In this document: positions 1 through 64,000 of the stretch, piece after piece | How the letters are laid out: the number at the start of each line of letters is the position of its first letter | How positions within the stretch are numbered: position 1 is the first letter of the stretch | DNA from: a virus | Taxonomy: Duplodnaviria; Caudoviricetes | Direction: 5' to 3' (one strand) | IMG/VR virus record: IMGVR_UViG_3300032677_000029 | Location: 148 to 64,147 of that record | DNA length: 64,000 nucleotides | Program-made: the position numbers and the translations under genes | Notes under the pieces: model-generated | What the model was told of the DNA's origin: nothing | Seen by the model: only the letters and a program-made list of their open reading frames with translations | Database searches by the model: none

Positions 1-1435
1 TAGTAACACCTGAAGTTGTGCCGTCTACTTGCACCACATTGTTATAGTAAGCCGTTGCTCCTTGAGTTACTAAAAACGCTACAGTTAAAGATTGCCCTGT
101 AGTCATTGCCGTATTTAAAGTTGTACCAGCGGAGAAAGTAAAGTTGGTAGTCCAATTTGCAGAAGCGTTACTTGTGTAATAAAGAACAGACTGAGTAGAG
201 GGATAATAAGCAATCGTTCCTGTAGCCGCTGTTGCACTTACTGTACAAACTTCAGCCGCATTTGTAAGGATGGCGGCTAAAACAGAAGTAGAACCTGTAA
301 ATGATTGAGTGCCTGTCCATGTATTTGTTCCACTTAATGCTATTGGAGTAGACCATGTAGGTGCGCTTGTACCTGCGGAAGTTAATACTTGACCAGTAGT
401 ACCCGCTGCAGTTATAGCATAAGCAGACCCAGTACCATAAACAGCCCCACCAGCCGTAGGAGTAGAAGTAGAGTTTGTACCGCCAGCTAATACTGGCAAA
501 GTACCTGCAGTTAATGCAGAAGACGATGTAGAGTAAATAGCGTTGTTAGCTGCGGAAAAAGTAGTTAACCCTGTACCGCCATACCCAGTAGCAATTGTTA
601 CGCCATTCCAAGTTGAGTTAATTATGCTAGCGTTACCAAAACTTGCAGTAGTATTATTAAAATCATAGCTAGATGGTAAAAGACTGTACGCAATCCAAGT
701 TCCGGCAGTTGTACTATTATCTAGTAAAACCCAGTTATCAATAGACCCACTAATAATTGTATCTAATGTAGTGGATGCGTTATCTACTATAGTTAAGTTT
801 CCTGTTGAGCCATTATTAATACTAAAAACAAATCCTTTTTGCAATGTAGTTGCATCTGGGAGCTTAACAGTTTGTGTAGTTGTTCCAGTAAATCGTTGGT
901 ACTGCGTTGAAGCTACGGTTAAAGTTGTTGTACCGCCAGCTGTTGCAGTGCTTGTATATCCAGCTAAAAAGTTATTAGCAGTTACATTTTGATTAGCGTC
1001 TCTTAATACTACTGAGTTAGCTCCAGAAGAAGTTGTAACACCGGTACCGCCATAAGCAACACCAACTGTAGTGCCTTGCCAAGTACCAGAACTAATAGTG
1101 CCTAATGCAGTAACGTTTCCAGAAGAATCAAGGTTTACAGAGCGCTCAGATGGGTATGTAACAAATACAGTAACGGTACCGCTAAATGTAACTGCAGAAC
1201 CTGAGTTACTAGAAGATAGAATCGTTGTACGAGTTAAGGTAGGCCCAGTAGTTGAATACGTGCCAATACCTACTTCCCAATTACCAGAAGAGTCTGTAGC
1301 TGCGTAGTATGTAGTATTGCCGTTACCAACAACAGCGAAAGACTGAAACCCTGTAACAGAACCGCTTAATGTAAAGCTTACGGTTGTGTTAGCAAAGCCA
1401 GTCTGTTGTACCCGGTCATAAACTACTAGAGCCAT
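1..1435 (-). CDS. Tail fibre-like structural protein (partial, runs off window start)
   Basis: Manually read: AAGGAG RBS, ATG at 1435, MALVVYDRVQQTG...WEVGIGTY...; Thr/Ser/Gly-rich with GGTG/YGGTG repeats. Absent from the ORF track because it is truncated. Confidence 0.8.
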   Translation of the reverse strand, partial: MALVVYDRVQQTGFANTTVSFTLSGSVTGFQSFAVVGNGNTTYYAATDSSGNWEVGIGTYSTTGPTLTRTTILSSSNSGSAVTFSGTVTVFVTYPSERSVNLDSSGNVTALGTISSGTWQGTTVGVAYGGTGVTTSSGANSVVLRDANQNVTANNFLAGYTSTATAGGTTTLTVASTQYQRFTGTTTQTVKLPDATTLQKGFVFSINNGSTGNLTIVDNASTTLDTIISGSIDNWVLLDNSTTAGTWIAYSLLPSSYDFNNTTASFGNASIINSTWNGVTIATGYGGTGLTTFSAANNAIYSTSSSALTAGTLPVLAGGTNSTSTPTAGGAVYGTGSAYAITAAGTTGQVLTSAGTSAPTWSTPIALSGTNTWTGTQSFTGSTSVLAAILTNAAEVCTVSATAATGTIAYYPSTQSVLYYTSNASANWTTNFTFSAGTTLNTAMTTGQSLTVAFLVTQGATAYYNNVVQVDGTTSGVT

Positions 1436-1445
1436 TTAGGACTCC

Positions 1446-2057
1446 TTAGCTAGTAGCGGTTGTAGAATACGTAACGCTTACTGTATCACCAGCAGTTGTA
1501 GTTTTAGCTGTACCAAAAGCACCAGCGCTATACAAAGTACCACCTGTATTGCTGAGTGTAGAAGAAGCGCCAGAACCTGTTACCAAGAAGCAGCCACCAA
1601 CAGTACCGCCAGCGCCAGTAATTGTATAAGTAATAGCTGTTGCAGAAGCTGTTACTACGTTAGAACCGGGAGTTGTATTGCTGTTGCCAGTAGGTGTTGC
1701 AAATACTGCAGTACCACGAACAGCAGAACCGCCAACTGTATACGCAATAAATTCAGACCAGCCAGCGTGGGAAGTCATTGTATCTGTAGGTGAAAAAGTA
1801 TTACCTGTGCCAGATACTAAACCTAAATATGGGCCAACTAAGGCAATAGGTGAAGTCAATAATGTTTGCTGGAACATAAAAATCTTACCAACCTGAACAA
1901 CTTGGTTTGGAAACTCTTCGGTCCACTTTAAATTACCAGAGGCATCCCGGCACTCTACGTGGTAGTACCCTTCGACACCTACAGTTTCGTTATTTATAGC
2001 ATTGGCTTGCAGATTAATTTCTGCGTGATCGCTACAACTTGCTAGTTCTTTTTGCAT
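1446..2057 (-). CDS. Virion structural protein (tail region)
   Basis: 203 aa Thr/Gly-rich beta protein with GGAG RBS, in the structural operon. Confidence 0.7.
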   Translation of the reverse strand: MQKELASCSDHAEINLQANAINNETVGVEGYYHVECRDASGNLKWTEEFPNQVVQVGKIFMFQQTLLTSPIALVGPYLGLVSGTGNTFSPTDTMTSHAGWSEFIAYTVGGSAVRGTAVFATPTGNSNTTPGSNVVTASATAITYTITGAGGTVGGCFLVTGSGASSTLSNTGGTLYSAGAFGTAKTTTAGDTVSVTYSTTATS

Positions 2058-2066
2058 AATTGCTCC

Positions 2067-2492
2067 TTAATTGGAAAAACGAATAATGGCGTTTGAGGCA
2101 TCGTCCGTAGGAAAAGTAATTGTAAAACTCGATACGGGGGTTTTATCCGCCCCAAAATTTAGTACTGCAACCGCTGCGTTTGTGGTGCTATTATATATTA
2201 AAGCACCCCTAGTAGTAAAGTTTGCTGGATTCCAAGTAACAGTATTAAAAGATAAATATGCAGTATATCCGGAGCTAGTCGGCGGAATAATCGTTAGGGT
2301 TTTGCCCCCTGCTGTATACCCTGTACCCACTACTTCGCCCACGGTTGTGTAAATTAACGTTGTATTGTCTAAATTAGCATTGGCTGTATAGAGGGCTATT
2401 TTATAGGTATAGGGGGTTCCAACCGCAAAGTTTTCTAAAGCACTTAGGCAGTTTTGTTTAAATATTGTACATTGGCCTTGAACTATGCTCAT
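2067..2492 (-). CDS. Virion structural protein (tail/neck)
   Basis: 141 aa, KIALYT...GYTAGG...RGALIYN motifs typical of phage structural proteins. Confidence 0.7.
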   Translation of the reverse strand: MSIVQGQCTIFKQNCLSALENFAVGTPYTYKIALYTANANLDNTTLIYTTVGEVVGTGYTAGGKTLTIIPPTSSGYTAYLSFNTVTWNPANFTTRGALIYNSTTNAAVAVLNFGADKTPVSSFTITFPTDDASNAIIRFSN

Positions 2493-3427
2493 GAGCTAAC
2501 CTTAATCCTTGCCTGGCCATCTCTATAGGCATCACCACGTTCTAGGCCGGTTCCAAGGCGGTTTAATTGCATTACGGCTTCTTGGTACTTAGTTTCGTAG
2601 TAACCAATTAAATCGGCTTCGCCCTTCATAAAGAGCATTGCTTCCCGCATTGCACCATAAAACAAAACTGGATCATAGTTATCGCCTAACCATGAAGTTC
2701 CAGTAGTATTAGATATTGCTGATACGGGTACTGAAAATGCCGTATTACTAGACCCTAATGAAACACAAGATAGTACATCACCAACAATATAAAAGTTACC
2801 ACCAAACTTTAAATTAACTGTAGTAACTACCCCGCCTACAATAACAATATCTGCTGTAGCGTTTGCACCTGAACCGCCCGTTAAAGCCACGTTTTGATAG
2901 GTACCATTAGTATATCCTGCGCCCCCAGTTATTGCTCCTAGAGTAGTAATTTGCCCTTGTACAATTGTTGGTGGGTAGTAGTAGTAATGCATTTCTACCG
3001 TATAGTTAGCGTCTGGTGTAGGGGCTACCATTAGAGTCATTTCATTAACATTAGATAGCTGAGAGCCAAATAACGCATAATATTCGGGGACTCCACCCGG
3101 TGTGCCTTGATATGTGGTACCGTTATTTGCAACAGCTGGATACGCTTCACGTAAAAAATTAACGTCTTTATTTAAAAGATATTTATAGTTGTTGCTGGAG
3201 TCAATTACCGCTAAAGAATAATTAGCAAGCCAATCAGTAGGCAAAGAAACGTATTGATTACCAGAAGTAAAGCTACCGGTTACGTTTTTACGCAAAGAAG
3301 GTATTTGAACTGAGTTATATATACGATCTTCAGCTTCCTGTACAAATACAGGGATGTTCGCCACAAACAATGCTTCTGTGTTTTCCGCGTACGACTGAAT
3401 TGAGTTATATAACGTTTCGTAGTTCAT
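2489..3427 (-). CDS. Head-tail adaptor / tail tubular-like protein with inserted beta domain
   Basis: MNYxxL...FVQEAEDRI N-terminus and APTPD..Y.VEMHYY motif; position in the neck gene block. Confidence 0.6.
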   Translation of the reverse strand: MNYETLYNSIQSYAENTEALFVANIPVFVQEAEDRIYNSVQIPSLRKNVTGSFTSGNQYVSLPTDWLANYSLAVIDSSNNYKYLLNKDVNFLREAYPAVANNGTTYQGTPGGVPEYYALFGSQLSNVNEMTLMVAPTPDANYTVEMHYYYYPPTIVQGQITTLGAITGGAGYTNGTYQNVALTGGSGANATADIVIVGGVVTTVNLKFGGNFYIVGDVLSCVSLGSSNTAFSVPVSAISNTTGTSWLGDNYDPVLFYGAMREAMLFMKGEADLIGYYETKYQEAVMQLNRLGTGLERGDAYRDGQARIKVSS

Positions 3428-3609
3428 TATTGCTCTTCAGTTTTAAGCTCTTCTGGGGGTGGCACTTGCGTTTGCGTTTGCGCTTGAATCTTCATCATTA
3501 GCCCATAAGCACCGGTTTTGGTTGGTAAGTCTCCAAGTCCAGCTAGTATACCTTCTACTTCATTTAAGGTTAACTCAAGGTTAATCGGCATTTTTGGATC
3601 TAAACTCAT
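3427..3609 (-). CDS. Hypothetical protein
   Basis: 60 aa ORF translationally coupled to its neighbours. Confidence 0.6.
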   Translation of the reverse strand: MSLDPKMPINLELTLNEVEGILAGLGDLPTKTGAYGLMMKIQAQTQTQVPPPEELKTEEQ

Positions 3610-3884
3610 GCCATTGGCCCTCTTGTTTTAATGCCTTTAGTTGCAGCACCGTAGCCACGCATTGTAAGCTCGCCATTTTTATTTTCTTTAGCGTAATTGC
3701 GTTTGCCTGTACTACCAACAGAAATATTAACTTCATCCATACCATTACCGGCTTTTTGAATTACGTCTTCTTTTGCGCTAGTTGTATTTGGTTGAGGTTG
3801 TTTATAGACACCAATGTCATTACCACCACCTTGCGGGTAAACAAAACCAACGTATTGGTCAGCAGGTTTATTATTTTTAGCCAT
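3606..3884 (-). CDS. Small basic virion-associated protein
   Basis: 92 aa, C-terminal MRGYGAATKGIKTRG motif. Confidence 0.6.
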   Translation of the reverse strand: MAKNNKPADQYVGFVYPQGGGNDIGVYKQPQPNTTSAKEDVIQKAGNGMDEVNISVGSTGKRNYAKENKNGELTMRGYGAATKGIKTRGPMA

Positions 3885-3886
3885 GA

Positions 3887-4072
3887 TTATTCCTGATTAT
3901 TAGCACGAGCTAAGTTACGGCCTACTTTTTTCATAGCTTCTGAAGTAACAGTACTAGCGCCTTTTTTGCCTTTACCACCTTCGATACCAACCGTTGGGCC
4001 GGAATCCCCTAAATTTTTACCTTTAGTTTTGCCTTTGGACTCAATGCCATTGGCGCCTGATTTAAATGTCAT
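3887..4072 (-). CDS. Small basic virion-associated protein
   Basis: 61 aa Lys/Gly-rich, GIESKGKTKGKNLGD motif. Confidence 0.6.
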   Translation of the reverse strand: MTFKSGANGIESKGKTKGKNLGDSGPTVGIEGGKGKKGASTVTSEAMKKVGRNLARANNQE

Positions 4073-4081
4073 AATTTATTC

Positions 4082-4510
4082 CTAATTAACTGTTACTGTT
4101 ACTGTACCTACTTGCCCTGTTGCAATCAAGTAATTTGGCGTTAATGCTGTATCAAAACTACTTGCTCCACCTACTGGGGACCATCCCCACTGAAATTGCC
4201 TACTACCCATATCAGGAGTACCAAATCCAGATTGCGAAGTACCCCCAGTATTACTTGTTTGTATTCCATTATTACCAGATACTGTATAGCTTACATCAGG
4301 TCTTGGTTCTCGTACTGCTTGTGGGTCATTTACTGGATACAAACCAAGAGATAATTGTGGTTGATCCGGATCCCAACAAGAAGGACAAACTTTAATCTGA
4401 TACAACTTAGTTTTAATTATTTCCTTCTTTAATTCCTTAAGCATATACCGCTGCGCACACCTATCGCACTCAGCAATTGCCCATTTACCTGAAGCATATT
4501 TTGATGGCAT
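4082..4510 (-). CDS. CxxC-CxxC zinc-finger protein of the morphogenesis block
   Basis: CDRC...CPSC pairs followed by DPQAVREPRPD. Confidence 0.65.
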   Translation of the reverse strand: MPSKYASGKWAIAECDRCAQRYMLKELKKEIIKTKLYQIKVCPSCWDPDQPQLSLGLYPVNDPQAVREPRPDVSYTVSGNNGIQTSNTGGTSQSGFGTPDMGSRQFQWGWSPVGGASSFDTALTPNYLIATGQVGTVTVTVN

Positions 4511-4518
4511 TTAATACC

Positions 4519-5475
4519 TTAATAAAATAGTACTCTAGGTACAAATCTAATAGCCGCTTTTTCTCTATCTTCATCTGATGCTAATTGCCACTGCTGTTCG
4601 TAATCGCCTTTTAACATCATAATACGACTAGGATCAACGCCTTGTATCTTAACAGCTAAATTATAAGCCAATCCAGCCACCATAGCGGTAACTAAACGAA
4701 ATGGAATGTCCTCAATATTTGAACCGTTTCCGGCATCTTGCATACGACGTAGGCGGTAGTACACAAATGTATACTGATTACCTGGAGAATTAGGAGTAGG
4801 CCAAACATTAATACAAGGCAGGTTATTTACATATACGCTATCTAGTGCATTGTGTGGGGCTGCTACTGTACCGTTTTGACCACGCCAAGCGTTCAGAATC
4901 TGATTTCCAACAATGTTTTGGTATCCAATAGTCTCTGTAACACCAGCTGTTGTAATGTTAATAAAGCCCTGTGTAGGAAGCTTAGAAGCATCTGTGAGGG
5001 TTATAGTTGTATCTGTGGCAGATATGGGATACCCAGTAGCGATGGTAGTGGCTGGAAGGGCTGGAATGTTACCTGATTGGCGGTTTACATAGACTTGAAT
5101 TGGACGACCATTAGCGTTCTTATTAGGAATCGTAATGTAGGTAGACTCTGAAATCCGAGTAATATTAATGTCAATCTGGTTGTTGCCTTGCCCATTATTA
5201 GTACGAACTACGGTATCTAGTAGGTCAATGGTATCCACAGGAATAGGGTAAATAGCCTGTCCTGTATTCATAACGATCTGCTGCTGCTCTACTGTCCATA
5301 AGTTAATACCTCTATTAGCCCACTCAATAGTAAGCAGGTTGAGGCTTCGCCGCGCTGTGCGTAGGTCATATCCAGTACGTAGTTCTTTTCCGCAACGCTC
5401 AAATGCCTCTTCGACTAAGTCGTTGAGGTTTAAGTTAAATATGCTTAATCCAGAAGTGGAAGCTGTAGTTGCCAT
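4519..5475 (-). CDS. Tail tubular protein A / head-tail connector-like protein
   Basis: 318 aa; EEAFERCG...ARRSLNLLTIEWANRGINLWT N-terminus typical of podoviral adaptor proteins. Confidence 0.6.
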   Translation of the reverse strand: MATTASTSGLSIFNLNLNDLVEEAFERCGKELRTGYDLRTARRSLNLLTIEWANRGINLWTVEQQQIVMNTGQAIYPIPVDTIDLLDTVVRTNNGQGNNQIDINITRISESTYITIPNKNANGRPIQVYVNRQSGNIPALPATTIATGYPISATDTTITLTDASKLPTQGFINITTAGVTETIGYQNIVGNQILNAWRGQNGTVAAPHNALDSVYVNNLPCINVWPTPNSPGNQYTFVYYRLRRMQDAGNGSNIEDIPFRLVTAMVAGLAYNLAVKIQGVDPSRIMMLKGDYEQQWQLASDEDREKAAIRFVPRVLFY

Positions 5476-5660
5476 TACTTAACCTTCTTTGCAGTTTTCT
5501 TAGGAACTGGTTTCTTTACTGCTGGTTTAGTTGTAGTTTTTTTAAGCGTTGGTTTACGCTTTGCTTTTGGGGCTTGTTCTACCGGAAAAGGCCATGCTTC
5601 AATTTTTGGGGTTTTATCCTCAAATTTACTTAATGCCCATTCTAAAATCTTCTTAATCAT
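5475..5660 (-). CDS. Small Lys-rich protein
   Basis: 61 aa with histone H1-like Lys/Pro/Ala tail. Confidence 0.55.
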   Translation of the reverse strand: MIKKILEWALSKFEDKTPKIEAWPFPVEQAPKAKRKPTLKKTTTKPAVKKPVPKKTAKKVK

Positions 5661-5790
5661 TTTGTTCCCACATTATTCCGAGTCGTACGATTAATAGGTC
5701 TATAACAAAAAAGCTTTCGTCGCCGTCATCTACAATCTCAAACCCAAGCGAAACGCCTTTGATAAGATGTAGAAAAATAGCCCAACTCAC
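5653..5790 (-). CDS. Small hypothetical protein (45 aa)
   Basis: Manually read GTG-start ORF MSWAIFLHLIKGVSLGFEIVDDGDESFFVIDLLIVRLGIMWEQND; fills the gap with a GTGA overlap. Confidence 0.5.
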   Translation of the reverse strand: MSWAIFLHLIKGVSLGFEIVDDGDESFFVIDLLIVRLGIMWEQND

Positions 5791-6074
5791 TTTTTAAACC
5801 CTTTTAAGGTTTCCGCCAGTCTAGCCCGCTTACCCACCTTGCCGGGCTTTTTTGCAGCTGCAGCTAATTTAGCTGACGGAATCGGTTTACCGGCTTTAGC
5901 GCCTAATTCTTTACGTAAGGCACCGGGTTTCTTAATTGCGTCGGCAATCCAGTTTTTCTTTACAGCGCCACCTTCAGCATATTGGGTAAAGTCAGTATTA
6001 TCCCGGCGTTTTTTAACTACCGGTTTACCCATTTTAGAAGGGGCAATATCACCCATACCACGACTTGGTCTCAA
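5787..6074 (-). CDS. Small basic virion-associated protein
   Basis: Probable TTG start at 6074 (MRPSRGMG...); YAEGG and NWIADAIKKPGALRKELG motifs. Confidence 0.6.
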   Translation of the reverse strand: MRPSRGMGDIAPSKMGKPVVKKRRDNTDFTQYAEGGAVKKNWIADAIKKPGALRKELGAKAGKPIPSAKLAAAAKKPGKVGKRARLAETLKGFKK

Positions 6075-6075
6075 T

Positions 6076-6525
6076 TTAGCACCATGTACCTTTGGTTTTG
6101 CCTTTAGAAGCAATACCGTCAGCACGACTAGAAGCTGAACCGCCTTTAGCCATTTTCTTAGCAGCTTTACCGCCACCGCACATACCGCCTTTAGCCATTT
6201 TAGTAGCGCCAAATTCTTTTGGACCTACTGTAGCCATTTGAGCATCGCCTAAGTTTTTACCTTTAGTCATGCCACGTTTTTGAACAGCCGATTCACCAAA
6301 CTTAGTTAATTTGTTTGATCCTTTTTCTACATCCATAGACATAGTTTTTGGTCCCATAGTTTCTTTCATAGCAACTCCGCCTTTTTTAAGTGAGATTTTA
6401 GTACCTTTACCGCCTTTGTGTTCTTGAGCATCATGCTCTTTAAACGCTTTTTTAATCATAGCAACATCTTGTTTTTTATCCGCTGCTTCTTCTTTACGGT
6501 CATCAACCTTAGATTCTTTTTCCAT
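6076..6525 (-). CDS. Basic MAKGG-repeat protein
   Basis: 149 aa; LKKGG, two MAKGG, and RADGIASKGKTKG. Confidence 0.65.
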   Translation of the reverse strand: MEKESKVDDRKEEAADKKQDVAMIKKAFKEHDAQEHKGGKGTKISLKKGGVAMKETMGPKTMSMDVEKGSNKLTKFGESAVQKRGMTKGKNLGDAQMATVGPKEFGATKMAKGGMCGGGKAAKKMAKGGSASSRADGIASKGKTKGTWC

Positions 6526-6534
6526 ATTATTTCC

Positions 6535-6783
6535 TTACTTTACGAATTTTTCAAATAACGCTACAATTAAACCACCAAATAAAACTGCAATTACATTAAA
6601 TACAGTATGCATGGTTCTTCTACTAGCGGTTTGTTCTCCAAGTAGTCTTTGTATTTCGGCTAGACATTTTTTAACTTCTTCCATGTCTTTAACAAGTTTG
6701 TCCATATCTGCCTGTAAATGCTCAATATCATTAGCATGTGTTGCCAACTCTCTGGCAGTTTCGATTGGGTTAATATTGTTCAT
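6535..6783 (-). CDS. Coiled-coil protein with C-terminal transmembrane helix (XhlA/holin-like)
   Basis: Heptad N-terminus and hydrophobic VFNVIAVLFGGLIVALF. Confidence 0.55.
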   Translation of the reverse strand: MNNINPIETARELATHANDIEHLQADMDKLVKDMEEVKKCLAEIQRLLGEQTASRRTMHTVFNVIAVLFGGLIVALFEKFVK

Positions 6784-7043
6784 TTAGAGCCACATTTCCA
6801 GCGCTTTAAACTAGCAGCCTTACGGGTAGGTTTGCCATTTTCGTCTTTCATTGGCCCGGGCATACCCGACATACGTGCGCAGAACGACTTCTTCCTAGCC
6901 CCACCTTCAGGCTGTGGAGCCTTTAGATTAGAGCCTGTTTTTGCATTATATTTCTTGCGGCCTTTTTCAGTGAGACCAGCCCCTTTCGAGACTGGAAGTT
7001 TCTCACCACGCCCAACTGCAAGAGAAGGAGTCTTCTTAGCCAT
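6780..7043 (-). CDS. Conserved basic phage protein (DUF6321-like)
   Basis: GLTEKGRKKYN...GSNLKAP...RKKSFCARM...SLKRWKC motif. Confidence 0.6.
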   Translation of the reverse strand: MAKKTPSLAVGRGEKLPVSKGAGLTEKGRKKYNAKTGSNLKAPQPEGGARKKSFCARMSGMPGPMKDENGKPTRKAASLKRWKCGSK

Positions 7044-7578
7044 ATTGAACTGTTTGGTAAGTAATATTACTTACATTAACATAAAGACCGTTATTAACTA
7101 ACATACCTTCGCCTTGAAATAATACTTGGAAAGGTTGAACTGCGGTACCTGTATTGTAACTAGTTAGCCATTTATTTGGGTAAACACTATTTGTATTAGC
7201 AATAGCATTAGAAACATAAGCGCAAGCCGTAGCAGTGCCGATAGTACCAGTATTAATATCAGTAATAGTAAATGTATCTACAGTAAGTTTAGTAATTACG
7301 TAATTTCCAGCCGTAGCAGAAACACTAGATAGCGCAGAAAAAGTAATACCAATAGCTTGCCCCGTCAACAATCCGTGTGCTGTAGAAGTTACTGTAACTG
7401 TATATCCAGAACGTGTATACGTACCAGTAGTTACAGGAGCTATATTGGTATCAAATACGTCAATACCACCAGCAGTACCAGTACCTTGATACACTAAGTT
7501 TTTAAGGCGTAAACGCCCCGATACCATAAAACCAGAACCGCTATTATGTGAGCCTTTTACGTCATATTGCATTGTCAT
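7036..7578 (-). CDS. Putative capsid decoration / structural protein
   Basis: 180 aa beta-rich, with TVTVTSTAHGL module; downstream of the capsid gene. Confidence 0.55.
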   Translation of the reverse strand: MTMQYDVKGSHNSGSGFMVSGRLRLKNLVYQGTGTAGGIDVFDTNIAPVTTGTYTRSGYTVTVTSTAHGLLTGQAIGITFSALSSVSATAGNYVITKLTVDTFTITDINTGTIGTATACAYVSNAIANTNSVYPNKWLTSYNTGTAVQPFQVLFQGEGMLVNNGLYVNVSNITYQTVQYG

Positions 7579-7627
7579 AATTAATCTCCTAAAGATTTAA
7601 GTTGGGGCCGTAGCCCCGTGGGATTAA

Positions 7628-8116
7628 TTAGACTACTTCAACGCCAGTATCGTATACGTTATAGTGAAGGAATCCAGTAATTGATCCAACGCCAGAAGTA
7701 TTAGAGGCAGAAGTAACAACAACTAAATTAGTTGCATTAGCTACGTTACCTAAAGAGGCGCCGCCGGTTGCAGCACCAACAGCTACTACACCACGAGAAA
7801 CTGCAGCATTAGATAATAAACCTGTTGGAACGTTTGTCCCAAGAGTAGGGGTTTGGCCTGCGCCTACACCAGATAATGGAGTAAAGCCCATATTAACAGT
7901 GCCAGATGTACCAGCCGTACTAACAGTAATTGAAGTAACTACTGCATTAGCTGGAAGAACAAGGGCTTCACCGCCAGAAATATTAGTTACATTTGCTGTT
8001 GCTGCTGCATTAGCTATATAAAAAGGCGTATACATACCCATTGAACCTGCTTGAGCAGTACGAGTTGAATCACCACCTGTTGAGCGCCAAACGCTCGAAG
8101 TTGTTGCTGTTGCCAT
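7628..8116 (-). CDS. Putative capsid decoration protein
   Basis: 162 aa Ala/Thr/Gly-rich, LPANAVV motif; immediately after the capsid gene. Confidence 0.55.
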   Translation of the reverse strand: MATATTSSVWRSTGGDSTRTAQAGSMGMYTPFYIANAAATANVTNISGGEALVLPANAVVTSITVSTAGTSGTVNMGFTPLSGVGAGQTPTLGTNVPTGLLSNAAVSRGVVAVGAATGGASLGNVANATNLVVVTSASNTSGVGSITGFLHYNVYDTGVEVV

Positions 8117-8130
8117 AATAAATTGTCCTT

Positions 8131-8198
8131 ACATACAAGATAAACCTATTAATCGGTATGTCGTCTGCCGGGAGCAGTTTAATAGGCCGGATTCCCGG
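8131..8198 (-). ncRNA. Pseudoknotted RNA element downstream of the capsid gene (Mu-gpT-DE-like)
   Basis: Crossing complementary pairs on the minus strand: CCGGGA/UCCCGG, CCUAUUAA/UUAAUAGG, ACAUAC/GUAUGU; ends at the AAGGA RBS. Confidence 0.5.
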
Positions 8199-8240
8199 TT
8201 TAATTGATATTACTACAAATATGCGGAAATGCAAGTAATT

Positions 8241-8272
8241 AAAAGAAAAAACCCCGCCTTTTGAGCGGGGTC
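8241..8272 (-). terminator. Rho-independent terminator after the major capsid gene
   Basis: ACCCCGC-TCAAAAG-GCGGGGT hairpin followed by a T-rich tract on the minus strand. Confidence 0.85.
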
Positions 8273-8294
8273 TAAAGTCGTGGACTTTAAGGTA

Positions 8295-9203
8295 TTAGGC
8301 TCCAGCGGAACCGTACATACCGAGGGGATCAGACCAACCGAAAGAATAACGCTCACGAGACTTGTAACGAACGTTACCTGTATCGAAATCGCCGTCCATA
8401 GACTGGCTGAGTGGGGTACGAACAAAGTGTTTCATACCATTTGGAACATCAGTTGTCAAGAACCATGCGTTTGTATCTGTCAAGAAATGGTTAATTGTGT
8501 AACCTTCTGAAACAGAACCGTTGTTCTTGAGTGCGTTGATGTCATTGTCGTTTGTACCAACACGGAGTTCTGTCTCGAGCAAACGAGTAGCAACGAACTG
8601 GAGTGAAGGTGGAACGATCAATTTCTTAGGTTTAGCAGCAATTAACAGACCACGTTCATCAGTCCACAGGGAGATTTGAATTACAGCGGCTTCCAAAGAA
8701 GTCTCATTCAAGTCGGCTGGGGTTGAAGGAATGTTGCTGTTAGTACCACCAGAAACCAAAGGATGTGCAGCGGAGAACAATGCTACGCCGTCACCACCAG
8801 TGTAAGAAGAGCTAAAACCGTTGTTTAATACGGCAGCAGCTTTTACTTGCTTGGTGTATGCCATAGCACGAGCCAAAGCCTTGGTGTAACGAGCGGATAA
8901 CGAGTCATACAAGTTATCTTCGATAGCTTCTTCAGTCAAGCTGAAGCCCAAAGCGATTGTTTCGTGGTTGTAGCGTGCAGTCCATGCTTCTTGTGCATTG
9001 TCATACGCGATGGCTGAGCCTTCGTTTTTGACTGGAGCAGCGCTGAAGCCTGACAGTTTGGTTTCTTCTTCAAAAGAACGCTCAGAAGTCTCTGTTTCGT
9101 AGATTTCTTTATGTTCTTCACCGTAGCGAGCGTACTCGAGACCGAATAATGCATTCAATCCTGGGAGCAACTCTTTCAGTAGTTGTGCGCGTGAAATAGC
9201 CAT
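8295..9203 (-). CDS. Major capsid protein (Mu gpT-like, HK97 fold)
   Basis: MAISRAQLLKELLPGLNALFGLEY start, PKKLIVPPSL, RERYSFGWSDP end; followed by a terminator. Confidence 0.9.
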   Translation of the reverse strand: MAISRAQLLKELLPGLNALFGLEYARYGEEHKEIYETETSERSFEEETKLSGFSAAPVKNEGSAIAYDNAQEAWTARYNHETIALGFSLTEEAIEDNLYDSLSARYTKALARAMAYTKQVKAAAVLNNGFSSSYTGGDGVALFSAAHPLVSGGTNSNIPSTPADLNETSLEAAVIQISLWTDERGLLIAAKPKKLIVPPSLQFVATRLLETELRVGTNDNDINALKNNGSVSEGYTINHFLTDTNAWFLTTDVPNGMKHFVRTPLSQSMDGDFDTGNVRYKSRERYSFGWSDPLGMYGSAGA

Positions 9204-9213
9204 TTATAGCTCC

Positions 9214-9831
9214 TTAAGCTGTGTAATCAACGCCGGTAAGGGCAGTTAACTGAGGATTGTTGATCTTAACGAGTACTTCTGGATAGAAGACCGTGCCGGT
9301 TGCATTTGCGTAAGCAGTGTCAGGAACAACAGCTACTACACGGAAAGGCAATGTTGTTGCATTACCAAGAGCATTGCCTGGCAATACTACAGAAGAGCCA
9401 GAATCGCCTGTGGTTGTTGAACCTGCGCCGTACGCTGTTGCTACGTTAGTACCAACGATTGTGATGTTAGCGCCTGTTACTACGCTTGTGTTGCCTGTAG
9501 TTGTTACAGCTACTTTAAATTCAGCAGTTGGATCTACTACAACATAAGCGATTGGGTTTGTTACACCAGAACCTGGGTAGTATTGTGCTTGAACAGTTTG
9601 ACCTGAAGAATTCACATACTGACAACCAACAAAAGTACCAATAATAGTACCTGAAGTAGTTGCGCCAGACAGAGAGATTGTGCCACCTGCGACTAATTTG
9701 ACTGTATCGCCGTTATAGATTGCAGTTCCTGTTGTAAGTGGATATTGAAGCGTCGCACCTGCATAAGGAATGCCGTCAAAACGGTTATAAGCTTTAAAGC
9801 CGTAGGGAGCTGAGATGGTTGGATAAGCCAT
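9214..9831 (-). CDS. Head decoration / minor capsid protein
   Basis: MAYPTISAPYGFK...IYNGDTV...GTFVGC; directly upstream of the capsid gene. Confidence 0.65.
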   Translation of the reverse strand: MAYPTISAPYGFKAYNRFDGIPYAGATLQYPLTTGTAIYNGDTVKLVAGGTISLSGATTSGTIIGTFVGCQYVNSSGQTVQAQYYPGSGVTNPIAYVVVDPTAEFKVAVTTTGNTSVVTGANITIVGTNVATAYGAGSTTTGDSGSSVVLPGNALGNATTLPFRVVAVVPDTAYANATGTVFYPEVLVKINNPQLTALTGVDYTA

Positions 9832-9852
9832 TATAAAACTCCTAAATTAAAA

Positions 9853-10308
9853 TTAATTACCTTTACCAAAGGAACTTGAAGATTTCCGCTCTTGGAAGAT
9901 TGGCATCCGTGGGTCACTTTGGCGCATTAAATTATTGTCTACAGCATCCGTTTGAGCTTGTGTTTGCTTATCGTAATGGGCATTACGTTGTTCTACAAAT
10001 TCAATAGGAGTCTTGCAAAGCAATAATCCGCCGATCTCAATGTTGTCTTTAAAACGACTTTGAGGGTCGACTAACAGTTGGAATTTTGGTTGTTCTTCAA
10101 TCCTTACTGGCTCCCAACCTTCTCGCAATTTAGCGGATAAGTTGCGTGGATCAGCTTGATTTAGGGTTGCGACACGAATCCAACGATAAGCAAAGCCAGC
10201 CTCTTTGTCAGGCTCGGGGAGTAACTCAGCAGGTGCCCACTGTTTAGGGCGCTCTTGGGTTTCACGGCTTTCCAGCTCACGTTTAAGTCTATTTTTTACT
10301 TCAGCCAT
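9853..10308 (-). CDS. Conserved head morphogenesis protein
   Basis: YRWIR...LREGWEPV...GGLLLCK motif; start at MAEVK with GGAGG RBS. Confidence 0.65.
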   Translation of the reverse strand: MAEVKNRLKRELESRETQERPKQWAPAELLPEPDKEAGFAYRWIRVATLNQADPRNLSAKLREGWEPVRIEEQPKFQLLVDPQSRFKDNIEIGGLLLCKTPIEFVEQRNAHYDKQTQAQTDAVDNNLMRQSDPRMPIFQERKSSSSFGKGN

Positions 10309-11284
10309 TCTGGGCCTCCAGTTTTGTAAGTTCACGGGCGTACTGCTCAGGTGTTAATCCTAGTTTTTTAGCTAGGGCAACTTGCGTATTACTCAACCTA
10401 ATTTTTTTAGGCGAAGTACTGCGCGATGCTGGCGCTACTACCGTACTTGCTCTAGGTTTCGAAGTTTTCTGTGGTTCTTCTGCCCTAACTTTTTCAGTCT
10501 CAGTGTCTTGATCGTCTTCAAAACTTTCTGGGAACCGACGACGCATTGTTTTATCAATAGTGTCGTAATACTCATCCGAACCGATAGATACACCGTTTCG
10601 TTTTAACTTCTCGTGCAATCCTAGAGCTAATGAGGTCATTTCTTCGTCTTGACCAAACCACTCATTTTTTTCTTGCCAGTCGACAGCTTTGTTGTCGGGC
10701 CTAGGAATAGATTGCTGTTGTGGCATTTGTACCACATTTTCATCATCTTCGGCAGGTTTTTTATAAATTGGGTTGTAATTGTCCAATTTATCGACCTTGA
10801 TCTTAGCCATCGTGAGCTTTTCTTGCGCATCAACCAGCTTTTCAGAATCACCGGCGTCATAAGCGTCACGGTACTCTTTTTTAGCTGCTTCAAGCTCTTG
10901 AACTGCTGAGTGTTTAGCTACACCAACGTATTCCTGTTCTCCACTAGAAAGTTTGGTTTTAAGCTGTTTGTTCTCTTCAGCTAATTTTGAGGCAATCCGT
11001 ACTGCTTCATGGCGCTCTCTATCTGCTGCTTCTTTTGCACGGCGTTCATCATGCCAAACCTTTTTCATCTTAATAAGCTTGTCTTTGGCTTCTACGCTGT
11101 ACTGATCTAACTCATCAGCATCTAGTTTAAGCTTTTTAACTTCTTCTTCAGATACGGGTTGGCGGTTACGATCCTTTGGTGGGGTATCGTCTTCGATTTC
11201 TATTTCAAAATCGGGACCTGCTTCGACTTCTACCGATACTTTGGCTTCTTTCTCATCAGGAAATTCAAATACTTCTTGATCCAT
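10301..11284 (-). CDS. Capsid scaffolding protein
   Basis: Acidic coiled-coil with WQEKNEWFG and C-terminal QVALAKKLGLTPEQYA; lies between portal and capsid genes. Confidence 0.75.
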   Translation of the reverse strand: MDQEVFEFPDEKEAKVSVEVEAGPDFEIEIEDDTPPKDRNRQPVSEEEVKKLKLDADELDQYSVEAKDKLIKMKKVWHDERRAKEAADRERHEAVRIASKLAEENKQLKTKLSSGEQEYVGVAKHSAVQELEAAKKEYRDAYDAGDSEKLVDAQEKLTMAKIKVDKLDNYNPIYKKPAEDDENVVQMPQQQSIPRPDNKAVDWQEKNEWFGQDEEMTSLALGLHEKLKRNGVSIGSDEYYDTIDKTMRRRFPESFEDDQDTETEKVRAEEPQKTSKPRASTVVAPASRSTSPKKIRLSNTQVALAKKLGLTPEQYARELTKLEAQNG

Positions 11285-11294
11285 GAACTACTCC

Positions 11295-11702
11295 TTAAAC
11301 GAATTTACGTGAGATGCCGCGAGGGTCTTGAACTACAGCCTCTACGGAGTCATCGTTGATAATTCTGAATTCACGACCATGAATTACTAGCCGTGTACCA
11401 GCGTTGGGACGGGTTAAAATGAAATCACCTTGCTTGCACCAAGGACCAGTAGGGAACCTACTAGCGTCTTTAAAACAATCAGGACCCATAGCAACCACAA
11501 AAAGCACGGTTGTTAATAGTTCGTCATGTCGCATGGTTTCGTCAGATTTGAGAATGCCGCTGTCATAAGTTTCTTCCGCTTCCGGAATGGCACATAACAT
11601 TCTGTATCCCGTTGGTTCTGGGAGTTGCTTTGCTTTGTCTTCTGCTGCTTTGTGCATGATTGCACTTAAATCTACTGCTTGTGATAAATCTAGGTTATTC
11701 AT
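11295..11702 (-). CDS. groES: Phage GroES-like co-chaperonin (Cpn10)
   Basis: PTGYRML...SGIL...VVAMGPD...GDFI...EFRIINDDSVEAV. Confidence 0.8.
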   Translation of the reverse strand: MNNLDLSQAVDLSAIMHKAAEDKAKQLPEPTGYRMLCAIPEAEETYDSGILKSDETMRHDELLTTVLFVVAMGPDCFKDASRFPTGPWCKQGDFILTRPNAGTRLVIHGREFRIINDDSVEAVVQDPRGISRKFV

Positions 11703-11892
11703 CGTCAGAATGTTCCAAGTTTTTACGTAGGTCTAATATATTGAGACGTGCGGTTAGCAGACCCTGTATCTCACCACACTTCTTTTGGTAGTCGGCAAAA
11801 TCAATTGCATTACCTTTACCTAGGGATTCCTGTAGAATCTCCACCTTTTCATCTATTTGGCGTAATAGATGGTTCAGTCCTTTTTCAAGCAT
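11695..11892 (-). CDS. Hypothetical protein
   Basis: 65 aa, DFADYQKKCGEIQGL; coupled to the portal gene. Confidence 0.65.
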   Translation of the reverse strand: MLEKGLNHLLRQIDEKVEILQESLGKGNAIDFADYQKKCGEIQGLLTARLNILDLRKNLEHSDDE

Positions 11893-14381
11893 TATTCACC
11901 TTTCTTTTGGTTTCCTTGCTTATTTTGTTGGTCCATTTGCGCTTTAGTTTTTGCCACGTCCACGCCAATTTTCATACCTTCTACCTTTTGTTTGGCATCA
12001 AGTACTGCTTTATCGTTTTGTGTTTTAGCACCAATCTGCATACCCGCAATTTCTTTTTGGGCAGCAATACGCATTTTCTCAACTTCAATTTGGTCAGACT
12101 TACCGGCAGCATCAGCCATAAGTTTTTTCTGTTTAATTTGTAACTCTTGTTGTTTAAGTTGTAGCTCTTGTTGTTGCATTTGAACAATCGGATCTTGTGC
12201 AGCTTGTTGTGCTGCCTGAGCAGCTTGAGCCGTTTTGTTTTGTCCAAGTAACTTAACAGAAGCATCCGCAGCTAAACGAGAAATTTGTAGTTCAGCTTCT
12301 GGAGGTAAGGCGTAGTCTTCGTCCGCATTGTCGTTGTACGGAATAGGTACACCAATTGTTTCTTCCATCTGTTTACGATACTCATAACCTAAGTGCTCGT
12401 TAATATGTGCCATAAGTGCGGCTTGCATAATCGGAGCTTGCGGATTACCTTGTAGTAAAGACTGGATCTTAGGATCATGCATAACAGCCATGTGACACTT
12501 GATATGCGCCTCGTGGTCCTGTGCAATAAATGCCTTAAGGGGTTTGCCCTTCAGAACACTCATATTCTCTGTAATTGGATCCTGCGGCTTTTGATCCCCA
12601 TCCATTGGCACAAGCTTAGACGCGTTTTTGATTCCGAGGACGTCAAGCATTTGTCTATGAAGTAACGGTAAGTTATAGAGTTGCGGCGCTTGCGCAGCCA
12701 ACTGCAAGACAGCTTGGTATTGCACGATCTTTTGCGCCATCGTAGCTGCATTAGGATCCGAGACCGGTATGACTTCGCAGTTGTCGTAGTCAGACTTTTT
12801 AGCTTTTGGTGACCCTTCAACAGGTTCATACGAATACTCATCTGGTGTGTACTCCGCAATAATTCTTTTTAAAAGTTTGAACTCTTGTTTCATTGAGTAG
12901 TGAATACGTGCTTGAATAGCCGACATCACTTTTAACGTACGCTCTAAAATTGCCAAGGTTGTACCGACAGGGGCATTAGCGCTCATATCAGAAATTTGCA
13001 TATCACTAGCAGAAGCAAATGATTTACCTTCAGCAATAATCTTATCTAGCAGACCCGCAAGAACCAATGAAGGTTCTTTATACGGAAGGGTCATTATGTT
13101 ATCTTTCATAACTCCGCTTGGTACATCTACATCACGGAATTCGCCGGGAGCTATCGGTGTATCATCTCCTTTGACACGCAATCCACGGGCCTTAAAGCCA
13201 CCTGGCAAGTTGCTAAGTGATCCAGCGTCAACAAGCTGACGGAGGATGGAAGTGCCCGATTTAGCAAATGCACCGATGAGATGAATAAGACCAAAGCAAT
13301 AGAACCCAAAACCGGGTATATAGCCATAGTGAACAAAGTGCTGACGCTTCTGATGAGTTTCATCTTCTGGGTCCCAATTTCGTCTAATTGCAAGAACGGT
13401 CATACTACCTTTTTCGATAGTCACTACGTACGGCAATGCTATGCCTGTAGGTTCCCCGTCCTCATCCATATGCCCGTAACCGGGTAAATCCAAGTTAACG
13501 TGCATCTCAAGAACCTTGAAGCGATCATCGCTAGTGGCTCTAAATCCGAGTTTCTCGGCAATCTTTTTCTCAACTTCATCTAATACATTATCAGGCGTAC
13601 CTAAATCTACATCACAGTAAAAACCTGATACTTGTAGACGACGTAATTCATTTTCTGTTTTACGCATTACGTGGGTGATACGTTCTGCAGACTCTAAGCT
13701 AGATGCCCCGTAAGGGACAACAATATCTTCAGCCGGAACAAACATCGACACCTGACGATCTAACGCAGGGTCAATATAAACCTTCTTAAACGCATTACCA
13801 GCTAGGCCCAAGCCCCAGAGCATACGCTCATGTTCAGGACGGTATTCTTGCATACGGTCTGTTAGTTGGTAGTTCATGTCATCTTGAACACGCTCAGCAG
13901 ATTCTTTTTTCTCTGGAGTTTCTTTACCAATAATTTGTGTCTTAACAGGACCTGCCGCAGGAAAGGTTGCCATCATTGTTTCAGATTGAAATTTAACTAG
14001 GGCCTCACTTAAGATAGGGTGATATACACCGCAAGCACCAGGCCAAGGCTCAATACGTTCTTCAATTTTCATACCTAGAAGCTCTAAACCATCTACATAT
14101 GTTTGAATCCAATCTTTACGAGAAGCAACGTCAGACTCATAGTCACCAATTAAATCCCCAACTACTTGCGCTAAGTCGCCTTGGTTCATGTACTCAGCTA
14201 AGTTTGCATCAAAGTCCTCATCAGAAGGTTCTTTGTCTTCTGCTTCAAGGTTAATCTCTACCCCATCTACACCGATCTTAACGGCTTCTGGATCTTCGAT
14301 CTCAATCTCAATATCCGGCTCTTGTGCTGCTAGAGCTTCTAAACCCTGTGGGGCTGCATACAAACCTTTTTCAATTGCCAT
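11892..14381 (-). CDS. Portal protein
   Basis: 829 aa after terminase; GNAFKKVY, PGFGFYCFGLIH, long Gln-rich C-terminal barrel like P22-type portals. Confidence 0.85.
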   Translation of the reverse strand: MAIEKGLYAAPQGLEALAAQEPDIEIEIEDPEAVKIGVDGVEINLEAEDKEPSDEDFDANLAEYMNQGDLAQVVGDLIGDYESDVASRKDWIQTYVDGLELLGMKIEERIEPWPGACGVYHPILSEALVKFQSETMMATFPAAGPVKTQIIGKETPEKKESAERVQDDMNYQLTDRMQEYRPEHERMLWGLGLAGNAFKKVYIDPALDRQVSMFVPAEDIVVPYGASSLESAERITHVMRKTENELRRLQVSGFYCDVDLGTPDNVLDEVEKKIAEKLGFRATSDDRFKVLEMHVNLDLPGYGHMDEDGEPTGIALPYVVTIEKGSMTVLAIRRNWDPEDETHQKRQHFVHYGYIPGFGFYCFGLIHLIGAFAKSGTSILRQLVDAGSLSNLPGGFKARGLRVKGDDTPIAPGEFRDVDVPSGVMKDNIMTLPYKEPSLVLAGLLDKIIAEGKSFASASDMQISDMSANAPVGTTLAILERTLKVMSAIQARIHYSMKQEFKLLKRIIAEYTPDEYSYEPVEGSPKAKKSDYDNCEVIPVSDPNAATMAQKIVQYQAVLQLAAQAPQLYNLPLLHRQMLDVLGIKNASKLVPMDGDQKPQDPITENMSVLKGKPLKAFIAQDHEAHIKCHMAVMHDPKIQSLLQGNPQAPIMQAALMAHINEHLGYEYRKQMEETIGVPIPYNDNADEDYALPPEAELQISRLAADASVKLLGQNKTAQAAQAAQQAAQDPIVQMQQQELQLKQQELQIKQKKLMADAAGKSDQIEVEKMRIAAQKEIAGMQIGAKTQNDKAVLDAKQKVEGMKIGVDVAKTKAQMDQQNKQGNQKKGE

Positions 14382-14383
14382 AA

Positions 14384-14647
14384 TTATTTCCTAAGTGTTG
14401 CTCTATTTGTTTTGGGGTCGTACTTTAATTCATCTGCCTTCTTGCCAGTACGTTTTGTAGCTCGATCTAATGCGCGTTGCTCAGCCGTCATTGAGTCGCG
14501 TCTTTTTCCTTCTGCCGTCAAGGTTTTACCATCTGGTGCTAACTGTCCACGCTTTTGCAGGATACCAATAGCTAGTTCTTCAGATCCGACTTGCGCCGCT
14601 AATCTTTTTACTAATTGGTTTTTTCCCATAAATTTCTGTGTGGTCAT
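14384..14647 (-). CDS. Hypothetical basic protein
   Basis: 87 aa between terminase and portal. Confidence 0.6.
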   Translation of the reverse strand: MTTQKFMGKNQLVKRLAAQVGSEELAIGILQKRGQLAPDGKTLTAEGKRRDSMTAEQRALDRATKRTGKKADELKYDPKTNRATLRK

Positions 14648-16170
14648 ACGTTGTAATACCCTCTGTTACGTCTACTCTTAAACTCTAATACTTCATCTTC
14701 TTCATCAGAAGCCAACCGAATAAAGCCACCTTTACGGTAGCGCAGTAAAGCTTGAGACATACTATCTACCAAGTCGTCATGCTCTCCAGAGGGGAAACTT
14801 GCCACCTCTTCTACCAATTCTTCTGCCCAATGCGTATTTGGTACCCATACATGACCAGACGCAAAAATATCCGCAACGGCATTTAATCTCGCGATTTTAT
14901 CATTACCTCTGCTAGGAGTATACTCTTGGACCGGAATTCCCATAGCTCTTAGCTCAAAAACTAGTGGAGCACCCGAAGCTTTAGCTTCTACAATGAGCGC
15001 ATCAGGCTCCCATTCCTTGTATTCGTGATATGCCCGTTGTTTTAGTTCTGGAAACTCCATGCGTTGCTTAAAGCAGTTTAGAAGAATGATATTAGCTTGA
15101 TCTCTTCCAGTTGAATCTGGTCTATAAAACACACCCCAAGTAGTACACGCACTATAGTCGCTGCGTTCTGTCTTTAAAAACGCTGTATCCCAAGACTGAA
15201 TAAGAAACTCACAGTAAGGAGGGTCTTCTTGCTCCCAAACCTTCCACCATTCACGTTTTATGATGGCATTTACGTCTGAGGTTGGCTGCTGCATGTACTG
15301 AGCCATCCATTTTCCATTAGGAAGTTCAGCATGTAGGGCTTCTAACTCTAGTTTTGACCAAAATTCAGGCCAAAGTGGCTTTCCAGAGGGCAAAATAGCA
15401 GGAAATTCAATAACTTCCCAGTCTTCTCCGCTTCTTTGGGCTGCAGATTTCAATACTTGACCCGTTAAATCCCGTTTTGACCACCGAGTCATAACAATTA
15501 CGATAGCACCACCCGGTTGTAAACGCTGACGAGGGCCTGATGTGTACCATTCGTGGGTTTTATCGTAGACTTCTGGGTTTGTTTCGGCTATAGTAGCCTC
15601 TTGCTCAGAATGGGGATCATCAATGATGAGAAGATCAGCGCCTTTACCAGTAACAGCACCACCCACACCAATAGCAAAGTAATCACCACCCTTATTAGTA
15701 GCCCAACGACCTGCCGCTTTCGAGTCGGATTGTAGAGCCACGTCAGGAAATATATCTTTATAGACATCAGAGTCCACCAAATTTCGAACTTTACGTCCAA
15801 ATCCCACCGCAAGTTCAGCAGTGTGAGAGGTTTGAATAACTTTTTTACCAGGAAATTTGCCCAAGAACCAGGCCGGAAGTAAGTAAGAAGCAAATTCGGA
15901 CTTAGTATGACGAGGAGGCATATTAATAATAAGCCGTTTACATTCTCCACGGGCTACCCTTTCAAACGCTTGTGCCATCTTGACGTGATGACGACCATGA
16001 ATAAAATTAGGCCATACGTAATTAACGTAGGTCATGAAACTATCTTTGGCTTCTTCTTGTGCTGTGATGTCACTGCGCTCTTCCAATAGCTTACCGATCT
16101 TGGCTCGCACTTCTGGGGGCAGCTTATCTTTATTTGCTTGCAGGAGTTTTAGTTTCTCAGGGTTTATCAA
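14644..16170 (-). CDS. terL: Terminase large subunit
   Basis: INMPPRHTKS Walker A-like, LLIIDDP Walker B, SWDTA nuclease and HDDLVD motifs. Confidence 0.95.
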   Translation of the reverse strand: MINPEKLKLLQANKDKLPPEVRAKIGKLLEERSDITAQEEAKDSFMTYVNYVWPNFIHGRHHVKMAQAFERVARGECKRLIINMPPRHTKSEFASYLLPAWFLGKFPGKKVIQTSHTAELAVGFGRKVRNLVDSDVYKDIFPDVALQSDSKAAGRWATNKGGDYFAIGVGGAVTGKGADLLIIDDPHSEQEATIAETNPEVYDKTHEWYTSGPRQRLQPGGAIVIVMTRWSKRDLTGQVLKSAAQRSGEDWEVIEFPAILPSGKPLWPEFWSKLELEALHAELPNGKWMAQYMQQPTSDVNAIIKREWWKVWEQEDPPYCEFLIQSWDTAFLKTERSDYSACTTWGVFYRPDSTGRDQANIILLNCFKQRMEFPELKQRAYHEYKEWEPDALIVEAKASGAPLVFELRAMGIPVQEYTPSRGNDKIARLNAVADIFASGHVWVPNTHWAEELVEEVASFPSGEHDDLVDSMSQALLRYRKGGFIRLASDEEDEVLEFKSRRNRGYYNV

Positions 16171-16825
16171 AATCTTCTACCACTTCGTTTTCATCTAACC
16201 GCACTAGGTCTTCTGGTCTTACTTTAAGTAGTTCTTCTTCAGGTTTTGGAATCCCCAGCTCTTCGTCGCTCATTTCCAACAATGACCGCTCTTTTATAAC
16301 TTCATCTAGCTCGTTATCTACTTCGGCTGGAACTACATCACCAAGATACTTCTCAAGGATTTGGCTTAGCTCTGCGTCTACGTCTTCGACGTTTCTGTGT
16401 TTAACATCGACCTCTATGCGTTCTATAAACAGCCCGACTGATCCAACTTTACCTAGCAGCTCAAGGGCTTTTAGCCTGATTCTAGCGTCTTCATCTATTG
16501 TTTCTAAAAGAAGTTTGTTGGTGACATAGGAGCGGAGGCGACTAGAGACGTTTAACAAGTCCCTATCATATTCGGAGAGTATCGCTTCTAAATGTACTAG
16601 CGCTCCCGCATTCTTTTCCGTGACTTTAAGTGGTGCGTTACCCGCAGCTGCACCTCGGGCTTTGACCCTGTCGTCTTCGGTTATTTCTACCTCACCGCCA
16701 AGGGCGATGATTTCTTTAATTGTCTCTACTGCAGCTTTGGCTCTGTCTCTAAATAGTTCGATTTCTTCCGGTGTCGTGTCGAAAGGAAAAGGTATTCCAG
16801 ATTCTGGCTCAATCACTATAGGCAT
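16157..16825 (-). CDS. Putative terminase small subunit
   Basis: Immediately upstream of terL; RLKALELLGK...GLF motif. Confidence 0.6.
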   Translation of the reverse strand: MPIVIEPESGIPFPFDTTPEEIELFRDRAKAAVETIKEIIALGGEVEITEDDRVKARGAAAGNAPLKVTEKNAGALVHLEAILSEYDRDLLNVSSRLRSYVTNKLLLETIDEDARIRLKALELLGKVGSVGLFIERIEVDVKHRNVEDVDAELSQILEKYLGDVVPAEVDNELDEVIKERSLLEMSDEELGIPKPEEELLKVRPEDLVRLDENEVVEDFDKP

Positions 16826-16845
16826 TCGTTAGCCCCGTATAGTTT

Positions 16846-17211
16846 TCATTGGTTGGAGTGTAACACGGTTTTTATTTTTTCTTCGTGATGATGTATTCGG
16901 TGGCAATTAGCGCAGAGAACTATGCACTTCTTTATTTCCTCGTAGGCTTTTTTAAACTGCTTATTGCCTAGAAGTTTATGTATGTTGTATTCTTTTTCTT
17001 CTGGGTTTTCATGGTGGAAGTCAAGGGCAGCTGTATGAGAAAATCCGCATTTGGTGCAGCTGAGAGTTGCTTTGAACTCGTCCCATTTTTGTTTATGCTT
17101 TGCTTTATTTGCCGTGTTTAGTATTAGCGTTTTTTCTTTATTTGCTAGGTAGTACTTACGGCTGTACTCTTGATGTTTCTTTTTTCTTATGCTCTCGTCT
17201 TTGTATGGCAT
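16846..17211 (-). CDS. HNH endonuclease
   Basis: CTKCG...LDFHH...CIVLCANCHRIHH; probable start MPYKD at 17211. Confidence 0.8.
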   Translation of the reverse strand: MPYKDESIRKKKHQEYSRKYYLANKEKTLILNTANKAKHKQKWDEFKATLSCTKCGFSHTAALDFHHENPEEKEYNIHKLLGNKQFKKAYEEIKKCIVLCANCHRIHHHEEKIKTVLHSNQ

Positions 17212-17653
17212 CAGGTTGTACCTTATATTTCCAATAGATAGCGTTTTTAAAAGACCACGGGTTCCCAGGAGTATATACACGAAAGCCACAAGAAATCAAG
17301 GAGTTTGCAGAGGGTGGGTTATTTGTTGTATCGGTAATAAGCCAATTCCAATTTAATTTACGTGCTTGGGCTTGTCTAACTTTGATAAGGCGCTTTTGAA
17401 GTCCATGTCCAGTAAAGCCGTCTAGTACCCCAGCCCTACATAAGTAGCCTGTATCTGTCCATCGAGTCGAGCGGACCAAGCCCGCAAAGCCGACAGGCTT
17501 TCCGCATTCTGCATATGCAACCCACCAATGACCCCGATCCGTCTGGTACGGCGTATCCTCCGGCAGTATTTTCCTTTGGAGAAAAGTTAGTGTGGTTTGA
17601 TTGGCTGGAACCCGTAGGTCCACTTTCTTTATCTTGAATTTTGGTGCCTCCAT
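17156..17653 (-). CDS. GNAT-family acetyltransferase
   Basis: VGFAGL...YLCRAGV...GHGLQKRLI...NPPSANSLISCGF. Confidence 0.8.
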   Translation of the reverse strand: MEAPKFKIKKVDLRVPANQTTLTFLQRKILPEDTPYQTDRGHWWVAYAECGKPVGFAGLVRSTRWTDTGYLCRAGVLDGFTGHGLQKRLIKVRQAQARKLNWNWLITDTTNNPPSANSLISCGFRVYTPGNPWSFKNAIYWKYKVQPDAIQRREHKKKETSRVQP

Positions 17654-17748
17654 ACTAACCCCTTGAAGTTGAAACTTATTTTAGCCTGTTTTTTGTGTCA
17701 GGCGGGTGTTGTTTTTTGGAGACTATTGGGGGCCAAAGCCCCCTGGTA

Positions 17749-17874
17749 TTACTTAGTTTTTTGGAATTGCTTGAGGCTAGAGATAATGGAATCAATCCAG
17801 AAATCATTAACCTGCTTAACCTGAGCTGCTAGTTCTTGCAATTTCTTATCTGTATCTTTAAATAAATCAAACAT
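17749..17874 (-). CDS. Tiny amphipathic helical protein (41 aa, phasin-like)
   Basis: Manually read MFDLFKDTDKKLQELAAQVKQVNDFWIDSIISSLKQFQKTK, with AAAGGA RBS and its own promoter. Confidence 0.6.
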   Translation of the reverse strand: MFDLFKDTDKKLQELAAQVKQVNDFWIDSIISSLKQFQKTK

Positions 17875-17928
17875 GGTTTTTCCTTTTAAGTTGTGTTACA
17901 TGTAACGCGTTTTGGTTGCGTTTTGTAT

Positions 17929-17957
17929 ATTATACGATACATTTTGTTGCAGTGCAA
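17929..17957 (-). promoter_or_regulatory. sigma70 promoter overlapped by a PhaR-like box
   Basis: TTGCAC-N17-TATAAT on the minus strand; TTGCA-G-TGCAA dyad at 17947-17957. Confidence 0.7.
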
Positions 17958-17962
17958 TATAT

Positions 17963-18025
17963 TTCCCGTTCGGGAAGATTTAGTTGTTTTTGCTTATTTT
18001 TTAGGCATTTATTCCCGTTCGGGAA
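17963..18025. repeat. Two copies of the dyad TTCCCG-TT-CGGGAA
   Basis: Exact 14-mers at 17963-17976 and 18012-18025. Confidence 0.8.
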
Positions 18026-18491
18026 ACTTTTTGTTTTTCCCTGTAGATTTAATTATTTTGTTTTTACAGGGAAATTTACTTTGTTTTTTTATACATATAG
18101 GTATCAATATGTATAGCGTTTTAGTACTTAGGGGTATCATTTTTATTAAAGTTTCATGCACTTTATGCCGGTCGATGTCACATGTTTGCACGGGTTTTTT
18201 ATTTGTAATCATAGGGTTACAGCATTCTTTTTTTGAGGTGGTTTTATAAAAAATATATACCCCCCGGGGGTGTTTGCACAGAAACATAAGGGGCCTTGTT
18301 CTAAGGGAAAACCCTAGGTACGTCTTGGCGGAAATTTATACCCCCTCCCCCGTTTAAAAAATCATAATCGTTTGAGCAAAATACAGCACAAGGTGCGAGC
18401 GGGTCCCATCATATCCATAATGGGGTGGTGGGGGTCAAGGAATAGGGGTTCGCCAAATACTGTCTGACAGTACGGGAAAATCAAATACCCC

Positions 18492-18520
18492 TTGACACAG
18501 GGCTAAGGTACAGGCACAAT
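18492..18520 (+). promoter_or_regulatory. Early sigma70 promoter P1
   Basis: TTGACA-N17-CACAAT upstream of the 18578 ORF. Confidence 0.75.
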
Positions 18521-18577
18521 AGAGTCATCGGTTCGGGACATATTGTTTACGACGATATCCTTACAAGGAGTTTTAAA

Positions 18578-19066
18578 ATGACTGTTAAATTAACTGTTCA
18601 AGAAGCATTGGCTCAATCTGTTGCAAACAACATCTTGACCGCAAGTAACGCAACACAGGCTATCGACAAGGACTGTCAAGCTATCCGCAAGGCACGCAAG
18701 AATAAGCCTTTAGGTACTGTCAAGAATGGTTGCGCCGTAATGATCCGTTTTGTAGAGGTATTGAGCAAAGCGGGTAAGGCTGAACAAACTGTCAAGAACT
18801 TAGCGACAGCGTTTCGCAAGGCAGTAAATGACGGCGTGCCATTCAGTATGAATGCATACCGCAAACCCGTAGCAAAGGGCGCACAGACTAGCCCTAAAGC
18901 AAAGGGCGCAAAGGTAGCTAGTGTGAACTTTAAGGGCGACGCAAGCGTTGATGACATTGTCAAGGGTTTACGCAACTTGTTTAATAAGTTCAAGACTGAT
19001 GACAAGACCGCAACTCTAGCCAGCTTCTTACTTGATGGATTAGATGAGTACGAAGAGAGCAAGTAA
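18578..19066 (+). CDS. First early gene: basic protein of unknown function (possible DNA-binding)
   Basis: 162 aa, AAGGAG RBS, own promoter and terminator; Lys/Ala-rich linker. Confidence 0.75.
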   Translation: MTVKLTVQEALAQSVANNILTASNATQAIDKDCQAIRKARKNKPLGTVKNGCAVMIRFVEVLSKAGKAEQTVKNLATAFRKAVNDGVPFSMNAYRKPVAKGAQTSPKAKGAKVASVNFKGDASVDDIVKGLRNLFNKFKTDDKTATLASFLLDGLDEYEESK

Positions 19067-19082
19067 TACCCGAGCAGTCAAG

Positions 19083-19110
19083 ACCCCGCCTAATAAGCGG
19101 GGTTTTTTTT
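19083..19110 (+). terminator. Rho-independent terminator
   Basis: ACCCCGC-CTAATAA-GCGGGGT followed by a T tract. Confidence 0.85.
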
Positions 19111-19302
19111 CGCCCTAAAATAGGGCAGGAACTGGTGTCATCTAGGTCGGCGAAGCCGACAGGTTTAAATTCTTTTTGCTCTTGCTTTTTCTTTTTGAAG
19201 GGCGTGATGAACAAGGTCAGCGAGGGTGCGGGCGAAGTCGGCGAGGCGCAACTAATAGGGTAAACCCTAACGAAATACTGTCTGACAGTACGAAACCAAC
19301 TT

Positions 19303-19732
19303 TGTTCACTGTGTTCACTCATGTTCACTGGTGAGTGAACAGACTTTTGGTGCGATGCAACACTCGCAAACCCTTGTTTTATATACTCTTTCTTTCTTTT
19401 ATTTATTATAATATTTAGTAGTGTTCACTTGTTCACTCACTTTTGAAATGTATGAAGGGTAAAATTTCCTGAGCCTTTACATTGTTAAGTTTGATACTGT
19501 CTGACAGTACGGCAGAAAGACCCTTTTCTTAGGTGTCATACTTTTGTTCACGAGTGAACATGACCCATTAAACTCTCGTAACCTATTGAATCCACAAGTA
19601 AATACCTTGTTCCTAAGCGAGTGAACATTGGTGAACAAAACCCCCAAACGAGTGAACAAAGTAGGCGAAGCCTTAACACAGTAAAGGGAGAGGAGAAATA
19701 AAAAAAGATGTTTTGAGTTTCTCGAGTGAACA
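19303..19732. other. Candidate replication origin: 12 TGTTCAC/GTGAACA iterons with an AT-rich tract
   Basis: TGTTCAC at 19303, 19312, 19322, 19422, 19430, 19545; GTGAACA at 19335, 19554, 19621, 19631, 19652, 19726; AT-rich ~19375-19420; no credible ORF. Confidence 0.65.
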
Positions 19733-19837
19733 AATCCCCCAAACATGAAACCAGTTTTTACAAGAAGCCCACCAACTGCACAACCCCACCGAACCCGAAT
19801 ACCGACCTGATTAAACCCGAGTAACCGAAAGACCCTA

Positions 19838-19866
19838 TTGACACAGCCTTGACATAGCGGTATAAT
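19838..19866 (+). promoter_or_regulatory. Early sigma70 promoter P2 (perfect consensus)
   Basis: TTGACA-N17-TATAAT. Confidence 0.9.
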
Positions 19867-20015
19867 AGAGGGGTAGAGTCGAGTTGAGTCAAGGGACACA
19901 ACAAAACCAAATACTGTCGGACAGTATTAGAAGCGGGAAACACCACGATTAAGTTCACGGGTGCAACGGGTAGGTAGCTACCCCAACAAGCTTTTAATCC
20001 TTGCCTCAATAGTAT

Positions 20016-20029
20016 CGTTCTTTAAAAAT
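20016..20029 (+). promoter_or_regulatory. boxA-like antitermination element
   Basis: CGTTCTTTAAAAAT resembles the rrn/lambdoid boxA (TGCTCTTTAACA), ~145 nt after the P2 start. Confidence 0.6.
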
Positions 20030-20038
20030 TAGTTAAAT

Positions 20039-20354
20039 GCTTAGCGGTGCGGGGGAATACAGACCCCAAACCAATGCTGAGTGCAGAGTAGGCGTAGCCT
20101 GAGTGTACGGCGAGCAGTATCTCTGCGGGTGTAATAAGTAATGGGAATGGGTAGGTTTTACTAAACCAACCGAAAAGGCGAAATACTGTCAGACAGTATC
20201 AGACCCTTAAAAACCTAACCCTTCCAACCACACTTTACTTATCCACCCCATGCCCTTAACCTCTAACAAGAACTGCGACAAACTAGCAGAGGGCAAACAA
20301 ACAAAGAGCGTTTTGAGGTCAGGTTAGAAATAGCCTGACTGATTGAGCGTTTTT
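20039..20354 (+). ncRNA. Structured leader RNA with five consecutive stem-loops
   Basis: Stems at about 20039-20082, 20083-20126, 20127-20248, 20251-20295 and 20304-20354 (GAAA tetraloop); ends at the AGGAGG RBS. Confidence 0.55.
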
Positions 20355-20368
20355 AAAAGGAGGTAGAA

Positions 20369-20464
20369 ATGAAGGAGATGTTATTAGTATGGCTTTGGGC
20401 AGTCATAGGGGTTTTTACCTATGTACTTTTTATGTGGACTTTGAAATTATTGGAGGTGTTATGA
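20369..20464 (+). CDS. Small single-pass membrane peptide (31 aa)
   Basis: Manually read MKEMLLVWLWAVIGVFTYVLFMWTLKLLEVL; strong AGGAGG RBS; ATGA overlap with the next gene. Confidence 0.65.
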   Translation: MKEMLLVWLWAVIGVFTYVLFMWTLKLLEVL

Positions 20465-20664
20465 AAAATATGTGTAGGTGTTGTGGAGATGAGTACCCTA
20501 TTGGTAGGTGGGAACTAGGCTATAAGTTTTGCCTAGACTGTGGGGTAGATATAGCAAAATCGGTGGCAGAGGGATTTACAGTAGCACCACTAAACAAATC
20601 AAACTACTACTATATCCACGACCCAAAAACCCTAAAAGAACTTAACCCTAAGAGGACAACATGA
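20461..20664 (+). CDS. C4 zinc-finger protein (DksA/TraR-finger-like)
   Basis: CRCCGDEYPIGRWELGYKFCLDC; GGAGG RBS before ATG 20461. Confidence 0.6.
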   Translation: MKNMCRCCGDEYPIGRWELGYKFCLDCGVDIAKSVAEGFTVAPLNKSNYYYIHDPKTLKELNPKRTT

Positions 20665-20870
20665 AAAAAGGTAACGACAACAAGGCTCTAATTAAAAAGA
20701 TGTTGGGAGATACGCTTGATGAGACTTTTGTACTTAGCGCCATCGAGATGTACTGCAACGAGATACTGTCAGACAGTACGGATTGGGGTAATAAATCCCT
20801 CATCAATCAAACCCTATGGCAGACGATAGCAAGTCAGAACCTAGCAATTATGGAGGAACACTACAAATGA
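20661..20870 (+). CDS. Hypothetical early protein
   Basis: 69 aa, GAGGA RBS, ATGA-coupled. Confidence 0.65.
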   Translation: MKKGNDNKALIKKMLGDTLDETFVLSAIEMYCNEILSDSTDWGNKSLINQTLWQTIASQNLAIMEEHYK

Positions 20871-21142
20871 GAGGGTACACGCAAAAGGAACGGCTAACAG
20901 TCGAACCAGTAATGACCCTCGAACAGATTGCTGACATTATGGGCATGAGTCGGGAAAGGGTGCGTCAGATAGAAGCAAGTGCATTGGGCAAGTGCCACAA
21001 GATACTACGCAGAAAGGGTTATTCCCCCGAGGATTTCTTTTCAGCCCTTAAATACACTAAACCTATCAAACCAAGCGAAACAGGCGAAGCAAGTGAATAC
21101 GAACTGATGTATGACAAGGAGGAAGAAGATGAGCGTAACTGA
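20867..21142 (+). CDS. Stand-alone sigma70 region-4 HTH protein
   Basis: MTLEQIADIMGMSRERVRQIEASALGK matches RpoD region 4.2. Confidence 0.85.
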   Translation: MRGYTQKERLTVEPVMTLEQIADIMGMSRERVRQIEASALGKCHKILRRKGYSPEDFFSALKYTKPIKPSETGEASEYELMYDKEEEDERN

Positions 21143-21395
21143 ATACAGAATGGGTAAACCCAAGACCTCTAAGGATAAACCCTTAAAGACAATTAGACAG
21201 AACTCACCCAATGAGCCAATGGAACTAACGGCTAAATTGGCGAAGGCGGACACGGCGCAAGCTAAGCGGGAACTGGTGTCGCTCGATATGGGTGGGCTTT
21301 TTTATGCGTTTGGGGAAAAGCGTAGGGCATGGCAAGGGTGGTTAAGTTATCAAGAAAACATGGGAGAAGAAAATGGCACTAAAACGACTAAATAA
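21129..21395 (+). CDS. Hypothetical early protein
   Basis: ORF with GGAGG RBS, coupled to its neighbours. Confidence 0.5.
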   Translation: MSVTEYRMGKPKTSKDKPLKTIRQNSPNEPMELTAKLAKADTAQAKRELVSLDMGGLFYAFGEKRRAWQGWLSYQENMGEENGTKTTK

Positions 21396-21663
21396 AAGTA
21401 ACAAGAAACAAACGGCTAAGTGGGCTTACTTGGGGGAAACAGACCCCGCACAGTTTATCCACAGCAACAAGACCCATCGGACTGTAAGCGAAGCGTTTAG
21501 AGATGCTGAGTATGCACAGTCTTTTTGGAAAAGTAAGACCGACTGGGAAGAAGCGGTTGAGTTCATAGAGTTAGCGGTTATTGGTGGTATGTGGACTCTA
21601 GTAGTAGGTGGTGCAGTTTTAGCAGTTCTGTATTGGTTAGCCAAGCCATTACTTGGCGGGTAG
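21373..21663 (+). CDS. Membrane-anchored early protein
   Basis: 96 aa with C-terminal hydrophobic helix. Confidence 0.65.
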   Translation: MALKRLNKSNKKQTAKWAYLGETDPAQFIHSNKTHRTVSEAFRDAEYAQSFWKSKTDWEEAVEFIELAVIGGMWTLVVGGAVLAVLYWLAKPLLGG

Positions 21664-21720
21664 TAAACGACATACTGTCAGACAGTATTTAACAACATCT
21701 TTTAAATTAGGAGAATCAAA

Positions 21721-22683
21721 ATGAGTTTAGATATGTACAAGCACTTTAAAGAACGTTACGACAATACCAAGCCCATTCGTGGCAGAGCAGTAGAGTGCAA
21801 ACCAATCGCCAAGCGAGCACGAGATTGGGAACAAGTAGTTAAGCGCTATGTAGTAGAAGACGGCGCACTTGAGACGGAAGGTGTAATGGCATACGGCGCA
21901 CACCTATACCAAACCGACTGCGTTATGTATATGCCAAACGGAGATGTGCATATAAAGACAGGTGGGTACGCTACCCCAACAACGGCGGAGTTTATCGAAA
22001 GATATATACCTCGTGATATGCGTTGCTATAAGAAATACAATAAAGTTTGGTTGGACTACAAGGGTCAGGCTTATCCAATCGACTCGACCAAACCAACAAT
22101 CCTAGCCTACAACAAGTTTATAGATACCTATGCTATCGAGAACCCACTACCAGTACATCAAAAAGTTATCGACAGAACCAAGATTAAAGAGGCTCGAGAG
22201 AAACTAAATGCGTTCCGTAACTATGCCAAGATCATGCTTAAACTTGCTGATGGGTGGTTAAGTAATGACCTAGTAGAGCTACACGCAGAGCCACATGGAC
22301 AACATAGGGACTATTGGGGTCGTAGAGCATACAGGCTAGGTGATGAAGTAATGCGTAGCTATGAGATGTCAGGGTCAGTAAGTATCAAGACAGCAGAGAA
22401 AGTATACGAAGCCCTAAGCACCGAAGACGAAACGCAATTCCCTAAACTTCTTTGTCTAATCTGTTCGGGTAGTGATGCCGAGGAAAATCGAGTAGTTAAG
22501 ACAGAGCAAGTAGAGCGCAAAGACTATCGAGGCAATCCGATAATGGAGACGATCACGACTAGGGAATACAAGTATAAGTACACGACTGTCGATAATCGTA
22601 TCAACTTCTTTATTAAGAAAGCGTGTGATGTGTACACAACTAAGGTAGTCCCTGCGGGTAAGGTAATGACAAACCTATTATGA
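21721..22683 (+). CDS. Hypothetical early protein (320 aa)
   Basis: Long ORF with AGGAG RBS. Confidence 0.8.
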   Translation: MSLDMYKHFKERYDNTKPIRGRAVECKPIAKRARDWEQVVKRYVVEDGALETEGVMAYGAHLYQTDCVMYMPNGDVHIKTGGYATPTTAEFIERYIPRDMRCYKKYNKVWLDYKGQAYPIDSTKPTILAYNKFIDTYAIENPLPVHQKVIDRTKIKEAREKLNAFRNYAKIMLKLADGWLSNDLVELHAEPHGQHRDYWGRRAYRLGDEVMRSYEMSGSVSIKTAEKVYEALSTEDETQFPKLLCLICSGSDAEENRVVKTEQVERKDYRGNPIMETITTREYKYKYTTVDNRINFFIKKACDVYTTKVVPAGKVMTNLL

Positions 22684-22690
22684 GTGGGTA

Positions 22691-22719
22691 TTGACACAGG
22701 GGTAGCTTAGCTGTATAAT
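22691..22719 (+). promoter_or_regulatory. Early sigma70 promoter P3 (perfect consensus)
   Basis: TTGACA-N17-TATAAT; shares TTGACACAG with P1 and P2. Confidence 0.9.
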
Positions 22720-22839
22720 AGTAGTATAAGTTATAAAAGTAGTAGAAGTTAGTGGGGTCGTAGCCTAATACTGTCAGACAGTATTGGGTTTTTTGTTTAG
22801 TAGGTTTGTATTTTTTAATTTTAAAACAAGGAGAAGTAT

Positions 22840-23949
22840 ATGAGTATCAAGTTCGGAAGTTCTTTATCTTTAAACGAGTTCGCCAATGCTATCGCAACTG
22901 TTGGCTCTGATGTAACCATTATCGGTCAGGGAGAGCCCGGGATTGGTAAGTCTAGTATGTTAAAGACTGTTGCCAAGCGATTCCCTGATTACGAGCTAGC
23001 CTATATCGACTGTACCTTATTAGACCTAGGTGACTTTGCCCTTCCGTATACGGAACTGGCTTCAGGGGATAGTAACTTAAAAGTTACCAAGTTCGCACCA
23101 AACGCAAGGTTTAAATTTCAATCGGGCAAGCCTGTAATCGTTATGCTTGATGAGATTGGTAAGGCTATGAAGGCGGTTAAGAATGTCCTTCTTACCTTGA
23201 TGTTGGAAAAGCGTATTGGTGATGTAGCTTTACCCGAAGGCTCAATCGTGTTTGGTACAACTAACCTAGCAACTGATGGGGTAGGTGATTCGTTAGAGGC
23301 TCATGCTCGGAATCGTGTTTGCTTTGTGACTGTGCGTAAACCCCATGCTGGCTTTGGTGCTGATGGCTCACTCGATGCAGACTCTTGGGGTGCTTGGGCG
23401 GTTGAGAATGATATTGCACCTGAGATTATTGCGTGGGTTAAACAATTCCCTCATGCACTCGAGTCGTATACTGACCCTGCTCAAAAAGATAATGCGTACA
23501 TCTTTAACCCAACTAAGGCGGGACAGTCAGCATTTGTAACCCCTCGGTCCTTGGAGAAAGCAAGCCATATCTCTAAGAAGCGTGCATTACTGGGTGACTC
23601 TGTAACTATCTCGGCTTTGGCGGGTACTATCGGTGAGAGTGCGGCTCGTGATATGCAAGCGTTCTTTACTGTGGTAGATAAGCTACCTACATGGGAAGCA
23701 ATTATGGATAGCCCTGCAACTGCAAAAGTTCCTGATGATGCGGTAGCTAAATGTATCTTAGTGTTCTCAGCTATTACTCGTGTGGATAAGGAGTCGTTAC
23801 CTAAGTGGCTTAAGTATGCAGATAGATTAGACAAAGAACTTCAAGCGTTGTTTGCTCGTAGTGTGGTGAAGTCTTCATCTAAGCAAGCTATGGCGGTGTC
23901 CAATAAAGAGTTCGTGAAGTGGGCTACTGATAACCAATGGTTGTTTTAA
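22840..23949 (+). CDS. AAA+ ATPase (MoxR/AAA_5-like)
   Basis: GEPGIGKS Walker A, VMLDE Walker B, GTTN sensor 1, RNR Arg finger, TPRS sensor 2. Confidence 0.9.
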   Translation: MSIKFGSSLSLNEFANAIATVGSDVTIIGQGEPGIGKSSMLKTVAKRFPDYELAYIDCTLLDLGDFALPYTELASGDSNLKVTKFAPNARFKFQSGKPVIVMLDEIGKAMKAVKNVLLTLMLEKRIGDVALPEGSIVFGTTNLATDGVGDSLEAHARNRVCFVTVRKPHAGFGADGSLDADSWGAWAVENDIAPEIIAWVKQFPHALESYTDPAQKDNAYIFNPTKAGQSAFVTPRSLEKASHISKKRALLGDSVTISALAGTIGESAARDMQAFFTVVDKLPTWEAIMDSPATAKVPDDAVAKCILVFSAITRVDKESLPKWLKYADRLDKELQALFARSVVKSSSKQAMAVSNKEFVKWATDNQWLF

Positions 23950-23983
23950 ATACTGTCAGACAGTATTAACTAAGGAGAAACAA

Positions 23984-25174
23984 ATGACTAAACTAACAGC
24001 AGAACAACGAGTGCAGAAGTCCCATGTGGCTTTGATGAATGACCCTAAGTATTGTTTGTACTCGGGTATCTTCATGCTCGGTAAGACGGAGGTAAGTGAT
24101 GATATTCCAACGGCTTGTACTGATGGGCGCAACACTTACTATGGTCGTAAGTTTGTGGATAACATGAAAGACTCAGACTTAAAAGGTTTGATCTTGCACG
24201 AGAATCTACACAAGGCTTTCCGTCATACAACAGTATGGAAACATCTTTATAAACAACAGCCCCAACTAGCTAACATGGCGTGTGATTTTGTAATCAACTT
24301 AATGATTCATGATTCAGACCCACAAGGTAATGCTGTGACTCTACCCGAGGGCGGTTGCTTAGATGAGAAGTATCGTGGCATGGATGCGGGGGAGGTATTC
24401 AGAACTTTAATGCAACAAGCAAAACAAGGGGGTGGTAGTGGAAAAGGCGATGGTAGTGGCGAGGGCGAACAAGAGGGTGGCTCGGGCTTTGACGAACACG
24501 ACTGGGAGGGTGCAGATGCCTTGTCCGAAGATGAGAAACAAACATTGGCTCGTGAAGTCGATCAAGCATTAAGACAGGGCGCACTACTAGCGGGTAAGCT
24601 AAATGGTAATGTACCACGAGAGATTACTGAGGCGATGGAAGCTAAGGTTAATTGGAAAGAAGTATTGAGAGACTTTGTATCCTCTATCTGTGCGGACAAG
24701 GATAACTCTACATGGCGCAGACCAAGCCGTAGGTGGGTAGATCAAGATATTTATATGCCTAGTTCAATCGGTGAAGCGGTAGGTCGCATTGTTATAGCGA
24801 TTGATATGTCAGGGTCGATTGGGCAAGCCGAGGTCGGGCAATTCTTAGGTGAACTATTAAGTATCTGTAACCATGTTCAGCCCGAGGGTATTGACTTGAT
24901 GTATTGGGACACAGAGGTATGTGCTCATGAGAAGTATGACCGAGGGGATTACGAGGCTATCCTTTCATCTACTAAACCTATGGGCGGTGGAGGTACAACT
25001 GCAAGATGTATTCCCAAGTATATCGAGGCTCACAAACTTAATCCCGAGTGTGTGATTGTCTTAACCGATGGCTATATAGATGGTTGGGGTGACTGGAAAC
25101 ATCCTGTCTTTTGGGGTATGACTAGCCACATGGTTGCACCTGTCGGTATTAGTGTTCGTATCGAGGGGGAATGA
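23984..25174 (+). CDS. Metallopeptidase-like + VWA domain protein (DUF2201-like)
   Basis: TACTDG, HENLH (HExxH), DMSGS MIDAS, GGGT and LTDG motifs. Confidence 0.85.
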   Translation: MTKLTAEQRVQKSHVALMNDPKYCLYSGIFMLGKTEVSDDIPTACTDGRNTYYGRKFVDNMKDSDLKGLILHENLHKAFRHTTVWKHLYKQQPQLANMACDFVINLMIHDSDPQGNAVTLPEGGCLDEKYRGMDAGEVFRTLMQQAKQGGGSGKGDGSGEGEQEGGSGFDEHDWEGADALSEDEKQTLAREVDQALRQGALLAGKLNGNVPREITEAMEAKVNWKEVLRDFVSSICADKDNSTWRRPSRRWVDQDIYMPSSIGEAVGRIVIAIDMSGSIGQAEVGQFLGELLSICNHVQPEGIDLMYWDTEVCAHEKYDRGDYEAILSSTKPMGGGGTTARCIPKYIEAHKLNPECVIVLTDGYIDGWGDWKHPVFWGMTSHMVAPVGISVRIEGE

Positions 25175-25422
25175 TGGCTATTGTAAATAGAGATGATATG
25201 AAGTCTATATTAGAAGAAAGTATGGGTGCTATTTTCGAGGAGGTTTATTCCCAACATGGGCATATAGAGTATCGGTTAGAACAATGCGGTAAGTTATATC
25301 GAGTAAAAAAAACCCTGTGGGGTAATAACCTAAGACCCGAATATAAAACAGGTTGGTTAAAACTAAACGAAGCACAAGCAATTTTAAAACTAATGGAGGT
25401 AAGTGAAGATGGCACAGCCTAG
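25171..25422 (+). CDS. Hypothetical early protein
   Basis: 83 aa, ATGA-coupled. Confidence 0.6.
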   Translation: MMAIVNRDDMKSILEESMGAIFEEVYSQHGHIEYRLEQCGKLYRVKKTLWGNNLRPEYKTGWLKLNEAQAILKLMEVSEDGTA

Positions 25423-25615
25423 AGATTTTGCAACATTGATGGTGAAGATAGATACACGCAAGAAGTTTATAGAGTCAAAGAAGAAGATGGAGGGTCAGCT
25501 AGGGGTAACTCTAACCAACTCAAACGCATTAGATATTATGTGTGACCAAATACTGTCAGACAGTACGAAGTTAACTTTAAAGTTAGTACCAATTAAACAA
25601 GGAGAATTAAAATGA
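25409..25615 (+). CDS. Hypothetical early protein
   Basis: GGAGG RBS, MAQPRD start. Confidence 0.6.
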   Translation: MAQPRDFATLMVKIDTRKKFIESKKKMEGQLGVTLTNSNALDIMCDQILSDSTKLTLKLVPIKQGELK

Positions 25616-26451
25616 TTGGAAGCAACGCTATGTTAGTCGACCTCAACATCTCTATGTGGACAGGTCGCAAGATGGACAAGAAAGTATCTGAAGAAGTAGA
25701 TGTAAGCAAGAGCACTAAGGCTCGTGCGGGTAACTATCACAAGAACTTATTGGCAGGGTCAGATAAGCTAGATAAGATTCAAAAGGTTGTTACTGCGGTG
25801 CGTGCATGGAACTACCAACAAACCTTACCTTGGTCAGATGGTGGCTCACGCTTACTACCTATGAAATCTTTTTTTGATTACAAGGCTACGCTTGGTAACT
25901 ATGAAGCGCAGTACAACACGGCGGTAGATGAGTTCTTAGAGGAATATCCGCAACTGGTTTCATCTTCTGCGTTTACGCTTGGGGAACTTTTTGATCGTGG
26001 GGAATATCCCACAGCCGATAGCTTGCGTTCTAGGTTTGGGTTTAAGTATGTGTTCTGCCCTGTCCCTGATGCGGGTGATTTTAGAATAGATGTTGAGGAA
26101 ACGGCTAAGCAAGAACTACAACAACAATACAAAGACTACTACGAAGGCAAGCTGGCTGATGCTATGAAAGATGCTTGGGATAGATTGCACAAGACCCTGA
26201 CCCATCTAAGTGATCGTATGGATTACACAGATGAGAATAAAAAGAAGTTTTGGGATTCAACTATCACCAACGCAAGCGAACTCTGCGGACTTCTTACAAG
26301 TCTTAATGTGACTAATGACCCTAAGTTAGAAGCTATGCGTCAGAAGTTAGAGAAGGCTTTGGCGGGTGTAGAGCCATCACATATCAAAGAGTCCGAAGCT
26401 ATCCGTAGTTCGGTTAAGTCTAAGGTAGATGAAATTCTAAATATGTTTTAA
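25612..26451 (+). CDS. Conserved helical early protein (DUF3150-like)
   Basis: TLPWSDGGSRLLP...YP...PVPDAGDFR...LNVTNDP; AAGGAG RBS. Confidence 0.65.
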   Translation: MIGSNAMLVDLNISMWTGRKMDKKVSEEVDVSKSTKARAGNYHKNLLAGSDKLDKIQKVVTAVRAWNYQQTLPWSDGGSRLLPMKSFFDYKATLGNYEAQYNTAVDEFLEEYPQLVSSSAFTLGELFDRGEYPTADSLRSRFGFKYVFCPVPDAGDFRIDVEETAKQELQQQYKDYYEGKLADAMKDAWDRLHKTLTHLSDRMDYTDENKKKFWDSTITNASELCGLLTSLNVTNDPKLEAMRQKLEKALAGVEPSHIKESEAIRSSVKSKVDEILNMF

Positions 26452-26461
26452 GGAGAGAGGG

Positions 26462-26641
26462 ATGATTACTTTATTTGTGGTTGGATATATTGTTTATATG
26501 TTTGTTGGGATTATGGCTATTGGTCATTTACTTGAGAAGTATTTAAACGATGATAAAACTTGCGTTGGATGCTGGCACTTATTGTTTGGGTATGTGTGGA
26601 CATTTTTACCTATAACTTTATTTTTTGATTTTAGGGGGTGA
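26462..26641 (+). CDS. Small membrane protein (59 aa)
   Basis: Manually read MITLFVVGYIVYMFVGIMAIG..., two hydrophobic segments, AAGGAG RBS. Confidence 0.55.
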   Translation: MITLFVVGYIVYMFVGIMAIGHLLEKYLNDDKTCVGCWHLLFGYVWTFLPITLFFDFRG

Positions 26642-26642
26642 A

Positions 26643-27059
26643 ATGGGATATCGAAGCGAAGTAGGGTTTTGTATTGAGTTTACTAAAGACCCCGAGGAGT
26701 TTGTTGCACTGATGCGAGTAGATGGTAGAGATGCGTTTAAAGACTTCTTACTTTATATGTATGTTGAAGAACTACCTAATGCCACACCCGAAGAAGAAGA
26801 GCCGTATGGGTATGTGCATTTCTATCACAATCATTGGAAGTGGTATGAGGATTCGGTTTCGGGGTTTAATGACTTAATAAACATGGCTGAGGAGTTTGAT
26901 GATAAGTTTAAGGCTAAGTTCGTTAGGCTTGGAGAGGAAGCAGACGATACAGAAGAAGAATGGTATAACGACGATAACTATGAACTAGAGTATCCCTATA
27001 TGATTAGATCAATAGATACAGGGGTAAAGCTAGAAAACCTAAAGAAAGTGGAGGAATAA
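26643..27059 (+). CDS. Acidic hypothetical protein
   Basis: MGYRSEV start; WKWY and FVRLGEE motifs. Confidence 0.7.
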   Translation: MGYRSEVGFCIEFTKDPEEFVALMRVDGRDAFKDFLLYMYVEELPNATPEEEEPYGYVHFYHNHWKWYEDSVSGFNDLINMAEEFDDKFKAKFVRLGEEADDTEEEWYNDDNYELEYPYMIRSIDTGVKLENLKKVEE

Positions 27060-27060
27060 A

Positions 27061-27870
27061 ATGCTACAACTAAACAACATAGATAAGACACAACTAAGCG
27101 AGCCTGTTGCTCAATTCTTAAATGCAATAGAGTTAAAGCACGCAAAACTACAATACTGTCTGACAGTATCGGCAATTCAAAATCCAACCCGACCTGAGTT
27201 TTGGCAGTTAAGGTTTGAGGATACCCGCTTCCTTGGTGACTCTTCAATAGATCATGTAGGCACAGTCGAGTGGACATATGGTAGCCGTAGCGAGAAAGAA
27301 TATAAGGTTACATCTCGCAGGATTCAGAATGATCGGTTTGGGCATTGGGGTAACGAGCACGCATCTCGTCGCTCTAAAGACATGAAGAAAGCCTTAAAGA
27401 TTGCGGTGGAAACTATATCCCCATTTGAGTGGCACGAGATTAGTAATAAGGGCAGACGCCATGCAGAACAAGCACATGAAGGCTGGGCAAGAAAAGACCA
27501 AAAAGCCATACACCCTTTTTCTAGTGTGGGGTACGAGAAGATATACGAAGAGATTAAGTACCTTGTAGGCATGGGAATTCAATTCAAAACTCAGGAGTTT
27601 AAAAATGCGGCAGCCGGAATGGAAGCCTACGAAGAGTTCCAACGCAAGATAGCAGTAAGGGCTAAGTTCGATACAGTAATAGTGCGCCCCGATAAAGCCG
27701 TATACATTCCCGATGGTCGTGCCTTAGAAGCTAAAGAGTTTGGCGCAGTTGAGGCGCTACCTGACAATACCAGAACTGGTATCGCTCTTCTAAAACTTGT
27801 TGGTAAAGACGAGCTATTACCCGAGGTAGGATACCGTAGTGGGGAAAACACCTACTTCCTTTTGGTTTGA
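27061..27870 (+). CDS. Hypothetical early protein (269 aa)
   Basis: Long ORF with GGAGG RBS. Confidence 0.75.
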   Translation: MLQLNNIDKTQLSEPVAQFLNAIELKHAKLQYCLTVSAIQNPTRPEFWQLRFEDTRFLGDSSIDHVGTVEWTYGSRSEKEYKVTSRRIQNDRFGHWGNEHASRRSKDMKKALKIAVETISPFEWHEISNKGRRHAEQAHEGWARKDQKAIHPFSSVGYEKIYEEIKYLVGMGIQFKTQEFKNAAAGMEAYEEFQRKIAVRAKFDTVIVRPDKAVYIPDGRALEAKEFGAVEALPDNTRTGIALLKLVGKDELLPEVGYRSGENTYFLLV

Positions 27871-27895
27871 CAAACTCAAAATAAACCGATACAAT
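27867..27895 (+). promoter_or_regulatory. sigma70 promoter P4
   Basis: TTGACA-N17-TACAAT. Confidence 0.8.
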
Positions 27896-27927
27896 AACTA
27901 TATAAATCCTAAAAATAAGGAGAAAGA

Positions 27928-28248
27928 GTGCGTGACCCTGACGGCTTTAATAAAGCCATAACAGAACTGTTTGAAAAGTTCCATCACCAACCATCCACTA
28001 TTAGGGTGGAGTTCAAGGGCGTCAATCGTGTATCCATAGGCGGTGGTAGAAACTTTAGTGATCCTAAAATTATCGAATGTCAGCGAGAACAATTACCTAA
28101 AGAAGTATTAGAGAAGATAGCCTTGCTTGATGTAGCTGGTAAGAAGGGTGAGATTACTGGGGTAGGTAGAAAACTATGGGACACAACCTACTATGTAGAT
28201 ATGACCCCTCATATGTGGGATGAATTTAAAAAAGGTATTGGAAGATGA
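27928..28248 (+). CDS. Hypothetical protein
   Basis: GTG start with AAGGAG RBS; LP...IALL..GVG C-terminus resembles the end of the 27061 protein. Confidence 0.65.
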   Translation: MRDPDGFNKAITELFEKFHHQPSTIRVEFKGVNRVSIGGGRNFSDPKIIECQREQLPKEVLEKIALLDVAGKKGEITGVGRKLWDTTYYVDMTPHMWDEFKKGIGR

Positions 28249-28448
28249 ACGAGAATGATTTAAGAGATTGCTTTGCTATGTTTGGTATGGTGGGGTTAGT
28301 AATGGCTTATAAAGATAATCACCCCGAAGCAACACTAGCAGAAAGGGCATACACGATAGCAGACGCTATGCTCAAAGCCCGAACCCAAGAACCCGAAGTA
28401 GAAGAAGGAATCGTAGCAGTTAAACCAAGAAAGAGGACTACTAAATGA
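28245..28448 (+). CDS. Conserved small phage protein
   Basis: LRDCFA...AY.IADAMLKAR motif. Confidence 0.7.
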   Translation: MNENDLRDCFAMFGMVGLVMAYKDNHPEATLAERAYTIADAMLKARTQEPEVEEGIVAVKPRKRTTK

Positions 28449-28588
28449 GAAAGATATTTATAGGAATTGGGTTAGCCGTTGTGTTGTTAAATGCCCATGC
28501 CGTAGTTAAGTGTGAGCCTGATGGTAGGGGTGGTTTATGTTGTTGGGATACTGCCGTTGATGGAATCTTTAAACCTATTGTGTGTTGA
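28445..28588 (+). CDS. Secreted 4-Cys mini-protein (47 aa with signal peptide)
   Basis: Manually read MRKIFIGIGLAVVLLNAHA|VVKCEPDGRGGLCCWDTAVDGIFKPIVC; GAGGA RBS and ATGA overlap. Confidence 0.7.
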   Translation: MRKIFIGIGLAVVLLNAHAVVKCEPDGRGGLCCWDTAVDGIFKPIVC

Positions 28589-28589
28589 T

Positions 28590-28763
28590 ATGAACGCAAA
28601 TGAGTTAGCTGGTGAATTAGAAACAGGGGCTAAACGTGCTGAAGATCATGCAACTATAGCAATTAGAGTAATTAAAGCCGCCACCATGCTACGCCAGCAA
28701 CAAGAAGAAATAGAATACTGGAAAGAAATGTTTGCAAAAGCAATGAAGGAACAAGAGAAATGA
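28590..28763 (+). CDS. MNANELA/MLRQQ family coiled-coil protein, copy 1
   Basis: MNANELAGEL...ATMLRQQQEEIE. Confidence 0.65.
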   Translation: MNANELAGELETGAKRAEDHATIAIRVIKAATMLRQQQEEIEYWKEMFAKAMKEQEK

Positions 28764-29023
28764 ACGCAAATGAACTAGCCGACCTATTAGAAGTTGACAG
28801 TTGGTACAAGCTGGTAACTAGAGAAGAAATAACCACCATGCTCCGCCAGCAAGAGGTAGAAATTGAAAGGATAACAAGTAAGTATGAAGAAATACTCCAT
28901 AAACAACAAGAAAAACTAATCAAGTACGAACTACGCCATGCAGAGCAGAGAAAGCGTATTGAGGCATTGGAAAAAGAAGTTAAACATTGGCAAGATGCTT
29001 TCCATAAGGGAGTAAGGCTATGA
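28760..29023 (+). CDS. MNANELA/MLRQQ family coiled-coil protein, copy 2
   Basis: MNANELADLL...TTMLRQQEVEIE. Confidence 0.65.
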   Translation: MNANELADLLEVDSWYKLVTREEITTMLRQQEVEIERITSKYEEILHKQQEKLIKYELRHAEQRKRIEALEKEVKHWQDAFHKGVRL

Positions 29024-29370
29024 CAACACCTGAGAAGAAGGTTAAAGACAAAATTAAAAAGATATTGGAGGAACACGGTGCTTATTATTTTATGCCCGCT
29101 ACTGGCGGTTATGGTAAGTCAGGTGTGCCTGACATTGTGGCTTGCTTACGTGGTAAATTCATCGGCATTGAGTGCAAGGCTAATGGCAATAAACCCACAG
29201 CATTACAAGAAAAGAATCTAACGGAGATCATGACGGTAGGCGGGTTTTCTGTATTGATTGATGAAGGTGGCATACCTATGTTTAAAAGTATGTTAGAGCA
29301 GTTAAAGACAAGCGATATACCAAGAGAAGCTGGAATTTATTTTGATTTATTAACTTCATTTAAGGAATAA
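29020..29370 (+). CDS. VRR-NUC nuclease (Holliday junction resolvase-like)
   Basis: PE.KVK...GVPDI...FIGIECKA...PTALQ. Confidence 0.85.
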   Translation: MTTPEKKVKDKIKKILEEHGAYYFMPATGGYGKSGVPDIVACLRGKFIGIECKANGNKPTALQEKNLTEIMTVGGFSVLIDEGGIPMFKSMLEQLKTSDIPREAGIYFDLLTSFKE

Positions 29371-29372
29371 AA

Positions 29373-29612
29373 ATGCAAGACCAACAAGAAAAGACACGTC
29401 AATTAATTGAAGTGTTAGACCATGCGTTAAACCAAGCGGGATGCGGTGTATTGGATGCCCTCAATGCGGTATCTATTATGTCAACGTCTATTGCTCATAG
29501 TCTAGGGCTAGCGCAAAAAGAATACCTTGATAACCTTACATTTATGTTTGAGCAAACTAAACCCCTAAGCGATACAGCTATAACCCCAGTAGTGGAGGAT
29601 GAGAATGAGTGA
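29373..29612 (+). CDS. Hypothetical protein
   Basis: 79 aa with AAGGA RBS. Confidence 0.6.
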   Translation: MQDQQEKTRQLIEVLDHALNQAGCGVLDALNAVSIMSTSIAHSLGLAQKEYLDNLTFMFEQTKPLSDTAITPVVEDENE

Positions 29613-29775
29613 TGGTGGCAAGGGGGATGCTCCTCGACCTTTAGGTGTACCAATGGAAGTATTTGATAAGAACTTTGAAGCTATCTTTGGAATGAAGGTG
29701 GCTAAACCTCAACCTCATATAGAACCCATCCCTTTTATGGGTATGGTGGATACAGGAGAAGACAATGCAAAGTGA
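29605..29775 (+). CDS. Conserved small phage protein (56 aa)
   Basis: Manually read MSDGGKGDAPRP...FDKNFEAIFG; GGAGG RBS. Confidence 0.6.
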   Translation: MSDGGKGDAPRPLGVPMEVFDKNFEAIFGMKVAKPQPHIEPIPFMGMVDTGEDNAK

Positions 29776-29947
29776 AATGCTAGCAATACTAACGGCTTTC
29801 TTTTTATATCACGGAGATGCAGGATGGGGATGGTGGTTTGTGTGGGGCTTAGTCTTGTGCTTATATGGTGTGCGAGAGATCGGCAAAGCAAGGGAAAGGT
29901 TAGAGAAAGAAATTGAAGCAGAACGTAAGTATTGGGAGGGTAAGTAA
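29765..29947 (+). CDS. Small membrane protein
   Basis: 60 aa, Trp-rich hydrophobic segment. Confidence 0.6.
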   Translation: MQSEMLAILTAFFLYHGDAGWGWWFVWGLVLCLYGVREIGKARERLEKEIEAERKYWEGK

Positions 29948-30159
29948 TGGACTTAGGGTTGACAGTAACTAAAGAAAACAAAGATGGTTCTGCCGATGCT
30001 ATTGTTCGGTTTGATAAAGAGATGCTAGAAGTCTTGGTACAAGAAGGATTGTTACGGATTCTAGAAAGATATATTAAACAAGAAAAGAACGCTAGAGATG
30101 GAATCAAACTACGCAAAAAGTTAGCAAAAAAAGAAATTGATATAGATGGGAGATGTTAA
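29947..30159 (+). CDS. Hypothetical protein
   Basis: 70 aa, KENKDGSAD motif. Confidence 0.6.
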   Translation: MDLGLTVTKENKDGSADAIVRFDKEMLEVLVQEGLLRILERYIKQEKNARDGIKLRKKLAKKEIDIDGRC

Positions 30160-30443
30160 TGAGTGAAATGACTGTATTAAAAGAAGCCCATGCCATTATC
30201 TATGGTGATAGGGAAAAGACTTATGGGCATCCAGCTAAGAATTTAAAAACCATAGCTGTAATGTGGAACGCATACTTAAATGCCATGTCAGCTGACGACC
30301 CTGAGTTAAATGCAAAAGATGTTGCCGCTTTGATGATGCTTGTTAAGGTAGCTAGGTTTGCCAACGACCCGACTCATAGAGATAACTTAGTAGACATTTG
30401 TGGGTATGCGGCTTTAGTAGAACGGTGTGATGAAGCGCAATAG
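30159..30443 (+). CDS. DUF6378-like all-alpha nucleotide hydrolase-like protein
   Basis: DREKTYGHP..N...IA..W...DVA..M..VKVAR...HRDNLVDICGYA. Confidence 0.75.
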   Translation: MSEMTVLKEAHAIIYGDREKTYGHPAKNLKTIAVMWNAYLNAMSADDPELNAKDVAALMMLVKVARFANDPTHRDNLVDICGYAALVERCDEAQ

Positions 30444-30630
30444 AAACTTTCGTTGGGCGGAGGTGATGCGCCATCTAGAAGGTAATCCACGAACTATAAA
30501 AGAAGTTGCTAAGTATATGGAAGTAAGGTATGAGATGGTGAGAATATACCTATACGAGTTACTAGAAGAAGGCAAGATAGAAGTATATGAGGCATATACG
30601 AAACCAATTAAGTATAGGAAGAAGAGATGA
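30430..30630 (+). CDS. Winged helix-turn-helix protein
   Basis: TIKEVAKYMEVRYEMVRIYLYELLEEGKI. Confidence 0.65.
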   Translation: MKRNRNFRWAEVMRHLEGNPRTIKEVAKYMEVRYEMVRIYLYELLEEGKIEVYEAYTKPIKYRKKR

Positions 30631-30920
30631 AGTTTGATACATTAGGTAAAGCAATAGTTACTATGAACGCTATTGGGATAGATTCTTTAGACATAATGAT
30701 TATTCACCTAATAAAGGTAGGTCAATGGACTACTGTTGGAAATCTAGTAACTGAGTGTTTAGATATAGCATCCCCCGCTACAGTCCATAATCGGATTAAA
30801 CACAAGTTAGTACCAGCAAAGATTCTAAGGCTCGAAGAAAGCAAAGAAGATGGGCGAACTAAATACGTGCATCTTGGCGAGAAGTTTAGTAAGATTGCTG
30901 ACAAATTGGAGAAGCTATGA
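30627..30920 (+). CDS. MarR-like winged-helix protein
   Basis: SPATVHNRIK.KLV...EDGRTKYV. Confidence 0.65.
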   Translation: MKFDTLGKAIVTMNAIGIDSLDIMIIHLIKVGQWTTVGNLVTECLDIASPATVHNRIKHKLVPAKILRLEESKEDGRTKYVHLGEKFSKIADKLEKL

Positions 30921-31339
30921 ATGAGGGCGTAAAGATATTGTTAGAACGTATGAAGACTAACCCCGAGGAGTTTATTGTTAATGGTTATGCTATGGGTAGT
31001 AAGTGGGGGCAGTTGGTAGCTGAACACATTGAACATTTAAATGCAGAAGATGCCACTGCTCTTAAAGAAGGTATATCCAAAATTAAACAAGAAAACTTTA
31101 CTCGAGAAGTAATGAAAGAACTGCTTGCGCCGGAGGATGATAGCTTGGGAAAGCCTTGGTATACAACCCGAACACAAGGTACGGGTTTGGCTGGAGCGAC
31201 CCAAGGAGTTACATTAAATAGTGCGCTACACCCAAACACTTTACAAAATGTAACAATAACAACTGACCCACTAATAAACAAAAAATCCACAGTAAAGAAG
31301 CACCAAACCCTATTCGGAAAACTATTTAACTATTCATGA
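30917..31339 (+). CDS. Hypothetical protein
   Basis: MNEGVKILLERMKTNPEEF start. Confidence 0.65.
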   Translation: MNEGVKILLERMKTNPEEFIVNGYAMGSKWGQLVAEHIEHLNAEDATALKEGISKIKQENFTREVMKELLAPEDDSLGKPWYTTRTQGTGLAGATQGVTLNSALHPNTLQNVTITTDPLINKKSTVKKHQTLFGKLFNYS

Positions 31340-33165
31340 ACATAATTACACTAGATTTTGAAACATACTATGCCAAAGACTTCTCACTCACAAAAGCCAC
31401 TACCGAAGAATATATCCGTGATGATAGGTTTGAGGTCATTGGGGTCGCAGTCAAGGAAAACAAAGATGAAACAACATGGTTCACAGGAACGCATGGAGAA
31501 GTTAGTGATTTTCTGCATACATACGATTGGGCTAACTCTGCTTTGCTTGCTCACAATGCCTCTTTTGATGGGGCTATTCTTAGCTGGAATTTTGGCATTA
31601 AGCCTAAAGCGGTTTTCGATACTCTGTGCATGGCTAGGGCGCTTCATGGAGTGGATGCAGGTGGCAGTCTTTCAGCTTTGGTTGAACGGTATAACTTGGG
31701 TCGGAAGGGTACAGAAGTACTGGATGCCCTAGGAAAGAAACGATTAGACTTTGAGACGGCAGACCTAGAGCAGTATGGTAAATACTGTATCAATGACGTT
31801 GAACTTACTTGGGCGCTATTCCATCGCCTACTGGATGAGGGCTTTCCTGAGAAAGAACTTAAGGTCATTGACGTAACTATAAAGATGTTTACAGACCCAG
31901 TACTTAATTTAAACCTACCCTTACTTGAGCAACACCTAGAGGATACTAAGGAACGTAAAGAAAAACTACTTGAAGCGTGCATGGCTGACAAAGACACGCT
32001 TATGTCAAACGATAGGTTTGCTGAGATACTTAAGTCTCTGAATGTTGACCCGCCAACTAAAACATCTTTAAGAACAGCTAAGACGGCATGGGCATTTGCT
32101 AAAACCGATGAAGGCTTTAAAGAACTGGCTTCACATAAAGATGTTCGGGTTCAAGCATTGGTCGCCGCTCGGCTTGGAAACAAATCGACGTTAGAAGAAA
32201 CGCGGACACAACGCTTTATCGACATAGCTAAACGAGGGAAACTTCCAGTACCAATTAAATATTATGCGGCTCATACTGGTCGGTGGGGTGGAGACGACAA
32301 GATTAACTTACAAAACTTACCTAGTCGTGGGCAGAACGGTGGCAAGTTAAAGAAAGCAATTATCCCTCCGGAAGGGTATGTAATGATCGACTGCGACTCT
32401 TCGCAAATTGAGGCTCGGATTGTTGCTTGGATGGCAGGACAAACAGATTTAGTAGACGCATTTGAGAAAGGTGAAGATGTATATAAAATCATGGCTTCGG
32501 CTATCTATCAAAAGGATGTTGCAGAGGTCTCAGCGCACGAGAGGTTTGTGGGCAAGACGACGATTCTTGGAGCGGGGTACGGCATGGGTAGTAACAAGTT
32601 CAAAGCCCAACTCAAGACGTTTGGCATGGACATTGAAGAGGGGGAGGCAAGTCGTATTATCAGGGTATATCGGGAGACGTATCCTCAAATCCCTAAGTTA
32701 TGGCAAGAAGCCGGTAGGTGTTTGGAAGCAATACACACCAATAGACCTGCCCCATTCGGGTTGGAAGGAGTCGTGTCATTCGATCACGTAAAGAAAGGCT
32801 TTCTGCTACCTAGCGGATTATGGCAACGCTATGAAACCCTGCAACAAGTAATTGATTCTGAAAACAAAACCCAATATGAGTATAAGACTCGACGGGGTGT
32901 AGTCAAATTATATGGTGGGAAAGTAGTAGAAAACTTATGTCAGGCTATTGCTCGTTGCGTAATTGCAGAGCAGATGGTTAAAATGAGTAAACGATATAGG
33001 GTAGTTCTAACAGTACACGATGCCGTAGCTTGCATAGCCCCAAAGGCAGAAGCCAAAGAAGCACAAGCCTATATAGAAACGTGTATGAAATGGAGACCCG
33101 ATTGGGCACATAACTTACCACTTAATTGTGAGTCAGGAATTGGAAACAACTATGGAGAATGTTAA
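31336..33165 (+). CDS. polA: Family A DNA polymerase with 3'-5' exonuclease
   Basis: LDFET exo I, HTGRW, NLQNLP, DSSQIEAR motif A, RFVGKTTILGAGYG motif B, VHD motif C. Confidence 0.95.
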   Translation: MNIITLDFETYYAKDFSLTKATTEEYIRDDRFEVIGVAVKENKDETTWFTGTHGEVSDFLHTYDWANSALLAHNASFDGAILSWNFGIKPKAVFDTLCMARALHGVDAGGSLSALVERYNLGRKGTEVLDALGKKRLDFETADLEQYGKYCINDVELTWALFHRLLDEGFPEKELKVIDVTIKMFTDPVLNLNLPLLEQHLEDTKERKEKLLEACMADKDTLMSNDRFAEILKSLNVDPPTKTSLRTAKTAWAFAKTDEGFKELASHKDVRVQALVAARLGNKSTLEETRTQRFIDIAKRGKLPVPIKYYAAHTGRWGGDDKINLQNLPSRGQNGGKLKKAIIPPEGYVMIDCDSSQIEARIVAWMAGQTDLVDAFEKGEDVYKIMASAIYQKDVAEVSAHERFVGKTTILGAGYGMGSNKFKAQLKTFGMDIEEGEASRIIRVYRETYPQIPKLWQEAGRCLEAIHTNRPAPFGLEGVVSFDHVKKGFLLPSGLWQRYETLQQVIDSENKTQYEYKTRRGVVKLYGGKVVENLCQAIARCVIAEQMVKMSKRYRVVLTVHDAVACIAPKAEAKEAQAYIETCMKWRPDWAHNLPLNCESGIGNNYGEC

Positions 33166-33335
33166 TGGATTACTCAGGGTTTTTATTAGAAGCAAGAAAG
33201 TACTTGAAATTATACGAAGAAGCTGTTATAAATCGTAGCTATAAAGAAGCACAAGAGCACGCATTAAATGCGTTTGCTGAAGTTAGATTACTTGTACATA
33301 TAGCGAAAGACTTACAGGATGTCAGAAAAAACTAA
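33165..33335 (+). CDS. Small hypothetical protein (56 aa)
   Basis: Manually read MDYSGFLLEARKYL...; TAATG coupling with polA. Confidence 0.55.
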   Translation: MDYSGFLLEARKYLKLYEEAVINRSYKEAQEHALNAFAEVRLLVHIAKDLQDVRKN

Positions 33336-33513
33336 TCCGTGGCAATCGGATATGACCCAACAAGAGGTCGCCGATGCTTTGGGTACTACAAGACAGGTAA
33401 TTCAAGATATAGAGAAAAGAGCGTTGCGTAAACTAAGGAATGAATTGCGTAAACGTGGCTATACATTAGATGATTTTTTTACATACAAAAAGAAGAGGAT
33501 ACCAAAAATATGA
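33319..33513 (+). CDS. Second stand-alone sigma70 region-4 HTH protein
   Basis: MTQQEVADALGTTRQVIQDIEKRALRKLR. Confidence 0.8.
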   Translation: MSEKTNPWQSDMTQQEVADALGTTRQVIQDIEKRALRKLRNELRKRGYTLDDFFTYKKKRIPKI

Positions 33514-33824
33514 TTGGCTTAACTAAAGAGCAAACACAACGTCTTAAAGATGCGGCAAGTACTTTAAGAATAGACCAAAGGGCGGCACTTACCCTTGCAG
33601 AATCAGAAGCCTATGCTAGAAAGATCAATCAAGTTCTTTACGATTTGCATATGGAAAACCCTTTAGCATTTGTAACCACTGCGACTACTACACTTTCGGG
33701 TATAGAGTTCCTTCCTATTCAAGCTATGGTAAAGCGCCGTAATTTTTACCATGAGCCACTTAAAGTACACGCTAAAGACTACAAGACTCATGTAGTTCCA
33801 CTACAAAGGGAGAACCTTGTATGA
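33510..33824 (+). CDS. Hypothetical protein
   Basis: 104 aa, ATGA-coupled. Confidence 0.6.
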   Translation: MIGLTKEQTQRLKDAASTLRIDQRAALTLAESEAYARKINQVLYDLHMENPLAFVTTATTTLSGIEFLPIQAMVKRRNFYHEPLKVHAKDYKTHVVPLQRENLV

Positions 33825-34129
33825 ATATCGAATGGGCAAAACCTCATGAAATAGAAGATGGTATTAGTGCGGTATGGGGGATCAAAGATATTGTCGATAC
33901 GCTGATATGGCGGTGTGTGGATCACCCCATCCCAATGGATGAAAATCAAATGCATAACCATTTACTTGCTATATCGGTATTATTAGATATGCACTGCGAG
34001 AAATTAATGGATACCTACTGCAAAGTATATAACCTTAATGAGTACGCATCTGATGAAGTTAAAGCTAAAAGAGAAGCAATTTTAAATAGCTTAACTAAAA
34101 AAGCGCCTAAGAAAGCTAAGAAAAAATGA
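33821..34129 (+). CDS. Hypothetical protein
   Basis: 102 aa, ATGA-coupled. Confidence 0.6.
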   Translation: MNIEWAKPHEIEDGISAVWGIKDIVDTLIWRCVDHPIPMDENQMHNHLLAISVLLDMHCEKLMDTYCKVYNLNEYASDEVKAKREAILNSLTKKAPKKAKKK

Positions 34130-34881
34130 CTGAAGAAACAAAACCAGTACAACTATTTATAGCTACCCCGATGTATGGGGGGTTATGTAATGGCTCTTAT
34201 ACAGTAGGATTGCTTACTTCCGTAGGGGTATTTGCTCATAATAATATTAGTATCCAGTATGCCCACATGATGAATGAGTCTTTAATTACTCGTGCTCGTA
34301 ATGCTTTAGCTAAAGACTTCCTTGCCAGTGATTGTACGCATCTAATGTTTATTGACGCAGACGTTGGGTTTAATGCTCAAGATATTATACGAATGGTTCA
34401 TGCAGATAAAGAAATTATTTGTGGTATTTATCCTAAGAAAGAAATTAACTGGGGCGATGTAGCTAAGGCAGTACAAGCTGGAGTTCCACCACAAGAACTG
34501 CATAAACATACTGGGGCATTTGTTCTTAACTTAATTGATAATGCAACATCTTTAGAGGGCGACGTATATACCCCAATGGAAATTGCTAATGGCGGTACAG
34601 GGTTTATGCTTATAAAGCGAGAAGTATTTGAAGGACTAATCGGTAAAGTTCCTACCTACACTAACGATATGTTTACAGCTATAGATACAGAGCGTAAAAA
34701 AGAAGTTATTAATGAGTTCTTTGCAACAAGTATTACTGAAGAGGATAATCGCTTGCTTTCTGAAGATTACCATTTTTGTATGATTGCAAGAAAAGCTGGC
34801 TTTAAAGTTTGGGCGGCTCCTTGGGCACAGTTATCCCATACTGGGACTTATATCTTTAGTGGGGCTTTACCATCAGCATGA
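34126..34881 (+). CDS. GT-A fold glycosyltransferase-like protein
   Basis: IATPMYGG, SLITRARN, FIDAD (DxD), GTGFMLI, LSEDY motifs. Confidence 0.8.
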   Translation: MTEETKPVQLFIATPMYGGLCNGSYTVGLLTSVGVFAHNNISIQYAHMMNESLITRARNALAKDFLASDCTHLMFIDADVGFNAQDIIRMVHADKEIICGIYPKKEINWGDVAKAVQAGVPPQELHKHTGAFVLNLIDNATSLEGDVYTPMEIANGGTGFMLIKREVFEGLIGKVPTYTNDMFTAIDTERKKEVINEFFATSITEEDNRLLSEDYHFCMIARKAGFKVWAAPWAQLSHTGTYIFSGALPSA

Positions 34882-35549
34882 CAGTTAAATACACATGGTC
34901 GTACTCATCAATAAACCTTTTTAAACAATGCCCACATAAGTATTATCGGCTTCGAATAGTAAAAGATATTGTTGAGCCATCAGCCGAGCACTTAAACTAC
35001 GGATTAGAAGTACATAAAGCGGCAGAAGATTATCTTGGAAAAGGCACTCCAATCCCCGAAAAGTACATCTTTATTAAAGAACACTTGGATAAGCTAAATC
35101 TTATTAAAGGCGAAAAGCTTTGCGAATATAGGATGGGACTTACCAGCAACCTAGAACCATGTGGGTTTTTTGATAAGGATGTATGGTGGAGAGGGGTCGC
35201 AGACTTGATTATTATCAACGGCGACAGAGCGTATGTTATTGATTATAAAACAGGAAAATCTGCTAAGTATGCGGATACTAAGCAATTAGAGCTTCTTTCT
35301 TGTGCCCTATTTAAACACTTCCCCGAGGTCAAAAAGGTCAAAGGTGGGTTATTATTTGTAGTTGCCAATGACCTTGTCAAAGAGAACTTTGAGGTGGATA
35401 ATGAAGGGGTATATTGGACTAAGTGGTTAGAAGATACTCAACGCTTAGAAGCGGCTATTCAAAACAATGTTTGGAATAAAAAGCCTAACTTCTCGTGCCG
35501 TTCTTGGTGTTCTATAACCGACTGCGAACATAACGGAAAGAACCATTGA
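34878..35549 (+). CDS. PD-(D/E)XK exonuclease (RecB/Cas4-like)
   Basis: WSYS...CP...G..VH...DYKTG...QL...C..C Cys motif. Confidence 0.85.
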   Translation: MTVKYTWSYSSINLFKQCPHKYYRLRIVKDIVEPSAEHLNYGLEVHKAAEDYLGKGTPIPEKYIFIKEHLDKLNLIKGEKLCEYRMGLTSNLEPCGFFDKDVWWRGVADLIIINGDRAYVIDYKTGKSAKYADTKQLELLSCALFKHFPEVKKVKGGLLFVVANDLVKENFEVDNEGVYWTKWLEDTQRLEAAIQNNVWNKKPNFSCRSWCSITDCEHNGKNH

Positions 35550-35550
35550 T

Positions 35551-35865
35551 ATGCCATACACCAAAACCCCTAGACCCTACAAGCATGAGTATGATATGCA
35601 ACAGGCTCGTGATGAAGAACCAAGACGTGCTGAGCGCCAACGTGCTCGACGTGCAATAGATAAACGTGATACAGGGACAGTATTAAAAGAATCCCCTAAG
35701 CGTAAAGGCAAAGATGTTGCCCATATCAAAGCATTAGATAAGGGTGGTAGTAATAAGGATGGAGTAGTACTACAATCTGCGGCTAAGAACCGTAGCTTTA
35801 AAAGAGATTCAAAAGGTAATTTAGTTTCTGAAGTAAGCGCCAAAGAGCGCAAAAAGAAAAAATAG
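35551..35865 (+). CDS. HNH-like basic protein
   Basis: GKDVAH.KAL.KGGSN...NRS. Confidence 0.65.
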   Translation: MPYTKTPRPYKHEYDMQQARDEEPRRAERQRARRAIDKRDTGTVLKESPKRKGKDVAHIKALDKGGSNKDGVVLQSAAKNRSFKRDSKGNLVSEVSAKERKKKK

Positions 35866-36079
35866 TTTGTTAGACGTATGGTTGTAAAGTAAGGTACGAG
35901 TGCTAGCAACGGGTTAATTCATTATCCTACATAACCGTATCAGTTGGGGTCGTTAGTTAGATATTTTTCCCTTCATGGGGTATCTTCCCTCCTTGGCGAT
36001 GACCTAGCCGATTGACCCCCGTAAGGGGTTGCCTTAAATCAAAACAAGTGTTTTGGTCGTATTCCTATTGGAGAAGAAA

Positions 36080-36280
36080 ATGAAAAAGCAAGAATTTAAG
36101 GCTTTAATAACGCTGATGGGGGGAGAGTTTAAGATTGCTAAGTTTAAAGATGGTTATGCGTATCGTGTAGCTATTCAAGATAAGTTTGAAGAAGAGTACC
36201 AATACGAATCAAGAACCAAAGCGTATTTGGATGGTAAAAAAGCGTTTAAAAAATTGGTGGGATATGCAAATCATAGATAA
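36080..36280 (+). CDS. Hypothetical protein
   Basis: GGAG RBS, MKKQEF start. Confidence 0.55.
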   Translation: MKKQEFKALITLMGGEFKIAKFKDGYAYRVAIQDKFEEEYQYESRTKAYLDGKKAFKKLVGYANHR

Positions 36281-37814
36281 CAAGGCGTTGCTACTTAGAG
36301 TACGTGACCCAAACCGCATTACTACAGTGATACCAAAGAGTAAACTTTTAGATGATGGTCAGGTGCTAGTAAGGTGGGGGCTAGAAGAAGCCCAAGTATT
36401 AAAGAATCTTAAACTGCGGGATGTACCTTCCCCTATCAGGGCTAACTATGATTGGCCTGGGTTATATAGACCGTTTGACCACCAGCGTAAGACCTCTGAG
36501 TTCCTGACCCTGCACCGCCGAGCCTTTTGTTTTAACGAACAGGGCACAGGAAAGACAGGTTCAGTTATTTGGGCGGCAGACTATCTAATGACTTTGGGTG
36601 TTATCAAACGTGTTTTAGTACTATGCCCACTATCCATCATGCAGTCGGCTTGGCAAAACGATTTATTTAGATTTGCTATGCACAGAACAACAGCAATAGC
36701 CCACAGCTATTCGAGAGAAAAAAGAATCCAAGCTGTATGTAGTGATGCCGAGTTCGTTATATGTAACTATGATGGCTTAGGAATTATCCGAGATGCCGTA
36801 GAAGCTAATGACTTTGACCTCATTGTTGTAGACGAAGCCAACGCATACAAAACGGTATCTACAACACGTTGGAAAATACTAAACTCTCTTATCAAACCGC
36901 ACACTTGGATGTGGATGCTTACAGGCACACCAGCTTCACAATCCCCAACAGACGCATACGGATTAGCAAGGTTAATAAACCCACAAGGGGTTCCAAGATT
37001 CTATGGTTCTTTCCGAGACATGGTGATGTACAAACTAACTCAATTCAAATGGGTTCCAAAACCTAGTTCAGAAAAGACAGTGCATACAGTATTACAACCC
37101 GCAATACGTTTTACAAAAGAAGAGTGTCTAGACCTACCCGAAATGACTTATGTTACTAGGGATGTACCACTAACGATGCAACAGGAAAAGTACTACGAAA
37201 TCATTAGAAAGAATATGCTAGCTGTAGCCGCTGGTGAGGAAATAACGACAGTCAATGCCGCCGCAAACTTGAACAAATTACTCCAGCTTTCATGTGGCGC
37301 AGTCTATTCGGATAGTGGAGAAGTCGTAGAGTTTGATGCCTCTAATAGAATCAATGCCTTAAAAGAAGTGATTGACGAAGCTAGCCATAAGGTGTTAATA
37401 TTTGTTCCCTATCGCCACGCTATTGAGATTGTTACGGAAGAATTGAGAAAGTCAGGATACACTGCGGAAATTATAAATGGCTCAGTATCAGCCGGAAATC
37501 GCACAGACATTTTTGCTAGATTCCAAGGCGACACAAACCCCAAAGTATTAGTAATCCAACCACAAGCCGCCGCACACGGAGTAACCCTAACTGCCGCCAA
37601 TGTAGTGGTATGGTTTTCCCCTATTACTTCAGTAGAAACTTATCTACAAGCTAATGCACGAGTGCATAGGGCGGGGCAACGCAACCCATGTACGGTAGTT
37701 CACTTACAGGGGTCCCCTGTGGAAAAGAAGATGTACAAGATGTTGCAGGGAAAGGTAGACATTCACACTAAGATGATTGACCTATACAAAAATATAATTG
37801 AAGAAGACTCTTGA
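36264..37814 (+). CDS. SNF2-family (SF2) helicase
   Basis: EQGTGKT motif I, VVDEA motif II, LTGTP motif III, QANARVHRAGQ motif VI. Confidence 0.9.
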   Translation: MQIIDNKALLLRVRDPNRITTVIPKSKLLDDGQVLVRWGLEEAQVLKNLKLRDVPSPIRANYDWPGLYRPFDHQRKTSEFLTLHRRAFCFNEQGTGKTGSVIWAADYLMTLGVIKRVLVLCPLSIMQSAWQNDLFRFAMHRTTAIAHSYSREKRIQAVCSDAEFVICNYDGLGIIRDAVEANDFDLIVVDEANAYKTVSTTRWKILNSLIKPHTWMWMLTGTPASQSPTDAYGLARLINPQGVPRFYGSFRDMVMYKLTQFKWVPKPSSEKTVHTVLQPAIRFTKEECLDLPEMTYVTRDVPLTMQQEKYYEIIRKNMLAVAAGEEITTVNAAANLNKLLQLSCGAVYSDSGEVVEFDASNRINALKEVIDEASHKVLIFVPYRHAIEIVTEELRKSGYTAEIINGSVSAGNRTDIFARFQGDTNPKVLVIQPQAAAHGVTLTAANVVVWFSPITSVETYLQANARVHRAGQRNPCTVVHLQGSPVEKKMYKMLQGKVDIHTKMIDLYKNIIEEDS

Positions 37815-37839
37815 CAACTTTACAGAGTAAAGGTATAGT
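37811..37839 (+). promoter_or_regulatory. sigma70 promoter P5
   Basis: TTGACA-N17-TATAGT. Confidence 0.8.
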
Positions 37840-37865
37840 GGTAGTTATAAATAGAAGGAGAGTAT

Positions 37866-38252
37866 ATGAGTGAACATGAAGCAACGGCTGACAAGCTAGT
37901 TAAAGTATATGTAAAAATTCGTGACCAACGATATGCACTTGAGAAGCAAGCTAGAGAACTTGAAGAGCAAGAAGCTATCATTAAGAATGAATTACTAACT
38001 ATTTGTAAGGATGTAGGTACAGATGGTTTGCGTACACAGTTTGGTACGGTTACGAGAAAACTAAATAAGCGGTACTGGACAAGTGATTGGGAATCCCTTT
38101 ATACATTTATGAAGGAACACGATGCCATGCACTTTCTACACCAAAGAATTTCTAATGCTAATGTGGAAACATTTTTAGAAGAAAACCCCGATCTGCACCC
38201 GCCGGGGCTACAAGCGGATGCTGAATACACAGTTGTTGTACGTCGTAAATAA
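37866..38252 (+). CDS. Conserved replication-module protein
   Basis: LVKVYVKIRD...T..GT...SDW..LY.F...PPGL; AAGGAG RBS. Confidence 0.7.
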   Translation: MSEHEATADKLVKVYVKIRDQRYALEKQARELEEQEAIIKNELLTICKDVGTDGLRTQFGTVTRKLNKRYWTSDWESLYTFMKEHDAMHFLHQRISNANVETFLEENPDLHPPGLQADAEYTVVVRRK

Positions 38253-38265
38253 AATGGAGAAGATG

Positions 38266-39165
38266 ATGAGCAAAGAACTTGCTATGTTGGACATGAGTTT
38301 ACCAGCGCACTTACAGTCGTTGGAGTTGGATGATACTACTAAAGCCCTGATGGGTAGTGGTGGTAGTGGTAGTAAACGTATTTCTATCGAGGGCGGTGTA
38401 TGGCGCTTGTTAGTAAACGGCAAAGAGATTGCGCAGAAAGAAGAACGTAATCTTAATGTAGTTATTGTTGCGGCTTCCTCAAAAGTTGCTCGTACTTACT
38501 ATGCTGGTACATACAAAAAGGGCGTATCTGCACCTCCTGATTGCTGGTCTGCAAACGGCGACTATCCTGATAAATCTGTTGAAGCACCACAGGCTACAGG
38601 TTGCGCAAACTGCCCACAGAACATTAAAGGTTCGGGTCAAGGTGAAGGTCGTGCTTGCCGCTTTAGTCAACGTATTGCCGTAGTATTGGATAACGATGTT
38701 GGTGGAGATGTATTCCAATTAGTTCTTCCTTCTACTTCAATCTTTGGCGAAGGTGAAGCTGGTAAATGGCCTCTCCAAATGTATGCCAAGATGATTGGTG
38801 CTAAGGGTGTTCCTATTACTGCAGTTGTAACTGAGATGCGTTTTGATACTGCAAGTTCTACACCTAAGATTACTTTTAAGCCAGTACGTTTCTTAGAATC
38901 AAATGAGATTCAAACGGCTATTGACCAAGGTAAGAGCACTGAAGCTATCAAGGCAATTACTATGACAGTTTCTAAGGCTAAGGATGATGCACCAGCATTG
39001 GAAGCACCGAAAGCCAAAGCCAAATCTGCTGATCCCGAAGAAGTACTTAAGGTTGAAAAAGAAGCTGAAGCTTTAGAGCCGACCAAGCGTACTGCCAAGA
39101 AAGAAGAGCCTACCCCTAAGAAGGATTTAGCTAAAGTTCTTTCTGATTGGGATGATGAGGAGTAA
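38266..39165 (+). CDS. Putative single-stranded DNA-binding / annealing protein
   Basis: Cys motif (CWS...CANC...AC) and acidic C-terminal tail DWDDEE; located in the replication module. Confidence 0.6.
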   Translation: MSKELAMLDMSLPAHLQSLELDDTTKALMGSGGSGSKRISIEGGVWRLLVNGKEIAQKEERNLNVVIVAASSKVARTYYAGTYKKGVSAPPDCWSANGDYPDKSVEAPQATGCANCPQNIKGSGQGEGRACRFSQRIAVVLDNDVGGDVFQLVLPSTSIFGEGEAGKWPLQMYAKMIGAKGVPITAVVTEMRFDTASSTPKITFKPVRFLESNEIQTAIDQGKSTEAIKAITMTVSKAKDDAPALEAPKAKAKSADPEEVLKVEKEAEALEPTKRTAKKEEPTPKKDLAKVLSDWDDEE

Positions 39166-39168
39166 TCA

Positions 39169-39399
39169 ATGTCGACAGGATATGCGAGTGGCTTTATAAA
39201 TGAGGTAAAAGCTTCGGACAAATCCAAGATCGGGGTACAGCTAGGAAAAGTGTGCATCAAACGGGACATACCTGTAACTGATATAGCGCAATTCTTTGAG
39301 GTATCCCGAGTAACGGTTTACTCTTGGTTTCGTGGAAAAAGTAATGTTCCTGATAGGCATCAGGAAAAGATGCAAAAACTTATTGATAAATTAGATTAG
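39169..39399 (+). CDS. Cro/XRE-like HTH protein
   Basis: VTDIAQFFEVSRVTVYSWFRG. Confidence 0.75.
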   Translation: MSTGYASGFINEVKASDKSKIGVQLGKVCIKRDIPVTDIAQFFEVSRVTVYSWFRGKSNVPDRHQEKMQKLIDKLD

Positions 39400-39405
39400 T
39401 TGTGT

Positions 39406-39486
39406 GGAGGGCTAGGTTAGCTACCGAAAAGGATATACCGCCGTCATATCCCTGCCCATCCTTTTTACTGACGGCTAAAGGCGGCT
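39406..39486 (+). promoter_or_regulatory. Structured leader (hairpin/pseudoknot) of the primase-helicase gene
   Basis: GGAGGGC/GCCCATCC outer stem followed by T5; GGATAT/ATATCC inner stem whose loop GCCGTC matches the downstream GACGGC. Confidence 0.5.
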
Positions 39487-42348
39487 ATGTTAGATATAAA
39501 TAATTTTCTATCCACAGTGCTCCCCAATACTGGGTCGTATTGTGTGGTGGGATTAAAAGAAGATGGAAGCCCAAGACAAAAGTTTGTGGGAAGTATTGAG
39601 GAAGTAAATGTATTAGCACAGAAATTAGTTGACGAACAATATAACGCTTATTTTGCTTTAGCTTCATTTACCGATCCTAAAGAAGGCAGAACTGCGAAGA
39701 ACGCACAGTCTTTAAAGTCTTTCTTTGTTGACATTGATTGTGGTGTGGGTAAACCCTATGCTGACCAAGCAGAAGGTATGACTGCGCTTAAAACATTTAT
39801 TAAAGCCACAAAGCTACCTAAACCTACAGTAGTTAATTCAGGTCGTGGGATACACGTATACTGGGTATTAGAAGCGGCTTTGCCAAGCACGGAATGGAAA
39901 CCCTTAGCAGAGAAATTCAAAGCCCTATGTGCTCAGCATAAGTTTGAGGCTGACCCTTCTGTCACTGCGGACTCTGCACGCATACTACGAATTCCGGGGA
40001 CTTTTAACTACAAAGACGTTGAGAATCCAGCTAAAGTTGAAATGGTACTTTCAGCTCCTCAGGTGAGTATCTCTATCCTACAAGATGTTTTTAATACCGT
40101 CGAGCAAGACATCTTTGCTGGTATGGCTGGTCAGCCGTTTATTCCTCGTCAGATGGATGCCATGACCCTAGCATTAATGGGCAACAATATCTCTCGTTTT
40201 AAGACCATCATGGTTAAAAGCGCCCAAGGAGAAGGTTGTCCACAATTACTACATATTTATGAGAATCAGGCGACAATAGATGAGCCGCTTTGGAGGGGAG
40301 GACTAAGTATTGCCCAACAATGTGTGGATAGGGATAAAGCCATTCATACGCTCTCTAATAAACACCCTGATTATTCTGCGTCTGCTACTGAACGTAAGGC
40401 TAATGAGACTAAAGGTCCTTATACCTGTGCGACATTTAAGAAGTTAAATCCAACACCTTGCCAAGGTTGTCCACATAACATTACTTCTCCTATTCAATTA
40501 GGTAAAGAGTTTAACGAGGCTAAAGAAGAAGACAATACAGTTGAGGTTGCCGCCGAGGAAGAAGGCGAAGAAGCTACGATTTATAAGATTCCTAAGTTTC
40601 CATTCCCATATACAAGGGGTGCGGCTGGTGGTATCTATACCAAAATTAAAGATGAAGAAAGCGGTTTAGAAGAAGTACAAATGATTTACCCTTATGACTT
40701 CTATGCAGTTAAGCGAATGAATGACCCTGATAGAGGGGAAAGCGTTTTACTACGTTTGCATTTACCAAAGGATGGGGTTAAAGAATTTATCATGCCGTTG
40801 ACTGATGTACTAGCAACGGATAGATTTAGAGACACTATTGCCAAACATGGTGTAGCAGTTATGGCAACTAAACAGAAGATACTTATGGCATATATAACAA
40901 GATGGGTAGAAGAATTGCAATCTACAACAGAAGCAGAACTAGCACGTAAACAGTTTGGCTGGCTACCTGACGATTCGGGATTCATTCTTGGAGACAAAGA
41001 AATTACGGCAGATGTAGTTAAGTACAGCCCACCAACAGCTTCAACTATTGAGCTTGTACCGATGTTTAGAGAGAAGGGTGACTTCCACGTTTGGAAAGAC
41101 GTCATCAATGCGTATGCTAGAGAGCATATGGAAGCCAAGGCTTTTGCGTTCTTTATGGGTTTTGGCAACACGCTACTTAAGTTCACCAACTTAAAAGGCT
41201 ATTTACTCAGTCTTAAATCACAAGGCTCAGGCTCAGGAAAGACTACAGTACTGCACACGATTGGTAGTATTTATGGACACCCCGAAGATAGCTTTATGCG
41301 GGTTAAGGATACATATAATCAAAAGCTACAACGCATCGGTACATTTCAAAACATCCCCATCTTATTTGATGAGATGACAAACATGGATCCACAACAGAAG
41401 TCTAACTTGGCTTACGATATTACTGAGGGTCGTGCTAAGAACCGTATGCAGTCACAGAACAATGCAGAACGCCTAAACCATACCAAGTGGGCAACGGGGC
41501 TAATCACTACATCGAATAGGTCTTTGCGGGATGACTTGCTTTCTATTAAGGCTTTTCCCGAAGGCGAACTAATGCGTATGATGGAGTTGCATATCTTTAA
41601 TGACGCTAACGATGATCCATTATGGGCAAGGCAACACTTTGGAAGATTACATACTAACTACGGACACGCTATATTTCCATTCATGCAGTATGTGGTTGGG
41701 CATCTGCCGGAAGTTATTAAGTTCCTAAACGACATTCAAATTAAGATTGAGGCTGCGGCGGGGATTACTTCACAAGAACGCTACTGGTCAGCTATGGCGG
41801 CAATCTCCATTACTGGTGGAATTATTGCTAAGAACCTAGGCTTACATGATATTGACCACAAACCTGTAATGGCTTATATCGTCAAGCATATTAAAGAGTC
41901 TAGGGCGCAGAACAAGCAGATGGTATCTGAGAATAGCGACTTCTTAAGCGGCTTTATCCAACGCAAGTTCCATGAGGTGCTAGTTATTAACGGCAAGAAA
42001 GACCACAAAACGGGCTTGGAGACTGGTCCGATTAGAGAACCAAGGGGTGCATTGACTGCACGCTACGAGCCTGATACAAAGCTTCTGTATGTGGTTGCTA
42101 AGGAATACCGCGCTGAGTGCAATAAATCTCAGCTAAACTTTGATGAATCCTTATCTATGCACAAGAAGAGTGGGGCTTACTTGGGTCAAAAACGCAAGCG
42201 TATGACCTCGGGAACTATAGTAGATACTAACTTGAACGCACCAGCCCTAGTATTTGATGCGACTAAACTGGAGTTCTTTAGGGAAGAAGCATTATTAAAT
42301 GTTAAAGATTCTGAAGCAGATAGTTTTGATTCCGTGGAAACGGTTTGA
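39487..42348 (+). CDS. Primase-helicase (AEP/RepB-like primase, Cys-rich domain, DUF927-type helicase)
   Basis: FFVDID and SGRGIHVYW primase motifs; YTC...CQGC; GSGSGKTT Walker A; LFDE Walker B. Confidence 0.85.
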   Translation: MLDINNFLSTVLPNTGSYCVVGLKEDGSPRQKFVGSIEEVNVLAQKLVDEQYNAYFALASFTDPKEGRTAKNAQSLKSFFVDIDCGVGKPYADQAEGMTALKTFIKATKLPKPTVVNSGRGIHVYWVLEAALPSTEWKPLAEKFKALCAQHKFEADPSVTADSARILRIPGTFNYKDVENPAKVEMVLSAPQVSISILQDVFNTVEQDIFAGMAGQPFIPRQMDAMTLALMGNNISRFKTIMVKSAQGEGCPQLLHIYENQATIDEPLWRGGLSIAQQCVDRDKAIHTLSNKHPDYSASATERKANETKGPYTCATFKKLNPTPCQGCPHNITSPIQLGKEFNEAKEEDNTVEVAAEEEGEEATIYKIPKFPFPYTRGAAGGIYTKIKDEESGLEEVQMIYPYDFYAVKRMNDPDRGESVLLRLHLPKDGVKEFIMPLTDVLATDRFRDTIAKHGVAVMATKQKILMAYITRWVEELQSTTEAELARKQFGWLPDDSGFILGDKEITADVVKYSPPTASTIELVPMFREKGDFHVWKDVINAYAREHMEAKAFAFFMGFGNTLLKFTNLKGYLLSLKSQGSGSGKTTVLHTIGSIYGHPEDSFMRVKDTYNQKLQRIGTFQNIPILFDEMTNMDPQQKSNLAYDITEGRAKNRMQSQNNAERLNHTKWATGLITTSNRSLRDDLLSIKAFPEGELMRMMELHIFNDANDDPLWARQHFGRLHTNYGHAIFPFMQYVVGHLPEVIKFLNDIQIKIEAAAGITSQERYWSAMAAISITGGIIAKNLGLHDIDHKPVMAYIVKHIKESRAQNKQMVSENSDFLSGFIQRKFHEVLVINGKKDHKTGLETGPIREPRGALTARYEPDTKLLYVVAKEYRAECNKSQLNFDESLSMHKKSGAYLGQKRKRMTSGTIVDTNLNAPALVFDATKLEFFREEALLNVKDSEADSFDSVETV

Positions 42349-42499
42349 ACCTGAGCAGTCTATTTTTGTACCTTGCCTAGACCGTAGGGCGCACTCTCAG
42401 GACATACTGGAGGAAGCTGAGCGGCTAGGAATTGAGGTAATTTGCAAACAAGTTGTAGAAAATGGAAAATTTGGCTTGCGAATCTGGAGAGTTAAGTGA
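42299..42499 (+). CDS. Hypothetical protein
   Basis: IPW..F....SIFVPCL...GLRIWR. Confidence 0.6.
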   Translation: MLKILKQIVLIPWKRFEPEQSIFVPCLDRRAHSQDILEEAERLGIEVICKQVVENGKFGLRIWRVK

Positions 42500-42542
42500 T
42501 ATAGTTATCACACTCTTCTCCTCGACCCCATATTGAGGACTT

Positions 42543-42568
42543 AACCCCGCTTCGGCGGGGTTTTTTTT
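42543..42568 (+). terminator. Terminator at the convergence of early/replication and late transcription
   Basis: AACCCCGC-TTCG-GCGGGGTT followed by a T run. Confidence 0.9.
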
Positions 42569-45500
42569 AGTAGCCAGCTATCTGTCTTAGCTTATGAACA
42601 TTACTAAGAAGTCTTTTCTCTGTTTCCCTAATACGTTTAATCTCGTCGCCCTTTTGTTCGGCGCTCATTCTAGTCTCAGGTGCGGCATAGATTTGTTTTT
42701 CGTGCTCCCGTAGCTTAGTTAATTGATTATTAATGTTATTTACTTGAGTTTTTACTTTTATTAAGTCCATGTTTTCAGCTAGGAATTCCTTAGCATCTTC
42801 ATAGCGCCCATCTTTTTTCATAGCATTAAACGTATTGTTAGCTTTAGCTACTTCATCACGAAGCTCATAGTAATCATTCTTATCTGCATTACCATATTCT
42901 TTTGCAACAAAAGCACTTAGCCCGGGTGTAGAAGCGATTGCATCTTGCCAGCTTTTCTCAGGGGTAGGTATACCGTTTGACCCATTAACTATAGCATTAG
43001 TCATTTGCAAACCTAAGCCGCCAGTAGTACCCAAATAGCCTTTAATTAAATGATCTACATTCACAGGCGCAATCAATCCCGAACTACCAATAAATTTAGC
43101 TAACTCAGAAGTTGTTGCAGTATATTGTTCTTCTGTTACCTTACCAGCGATACCTTGACCAATAATAGAACGACCAGTAAAGAAGTCATGGTTTGTTGCT
43201 ACTTCTAAGATAGGTTTAAATGCTTGTGGTACAGCCGTAGGACTCATTACCATATTAGATAAAGAGTTGCTCATAGCACGGCGAATCTTCTTACCATCAG
43301 TAAATGAATTATCAGTCATACCTAAGTAGGTGTATTCAGCAACAAGTTTAGGTAATAGAGTTAAGTCCTGACGCAAAGGTAACATAAAGGCAGTACCCGG
43401 AATCAATAGGTGGTGGTCACGAATCTGTGGGTCCATTTTCTGATACTCATCATCATCTGCACTTAAAGCGGCATACATAAATGCCAAGGCGCCAATCTTC
43501 AATGTATTACTAGCCAACGTTTTTAATGCTTCTGCTCTTTGTTGCGGTGCAATACCTTTACCCGACAAGGTTTTATATATTACGTTTTGTGCTTGTAAGT
43601 ATGCGCCAAAGAACGGTACGACCTGACGAAGCATTTGAATTTTACCTGAAGCCCCAGCCCGTTTAAAGTTAATAATTTCAAACGCACGCTCAACAGCCGT
43701 AGCCTTGTCGCCATTAGTCTCTTTCATGGTCATGTTGTAAATAGCCTGACGTACTGCGTTATCAGAAGCCATAGCAAAGTTTTCAAGGGCACGTTTAAAT
43801 GCACCAGACTTAGTATCTTTCTTTAGACCAGCAAGAATCTCTGCACTATCACGAACAAAGGTAGCTGAGTAATCACGGACTCCAGTAGCGCCATATTTAG
43901 ATAATTCTGTAGCCGCCGCACTTCTTCCCATTAGGGTTTTAGTAAACTCTTTAGCAACTTCTAATGGCAACAGCCAAGGGTGCTTTAAACCCGAAGTAAG
44001 CATAGCGCCAAACGAATCTTGGGAAAGCTGACTAATAGAGAACAACGGCATTAATACAATGTTCTTACGCAGAATATTAGCAACGGAAGACATGATACCA
44101 AAATGAGGGATAGCCGCAGATTCAATACCGTTAAATGCGTGTACAAACAATGGGTCTTTAAACTCTACTTTATGTTTAATACCATCTTCCCATATATCAA
44201 TAGTATTTTGTTCACGTTTAACACGTTCATCTTGACGTAAATCTCTAACCTCATCAGGAAATAATGCTTGTGCTGTATTTTTTAGGTTTAACGCAGTACG
44301 GTTCTTGACTGCACGGGAGATAGTATAACTAGTCCAACGTTCCATATTATCAAAGATATTAGCAACTTCTTGCTCACTACCCTCAATCTTATAGTTCTTA
44401 GCAAAGTCAATTAAACCACGACCATACTCTTTAGGACCTGCGTTCTGAGCTAACTGTTCTTCACGGTAAAAAGGTACGTAGTCCATATAATCTAGTAACT
44501 CTTTAGCTTGCGCCTCATTATATAGACCACTTTTAACGGCTACACTCATGGCGTTTTCACGAACTTTATTCCAAGTCTTTTGTACGTCACGCAACTCAGG
44601 AATCATTTTAAAGAAATCAATACCAGCTTCAATTTGTGCCGGTGTCATGTGGCTATATACTTCACGGTTAGATTGGGATAGACCTTTTAAACGCTCTGCA
44701 ACAAATGCTTGCTGTGCATAGTTAGTCATTTCATCAACCGATAACCCATTCTTTTTAGCGATATCTGCTAATTGGTGAACCATATCAGACCAACTATTGC
44801 CTTTATCTGTTTCTGCTTTCCACTTATAGGTAGATGGGTCGTATTCTAAACCGCCATGTTGCAAAAACTGCATGGCAACTGCATCTGCATGGGTAGCTTG
44901 AGCCGTACTATTTTCAAACATTAACTGCTTAATAGTTTCCCAAGACTTACCACCCCTCTCTAACTCTTTACGAATTGCATTATTTATGGCAGCATCAGCC
45001 GAGAAGAACATTGTTTCTGCAGTATTTAGGAAACGATTTACACCTTCTTTAAAGGACTTACTATCTTTAACTGTGTCCTTGATAGTTTGAAAAGGTCCTG
45101 TTTGCTCGGTAGGTTTGGCACGTTGCTCCGCACCAGTAGCCTTGTAGTTAGCGTTAAGAGCGGACTTATCAATCTTTGCTAGTGGTATTGTTTCTTTACC
45201 TGTTACTACATCTTCTTGAACCTTACGACCCATAGCAATAGACTGGTCAGCCGCCATCAACCCTCTAGCTAGAACGCTAAGTTTTTGTGTTGGGGATAAC
45301 CCTAAAGCATTTAATACTGAACGAATGAACGCAGTAAACAAGCTCTGATGTTCTACACGATAAGGAATCTGTGCAAGTTCTTCTTGGAAGTCACGGTTAG
45401 ACATGAGTTCAGATGCAAACTCAGTAAGGCTTGCCATACCATAGCGATCAGAAAGCATAGGATGTTTTTCTTTAACAAACTCGTATAACGCTTTAAGGTC

Positions 45501-48107
45501 AGATATACCTTTATTCTTAATCCCTGCTTCACCTTCAAACTTAGCAATTAAAGAATGTAGGAAGCCATGTACCGTTTCATGTAACACAGTATGGGAATTA
45601 ACATAGCCTTCTTGTATTTGTACTGTATCTGTAAACGGATTGTACTGTCCTACACCGTCTTTAATAACACCAGCTTGTACTATTTCAATCTTAGGTAAGC
45701 TACCTTTATTTGCCAAGAGGCGATTTGAAACCAGTTTCTCTAAGATATTAAAATCAGCAGAGGTGCCTTTTGCAATTTCGTTTAAAGCGCCGAGTAAATC
45801 ACCACGTTTAACAGCATCAGTTACAACTGAAGAATTAACCCCGCTAGGGATTTCCGTAGTCATTTTGACTTTGGGCTGTTCAACTTTCCGCTTAGCTTCT
45901 TGTTTTTTAACTCGCTCATTTTCATTTTTTTGCATTGTTTCAATAGGATACCTATTGGCAATATCTTTATTTTCTAATGCTTGAAGCTCATCAATTTTCT
46001 TTTGTACATAAGCTTTTTGTTCTTCTGATAAACCACGATGAAAACGCTTAGCCTCTTTAAGATTTTCTCCACTATGCAAATCACCAGCTACATAATCCAA
46101 AGAACGTTGTACTGTATTTATTTTGCCAGCGTCATTAGCTCTACCAACCATATAATTAGCAGCTGCTTCTTCGTATTCCCTAATTTGACGTTTGTTTAGA
46201 TTAGGCGCTTGTGGTGTCGTTAATGCTTGTTCTGCTGGGGCTTGCGCTAATGCACTTGCGACTTGTGTTTCTCCGCCAATAGGTTGTCCAATAACATTCC
46301 CAACAGGAACCATTCCTCGTCGTTCAGTTGGTCCAACTCCGGCGGCGGCATTTGGTCCGTTGCTAGGCAATGAAAGGCTTGATTCACTTGGTCCGCCGAT
46401 AGGTGTAGTAGTCTCTCTAACATCTTTATTCTCCAAGGGTGCTTGAGTTGATTGTCCAAGTTCTGCATCTAATTCTGCCTGTAAAGATGCCTGTTCATCA
46501 GGCGTTGGGGCTTCTTCTGCTGCACGTTCTTCTGCAGTTGGCTTTAATTTCTTCATGCGCTTTTTAGGCTCAGGAATAGTTACTGCGGGAGCATTTACTA
46601 CAGGGGTTACTTGTGCTGCTGGTAAAAATTCGGGACGAGCTAAAAAGTCTGTTACGGCATTAGTAATACGGGGACTACGTCCTTGATCTAAATATGATTC
46701 TAACGTAGTTTTAACTTCCGCAGCTTGGGCTGGATTAGTAAGGTCTTTACCAATCAATGCTTCACGAATAGTTTTATTCGTATGCCCAATATTCATGTTC
46801 CTAATATCGGTTTCTGTAATTGGTTTAGTTGTTGGTGCTACGGGCTGTGGAGCAAACTGCTGTTGTAATTCTCCAGTAGGAGCCTCGGGGGCATTTTGAT
46901 TCTGAAATTTGTTGGCTTCACTTGGAAAAGACATACTTCCATCAGGATGCACAAACATTGTTTGCTGTCCATAAGTAGTAGGTGTTTGTACACTTGGGTC
47001 ATGTGGAAGAGCTAGAGTTACCGGCTGAGGGGTATTTGTTTCTATTGCTTTAGCATGAGCTTCATGCGCTGCAGGATCATTAGTATCGTTAACGTGCCCA
47101 GCAATACCACCAAAAATACCACCGCCTAATGCACCAAGTCCAGCTGCCGAGCCAACGCCTTTAGTTAAACTTGTTTCGGGTAATGCTTCTTTTACATTTA
47201 CATTAGATGCAAACTTACCACCACCTTCTTCCAACGCCTCACTTGCGGCTTCTTCTGCAAGACCTTTAAGAATACCTTTAGCGCCTACTCCAGTAGCACC
47301 TTTACCAGCAAGCATCTTCTCAATAGTAGTACCACCGGGAAGTTTAGTTGCAGCAAACGAAATACCAGCAGCTTCAATAGCCGCCATACGCCCTTTAGCT
47401 AATGCAATACCATTAAGCTGGTCATCATCCATATCAGGATTTTGTTTTTTAAGCTGGTCGTAAACTGTATGATAAGTATCTGAACCAATGTCAGCACCCT
47501 GCATAACGGCATTAGTAGCTACTGCACCTTTAATACCAGCCTCGCCTATGTGTTTTATAACCCCTTCAGAACCCAAAGCTGTCTTAACTGCGTCTGACAT
47601 AAGTGCTTTAGTAGTCCCTCTAGCAATCATACCGCCACCCCAAGAACCAACTAGGTTAGGTAATTGCTCAGCAAAGAAAGATGTTAATAATGCTGGGTCT
47701 TTAATTGTTTCTTTAATAGCCGTACCAAACTCAGGCAATATACCTTCAGCGGCGGCAATCTTTTGGTCTCGGACATACTCTTTACCTTTAAGAGTCGCAG
47801 ATTTGCTTTCTTGCCCAAACTGTTCAAGACGCTTACCAACACCTTGTAATCCCGTATCTTCAGACTGAGGACTAGTAAGTCCAGTTAATTCGCCAATTTG
47901 TCCAGGAAGTTGTGCAAGTTGTCCTACACCTCTAGTTAAGCTAGCACCAATATCAGTAACGGCTTCGCCCCATCCGCGTTTTGTTTTAGCGGCTATTTCT
48001 GGAAACTTAGGAAGAATATCGTTGTGAATAGCAGATGCAATATCATCCTGACTCATATTGTCAGGAAAATTCATTGGACCTATTCCTTTTATATCTATTA
48101 CTGGCAT
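42567..48107 (-). CDS. Large internal virion / polyvalent protein (zincin-like HExxH, LPD38-like C-terminus)
   Basis: 1846 aa; VLHETVH...EFASE; PFFGAYLQ, N.DFFTGRSI and DHLIKGYLG motifs; last gene of the ejection block. Confidence 0.7.
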   Translation of the reverse strand: MPVIDIKGIGPMNFPDNMSQDDIASAIHNDILPKFPEIAAKTKRGWGEAVTDIGASLTRGVGQLAQLPGQIGELTGLTSPQSEDTGLQGVGKRLEQFGQESKSATLKGKEYVRDQKIAAAEGILPEFGTAIKETIKDPALLTSFFAEQLPNLVGSWGGGMIARGTTKALMSDAVKTALGSEGVIKHIGEAGIKGAVATNAVMQGADIGSDTYHTVYDQLKKQNPDMDDDQLNGIALAKGRMAAIEAAGISFAATKLPGGTTIEKMLAGKGATGVGAKGILKGLAEEAASEALEEGGGKFASNVNVKEALPETSLTKGVGSAAGLGALGGGIFGGIAGHVNDTNDPAAHEAHAKAIETNTPQPVTLALPHDPSVQTPTTYGQQTMFVHPDGSMSFPSEANKFQNQNAPEAPTGELQQQFAPQPVAPTTKPITETDIRNMNIGHTNKTIREALIGKDLTNPAQAAEVKTTLESYLDQGRSPRITNAVTDFLARPEFLPAAQVTPVVNAPAVTIPEPKKRMKKLKPTAEERAAEEAPTPDEQASLQAELDAELGQSTQAPLENKDVRETTTPIGGPSESSLSLPSNGPNAAAGVGPTERRGMVPVGNVIGQPIGGETQVASALAQAPAEQALTTPQAPNLNKRQIREYEEAAANYMVGRANDAGKINTVQRSLDYVAGDLHSGENLKEAKRFHRGLSEEQKAYVQKKIDELQALENKDIANRYPIETMQKNENERVKKQEAKRKVEQPKVKMTTEIPSGVNSSVVTDAVKRGDLLGALNEIAKGTSADFNILEKLVSNRLLANKGSLPKIEIVQAGVIKDGVGQYNPFTDTVQIQEGYVNSHTVLHETVHGFLHSLIAKFEGEAGIKNKGISDLKALYEFVKEKHPMLSDRYGMASLTEFASELMSNRDFQEELAQIPYRVEHQSLFTAFIRSVLNALGLSPTQKLSVLARGLMAADQSIAMGRKVQEDVVTGKETIPLAKIDKSALNANYKATGAEQRAKPTEQTGPFQTIKDTVKDSKSFKEGVNRFLNTAETMFFSADAAINNAIRKELERGGKSWETIKQLMFENSTAQATHADAVAMQFLQHGGLEYDPSTYKWKAETDKGNSWSDMVHQLADIAKKNGLSVDEMTNYAQQAFVAERLKGLSQSNREVYSHMTPAQIEAGIDFFKMIPELRDVQKTWNKVRENAMSVAVKSGLYNEAQAKELLDYMDYVPFYREEQLAQNAGPKEYGRGLIDFAKNYKIEGSEQEVANIFDNMERWTSYTISRAVKNRTALNLKNTAQALFPDEVRDLRQDERVKREQNTIDIWEDGIKHKVEFKDPLFVHAFNGIESAAIPHFGIMSSVANILRKNIVLMPLFSISQLSQDSFGAMLTSGLKHPWLLPLEVAKEFTKTLMGRSAAATELSKYGATGVRDYSATFVRDSAEILAGLKKDTKSGAFKRALENFAMASDNAVRQAIYNMTMKETNGDKATAVERAFEIINFKRAGASGKIQMLRQVVPFFGAYLQAQNVIYKTLSGKGIAPQQRAEALKTLASNTLKIGALAFMYAALSADDDEYQKMDPQIRDHHLLIPGTAFMLPLRQDLTLLPKLVAEYTYLGMTDNSFTDGKKIRRAMSNSLSNMVMSPTAVPQAFKPILEVATNHDFFTGRSIIGQGIAGKVTEEQYTATTSELAKFIGSSGLIAPVNVDHLIKGYLGTTGGLGLQMTNAIVNGSNGIPTPEKSWQDAIASTPGLSAFVAKEYGNADKNDYYELRDEVAKANNTFNAMKKDGRYEDAKEFLAENMDLIKVKTQVNNINNQLTKLREHEKQIYAAPETRMSAEQKGDEIKRIRETEKRLLSNVHKLRQIAGY

Positions 48108-48129
48108 AACTACTCCAAATTAAGAAGTG

Positions 48130-49584
48130 TTAACTAAATGTACGAGTGTTTGGGTCGTATGATGGAACTTTTATATCGTTTCCTTGTAGATTTGTCATGG
48201 CTCCGGGTTTATTACCTATAACTTGAGCTTTTCTATACGCATTTATAAGAATTTGATTTTCTCTTTCTGGAGTTAAATCTGCACCACCAATTTTATTTTT
48301 TTCTGCTGCCATATCAGTAGCGTAGATTTTTTGAGCTATACTTTCTAAATGCTGATCTGCTCGTTGTCCAGAAAGGATGCCATTCTTTTGCTGTTCAAGT
48401 CTTGCCCAATCTTGATAATGCTGCTGTGTAATACCTGTCTTATCCGCATCATTTTTGATTTCTTGCTGTTTCATATTAAGCAAAGCAAGTTCTTTATTGG
48501 CGTCGGCTGTATCTTTACGGTATGTAGCAATATCAGAAGCAGCACCTTTAGCGGCTGGTAAAGCGCCTTGAGCAATATTTGTAAGAGCATACTGTGAAGT
48601 ACCCCCCATAATGCCAAGACCGGCTTCAAGTAAACGCATCCATTTAGACTGTTCTTTGTCAGCAGAAGCTTGGGCTCTTTGTTCGTCGTATAGCTTTTGA
48701 TATTTACCAAACATATCAGAGCTAGTATCTGTTTGTTTAATACCTAATTGAGCGGCAGCATCTGCTGCTTTAGCCCCAGTTCTTGCACCAGCCCCAGTAT
48801 CAGCGCTAGGTTTACCAGGAATAACCGCCGGTTTATTAGACTCTTGGTCTTCCATATCTTGAGCAAAAGCAAGGTTTTTAAGAGATACAGGTACAGGTTT
48901 AGCCACAGTTGCGGGGGTAGGACGAGCATCTATATCCGCTTGAGTTAGTGTACCTGCTTGTGCCTTACTTAGTATTTTTGATCTTGGATCAGAGTACATA
49001 TAATCTTTAACAGACTGCAAAGCACCACTAACATTAGGAACATAATCTTTTATACCATTAAAAAAAGCAGCATTTTCTTTTTGATTTTGCGCTATTTGTT
49101 CTGGTGAATTTTGTAAACTACCACGACTTGCAAGCTGCTGCATTTGCTCTGCCGTTAAAGTATTTGGGTCAGTCACTAAACTATTATTATTTTCAGGCGT
49201 AGGTTCTGAAAATGCAACAATACCACCACCAGCAAAGCTTTGCCCACCCATACCACTTGGTAATGCAGCTACGCCTTGGGGTGCTTGTAATCCAGCTACT
49301 CCCTGTGGTGCCTGTTGTGGTGCTGTTTGTGGGGTCATACCTTGCATACCACCCATTGGGGCTTGTGGAGCTAATGCTTTAGATACTAAGTCCTGTGCAA
49401 CTGTTGTAGTAGAAGCTTGACCGGGTTCTAATTTAGTTAAATCTTGGCGGCGTTGAATTTCAGCTAATGCCATGTATTGTGGAATTAAAGGATTTGTACC
49501 TTGCGCATATTGAGCAAGACGGTCCATTCCAACTGAAGGACTTTGTAATTCTCCAGCAATACGATTTAAATTGTCCATGCTCAT
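48130..49584 (-). CDS. Internal virion (ejection) protein
   Basis: 484 aa Gln/Ala-rich, FAGGGIVAF motif. Confidence 0.65.
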   Translation of the reverse strand: MSMDNLNRIAGELQSPSVGMDRLAQYAQGTNPLIPQYMALAEIQRRQDLTKLEPGQASTTTVAQDLVSKALAPQAPMGGMQGMTPQTAPQQAPQGVAGLQAPQGVAALPSGMGGQSFAGGGIVAFSEPTPENNNSLVTDPNTLTAEQMQQLASRGSLQNSPEQIAQNQKENAAFFNGIKDYVPNVSGALQSVKDYMYSDPRSKILSKAQAGTLTQADIDARPTPATVAKPVPVSLKNLAFAQDMEDQESNKPAVIPGKPSADTGAGARTGAKAADAAAQLGIKQTDTSSDMFGKYQKLYDEQRAQASADKEQSKWMRLLEAGLGIMGGTSQYALTNIAQGALPAAKGAASDIATYRKDTADANKELALLNMKQQEIKNDADKTGITQQHYQDWARLEQQKNGILSGQRADQHLESIAQKIYATDMAAEKNKIGGADLTPERENQILINAYRKAQVIGNKPGAMTNLQGNDIKVPSYDPNTRTFS

Positions 49585-50885
49585 GCTTTATCTCCCAACA
49601 ACTTATGCAAGCGAAGGTCAGCGAGGTCACTACCTTCTTTAATCGAACCGCCCTTTTTCTTAGTCATACCATAAGCCGCTGCGGCAGTTAAACCAAGACC
49701 AGATAATTGAGATGCCGTATTTGGAGCCGCTTGATAGCTTTGCGTAGATGTAGCTTGCAGGGGAAGACCACGTAATAAACCACTTAAGTTAGACAACTGC
49801 ATCATTGGATACTGTTGAGCCGTAGCATAGTTTTGGATTGCTTGGTTAATAACTTGTTGTTGCTGTGCCTGTTGTTGAGCACCTTGCGTAGACTGAGTAT
49901 TAATAATGCCTTGTTGAGCCGCAAGTTGAGAACCACCAATATTTGCCAAATTACCCGCTGCAGTATTGGCTAGACCATAGCCCGCTTGTTGTGCCCCGAC
50001 GCCTTGTAGCCCCGTTTGAGCGCCTTGTAACCCCATACCATAACCTTGCATAGCTTGAGAACCCGCTTGACCAGCACCTTGTAGCCCTTGAGCTATACCT
50101 TGTTGTGCTTGTGCATTACCAGCCAAAGCAGCTTGGTTTGCGGTATTCATTTGGTTTTGTGCGTTGTTATACGCTTGGTTATATCCTTGGCCAATAATTT
50201 GATTTTGAGCCAACATTTGATTTTGTTGATTTAAAGAATTTGCTAGCGCAGAACGTGACCCACCAAAAGCACCGGCAGAAGTAGCAGCACCTTGTTGTTG
50301 TTGTCCAGCTATACCATATTGTTGATTAGCTAGTTGCATCGCTGGATTTAACGCGTTTTGAAGGTATGGGTTCATATACGAAGCTACAGAACCAGGGCCT
50401 TGTGAGGTGTTTTGAGACTGTTGGCCTAAAGATTGCCCAATAGCAGCACCTTGTTGTCCTTGCATTGCACCAGCGTTACCATAAGCACTTGATTGTCCCG
50501 CATATTGTTGTCCTGCTTGAGCGCCTAAATTACCATATGCTTGGCCTTGTTGACCATACGCATTTGCTTGACCTACAGTGCCCAAAGCACCCCTACCTGA
50601 AGCACCAGCAAGCTGACTAGCAGCGCCATATTGACCAGGTACTTGTAAATTAGCTGCACCAGACTGGGCTTGTTGCTGCAAAGGAGAAAAGCCAGCTACA
50701 TAGTCTTGTGGGTTGGTGCTATACGGATTGTACGCATTCATTCCCGTCATGTCAGGATTAAAAACTTGCGACTGCGCCGCTTGCAACATATTCATTACAT
50801 ACGGCTGTGCGTAGTCTGGAATATTAGTATTAGTTACCGTAGTTGAAGTTGGCCCTGAAGGTGCTGGTGATGATGATCCGCCCAT
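49581..50885 (-). CDS. DNA pilot / ejection protein
   Basis: Gln/Gly/Ala-rich, YMNPY and GAFGGSR motifs. Confidence 0.7.
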   Translation of the reverse strand: MGGSSSPAPSGPTSTTVTNTNIPDYAQPYVMNMLQAAQSQVFNPDMTGMNAYNPYSTNPQDYVAGFSPLQQQAQSGAANLQVPGQYGAASQLAGASGRGALGTVGQANAYGQQGQAYGNLGAQAGQQYAGQSSAYGNAGAMQGQQGAAIGQSLGQQSQNTSQGPGSVASYMNPYLQNALNPAMQLANQQYGIAGQQQQGAATSAGAFGGSRSALANSLNQQNQMLAQNQIIGQGYNQAYNNAQNQMNTANQAALAGNAQAQQGIAQGLQGAGQAGSQAMQGYGMGLQGAQTGLQGVGAQQAGYGLANTAAGNLANIGGSQLAAQQGIINTQSTQGAQQQAQQQQVINQAIQNYATAQQYPMMQLSNLSGLLRGLPLQATSTQSYQAAPNTASQLSGLGLTAAAAYGMTKKKGGSIKEGSDLADLRLHKLLGDKA

Positions 50886-50886
50886 A

Positions 50887-51345
50887 TTAATCCTTTAACA
50901 TCTTTGTAAATACTTTGTCTGTCATTTTATAACCTAAATATTCGAACAACTTAGAGTTATCCAAATGAATTTTTGTGTTTACTACCATTCTTTGTACACC
51001 ACGTTCCTTCAATATTTTTTCTGCATACTGAAACAATCTAATACCAATCCTACCTTTGCGATATTCTTTTTTAACAAAATAAATATCTTCTGTTGCTGTT
51101 ACGCAAGACCTATAATGCAGGTGGGGGCTAACAAAAAATATAATATAGCCAACTAATTCACCATCCGCTCTACAAGTAATACATCTAAGCATCCCTGCTT
51201 CTGCACATCTTTTATAAGCCGCATAATCTGGCTCATATGGAAATTCTTTAGTAACACATAACTCTTCGTAATGTTCTGGAAAAAGTCTTTCAAATTCGTC
51301 TACAAATTGGAATCCATCAACGTCTTCATAGGTTATTGTGTTCAT
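50887..51345 (-). CDS. GNAT-family acetyltransferase (tail/ejection block)
   Basis: GELVGY...DIYFVKKEYRKGRIGIRL...FEYLGY. Confidence 0.8.
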   Translation of the reverse strand: MNTITYEDVDGFQFVDEFERLFPEHYEELCVTKEFPYEPDYAAYKRCAEAGMLRCITCRADGELVGYIIFFVSPHLHYRSCVTATEDIYFVKKEYRKGRIGIRLFQYAEKILKERGVQRMVVNTKIHLDNSKLFEYLGYKMTDKVFTKMLKD

Positions 51346-53741
51346 GCTGGTAGATCATTCTCCGCTTTAGAATTAACTGCAAACTTACCTTTACCCATAG
51401 ATTTCTTACGTTTAGCTTGTACTCGTTGCATCATGGCATAAAGTCGCTTAGCCCCTGCATCTGTAGAGCCGTTACCTAATTCTGAAACAATACGTGCAGG
51501 AACTACAAATTCTCCATCTGCAAGTCTAGCCGGTTGGTGCGCTCCAATTTGTGCAGGAATAGAATCACTAACACCATCACCGGGACCTTTTAATAAATGC
51601 CCGCCATCAGAGTATGACCCTAAACTAGAAATGCCGCCACCGCTAGCTTTATATCCTAATTTTTGCAAAGCAAGCATTGCATTCCAATCACCTTTATCTG
51701 CAGCATCTTTAATAGATGCTAGGCCGCCTTCTTCTTGGGCTTGGGCAGTATATTCATCAATAGCCGCCATATCTTTATTACCAACAGGCTTTTGACTACC
51801 TTGGGCGAATGCAGTTAAACCACCACCAGCATAAACTAAATCATCAGGCATTACCCCACCCGCTTTACCACCGCCACCACCATCAGAACCACTTGATTGG
51901 GCTTGAGCTTGAGCTTCGGCTTGTTGTTGAGCAAGTATCGCTTGTTGCGCATTATATGCTGAAGAACCTTGCATTTTTAACGGGTCAATAGCATAACCGG
52001 CAATTCCAGGGTTTGCTCCAGTCGTCATTGGTGCTCTAGTAGGCGTTGGAATTCCTTGTGGGGCTTGTTGCGCATAAGGGGTTTGAGCATAGTTTGCATA
52101 ACTAGGCTGATATATATGACTAGTTGCATCTCCACCACCAGCTAAACTAGTAATACCACCTTCAGCCATATTAGCTGTTGGCTCTCCAGTTAAAGGATTT
52201 GTTTTTGGTTCGTAGCTAGCCATTGTTTGTTGAGCACTAATAGGCATTTGGCTTGGAGTAGCATAATATGAACGTTGCTGTTGACTTTGAGGGTACATAT
52301 CGCCACCCATAAAATTTACATTAGCTGGACCGCTTTGCAATAAACCACCATCAGCAGCCATTACAGCCGAAGAATATTGAGTACCCGTCGGTGCTTTAGG
52401 GTCATATGGGTTTTGTGCGTAGTTGGGATATGTTGCTTGATAATGTTCAGTTGGCGTAGAAGAAACCGTACCTTTATAATTTGGAGATAAACGAGCTAAA
52501 GGTTGATTAACTGTACTTACGCTTGTAACTGGATTAACGGTATTTTGTTTAAATAATGTACCAGACACTAAAGGCATAGCCGCACCAGCAGCAGCCATAG
52601 GATTAGCTTTAACAGCAGTACCAATATCAGAAAGACTTGATATTCCCGTACCAAAATTTTTGGCCATAGAAGCCGCTGGAGCATTTGCATATCCTTGAGA
52701 AAAATCACCTGCCCACTTAGAGTATTGGTCTGGGGTTATTGTTCCTTTATTAAGCATATCCGCCGCATTAGCCGCAGAAGTTGGTGCTGGAGTTCCCGCT
52801 GTAGTTGGTAATGCTTCTTCTACACTTCCTAAAGTTGCTTGTTGTGTACCGTTTTCAAAACCTGTTTTTGCTGCTTCTGTACCTGCTTGTCCAGCTAAGT
52901 CTGATGCGCCCGCACTAGCAAGACCTTCTCCTAAACCACCACCTGACCAAGCACCTAAACCAGCCATCAAACCTTGTTGTAAACTTCCAGTAATAGCATA
53001 ATCACCAGCGCCAACCATTAAGCCAGCGGCCCAAGGGGCTAAAGCGCCATCAGAGGCAATAGTTAAAGCGGCTCCAGCTATCATAGGTAGCATAGAGCTT
53101 AAAAAGCCAGCTTCGTATAGTCCAGTTTGTGGGTTACAGGTTAGCGAACCGCCTTGAGATTTAGCAAGTGCTTGTAGACCGCCAACTTCATTAGGGGTCA
53201 TATGTACTAAAACGGTGTCTTCACCACGTCCTTGCGATTGTACGTGTTTTGCTATATCGTGTAATCCTGATAATTGTTCCACATCGCCTCCTTTGGCGTA
53301 GCTATACCCAGACCCATATCCGCTAGTAGATAGTCCTTCGTTTACATTAGGGTTGGAAGCTATTATTCCATTATATTCTTGATTAAAATTTGAATGTGGA
53401 TGTGCTCTAGCATATTGATCTGCCGCCATTTGTCCCATAACTAAAGGAGTTGCAGCCCCACCTGTAAAGTACATCGCCGCCGCAGCACCCGCAGCATTTG
53501 CTGCCTGAGCGCCAGTATTATCATACCCTTGAGCAGCGTTTTGCTGCATTTCGCCTTGAGTAACCCCACCCATCATATTAACTGTAGGGGTATAATGCTT
53601 ATCCATTGTAGGACCAGCAGTTTTATTTAGAGCATAAGTGGACTCAGGCGTGTTTGCGCCAACCGCAGCTTGTTCTGGATTGTTATAAACGTTTGCCGCT
53701 TGTAAACCTGCTATGTTAGCGAGTCCGCCTAAAAAGCCCAT
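51342..53741 (-). CDS. Internal virion protein with repeated xAxGG motifs and tape-measure-like C-terminal module
   Basis: 799 aa; YAKGG, AADGG, MAEGG, YAGGG, YSDGG; GPGDGVSDSIPA...LADGEFV. Confidence 0.65.
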   Translation of the reverse strand: MGFLGGLANIAGLQAANVYNNPEQAAVGANTPESTYALNKTAGPTMDKHYTPTVNMMGGVTQGEMQQNAAQGYDNTGAQAANAAGAAAAMYFTGGAATPLVMGQMAADQYARAHPHSNFNQEYNGIIASNPNVNEGLSTSGYGSGYSYAKGGDVEQLSGLHDIAKHVQSQGRGEDTVLVHMTPNEVGGLQALAKSQGGSLTCNPQTGLYEAGFLSSMLPMIAGAALTIASDGALAPWAAGLMVGAGDYAITGSLQQGLMAGLGAWSGGGLGEGLASAGASDLAGQAGTEAAKTGFENGTQQATLGSVEEALPTTAGTPAPTSAANAADMLNKGTITPDQYSKWAGDFSQGYANAPAASMAKNFGTGISSLSDIGTAVKANPMAAAGAAMPLVSGTLFKQNTVNPVTSVSTVNQPLARLSPNYKGTVSSTPTEHYQATYPNYAQNPYDPKAPTGTQYSSAVMAADGGLLQSGPANVNFMGGDMYPQSQQQRSYYATPSQMPISAQQTMASYEPKTNPLTGEPTANMAEGGITSLAGGGDATSHIYQPSYANYAQTPYAQQAPQGIPTPTRAPMTTGANPGIAGYAIDPLKMQGSSAYNAQQAILAQQQAEAQAQAQSSGSDGGGGGKAGGVMPDDLVYAGGGLTAFAQGSQKPVGNKDMAAIDEYTAQAQEEGGLASIKDAADKGDWNAMLALQKLGYKASGGGISSLGSYSDGGHLLKGPGDGVSDSIPAQIGAHQPARLADGEFVVPARIVSELGNGSTDAGAKRLYAMMQRVQAKRKKSMGKGKFAVNSKAENDLPA

Positions 53742-53768
53742 AGGCCCCCCTAAGATGGTGTAGTTTGG

Positions 53769-53777
53769 ATTTTATCA
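53769..53777 (-). promoter_or_regulatory. Possible extended -10 promoter
   Basis: TGATAAAAT about 28 nt upstream of the 53741 start. Confidence 0.4.
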
Positions 53778-53779
53778 TG

Positions 53780-54076
53780 TTATACCGTGGTTCCGCTAGC
53801 GTTTTTCCATACAGTGCCGTTCCACCAAATGGGGATGCCCAAAGAAGTATCAAAAAATACCTGTCCAATTAAAAGGTTTTCAGTGGGCCTATTGGCCGTA
53901 GTGTTATTAACTGGAACGGATGTGGCTTGGTTATAGTTATCTAGCTGATTGTAATATAAGCGCAACGCATTATTTAGCTGGTCCTGATACTGCTGACTAT
54001 ATTCTACCGGGGCAACCAATAAATCAGGCGATTTTGGGTACCGTAAAGCACCAATCTTGTTAGCTGTATTTGCCAT
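53780..54076 (-). CDS. Small tail-associated protein
   Basis: LRLYYNQLD coiled coil, TTANRP...FFDTSLG.PIWWNG module. Confidence 0.6.
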   Translation of the reverse strand: MANTANKIGALRYPKSPDLLVAPVEYSQQYQDQLNNALRLYYNQLDNYNQATSVPVNNTTANRPTENLLIGQVFFDTSLGIPIWWNGTVWKNASGTTV

Positions 54077-56520
54077 TATCTTCTGCCATCAGGTCTAATA
54101 TCAATACGAGGGCTACCTAGCTGCCAAGCTACATCTTTATCTGTCGATTCAATTCTAAAGGCCATTTGGCGACCACGAAGGCGTGTATAAACTTGCCCTG
54201 TAAACTGTTGAATTGTGTATTCTGGTACTGTCGTATAGTTTTGCGCCGACTGTACTTGCGGAGAGTCTGCTTGACCGTATGGTGTACCAGAGTTTTGACG
54301 GGGTTTAACTGTCATAGTAACAGTAGGTTCATTAGAAGTAGAGCCGTTAAAGTTTACGTCAGGTAGTATGCGCCATACAAAACCAAAGTTATGTCCATCC
54401 CCAATGTCAAAGTCGGAGCTTTGTACGTAAGAATAGATAGCTTGTGGGCTTGTTGTGGCACCGTCGTTGCAACCATTCTCGTGGTAAACCAATCTGTTAT
54501 TGTAGTCGGCGGCGATGGGGTATTGAATAATGCCAGTTTGGAACCAAGCAGAACGGTTCATATTACCGTAGTACCAGACTCTATCTAGATAGTTATAAAT
54601 AACGTATTTGTCTACTGTAGTACCGCCGCTTGATTCGCTAACATAAAACCACCAAACCTCGTTAAAGGCTTCATTGTTCCCCGCAAATACTTGGTAGGAC
54701 TGGTCTTGATTTATGTCTGCAAAAATATACTGGCGTAATGAGCAAGGTAGAACTTCTACTCGTCCAGAATACATGTAGAATCTATCACGCCCCATCCAAT
54801 AAGTAACGTTATTAACAGTAATCATGGAATTAGGGGACATTACTGAGATGTTATCCATTAATACTTGGAAACCCCAAACATACGGAGCACCTAAATACTG
54901 CATAGAATACAGACAGGAATCAGTCCAAACTAAAATCTCTTGGCGTGTAGCACGAGCGCCCATAATATAGGAGCCGTTGGTAAGCAAATATTCGCCAGAT
55001 TGATTAGTGGCTATTGGTACCCACTGGTAAGGATTAGCTTGGTCTGACCACCGTACTAACATTGGGTTAAACGTAGTTGCTGCATTATTTGGAATGTATG
55101 AATTGGCTCCAAATGCAATAACAAATTCTTGAATAGCTGAGGTAATAACTTGGTACGTTGATGTTGGCACAAAAGAACCAGCATATGAGAAAGAATAAGT
55201 ACCTGACTGTGTACCTGTTGTTGGGCTTGTTATAGGTACTGTAGTAGAGCCAGTAACATAATTTGAGGCTATCTTAGTACCTGCAGCGATGTGGGTTCCT
55301 GTAATTACCATGTACGGATATAGGTTAGGCGCAAGAGAAGCTGATACTGTGATACTAGATGCGCCAGAAGAAAACGATGTACCCGACCCACCATCAGTAT
55401 AGGCAACAGTAGAATTAGCTAAAGAACTTACATATGTTGCGGGTGTTGATACGCCGCTGCTATCTGACCAATAGAATATAGGTCCACCACGAGGAGCTAA
55501 AACAAGGTCAGAACCATAGTTATCATTTGTCCATAAACGCAACTGTTGTCCAATACCAGTGGAGTATGCTGTACCCCAACCACGAGGCTGGTTTGTTGCT
55601 GTAACGCTAGAGCCACCACCTGCAGAAGATGAAGATGCTGTTGATGAATAAGTAATTGAATATGTATTAGCTGTTAATACAGTAACTTGATACGTATTAT
55701 TAATTTGAGCAGTAGTAAAGCCAGCAAATGCTGTTCCACCAGCAAAGGTTACATAAGTGCCAGTACTGTATCCGTGTGCCGTTTGAGTTACTACGACTGT
55801 TGCTGAACCGCTAGTTGGTAAAAATGGATTAGAGCCTAAAGATACTGTTGCACCTAAAGTTCCACCCCAAGGCCCAGCGCCCCAACCATTACCTACAACA
55901 TAGGTATTTAAACCAGCAGGATACTTATATGCAATAGTAACTGTACCACCGCCCACTCCCGTAACTGGCACAGTTGACTGAATTGTATACTGCGTAGAAG
56001 AAATAACTGAAGTAACAGTATAAACACCAGCTAGAGTAACTCCAGTGCCATAGTAACCACCCCAAGCATCAACACCCCAGCCATCAACACCCCATCCAGC
56101 TGCAGAACCTACAGGAGCACTACTTGTAATATATACAGAGTCTCCAACACCAGGATTATAGGAAACGTCGGTAACTGTAACAACTGTTGTGCCATTGCCC
56201 GTAAATGGGTTTGTTAGCGTATCTGTTTGAATCACAGGGGTAATGTCGTAATAAACACCACCTTGATAAATGTAATAGTTACTATTAGTGCCTAGCCCTA
56301 TATAGACCGTTCCAGTACCGCCATCGCCATCTGCCCATACCCATAAAGAACGACAAACGCCTTGGAATTGACTATTGGAAATTTGTTGCCAACCGCCTAA
56401 TTTTTCAGGAAAACCAGAACGAAAACGAATCTTATCCCCATCATACCAACCTCCTTCATTGGAGTAGTCAGTGCCTTCACGGTTAAGTCCGGGTCTAAAT
56501 TGTAGTTTTTGTAATGGCAT
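54076..56520 (-). CDS. Tail tubular protein B / P22 gp10-like DNA stabilisation protein
   Basis: MPLQKLQFRPG...VRWSDQ...EVWWFY...RLRGRQ...PDGRR. Confidence 0.75.
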   Translation of the reverse strand: MPLQKLQFRPGLNREGTDYSNEGGWYDGDKIRFRSGFPEKLGGWQQISNSQFQGVCRSLWVWADGDGGTGTVYIGLGTNSNYYIYQGGVYYDITPVIQTDTLTNPFTGNGTTVVTVTDVSYNPGVGDSVYITSSAPVGSAAGWGVDGWGVDAWGGYYGTGVTLAGVYTVTSVISSTQYTIQSTVPVTGVGGGTVTIAYKYPAGLNTYVVGNGWGAGPWGGTLGATVSLGSNPFLPTSGSATVVVTQTAHGYSTGTYVTFAGGTAFAGFTTAQINNTYQVTVLTANTYSITYSSTASSSSAGGGSSVTATNQPRGWGTAYSTGIGQQLRLWTNDNYGSDLVLAPRGGPIFYWSDSSGVSTPATYVSSLANSTVAYTDGGSGTSFSSGASSITVSASLAPNLYPYMVITGTHIAAGTKIASNYVTGSTTVPITSPTTGTQSGTYSFSYAGSFVPTSTYQVITSAIQEFVIAFGANSYIPNNAATTFNPMLVRWSDQANPYQWVPIATNQSGEYLLTNGSYIMGARATRQEILVWTDSCLYSMQYLGAPYVWGFQVLMDNISVMSPNSMITVNNVTYWMGRDRFYMYSGRVEVLPCSLRQYIFADINQDQSYQVFAGNNEAFNEVWWFYVSESSGGTTVDKYVIYNYLDRVWYYGNMNRSAWFQTGIIQYPIAADYNNRLVYHENGCNDGATTSPQAIYSYVQSSDFDIGDGHNFGFVWRILPDVNFNGSTSNEPTVTMTVKPRQNSGTPYGQADSPQVQSAQNYTTVPEYTIQQFTGQVYTRLRGRQMAFRIESTDKDVAWQLGSPRIDIRPDGRR

Positions 56521-56526
56521 ACGGGT

Positions 56527-57048
56527 TTACCCTAGCATCTTTAGTGACATGGCTTTAACTTCATTTACCCGCTTTTCCCAGCCTTTACCGAATACAGGAA
56601 AAGTTTTAAGGGACTTTAGAAATTGTAACCGATTATCACAGTATTCTTCAACTAGAGTCTTAGCTGCATCTCCCTTAAACTGGCTCACGGCAGCCATAGT
56701 AGTTGTACCAAAACCGCCATCAGGAGCAACCCCAATGCAGTTCTGCAAAGCCTTAATAGCACGCCCGACCCCGGAATTAACAGCATAGTCAAAAACAGCG
56801 TAGTCAAGACCAGATATAAGCTCATCAGCTCTGCAAGCATCCCAGTACTTTCTTTTATATAAAGGCGCAACTATAGATGGGGTTAGAGCCCGCATTTGTT
56901 TTTCATTTACATCATGCCCTACCCACATAGCCCAAGTTGCGGCAGTAACTCCAAGGTTTGTCATCCCACCGGGATCATCTTTATTATCAACAAATCCTGC
57001 TTCATGGATTAAAAGCGCTGTTAAAGCATCTGCAAAATTGTCTTTCAT
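56527..57048 (-). CDS. Endolysin (GH108 + peptidoglycan-binding domain)
   Basis: HEAGFV...DPGGMTNLGVT...FDYAVNSG...FGKGWEKR. Confidence 0.9.
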   Translation of the reverse strand: MKDNFADALTALLIHEAGFVDNKDDPGGMTNLGVTAATWAMWVGHDVNEKQMRALTPSIVAPLYKRKYWDACRADELISGLDYAVFDYAVNSGVGRAIKALQNCIGVAPDGGFGTTTMAAVSQFKGDAAKTLVEEYCDNRLQFLKSLKTFPVFGKGWEKRVNEVKAMSLKMLG

Positions 57049-57470
57049 TTAATACCAATCTGTTCATTAAGCCATTTTTGAAGTTCAACAAGCATCAACG
57101 TTGTTTGGGCGCAATTTCCAGCAAGTTCATTGTAGGCGGCGATAACATCAGCTGACTTGGGGGCTGCGGAAATACCGGACATGGTACTGCTATTGGGGTT
57201 GTTCCACACGCTAGTAGACTTATAGTAGTTGCGAAGAGCAGCATACTTAGCTTCGTATTCATCAGAAATTCCTTTAGTTACAAGTTCGTGTTGCTTTTGG
57301 ATTGACTCCGTTTGCGCTTGCTGTTTCTCTGCTGCGACTTGGATTGCTGTTTTGTATATAGTAAAATCCCTATCCCGCATATGCCAGCCAGCAAAAAACA
57401 CCAAGCATAGAGCAGAAACAATAAGTCCAGCTTTGACGATATTTGCATAGTTACCTAAAAGGCCCCACAT
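57045..57470 (-). CDS. Inner-membrane spanin (Rz-like)
   Basis: N-terminal TM helix followed by coiled coil; hosts an embedded lipoprotein ORF. Confidence 0.8.
   Translation of the reverse strand: MWGLLGNYANIVKAGLIVSALCLVFFAGWHMRDRDFTIYKTAIQVAAEKQQAQTESIQKQHELVTKGISDEYEAKYAALRNYYKSTSVWNNPNSSTMSGISAAPKSADVIAAYNELAGNCAQTTLMLVELQKWLNEQIGIK
57095..57262 (-). CDS. Outer-membrane spanin lipoprotein (Rz1-like, embedded)
   Basis: Manually read alternate frame MNTKLSMLLFATTISLLA|CGTTPIAVPCPVFPQPP...; LLAC lipobox, Pro-rich, AAAGGA RBS. Confidence 0.85.
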   Translation of the reverse strand: MNTKLSMLLFATTISLLACGTTPIAVPCPVFPQPPSQLMLSPPTMNLLEIAPKQR

Positions 57471-57691
57471 TACTGAGGCTCCGCATCTTTTTTCATCATA
57501 ACTGCAGCCCCATGTGCGCCGGCAACAATACCAAACGCTTCTGCTAACTCTCTTAAGCTAACCGCACTGTGCATTGCTTCATAACCCGCTAGGGCAATAA
57601 CTGCAAGTAAACAAATTAACCAACTCCACCTAGCAATATCTTGAGTATGGTTATCTCTCCCAGTTAGAAGCTGGTTAAGAAAGTCTTTCAT
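57470..57691 (-). CDS. Putative holin
   Basis: 73 aa, two hydrophobic helices, charged C-terminus, next to spanins and endolysin. Confidence 0.65.
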   Translation of the reverse strand: MKDFLNQLLTGRDNHTQDIARWSWLICLLAVIALAGYEAMHSAVSLRELAEAFGIVAGAHGAAVMMKKDAEPQ

Positions 57692-58236
57692 CTAAAGCCA
57701 CTTATTCTTGGTGAAAAGACAAATGTTGCAATATATGGATTTGGTTTTGGATTTACGTTTGGATCAATTAAAGCACGAATGTTCCATCCTAAGTTGATGT
57801 AAATACAACGGCTAAAACCAATAGGAATAATCCAAGCAAACTGAAATAACCCATTAGCCTTAACTAATAACCGACCAGCTTTAGCGTTGTCGTTATCCTT
57901 GATTGTTGGATCGCCTTTATAGCTTGTTTGGTATGGAGCATTTAAAGTGCGAATGCCAAATGACGGTGCAGGGTTACGCACAATCCATTTAACTTTGCTC
58001 CAGTATGAAGGTGGGTTTGCAGCTTCGAAAGTAGCATCGCCATCTAAAGAATTATCCCAAGTCTGAAACCAATTTAACCATTTAGGTAAGCGTGGACCAA
58101 ACCCTTCTTTAGAGCCGTTATCTAGCCAACCATAAGTGTTTTTGGCAAATACAGGAAGGATAGGCGCAAAAATTACCGCTAACAAAGTAATTAGCAAAGA
58201 AAGCGGCACCAGTACAGTGTACAGGAGATATATCAT
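57688..58236 (-). CDS. Membrane-anchored conserved phage protein
   Basis: N-terminal TM; LP.WL.WFQT.DNSLDGD...WIVRNP. Confidence 0.65.
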   Translation of the reverse strand: MIYLLYTVLVPLSLLITLLAVIFAPILPVFAKNTYGWLDNGSKEGFGPRLPKWLNWFQTWDNSLDGDATFEAANPPSYWSKVKWIVRNPAPSFGIRTLNAPYQTSYKGDPTIKDNDNAKAGRLLVKANGLFQFAWIIPIGFSRCIYINLGWNIRALIDPNVNPKPNPYIATFVFSPRISGFR

Positions 58237-59825
58237 AAAGCTGAAATTACAAAAGCAATCACTTGGTCATACCGTACGCCTAAACGAGTGCAGGCAATAA
58301 CCGCTGCTTTTTTCAATGTACCGTCTGGGTAATATACCGCTTCTTCTGCAGGGATATCATCAGAACAGAACATACCATATCTAGTTGGGTCAAGCCCTTC
58401 AGCTACAAATGCATCTCTAATGTCCTGTGCAATAAAGCCAACATGGATACGTGCGCTATCTGCACCTTTTTCAGCAACAGAATCTTTCCATTTATACTTC
58501 TTAACCAAGCCTTTAATTCTTGTAGCCACACGTTTTTCTGTTTCATCTAAACTTGATATTTCTGTTTTTTCATTTTCATCAGAAGTATTAATTACGTTGC
58601 TAACCGCATATATCTGTGTCCATCTATTAGCTGCTCCACCGCAAGCAACACTATTATCAGAATACGGAAGCAATGATTTATTAGCGTATATATAGCTTGG
58701 GTCTAAAATAAGCACATCATTAAAAACAGATGTGTTAACTGCAAATTGCATTTGATTGGAGGTATAAAAAATTGATGTATATTGAGAAAAATTTAAAGCG
58801 CCATTTCCTAGGCTAGTGCCAACTCCAGGAAAGTTTATTCCGTTATTAAATGTATTTCCAGAACCAGACCAAACATTGGTTCCACTTAATTGACCGCCAG
58901 TAGACGTAGTTAATAACCCTGCAGAAGCAAAAGAAGTTGCGCCTATACCACCGTTAGCAATGTTTAATGTACCACCAAGAGTGATTGCCCCTGTAGTCGG
59001 TGTACTTGGAGTTAAACCAGTTCCACTAGCAGAAAAGCTAGATACTGCACCAGCAGCGGCCCAGTTAAGAGTAGAGCCATTGTATTGCAAAGTAAGTGGG
59101 GTGCCGCCAGTAGGAGTAAGGAATGATGTGTTACCCGCAGAAGTTTGATATGGGACTGAGTTAGCACTACCGCCAGCAAGATTAGATGCCGTAGTTACGC
59201 TACCAGTAGACCATGCATATGCAGAGCCATTCCAAGTTAAATAAGAGCCTGTAGTTGGAGCTGGGGTATACCCTGTAGCATTAGCGCCTGTTTGATACGG
59301 TATTTGTCCTGTTGCACCGCCAGCAAGTTGGGGAACGCCACCGGATGTGGCAAAAGTAGCACCTGTAACCGTACCAGTAGCTGTAATTGTTCCACTAATA
59401 CTTAAGTTACCGCCAGTAAAGCCCGTAATACCAGAGCTAAAGTTTGTACCATCACAGTAGACTAAAGTAGTAACTCCATTAGGAATAGTAACAATTGAGC
59501 CTGTAGAAGCACCGATAGTAATAGAGAATCCACCAGTAGTTTGGTTAGATATGATATAAACCTTAGGCTGCAATGGAGCAACAATAGCGTTTGTACCAGA
59601 GGTTGCACCGTTAACAATAATAACTGCTTTTCTAGATTGGTCGGTTGCACCGTTGGCAACGGATAGGGTAGCCCCTGTTGTGCCTGATACGGAGACTGTT
59701 GCTACACCAGCTACAGAATCTTCAATTAATTGCCAGTTGGTATTGGTAGTTGTACCCCAAGTACCTGATTGTTCGCCGTTACCGATTTGGGTAAGCGTTA
59801 GACTGGGTGTATATGTAGAGCTCAT
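58233..59825 (-). CDS. Tail fibre with C-terminal intramolecular chaperone (peptidase S74-like)
   Basis: GEQSGTWG.TTN.N N-terminus; TSDENEK...KYKWK...HVGFIAQD...GVRYDQ. Confidence 0.85.
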   Translation of the reverse strand: MSSTYTPSLTLTQIGNGEQSGTWGTTTNTNWQLIEDSVAGVATVSVSGTTGATLSVANGATDQSRKAVIIVNGATSGTNAIVAPLQPKVYIISNQTTGGFSITIGASTGSIVTIPNGVTTLVYCDGTNFSSGITGFTGGNLSISGTITATGTVTGATFATSGGVPQLAGGATGQIPYQTGANATGYTPAPTTGSYLTWNGSAYAWSTGSVTTASNLAGGSANSVPYQTSAGNTSFLTPTGGTPLTLQYNGSTLNWAAAGAVSSFSASGTGLTPSTPTTGAITLGGTLNIANGGIGATSFASAGLLTTSTGGQLSGTNVWSGSGNTFNNGINFPGVGTSLGNGALNFSQYTSIFYTSNQMQFAVNTSVFNDVLILDPSYIYANKSLLPYSDNSVACGGAANRWTQIYAVSNVINTSDENEKTEISSLDETEKRVATRIKGLVKKYKWKDSVAEKGADSARIHVGFIAQDIRDAFVAEGLDPTRYGMFCSDDIPAEEAVYYPDGTLKKAAVIACTRLGVRYDQVIAFVISAL

Positions 59826-59834
59826 AATTTGTCC

Positions 59835-60704
59835 TTATTGATTGTCATCTATGTCTTTCCAACCTGGGTTTTGAGCGTTATTGACTGGCGCCCATGTAGT
59901 TGCCTGACTATCGTTGATTTTAACCCATCCTGCGGTAATAAGCGAGTCTAGCAGGTTGACATTTTCTGTAATCGCAGCCACAAAGCTTGTTTGAACCGAG
60001 TTAGAATCCCCCAAAACAAAGTTTTCGGTAATAGCTAGGCTAAATACGCTAATAATTGAAGCGGTATCAGCAACAGATAAGTTCTCTGTAATGGCTAAAA
60101 TAAACGTTTGAACAATGCTTTCTACGTCTGCCAGCGTAGCGTTTTCGCTAATAGTCAAGGCATATTGCGCTGCCAAAGAAATAACAGCAGCTACGGTAAT
60201 ATTCTCGGTAATGCTAGCTGCAAACTGGGCGGTAGCCGACCTAGAATCTGCCAAACTCAATGGTTCCGCTATGGTATTTACAAACGCAGATTGGGTAGAA
60301 TTTAAGTCTAAAATACTGTTAATTGATTCAGAGCGGTCTTCTAAAGCGGCAAAATAAGACACCAAAACATCAGCAACAGTTAAATTTTCAGATTGTGAAA
60401 ACACGTAGTTATTGAGTGGAGAATTAGCATCAGCGAAATTAACGTTCTCTGTAATGCTAAACAAGGCAATTGAAGATATTGTTGGCGTGTCAGCTAAACC
60501 AACGTTTTCTGAAACCGATCCAAAGAAAATAACGCCTTGGGAATTAACATCATTTAAAGTAACTGGCTCAGTAATACTTTGTAGAAATGCGCTAGCCTGT
60601 GTATTTGAGTCGGCTAAGCTAACGTTTTCGGTAATACTAAGTGCATAAGCATTCGTGCCTAATGAGGCAAAAGGAGATTGAGCAAATGCACTTATTCCAA
60701 ACAT
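59835..60704 (-). CDS. Structural protein with about twelve 20-aa repeats
   Basis: MFGISAFAQSPFASLG start, then repeated (S/A)ITENxxLAD units. Confidence 0.7.
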   Translation of the reverse strand: MFGISAFAQSPFASLGTNAYALSITENVSLADSNTQASAFLQSITEPVTLNDVNSQGVIFFGSVSENVGLADTPTISSIALFSITENVNFADANSPLNNYVFSQSENLTVADVLVSYFAALEDRSESINSILDLNSTQSAFVNTIAEPLSLADSRSATAQFAASITENITVAAVISLAAQYALTISENATLADVESIVQTFILAITENLSVADTASIISVFSLAITENFVLGDSNSVQTSFVAAITENVNLLDSLITAGWVKINDSQATTWAPVNNAQNPGWKDIDDNQ

Positions 60705-61228
60705 TAACTACTCCATTGTTCCGTAGGTGCTGTAGGAAATACTGCATCCCATGTAGGGTTTACTGCAATGTTTCTAATTGTACTGCGATAGGTTGTGAAC
60801 TCAGCTTGATTCATTAAATAAGGGTTAGACTTTAATGGGTCTGCAACATCGGCAATAGAAGTCCAGTCAGTATTAGTAAGGATTTGCTGGGCTTTAGTTT
60901 TGTTTTGTTGAGCAAGATTAGCATCATAGGCGGCTTGTTCTTCAGGAGTAAAGTCTGTAATAGTCCATTCCAAAGTCCATATTTCGCCTACTAATGTAGG
61001 GTCGGCATTAAGGGTGCAGTTTTGATGTGCTTGGTCATAAGCTGGTTGGGGTGCGTTAACTACCTCAGCTAATGTATAACCATTCTCAATAGCCGTTGTG
61101 GTCTGTGGAAACCAATAAGCCACATCTTGATTGCTCCCATAGTTTGTATAGGGATTATCTGCTTGTAATTGAGCAAATCCATAAGGATAGGTAATTAGTT
61201 GCGTATCTTTAACTTCTGCGTATGCCAT
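60704..61228 (-). CDS. Tail fibre assembly chaperone-like protein
   Basis: YPY...L.NTDW....D...YR..IR...FPTAP C-terminus. Confidence 0.65.
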   Translation of the reverse strand: MAYAEVKDTQLITYPYGFAQLQADNPYTNYGSNQDVAYWFPQTTTAIENGYTLAEVVNAPQPAYDQAHQNCTLNADPTLVGEIWTLEWTITDFTPEEQAAYDANLAQQNKTKAQQILTNTDWTSIADVADPLKSNPYLMNQAEFTTYRSTIRNIAVNPTWDAVFPTAPTEQWSS

Positions 61229-61236
61229 TTTATGCC

Positions 61237-61719
61237 TTAGTTAATTACTGCCGTTGAAGTCTGTTTGTCAATGGTCATTTTACCTAAACAAGCCACATTA
61301 AAGTTATCGTTATAGCGAGTATCGTTATCTGAAATTTCGCCATAAGAAGGCACATTGACCTTTAAGTGCTTGAATAAAAACTCATTACCATCTTCAAACA
61401 CTCGCCATACATGGTCTATAGAGCCACGCCCTTCTTGACCTCTATCCTTATTAAAACGGATTTGATACTTATGTTCACCAGTAGGCTTTGTCACTTCTCC
61501 GTTAATAGTGCAAGTAGAGGTATCTTTATCTATATCCATAGTGCCATGACAAAAGACTGAATAATCTGCACCTGTTTGTTGGTCTATTAATGTGGAATTA
61601 ATGACGACATTTTTAAACAAATACTCTTTATCGTTCTCAAAGATTCTCCAAACATGGTCAGTAGTACCACGACCTTCTTGACCACGGCTTTTATTAATTC
61701 TGACGAGATATTTGTTCAT
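61237..61719 (-). CDS. Protein made of two tandem copies of one ~80-aa domain
   Basis: KYxxRxNKxRGQEGRGxxDHVWRxFE...LFK occurs twice. Confidence 0.7.
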   Translation of the reverse strand: MNKYLVRINKSRGQEGRGTTDHVWRIFENDKEYLFKNVVINSTLIDQQTGADYSVFCHGTMDIDKDTSTCTINGEVTKPTGEHKYQIRFNKDRGQEGRGSIDHVWRVFEDGNEFLFKHLKVNVPSYGEISDNDTRYNDNFNVACLGKMTIDKQTSTAVIN

Positions 61720-62414
61720 ACAATAACTGGAGCTTCAGGTTGTGCAGGGGCTTGTCTTACACCAATATTAAAGTGAATAAAGCGGAATGATTTGCTAGAA
61801 CCGTTACGAGTAAAGGAATGTGGCAACCAAGCATTTGTAAAAATCAACATTCCCGGTTCTGGAATAAAGTTAATCATATTACTAGCGTTAGTGACTTCTT
61901 CACGATTGGTTTCATCCATGCTGATTTGTACTTTGCCCGGTCTTGGGTCATAAATAATCGCCCTTGGACAATCTTTAGGGGTATCAATAAAGTAAAAACC
62001 AACTAGCTGTGCGCCATTGTTCGGATGAACGTGCTGTTCCATTGAGGACAATTTATGATGCTCTTGACACCACATCGACTCAAAGAATGTATTTTTATCA
62101 GCCATTTGATAGCCTTGTGACTGAAGAATATTCCAGCCAGTAGAACCAACAAAGTTTGAAAAGTCAGCCATTCTAGGGTCATCAGCAAAGTTAGCAGTCT
62201 GATATAGTTCGCAAAGAGGGTTAGCTTGCATACCCATCTTCTTTAAAGATTTCACATTAGACTTAACGACTTCTTTAGCCGCCGCTAAATACTCAGGCTT
62301 TTTAATAATGTATACAGATGAAGGAAAGTAGTTGAGGATTGTTAGCTCATTACTTTCAATCACTTCTTTGACTGCTGTGTCATTGACATCATCTACTACT
62401 GTTACTGTGTTCAT
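61716..62414 (-). CDS. 2OG-Fe(II) oxygenase-like protein (TIGR02466-like)
   Basis: HVH...GFYF...DPRP...PEPGMLIF..WLPH...R.IHFN. Confidence 0.8.
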   Translation of the reverse strand: MNTVTVVDDVNDTAVKEVIESNELTILNYFPSSVYIIKKPEYLAAAKEVVKSNVKSLKKMGMQANPLCELYQTANFADDPRMADFSNFVGSTGWNILQSQGYQMADKNTFFESMWCQEHHKLSSMEQHVHPNNGAQLVGFYFIDTPKDCPRAIIYDPRPGKVQISMDETNREEVTNASNMINFIPEPGMLIFTNAWLPHSFTRNGSSKSFRFIHFNIGVRQAPAQPEAPVIV

Positions 62415-62461
62415 TTTAGTTCCTTAATTAAAAATACACTTTTTTAGTTTACAACAAACTT

Positions 62462-63376
62462 TTATGGACTTCCTACATTTGTAGATGGGAATGTTCTAGC
62501 GCAACCGGGATAGACGATACGGACTACTCCTACACCGCCCAATGACGCTGCTGGCGTAGTACATGGTCCATTGCCACCACCACCACCACCGTAAGTACCT
62601 CCAGCTCCACCTCTAGCTAAGGCAGCGTTTGCGCCACAGCTTCCCGAAGAACCACCACCGCCTCCAACACCTGCTGAGGTACTAATAGTGCCATTGCTAC
62701 CTTGTCCCAATATTCCAACGCCACCACCACCACCACCTGCGTAATAGCCAGTTCCAGCACCCAAACTACTTCCTGCTGGCATACCACCACCACCACCGCC
62801 ACCTAAACCTGCTGTAGGCGGTATGTATGAACACCCTGAAGGGACTCCCCCATGTCCACCTGCTCCAGCGTAACCACCTGCACCGCCTGCGCCACCACTT
62901 GCGCTGCCACCACCGCCAGTACCATACCCTAGTCCATTGCCACCACTACCCCCACCAGTACCTGTAAAAGAACCACCACTACTAGAGCAATTCCTCCAAA
63001 TGGCAGAGTTTCCACCACCACCTTTTACTGTGGTTGTATTAACAAAAGAGCTGTTTCCACCATGCACCACAGTTCCGCTATTACAACCAGTACCTGCTAC
63101 GCCAACAACAACTGAGTAAGAATTTCCTGGAATTACTGTGTAGTTATTTATATAGCCTAGCCCACCACCAGCACCCGCTGGAGTTGAGGCTACGCCGCAG
63201 CAGTAGAGTCTTGCTTTTGCCCCACCGCCACCCCCACCTACTGCTACAACAGAAACTTTAGTCACCCCAGAAGGAGCTACCCAAGAGTAAGTACCAGCAG
63301 TTGTATAAGATTGTGAACCCGGAGGAGTACCAAAACTTCTTTGATTTTGAAAAACAGCCTGTAGTGAGCCAGCCAT
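62462..63376 (-). CDS. Glycine-rich tail fibre / receptor-binding-like protein
   Basis: GTYSWVAPSGVT.VSVVAVGGGGGG...GVVRIVYPG; polyglycine runs with scattered Cys. Confidence 0.75.
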   Translation of the reverse strand: MAGSLQAVFQNQRSFGTPPGSQSYTTAGTYSWVAPSGVTKVSVVAVGGGGGGAKARLYCCGVASTPAGAGGGLGYINNYTVIPGNSYSVVVGVAGTGCNSGTVVHGGNSSFVNTTTVKGGGGNSAIWRNCSSSGGSFTGTGGGSGGNGLGYGTGGGGSASGGAGGAGGYAGAGGHGGVPSGCSYIPPTAGLGGGGGGGMPAGSSLGAGTGYYAGGGGGGVGILGQGSNGTISTSAGVGGGGGSSGSCGANAALARGGAGGTYGGGGGGNGPCTTPAASLGGVGVVRIVYPGCARTFPSTNVGSP

Positions 63377-63377
63377 A

Positions 63378-63812
63378 TTAGGTTAGTCCTGAACCAGAGA
63401 TAAGCCATACACCAGCAGAAGAAAGACCCGCTACTTTTACTGCGGTAGCAGAGCCATATTGAGCTAGTGTCCTAGAGCCTGTAGTGCCAGCAGAAGATAG
63501 GTACATCGTGTCAGTAGTAATTGCAATAGTGACTGCTTGTGAAGTCATATTAATAAAGCTAATAGCTGTACCCAATGGATAAGCTACAGAAGATGCTGCT
63601 GGAATTGTATATGTTCTGACATTAGCGTCAGTTGAGGGATGTAAGATACTTTTGCCAGCATCAGATAAAACTAATGTATAAGCTGTTGATTGACTGTTTA
63701 AAGGAATATTAATATATCCAGCACCATTTGTGCCATCAACCGTAAAGTTTGCCAAAGTGCCAGAAGAATTAGCGCCTTCAGCAAGAATAGATAGGTTACG
63801 AGATATTGTCAT
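63378..63812 (-). CDS. Short tail fibre-associated protein
   Basis: MTISRNLS...IPLNSQSTAYTLVLSDAGK...WLISG. Confidence 0.7.
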   Translation of the reverse strand: MTISRNLSILAEGANSSGTLANFTVDGTNGAGYINIPLNSQSTAYTLVLSDAGKSILHPSTDANVRTYTIPAASSVAYPLGTAISFINMTSQAVTIAITTDTMYLSSAGTTGSRTLAQYGSATAVKVAGLSSAGVWLISGSGLT

Positions 63813-63815
63813 AGG

Positions 63816-64000
63816 TTATCCTACTGTTGTTGGTAAAGGTAAAGCTATCCATGAATTCGTTGCACCATCCCATTTAAAATCACCTTCTGGTCTAGGGATA
63901 GGCGGTTCATAACGGCAAGTAGCTTCATTAAAAGTCCATGCTGAGAAGTTTTCTCTATTGGGTAATGCTAACCATCTATCTTTTTCTGCTTGTTGTTTAG
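63816..64000 (-). CDS. Tail-associated protein (partial, start outside window)
   Basis: Manually read ...WTFNEATCRYEPPIPRPEGDFKWDGATNSW...; stop at 63816. Confidence 0.6.
   Translation of the reverse strand, partial: KQQAEKDRWLALPNRENFSAWTFNEATCRYEPPIPRPEGDFKWDGATNSWIALPLPTTVG

Follow-up and report, generated by a model that had tools for sequence, protein, structure and literature searches.

Perfect dyads in the early region of an uncultured lake phage suggest a new operator system with a predicted dimeric early regulator

Plasmid RK2 carries about a dozen perfect OA and OB palindromes for KorA and KorB, with a free central base, lying near to and far from promoters and in some cases within genes. 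KorB belongs to the ParB family and KorA is a known HTH protein. In phage lambda, Cro is the first early product, and its palindromic operators overlap promoter cores, number six and are imperfect. A third system comes from the cluster A mycobacteriophages (L5 gp71, TipsytheTRex), whose stoperators are described as asymmetric 13-bp sites in fixed orientation to transcription (PMC9283540). The repressor is a monomer with two DNA-binding domains (an HTH and a Stoperator domain) that serves about 26 sites genome-wide in temperate phages. Most stoperators keep off promoter cores, frequently in short gaps between genes, and they are thought to halt elongating RNA polymerase (PMC9283540, PMC6550527).

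The DNA analyzed here, called the window, is a stretch of 64,000 nucleotides from the 64,147-bp record of an uncultured lake phage. The window contains 11 exact matches to the perfect 15-bp dyad TACTGTCnGACAGTA, at positions 18458, 19276, 19495, 19912, 20184, 20764, 21673, 22769, 23951, 25551 and 27154. The chance expectation is 0, and 100 of 100 shuffled controls contained none. A search allowing up to two mismatches returned the same 11 dyads and nothing more (0.30 expected), and a scan of the whole record, junction check included, found none beyond the 11. The base at -1 is A in 11/11 copies, the base at +1 is C or T, and the center is T, A or G. Lone half-sites are scarce, with 4 extra TACTGTC and 2 extra GACAGTA. 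These scans bear out a first-pass annotation made from the letters of the window, which had given the 11 coordinates, their absence elsewhere, the preceding A and the variable center. The annotation also pictured a protein coating the early DNA. The dyads span 18458-27168 of the 64,147 bp, and 11 dyads over 9 kb mark points and do not form a coat.

The best reading of this locus is that the dyads, together with g1, the first early gene, form a new phage early-regulator operator system whose regulator is predicted to be dimeric and DNA-binding. As in cluster A, there are many near-identical short sites, mostly off promoter cores, and the site motif and apparent reader specificity (the repressor there, g1 here) diverge together among related phages. 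However, the sites in the window are all perfectly palindromic and stay within the early 9 kb, whereas those of cluster A are asymmetric and genome-wide. The g1 protein lacks detectable similarity to any PDB chain, so no homology to gp71 or TipsytheTRex was found, and a search of + strand genes showed no integrase. The locus resembles RK2 in having about a dozen short perfect palindromes at varied promoter distances and, as proposed, one small controller of the regulon, but the genome here is that of a phage and not a plasmid, g1 has no Pfam family, and no partition genes were seen. The likeness to Cro and lambdoid immunity is in a first early product that, as we propose for g1, turns down early promoters with a specificity that differs among relatives. 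The difference is that there are 11 perfect sites here, and none lies on a promoter core.

The placement of the dyads is established by the map of the early region. Dyad 1 (18458-18472) ends 19 nt 5′ of the -35 element (18492) of P1, the g1 promoter, a sigma70-like TTGACA-17-CACAAT sequence on the + strand (18492-18520; 10/12 consensus). The P1 architecture is kept upstream of g1 homologs in relatives. The g1 gene (18578-19066, + strand) encodes 162 aa, and the co-variation of its translation with dyad type makes it the proposed dyad binder. An intrinsic-terminator-like hairpin followed by T8, CCCCGC-loop-GCGGGG-TTTTTTTT (19084-19110, + strand), closes the g1 unit; it was read directly from the letters and is not in the list that gave the promoter-like sites. 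Dyad 2 (19276-19290) stands directly 5′ of the first iteron cluster, and dyad 3 (19495-19509) lies within the iteron region. The iterons (TGTTCAC / GTGAACA) and AT-rich sequence at 19296-19745, also read from the sequence, are a probable replication origin, and different iterons occupy the equivalent place in relatives.

P2 (19838-19866, + strand) is a perfect sigma70 consensus promoter (12/12). Dyad 4 (19912-19926) is at about +39 to +53 from the inferred P2 start, and dyad 5 (20184-20198) is at the end of the conserved, ORF-free P2 leader. Dyad 6 (20764-20778) lies within a 69-aa gene (20661-20870), where it encodes ILSDS, and dyad 7 (21673-21687) is 33 nt 5′ of the ATG (21721) of a 320-aa gene. 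A second perfect consensus promoter, P3 (22691-22719, + strand; 12/12), is upstream of the AAA ATPase gene, and its -10 box is kept in most relatives. Dyad 8 (22769-22783) follows at about +43 to +57 from the inferred P3 start, 56 nt before the start codon at 22840. Dyad 9 (23951-23965) is 18 nt 5′ of the ATG (23984) of a DUF2201/VWA gene. Dyad 10 (25551-25565) is inside g12 (25403-25615), again encoding ILSDS, and 46 nt before a DUF3150 gene that starts at 25612. The last copy, dyad 11 (27154-27168), is within a 269-aa gene (27061-27870) and encodes YCLTV. A strong sigma70-like promoter, P4 (27867-27895, + strand; 11/12 consensus), lies 3′ of it, and the genes downstream of P4 are dyad-free. 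The first-pass annotation had three in-gene copies in two reading frames, distances to P1, P2 and P3, and sites unlike classical promoter-core operators; the translations and the promoter scan agree with all of this, and 0 sites overlap a promoter core. Repression from such sites would therefore require a road-block or a mechanism acting at a distance.

Relatives were drawn from IMG/VR and metagenomes, giving 80 loci and, with the window, 81 sources. The same kind of element occupies the same places in them: close to the first promoter, in the vicinity of the iteron origin, and immediately 5′ of the ribosome sites of early genes. Of the sites, 133/270 are at most 60 nt upstream of a predicted start, vs 1745/7794 random positions. 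Whole records of five relatives hold 9-14 copies each, most of them within a single stretch of 7-9 kb; one record has 2 outliers. Replacement by lineage is established as well, as more than 10 dyad types (half-sites TAATGTC, TACCGTC, TATAGTC, TCAAGTC, TTAAGTC, TTAAGTA, TACTAC-nnn and others) occur at equivalent positions. In 145 unique type-A sites, for which the search itself fixed the arms, the palindrome reaches AA...TT, or 9+1+9 bp, the center varies freely (A 94, T 39, C 8, G 4), and none is followed by a -10-like element. In-gene copies alter the encoded protein so as to fit the lineage's own dyad. Because the same codons in type-B relatives read KIMSDII (ATAATGTCnGACATTAT) in place of QILSDS, the suspicion that selection acts on nucleic acid rather than protein is upheld. 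Near-miss sites are rare, 16 unique vs 261 perfect (the latter count not de-duplicated), and 8/16 are the site at g1's own promoter. Among 16 type-A loci, 6 have a perfect homolog of dyad 1, 9 a homolog with one mismatch and 1 a homolog with two, at varying positions.

The N-terminal domain of g1 co-segregates with dyad type across relatives. Its identity within a type is at least 47% (median 72%), and between types the median is 28% and the maximum 62%. To contrast, the C-domain mixes freely between types, with up to 92% identity. Loci L054 (TCAAGTC) and L059 (TATAGTC) form a natural swap pair: they are collinear, with aligned blocks at 82-95% DNA identity, yet all 8 dyads of one and all 7 of the other differ, and neither locus holds a copy of the other's type. 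Alignment fails over several stretches, including L054 6093-6403, the g1 N-domain. Most ORFs that L054 shares with L058/59 are 77-98% identical but g1 only 52%, and L054 g1 is 80% identical to that of the other type-E locus. The Zn-ribbon protein g3 of L054 is 60% identical to L058/59, 74% to type-D L027 and 43% to type-E L049. By these alignments, the g1 N-domain appears as the one lineage-linked replacement between L054 and L059. Locus L106 (type K) has a type-A-like backbone (AAA 88%, g1 C-domain 70%) with a g1 N-domain at just 41%. The co-variation of the relatives' dyads with the first-gene protein, which the first-pass annotation had foreseen, is thus established by the N-domain identities, L054/L059 and L106.

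The dyad TTAAGTA accompanies two g1 N-domain backbones that are about 25% alike, both with I-x-V-Y-L at the start of helix 4, and two unrelated backbones thus converge on one dyad. L135 combines a D/E-like g1 backbone and TACTGTC dyads with T and N at the type-A positions. The proposed reading position in helix 4 is T in 15/15 type-A sequences caught by the pattern, and V or I in 4/4 type-B sequences. Three type-A sequences outside the pattern were read by eye; L012 and L109 have T, but L101 has H, a counter-point to the proposed position. The g1 family is present in the odd dyad class only, and since the odd/even divide is the deepest split of the AAA tree, this distribution amounts to a single event.

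In the g1 protein, a disordered, Lys-rich linker joins a basic four-helix N-domain (aa 1-93, net charge +8) to a helical hairpin at the C-terminus, the end of which is acidic. The AF2 model (pLDDT 78.9 overall, about 88 in the N-domain) has four helices, including a helix at 53-64, a turn, and a helix at 69-85. No match to g1, whether to HTH families or to any other, was found in Pfam or PHROGs, making it an orphan family. A profile of 18 g1 sequences run against all PDB chains with E up to 10 returned MscS alone (E 1.5). In a fold search the top matches (KaiA and a TetR-family protein) had Z 6.5 and were non-discriminating, and the Atlas score was 0.82 at most. Membership in the ParB/KorB family was considered and rejected, as no Pfam domain, ParB N-terminal (ParBc) included, was matched in g1 or the other early proteins searched.

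There is about an even chance that the dyads are double-stranded DNA operators of a phage-encoded dimeric early regulator, the g1 product, which would repress or road-block early transcription. Direct binding by g1, dimer formation and the repressive effect are all three steps that we infer, and road-block silencing is our best guess at function. The N-terminal four-helix domain would read the half-site, probably with the beginning of helix 4 (aa 69-75; there the window has QTVKN). Produced first, from its own promoter P1 and a unit closed by its own terminator, g1 would accumulate and fill the perfect sites 40-55 nt downstream of P2 and P3, as well as those in the origin area and immediately 5′ of the ribosome sites of early genes. 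This occupancy would turn down or road-block early transcription, and genes beyond the last dyad, driven by P4 (27867), would escape g1 control. Delayed autoregulation would result because the site at the promoter of g1 itself is often weakened by one mismatch. Protein specificity and all sites would have been changed together repeatedly by lineage, as in immunity groups.

A bolder version is tentative and, on balance, doubtful. Here, g1 would bind DNA through a new fold and a simple code open to evolution, with half-site positions 2-4 and 7 dictated by a few residues where helix 4 begins. In lytic freshwater phages it would serve as a lineage-specific self-mark on early DNA, for timing early genes and for silencing or excluding co-infecting relatives with the same mark. 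If this is true, immunity-like diversification has been driven in phages that never lysogenize, and ten or more natural orthogonal protein-operator pairs exist.

The operator reading with g1 as reader must be weighed against others. It is unlikely that the dyads are DNA sites read by another early protein, a virion-injected protein or a host factor, with g1 merely co-evolving or linked. The lack of a known DNA-binding fold in g1 speaks for such a reader, and g12 is one candidate. In RHH proteins two chains intertwine as a homodimer through an antiparallel N-terminal beta-ribbon. The g12 protein is predicted to form an RHH-like homodimer (ipSAE 0.51 vs 0.00 for the best of 3 controls), a mark reached by 20/30 proteins solved as pairs and 1/23 solved as single chains. 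In the homodimer runs at least 72% of contacts agree, pLDDT is at least 64, and residues 10-16 of both chains pair, although Pfam gave no RHH match; the Atlas lead scored 0.89. Like g1, the g12 family is confined to the odd dyad class and is divergent in L106 (32%). Yet types D, F and G, for all their different dyads, share one and the same putative DNA-facing strand in g12, and two strand forms (..MVR, ..MVQ) occur within type B. As readers of the dyads, neither a MarR-like protein nor the RHH-like g12 fits. Both type-E loci stop directly past the AAA gene, leaving room for a second co-switching gene that may lie further downstream in that swap.

Of the three binders named by the first-pass annotation, it is the first gene at 18578 that co-varies with the dyad. 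The sigma4-like proteins are not supported as readers, since many relatives with dyads lack them; they were found in 16/81 sources and are absent from the fully covered type-A L068 and all B-G loci. In addition, g28 is absent from L004, L005, L006 and L008, and g27 from L004. Different dyads occur in phages whose AAA genes are 98% identical, which a host factor cannot account for. A motif scan of bacterial genomes found the extended dyad not enriched, with 7 single copies in 185,579 species' genomes, about chance level by our own estimate.

We also think it improbable that the dyads act as RNA hairpins in early transcripts (processing sites, 5′/3′ stabilizers, attenuators or translational operators), alone or bound by an RNA-recognizing protein, possibly g1. 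Half of the sites are within 60 nt upstream of gene starts, as an RNA element might be, and the center base has a strand bias (A 94 vs T 39). In the even class the Shine-Dalgarno sequence (AGGAG) is central in TTAAC-N4-GTTAA, which would suit a translational operator. Dyad 8 is lengthened into a 13-bp stem followed by a T-run (22762-22800, + strand), a terminator-like hairpin in the P3 leader that folds at -15.5 kcal/mol (z -4.4), and this extended arrangement is kept in types A, B and E. Some copies thus have an RNA-level face. However, ordinary copies fold weakly (-5 to -6.5 kcal/mol), and an invariant stem with a free loop is the reverse of usual RNA-protein recognition. Copies within a genome have no compensatory or wobble variation, and the dyad-1 variants disrupt pairing instead of preserving it. 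Dyad 1 is upstream of the P1 -35 element, dyads 2 and 3 are beyond the terminator in the origin region, and the flanks continue the palindrome symmetrically on either side.

In T4-type phages, promoter-early stem-loops serve as module boundaries at which recombination is promoted. A similar role for the dyads in shuffling early genes, with no dedicated reader, is very unlikely. The early region is mosaic, and type-A BLAST alignments end within 15 bp of a dyad in 24/170 cases vs 6.2 expected, but this enrichment mostly reflects gene borders because dyad-free gene boundaries gather nearly as many ends (5.6 vs 8.7 per boundary). Palindromy, lineage-wide concerted replacement and co-variation of the g1 N-domain would be left unexplained.

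Least probable of all is that the dyads are N4-like hairpin promoters for an injected virion RNA polymerase, or host SOS operators. The early promoters of N4 are hairpins used by a virion-packaged RNA polymerase, with a start about 11 nt downstream of the hairpin center. The 6-bp stem and 3-nt loop of the dyad recall them, and the best cultured matches of the AAA ATPase (about 26% identity) are in N4-like phages, but in many relatives the Shine-Dalgarno sequence is 2-5 nt after the dyad or inside it, so there is no space for a start downstream. Strong sigma70 promoters already serve the early region, PHROGs recognized no RNA polymerase among the large virion proteins, and the 1846-aa virion protein matched only families of unknown function. 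The LexA SOS box of Gammaproteobacteria is CTGT-N8-ACAG, and the window dyads have the half-site letters TACTGT / ACAGTA in common with it, as the first-pass annotation had pointed out. That likeness is coincidental and the SOS operator is rejected, because all 11 copies are TACTGT-CnG-ACAGTA, with 3 nt between half-sites in 11/11 instead of 8. A motif set by the host regulator should also hold steady across phages of related hosts, whereas relatives with 84-98% identical AAA genes differ in their dyads, and sister lineages use TAATGT, TATAGT, TTAAGT and other unrelated half-sites.

Exact matches to the dyad TACTGTCnGACAGTA number 11 in the window, all between 18458 and 27168, and shuffled sequence contains 0. 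Allowing up to two mismatches added no further copies in the window, and lone half-sites outside the dyads were rare in a scan of the whole record. The window is nearly all of the 64,147-bp virus record, and the other 147 bp contribute no dyad. The first-pass annotation had located the same 11 copies and confined them to the early region, and the exact, mismatch and whole-record scans bear this out. Translation likewise confirmed its three dyads lying within genes in two reading frames, and its distances from dyads to promoter-like sites and start codons held.

The record has the look of a podovirus-type phage found in lake metagenomes; among the runs listed for it are 20 lake or freshwater DNA runs and no RNA run. 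An early gene block of 24 kb occupies the plus strand (18.5-42.3 kb, from the ORF map), and searches of the encoded proteins place the structural genes on the minus strand. The plus-strand block opens with g1 (18578-19066), a stand-alone 162-aa gene with its own promoter P1 (-35 at 18492) and its own terminator. An iteron and AT-rich region, the probable replication origin, follows, then promoter P2 (19838-19866) with a 500-nt ORF-free leader, small genes, promoter P3 (22691-22719), and the AAA ATPase, DUF2201/VWA and DUF3150 genes. P2 and P3 are perfect sigma70 promoters. The strong promoter P4 (from 27867) is 3′ of the last dyad and ahead of genes for a resolvase, DNA polymerase A, an SNF2 helicase, a nuclease and a DUF927 primase-helicase, which hold 0 dyads. 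No integrase was seen among the plus-strand proteins searched, and Rfam and tRNA scans of the window gave no match at the gathering threshold. Nucleotide search matched no cultured phage. By large terminase the closest cultured phages are Pelagibacter phages HTVC027P/023P, DSL-LC04, 023Pt_psg01 and MinM2/Pag-Yong1 (48-56%), and the first 50 kb of DSL-LC04 contain no repeated dyad.

An AAA ATPase search gathered 80 IMG/VR loci at 66-95% identity. The window's own dyad (type A, half-site TACTGTC) is present in 16 of the 80, at 3-13 copies per locus. Other loci carry different perfect dyads of equal build: TAATGTCnGACATTA, TACCGTCnGACGGTA, TATAGTC(n)GACTATA, TCAAGTCnGACTTGA, TTAAGTCnGACTTAA, TTAAGTAnTACTTAA and CCCGTAnTACGGG. 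In a second clade the dyads are even-spaced (TTAAC-N4-GTTAA, TTATCAnnTGATAA, TAAACCnnGGTTTA and TTAAACnnGTTTAA), and later searches added TACTACnnnGTAGTA, TTCTAACnGTTAGAA and TAACGTCnGACGTTA. Five whole type-A records have 9-14 clustered copies each, with 9-12 inside one 7-9 kb stretch; one of the five has two extra dyads downstream of the cluster. In the type-A locus L012, an extra dyad (18569-18587) abuts the ATG of the winged-helix gene pair g27/g28, 8 kb past the AAA gene, and the whole record has one more dyad beyond it.

Dyad positions are homologous across types. One place is ahead of the first gene's promoter and another is behind that gene's terminator; further dyads are interspersed with the iterons. 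The promoter that precedes the AAA gene has a dyad 25-45 nt past its -10 box, and at the AAA, VWA and DUF3150 genes dyads stand immediately 5′ of the ribosome site. Sites within 60 nt upstream of a predicted start account for 133 of 270 dyads, compared with 1745 of 7794 random positions. A dyad inside the small gene g12 (25403-25615) covers codons that read QILSDS in type A and KIMSDII in type B (half-site TAATGTC); the protein sequence has given way to the DNA motif. In L026, L063 and other loci with the even-spaced dyad TTAAC-N4-GTTAA, the dyad centre at gene starts is AGGA(G), placing the Shine-Dalgarno sequence inside the dyad (TTAACAGGAGTTAATAAAATG).

A symmetric protein dimer on double-stranded DNA fits the dyads better than an RNA element does, for several reasons. 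First, across 145 type-A sites with differing flanks the palindrome reaches outward (A at -1 in 138, T at +15 in 116, A at -2 in 107, T at +16 in 83), and the centre base is free. Second, dyad copies show no compensatory or wobble changes; near-misses are rare (16 unique against 261 perfect copies, the latter not de-duplicated) and disrupt pairing instead of keeping it. Third, ordinary copies fold weakly as RNA (-5 to -6.5 kcal/mol), and dyad 1, at 18458, is upstream of a -35 box. The 145 sites share no conserved element 3′ of the dyad. That dyads, or at least some copies, act at the RNA level is nevertheless kept as a rival explanation. The P3-leader dyad is lengthened to a 13-bp stem followed by a T-run (-15.5 kcal/mol), similar stem extensions occur at this position in types A, B and E, and the even class often has its Shine-Dalgarno at the dyad centre. 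The RNA-level face of some copies is thus real.

The leading candidate for the protein that would bind the dyads as DNA is g1. Plus-strand ORFs of all loci were clustered, and the families were then checked for following dyad type. The N-terminal domain of g1 is at least 47% identical within a type (median 72%), against a median of 28% between types. The C-terminal domain mixes freely, with up to 92% identity between types D and E and as little as 27% within type A. The stand-alone first gene had been among the binders proposed in the first-pass annotation, and judged by sequence its N-domain does seem to follow the dyad.

The clearest apparent case of co-variation, a natural swap, involves the type-E locus L054 (half-site TCAAGTC) and the type-D loci L058 and L059 (TATAGTC), its nearest neighbors in a quick AAA tree with SH-aLRT support. 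Their DNA aligns in collinear blocks of 82-95% identity, interrupted by several unaligned stretches, one of which (L054 6093-6403) encodes the g1 N-domain. All 8 of the 8 dyads of L054 are type E and 0 are type D; flanks are nearly identical and the dyads themselves exchanged. Most shared ORFs are 77-98% identical, whereas g1 of L054 is 52% identical to that of L058/L059 and 80% to that of the other type-E locus. The zinc-ribbon gene g3 is also low, at 60% to L058/L059, and is closer to a type-D locus than to the type-E one. Both type-E contigs stop shortly after the AAA gene, and a second gene that switches together with the dyad may lie beyond their ends. A second case, the type-K locus L106, pairs a type-A-like backbone (AAA 88%, VWA 81%, g1 C-domain 70%) with TACTACnnnGTAGTA dyads, and its g1 N-domain reaches only 41%. 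L053 was discarded as a swap case; its overall divergence is too great.

Convergence was analyzed in 50 distinct g1 sequences. Two N-domain backbones that are about 25% alike both accompany TTAAGTA and have I-x-V-Y-L in common at the start of predicted helix 4. L135 combines a D/E-like g1 backbone with TACTGTC dyads, and has T and N at the same two positions as type A. At the first of these, T is found in 15 of 15 type-A sequences matched by the pattern, and V or I in 4 of 4 type-B sequences. Three type-A sequences missed by the pattern were read by eye and have T in two and H in one (L101). AlphaFold predicts an N-domain of four helices at about 88 pLDDT, including residues 53-64, a turn and 69-85; a Lys-rich linker, predicted to be disordered, joins it to a helical hairpin at the C-terminus. 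The N-domain is basic overall, with net charge +8. Searches found no family, solved relative or convincing fold match for g1; a large protein collection held 146 relatives, with a Pfam domain in 0 of the 120 listed. The proposed dyad system rests on an orphan protein family.

Loci with even-spaced dyads have another, non-homologous first gene of equal size and place (cluster 26), which shows no profile similarity to g1 (hhalign probability 0.3%). The restriction of g1 to the odd-spaced class was set aside as evidence, being a single phylogenetic event confounded by phylogeny.

Other candidate binders were rejected or weakened by their distribution or by lack of co-variation: g12, g27, g28, g3 and the sigma4-like proteins. 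Two small proteins (20867-21142 and 33319-33513) contain little beyond a sigma-70 region 4 helix-turn-helix (Pfam E 5e-10 and 3e-8). As binders they fail on patchy distribution, occurring in only 16 of 81 sources and missing from the fully covered type-A locus L068 and all type B-G loci, and the sigma4 mimic suggested earlier falls with them. Neither the MarR-like g28 nor the small winged-helix-like g27 is present in every type-A locus; several lack them. For the 70-aa g12 product an RHH-like homodimer is predicted. It scores 0.51, against 0.00 for the best control; among proteins of solved structure, 20 of 30 known as pairs and 1 of 23 known as single chains attain that mark. Separate runs share at least 72% of contacts, and pLDDT is at least 64. 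Speaking against g12 as the binder, the strand that would face DNA does not differ among types D, F and G and has two forms within type B. The 67-aa g3 product (20461-20664; CxxC...CxxC) is present in 59 of 81 sources and in both dyad classes. It has no Pfam match, and its cysteine spacing resembles that of DksA/TraR-type fingers.

As the first gene, g1 has its own promoter and terminator. Perfect dyads occur at about +40 to +55 of both of the strongest promoters, near the origin on its two sides and in between early genes, and the genes behind the last dyad have a promoter of their own. Under the proposed mechanism the g1 product would occupy these dyads and dampen the early region by stopping elongation. 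We infer this downward direction. Of 16 type-A loci, 6 keep a perfect dyad at the g1 promoter, 9 show a single mismatch there and 1 shows two, at varying positions. Among near-misses counted in the window and the first 80 loci, 8 of 16 are this dyad. Such an arrangement is what one would expect if an early regulator occupies its strong sites first and reaches its own promoter last.

The KorA/KorB regulons serve as a comparison. The dyad system would work like them but is no member, since its sites are symmetric and regional and its protein is unrelated. It would also work like stoperator regulons, and differs from them in the same respects. Blocking of elongation is the action proposed for the stoperator-binding repressors of Cluster A mycobacteriophages (PMC9283540). 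Protein specificity and the full set of sites seem to have been replaced together more than once. This resembles immunity-group evolution (PMC6550527) and may reflect selection against cross-regulation between co-infecting relatives.

The resemblance of the half-sites to those of LexA, raised in the first-pass annotation, is coincidental, since neither the spacing nor the variation between lineages fits and the extended dyad has only 7 single-copy matches in the genomes of 185,579 species. By our estimate this is about the chance number, which also removes a host operator. Alignment ends are enriched at dyads, mostly a gene-border effect, and dyads as recombination boundaries were dismissed.

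If g1 does read the dyads, an abundant uncultured lake phage group carries a previously unannotated regulator family. Its natural variants would supply a ready-made series of matched protein-site pairs, with which the concerted change of DNA-recognition specificity and a dozen dispersed sites could be tested directly. Immunity-like specificity groups could then evolve in apparently lytic phages, and g1-dyad pairs could serve as orthogonal repressor-operator parts. The finding also offers a concrete handle (P1-g1, P2, P3, the origin and P4) on the temporal programme of phages not yet growable.

Several neighboring elements were also observed. The probable origin (19296-19745) has many TGTTCAC/GTGAACA copies flanking an AT-rich stretch; its iteron octamer is similar to the type I iterons to which the alpha primase-helicase of phage P4 binds. 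In relatives the equivalent place has different iterons, and the 953-aa DUF927 protein (39487-42348) is a candidate origin binder. The ORF-free P2 leader (19873-20370, about 500 nt) has blocks conserved across types A, D, E, F and G (CGCTCTTTAACAA..AAATGC, GTGCAGAGTAGGCGTAG and GAGCAGTAYCTCTGCGG), with GCAGAG complementary to CTCTGC. Its appearance suggests a structured non-coding RNA or a primer transcript for replication; Rfam gave no match to it at the gathering threshold, only a sub-threshold isrA (E 0.1). On the minus strand, a 1846-aa virion-block protein (42567-48107) has an HExxH-like motif (VLHETVHGF) and PHROG matches only to families of unknown function. At 18401-18436, 20-55 bp upstream of dyad 1, GGGTCCCAT and then a G-rich run (GGGGTGGTGGGGGTC) occur once in the window. 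Most odd-class lineages keep this element in front of g1; it could act as a packaging or boundary signal or mark a genome end. Finally, two identical hairpins (TTCCCGTTCGGGAA), 50 bp apart, lie at 17962-18025 in the divergent intergenic region between the late (minus) and early (plus) blocks.

Follow-up and report, generated by a model that had tools for sequence, protein, structure and literature searches.

Antitermination through boxA and the Nus factors is textbook knowledge for rRNA operons and for lambdoid phages; to our knowledge, it is sparsely documented for other phages. In phage HK022, the put element is a promoter-proximal, cis-acting RNA of about 70 nt, made of two adjoining hairpins, that is proposed to modify the polymerase and needs neither boxA nor Nus factors. 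boxA in nascent RNA recruits NusB/NusE, and elongation complexes of the rrn and lambda-N kind become Rho-resistant (PMC12360218). NusB-NusE is reported to have a site for double-stranded RNA that is contiguous with its boxA site (PMC3177189). boxA can also promote Rho termination, as at suhB and hisG, where it stands near or inside the regulated gene (PMC12360218). The gamma-proteobacterial boxA consensus used below, GYTCTTTAANA, is that given by Baniulyte et al. (PMC5725501).

We compared with these systems the early leader of an uncultured phage from an IMG/VR viral record of 64,147 bp (completeness estimate 97%), of which 64,000 nt, the whole stretch analysed, form what we call the window. 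DNA runs containing the window stretch were lake-water and freshwater metagenomes. Gene blocks in the window were divergent, with structural and packaging genes on the minus strand and a plus-strand block at 18.5-42 kb encoding small early proteins, an ATPase, PolA, a helicase and a primase. PHROGs and Pfam scans of the proteins recognised no RNA polymerase gene in the window, so the phage appears to rely on the host polymerase, and a scan for tRNA and tmRNA genes found none. Among 50,697 phage records, none matched the leader at the nucleotide level, and in a protein search with the ATPase isolated phages matched only at <28% identity, none of them close. We conclude with high confidence that the head of the early operon carries a conserved, structured plus-strand RNA joined to a genuine-looking rrn-type boxA. 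An earlier note on this DNA had read the locus as an N-independent antitermination or processing module, or a discrete novel ncRNA, and that interpretation is partly supported by what follows.

The leader and its relatives

We retrieved 80 related loci (820 kb) via the neighbouring ATPase and detected the leader by blastn in 11 of them, at 67-80% identity over the aligned parts. An alignment of ten leaders (A1) consisted of near-identical blocks interrupted by insertions; in distant clades the intergenic sequence and the palindrome differed, yet the motifs and their order were kept. An invariant 17-mer of the core was then scanned to add leaders from viral and metagenome contigs: 21 of 25 stretches in viral contigs were leaders, the other four being chance matches in coding DNA, and the core was present in 34 of 113 stretches in metagenome contigs. 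Contigs of one genome per bacterial species gave 46 stretches, none of which had a partner motif. The final set comprised 41 distinct complete leaders, window included, all on uncultured phage contigs; these were mostly metagenome contigs of unchecked habitat, and the lake and freshwater origin given above applies to the runs with the window stretch. L085 was omitted from alignments A2 and A3, being the same as L084 in that region; L015 and L071, whose motifs lay beyond the mismatch limits, stand outside the 41 leaders, with L071 included in A1 and L015 compared by eye.

Table 1. Features of the early leader, in window coordinates.
Feature	Position	Strand	Remarks
Early sigma-70 promoter, TTGACA-17-TATAAT	19838..19866	+	12 of 12 consensus match
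boxB-like hairpin, copy 1 of palindrome family ATACTGTCnGACAGTAT	19911..19927	+	
Lineage-specific insertion, hairpin to boxA	19928..20010	+	only in L010 among 9 aligned relatives
boxA GTTCTTTAAAA	20017..20027	+	exact GYTCTTTAANA; consensus is gamma-proteobacterial and may not be the host's
P1 hairpin, stem 20039-45 / 20076-82 (GCTTAGC/GCTGAGT)	20039..20082	+	covariation
P2, stem GCAGAG/CTCTGC (20083-88 / 20121-26)	20083..20126	+	abuts P1
P3, long interrupted helix	20127..20248	+	directly after P2; palindrome copy 2 at tip (20185-20197)
Only plus-strand ORF of at least 25 aa from 19867 to ATG 20369	20250-20327	+	25 aa, without Shine-Dalgarno sequence
P4, three-way junction: P4a TGCCC/GGGCA, mini-hairpin, P4b CUGC/GCAG	20251..20295	+	1-3 nt after P3; P4a stem TGCCCT/AGGGCA at 20251-56 / 20290-95
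P5, GAAA-capped hairpin 20317-40, G-U-rich outer helix 20304-13 / 20345-54	20304..20354	+	
Shine-Dalgarno AAGGAGG and ATG of first early ORF	20357..20371	+	ATG at 20369

The perfect promoter that opens the leader (Table 1) had already been seen in the earlier note, and a promoter with no more than one mismatch in either hexamer lay upstream of boxA in all 39 leaders having upstream sequence, its -10 hexamer standing 16-156 nt from boxA. A stem of at least 5 bp ended 0-10 nt before boxA in 31 of these 39 leaders; its sequence was clade-specific, its pairing was kept and it covaried from clade to clade, and clades other than the window's did not use their own palindrome for it. Four of the 39 leaders had no room for such a hairpin, with only 11-14 nt from start site to boxA. 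Between hairpin and boxA, the window carries an insertion that is common to one of nine aligned relatives, and a metatranscriptome contig from a relative joins 19922 to 20011, i.e., lacks 19923-20010. Because this stretch is lineage-specific, the conserved RNA starts at boxA and not at the promoter.

The absence of a credible ORF over about 500 nt was borne out. The single plus-strand candidate (Table 1) was not conserved: 1-nt indels put it out of frame in relatives, and other clades lacked the ATG. The leader's minus-strand ORFs (140, 83 and 29 aa) were fragmented differently in each relative. As the frames were not conserved and the plus-strand ORF had no Shine-Dalgarno sequence, coding readings of the leader were rejected for both strands, and no conserved leader peptide combining an open frame with a start signal was found in it. 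The first early ORF encodes a 31-aa hydrophobic peptide conserved within the clade. Across clades the first gene after the leader was not the same, and the distance from boxA to the first ORF ranged from 323 to 796 nt; since the first gene differs, the element appears to serve the operon rather than one gene.

Folding on the plus strand was better for the window leader than for any of 100 shuffled controls (z = -4.56), compared with z = -1.54 and nine shuffles as good on the minus strand. The plus strand also had the lower z in seven of seven relatives, with modest values of -0.33 to -3.92 (40 shuffles each). Together with frequent G-U pairs, this asymmetry places the RNA on the plus strand, as had been suggested from the G-U pairs. 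All five stems listed in the earlier note were present, and compensatory changes, the check that it had proposed, were abundant, occurring in relatives for all helices.

In P1, 97.0% of 168 cells paired in a MAFFT alignment of 25 leaders, vs 27-47% with the partner slid, and four of seven pairs showed compensatory change on both sides. In the fraction of cells paired, the covariation score and the tally of cells altered on both sides, the alignment was equalled or exceeded by none of 500 shuffles, but in the number of pairs altered on both sides 235 of the 500 did as well. The closing G-U and adjacent C-G were invariant. Over the 41 leaders, 277 of 287 cells paired (57 of them as G-U), and the hairpin ranged from 17 to 104 nt in length. 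Inside P2 lies an internal loop of constant sequence, UAGGCGUAG facing CGAGCAGUAU, followed by a short distal stem that is CC/GG in some clades and GG/CC in others, and its interior of 13 nt in the window grew to as much as 228 nt among relatives. Its outer stem, P2a, paired in 246 of 246 cells (41 leaders) and was nearly invariant in sequence, with compensatory variants in L013 (GCAAGG/CCTTGC) and, by eye, in L015 (ATAGGG/CCCTAT). A competing pairing of CUCUGC with a second GCAGAG at 20286 was rejected, as the compensation in L013 and L015 tracked the upstream partner only.

P3, with the ACTGTCAGACAGT dyad at 20185-97, formed one end-closed domain of 34-132 nt in all 36 evaluable leaders; the remaining five of the 41 were unscored for P3 and P4a because the scoring rule missed the 5' strand of P4a. 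At the base of P3 (helix 1), 11 of 17 pairs showed compensatory change within the window's clade. An RNase III site of the T7 R type would call for a conserved irregular duplex of some 20 bp or more; the domain is long in the window's clade but shrinks to only 34 nt in total elsewhere, and the suggestion of RNase III-type processing is therefore not favoured. In P4, the pair 193/237 was UA in 15 sequences, AU in five and GC in five, and the pair 194/236 was GC in 12, CG in 11 and AU in two; all three pairs of the mini-hairpin (helix 5) were compensatory, and P4b was invariant. P1 to P4 make up a core of four adjoining helices, which has two internal loops that do not vary in sequence and helix tips that expand freely.

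The last of the five hairpins in the earlier note, P5, is real but was kept only in the window's clade (6 of 17 pairs in helices 7 and 8 with compensatory change, 12 sequences). Its outer helix includes a U-run; other clades have another hairpin after P4, without a trailing U-run, and a terminator scan flagged no canonical intrinsic terminator before the Shine-Dalgarno sequence. For the 3' domain, the RNAalifold structure of 55 pairs from 12 sequences of the window's clade had compensatory change in 22 pairs, with 95.6% of cells paired vs 37-45% when slid and 0 of 500 shuffles reaching any of five measures, the structure being derived from the same alignment used to score covariation.

Searches with Rfam 15 covariance models, which include riboswitches, ribozymes, 6S, 5S, T-box and GOLLD/ROOL among others, gave no match at gathering score in the 64-kb window and 11 related loci, and in this sense the earlier description of the RNA as novel applies. 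At E<=10, positions 19700-20500 yielded two hits (E 0.15 and E 4), far below the family gathering scores. A stretch reading CCCAUGCCC-GAAC, which we take to be locally like a 5S rRNA loop, was set aside, since it occurred in one clade only and 5S rRNA was not among the two hits.

boxA, its spacing and the surrounding early region

The boxA-like word pointed out earlier, CGTTCTTTAAAAAT at 20016-20029, contains an exact match to the published consensus (Table 1). For host inference, an exact boxA 12-mer was sought in five arbitrary genomes; with zero to two matches in each, it was uninformative. In the window, exact matches numbered two over both strands (128 kb), the other lying on the minus strand at 35072, and taken alone the window's match is weak evidence. 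boxA was, however, present in 41 of 41 leaders, exact in 30 and with a single change in 11, always at position 5 (U5-to-A or U5-to-C), and 23 of the 41 read GCTCTTTAACAA. A relaxed pattern, G[CT]TC[TA]TT[AG]A[ACG]AA, looser than the published consensus, matched 20 times on the early-gene (plus) strand of the 80 loci and never on the minus strand, with 19 of the 20 matches just downstream of a promoter as judged by eye. The spacer between boxA and P1 measured 10-12 nt in all 41 leaders, whereas every other distance varied several-fold. This fixed spacing argues for boxA and the RNA core working together as a unit.

In a sister clade (L018, L020, L022), a hairpin and boxA were followed by a different long leader, which implies that the P1-P4 core is not required for boxA function as such; boxA is the general feature and the P1-P4 core a family-specific addition. 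The sister-clade loci (L018 720-1322; L020; L022 3800-4412) had a promoter, their own palindrome ATAATGTCnGACATTAT and boxA GTTCTTTAACAA, then about 500 nt of untranslated leader without P1-P4 motifs, which may represent a second leader RNA family.

The early region of the window was further marked by a palindrome, ACTGTCnGACAGT, present in 11 identical copies between 18459 and 27167 (chance expectation 0.05); every copy falls in the plus-strand early region, and most are intergenic. Across 12 related records it had 125 copies, with a conserved 5' flank (CCAAAT) and a little-conserved 3' flank; the conserved 5' flank implies that the palindrome is directional, read on one strand. Palindromes of other clades were symmetric variants keeping the GTCnGAC core, and the palindrome sat at the P1 tip in other clades and at the P3 tip in the window's clade. 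The family, including the pre-boxA hairpin, suggests a phage-encoded binder, so that the module may not be N-independent, as the earlier note had put it. A candidate for the hairpin-binding protein is the 94-aa early product of 21111-21395, with a basic N-terminus (MTRRKK...), which tblastn found only in loci tied to the window's clade by leader or protein searches; members of that clade bear the window's palindrome. Early-operon genes at 20461-21142 encode a 67-aa CxxC...CxxC zinc-ribbon protein conserved across clades and another of 108 aa in which Pfam recognises a sigma-70 region-4 domain (PF04545, E 6e-10), both of them likely modifiers of host polymerase.

A second sigma-70 promoter (12 of 12) stands at 22691-22719, followed within 5-12 nt by -10-like repeats (TATAAG, TATAAA) and, about 45 nt after those, by the palindrome extended to a 13-bp stem with a U-run (22762-22790) before the ATPase gene. 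This layout (22691-22845), conserved in most of nine relatives, resembles a promoter-proximal pause and terminator suited to a Q-type antiterminator. Upstream of the early promoter, between it and a 162-aa gene, lies a cluster of AGTGAACA that holds 10 of the 12 copies in the window (19303-19732; 12 vs 2.6 expected by chance), with minus-strand copies predominating at its start and plus-strand copies following. It has the appearance of an operator or iteron array, and the cumulative GC-skew minimum, at about 16-18 kb, is nearby.

What the leader RNA may do

On balance, we think that the locus is an rrn-like antitermination leader using boxA and the Nus factors, whose attached RNA acts in cis as a component of that module; the Nus-dependent antitermination itself is likely. 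Host sigma-70 RNA polymerase would initiate at the consensus promoter, and in the nascent RNA a short boxB-like hairpin would form before the rrn-type boxA is exposed. boxA would load host NusB/NusE (S10) and, with NusA/NusG, give a Rho-resistant elongation complex. Such resistance would be called for by the 320-800 nt that come next, which go untranslated and contain the C-rich, G-poor stretch at 20160-20300, over which GC skew was -0.5 to -0.73 (minimum -0.73 at 20200-20279). A long, untranslated, C-rich leader is an expected Rho target, and a promoter-proximal boxA is the expected remedy. The P1-P4 RNA, 10-12 nt behind boxA, would then be where the modified polymerase, a Nus factor or a phage protein docks, a role comparable to that of boxC and the leader helix in rrn or of put in HK022. 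A helix at fixed distance might matter because the double-stranded RNA site on NusB-NusE adjoins the boxA site. The only tie of the P1-P4 core to the polymerase or Nus factors is its fixed distance from boxA. Other points also weigh against this reading: the position-5 changes of boxA in 11 of the 41 leaders, the Rho termination that boxA promotes at suhB and hisG (although boxA there lies near or inside the gene it regulates), the sister clade whose boxA has no P1-P4 core behind it, and the modest folding z-scores of relatives.

Going further, we tentatively raise the possibility, in which we place limited belief, that P1-P4 represents a new class of large phage RNA acting on the host transcription machinery. 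As a put-like element, working with an rrn-type Nus complex, it may let the polymerase read through the phage's own hairpin terminators; as a takeover RNA it may act in trans, with its synthesis protected by boxA. Under either option, if true, an rrn-type boxA would for the first time be seen outside rRNA in physical linkage, at a constant 10-12 nt, with a dedicated structured RNA.

The P1-P4 RNA could alternatively be the product itself, a stable, trans-acting ncRNA made first in infection, e.g., as a decoy or scaffold for host proteins, with boxA only helping the polymerase to complete so long an untranslated transcript, as happens with rRNA. Its architecture, with invariant internal loops and expandable helix tips, is that of a large RNA, the core is independent of the downstream gene and a consensus promoter drives it, yet a 3' end defined by a conserved terminator or processing site is lacking: which hairpin follows P4 depends on the clade, only the window's clade has the U-run, and in every case the RNA continues into the early operon. 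A freshwater metatranscriptome offered a weak hint, with three of five low-depth contig pieces from relatives falling on the leader, but DNA carry-over is possible and such contigs give neither RNA ends nor levels. We consider this explanation unlikely.

We hold it improbable that the leader is a nut-type site dependent on a phage protein, in which the hairpin would be the boxB analogue of an N-like antiterminator and further hairpin copies, spread over the early region, would reload that protein or control it. The number and identity of the palindrome copies, their directionality, the GTCnGAC core kept by the clade-specific variants and the clade-restricted basic protein all fit such a site. 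In other clades, however, the pre-boxA hairpin is not their palindrome, some leaders lack room for any hairpin, and the palindromes may just as well be DNA operators. The order of hairpin and boxA is the reverse of that in lambda nut, so that the leader shows no boxA followed by an N-binding boxB, and PHROGs and Pfam scans of the early proteins found no N homology.

Though its 5' leader position and compact three-way junction with invariant nucleotides recall a riboswitch or attenuator, P1-P4 very probably does not sense a metabolite or host factor and act through the downstream hairpin, U-run or Shine-Dalgarno sequence. In the window's minimum free energy fold the Shine-Dalgarno sequence is paired with an upstream CCUCU, and in the window's clade the U-run precedes it. 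No expression platform is conserved, however, with P5 and its U-run clade-specific, the anti-Shine-Dalgarno sequence variable and the U-run 5-7 nt away from the inner stem; the first gene also differs between clades, at varying distances from boxA, and Rfam gave no riboswitch match.

A transcript that would serve as primer or activator for an origin within the neighbouring repeats, as ColE1 RNA II does or as transcription activates T7 and lambda origins, is scarcely credible: the AGTGAACA copies in two orientations just upstream of the promoter, the nearby skew minimum and the phage's PolA, helicase and primase would suit it, but transcription is directed away from the repeats, translated early genes directly follow the RNA, GC skew also tracks gene orientation here and nothing resembles a segment forming an RNA-DNA hybrid.

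Under the preferred reading, an rrn-like Nus-factor and boxA leader with a cis-acting RNA, an uncultured phage group appears to start infection with an rRNA-like leader whose boxA is locked to an RNA absent from Rfam. If that RNA modifies the polymerase or captures a host factor, it would be a new class of regulatory RNA and also a new phage route to borrowing the cell's rRNA transcription mode. The 41-sequence alignment is sufficient to seed an RNA family, and the fixed spacing between boxA and helix offers a direct test of the double-stranded RNA site on NusB-NusE.

Comparison with known leaders

HK022 put resembles the phage leader RNA in being promoter-proximal, structured and built of directly adjoining hairpins, but is much smaller. 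Gene-repressing boxA sites outside rRNA share the same consensus, but they lie within 50 nt of the start codon, in contrast to the 323-796 nt found here. Lambda nut shares a boxA with an adjacent hairpin near the start of an early operon, where host Nus factors act and antitermination is processive; its order is boxA then boxB and it needs N, whereas the phage leader places the hairpin first, has a boxA of full rrn type and adds a large extra RNA.

As far as boxA is concerned, the closest phage counterpart is T7. T7, a lytic phage with strong host-type early promoters, has an early leader (promoters A1-A3, RNase III site R0.3, gene 0.3) in which an exact boxA, GCTCTTTAACA, stands at 813-823 (L155 514-524), between early promoter A3 (750) and gene 0.3 (925), i.e., about 60 nt after A3 and about 100 nt before the gene, in untranslated leader. 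This boxA was unannotated in the reference record, and we found no paper on it in the open literature. The T7 leader is only about 175 nt long from A3, and the search of the window leader against the phage collection found no sequence similarity.

The rrn leader of Escherichia coli (boxB-boxA-boxC; NusA/B/E/G, SuhB, S4) differs in its boxC, for which no counterpart could be defined in the phage leader, and in leading to 16S rRNA rather than to 250-600 nt of phage-specific RNA and protein genes. The two share a strong sigma-70 promoter, a non-conserved hairpin preceding boxA (the rrn order of boxB then boxA), the same boxA consensus at the very start of the transcript and a long, untranslated structured RNA after it.
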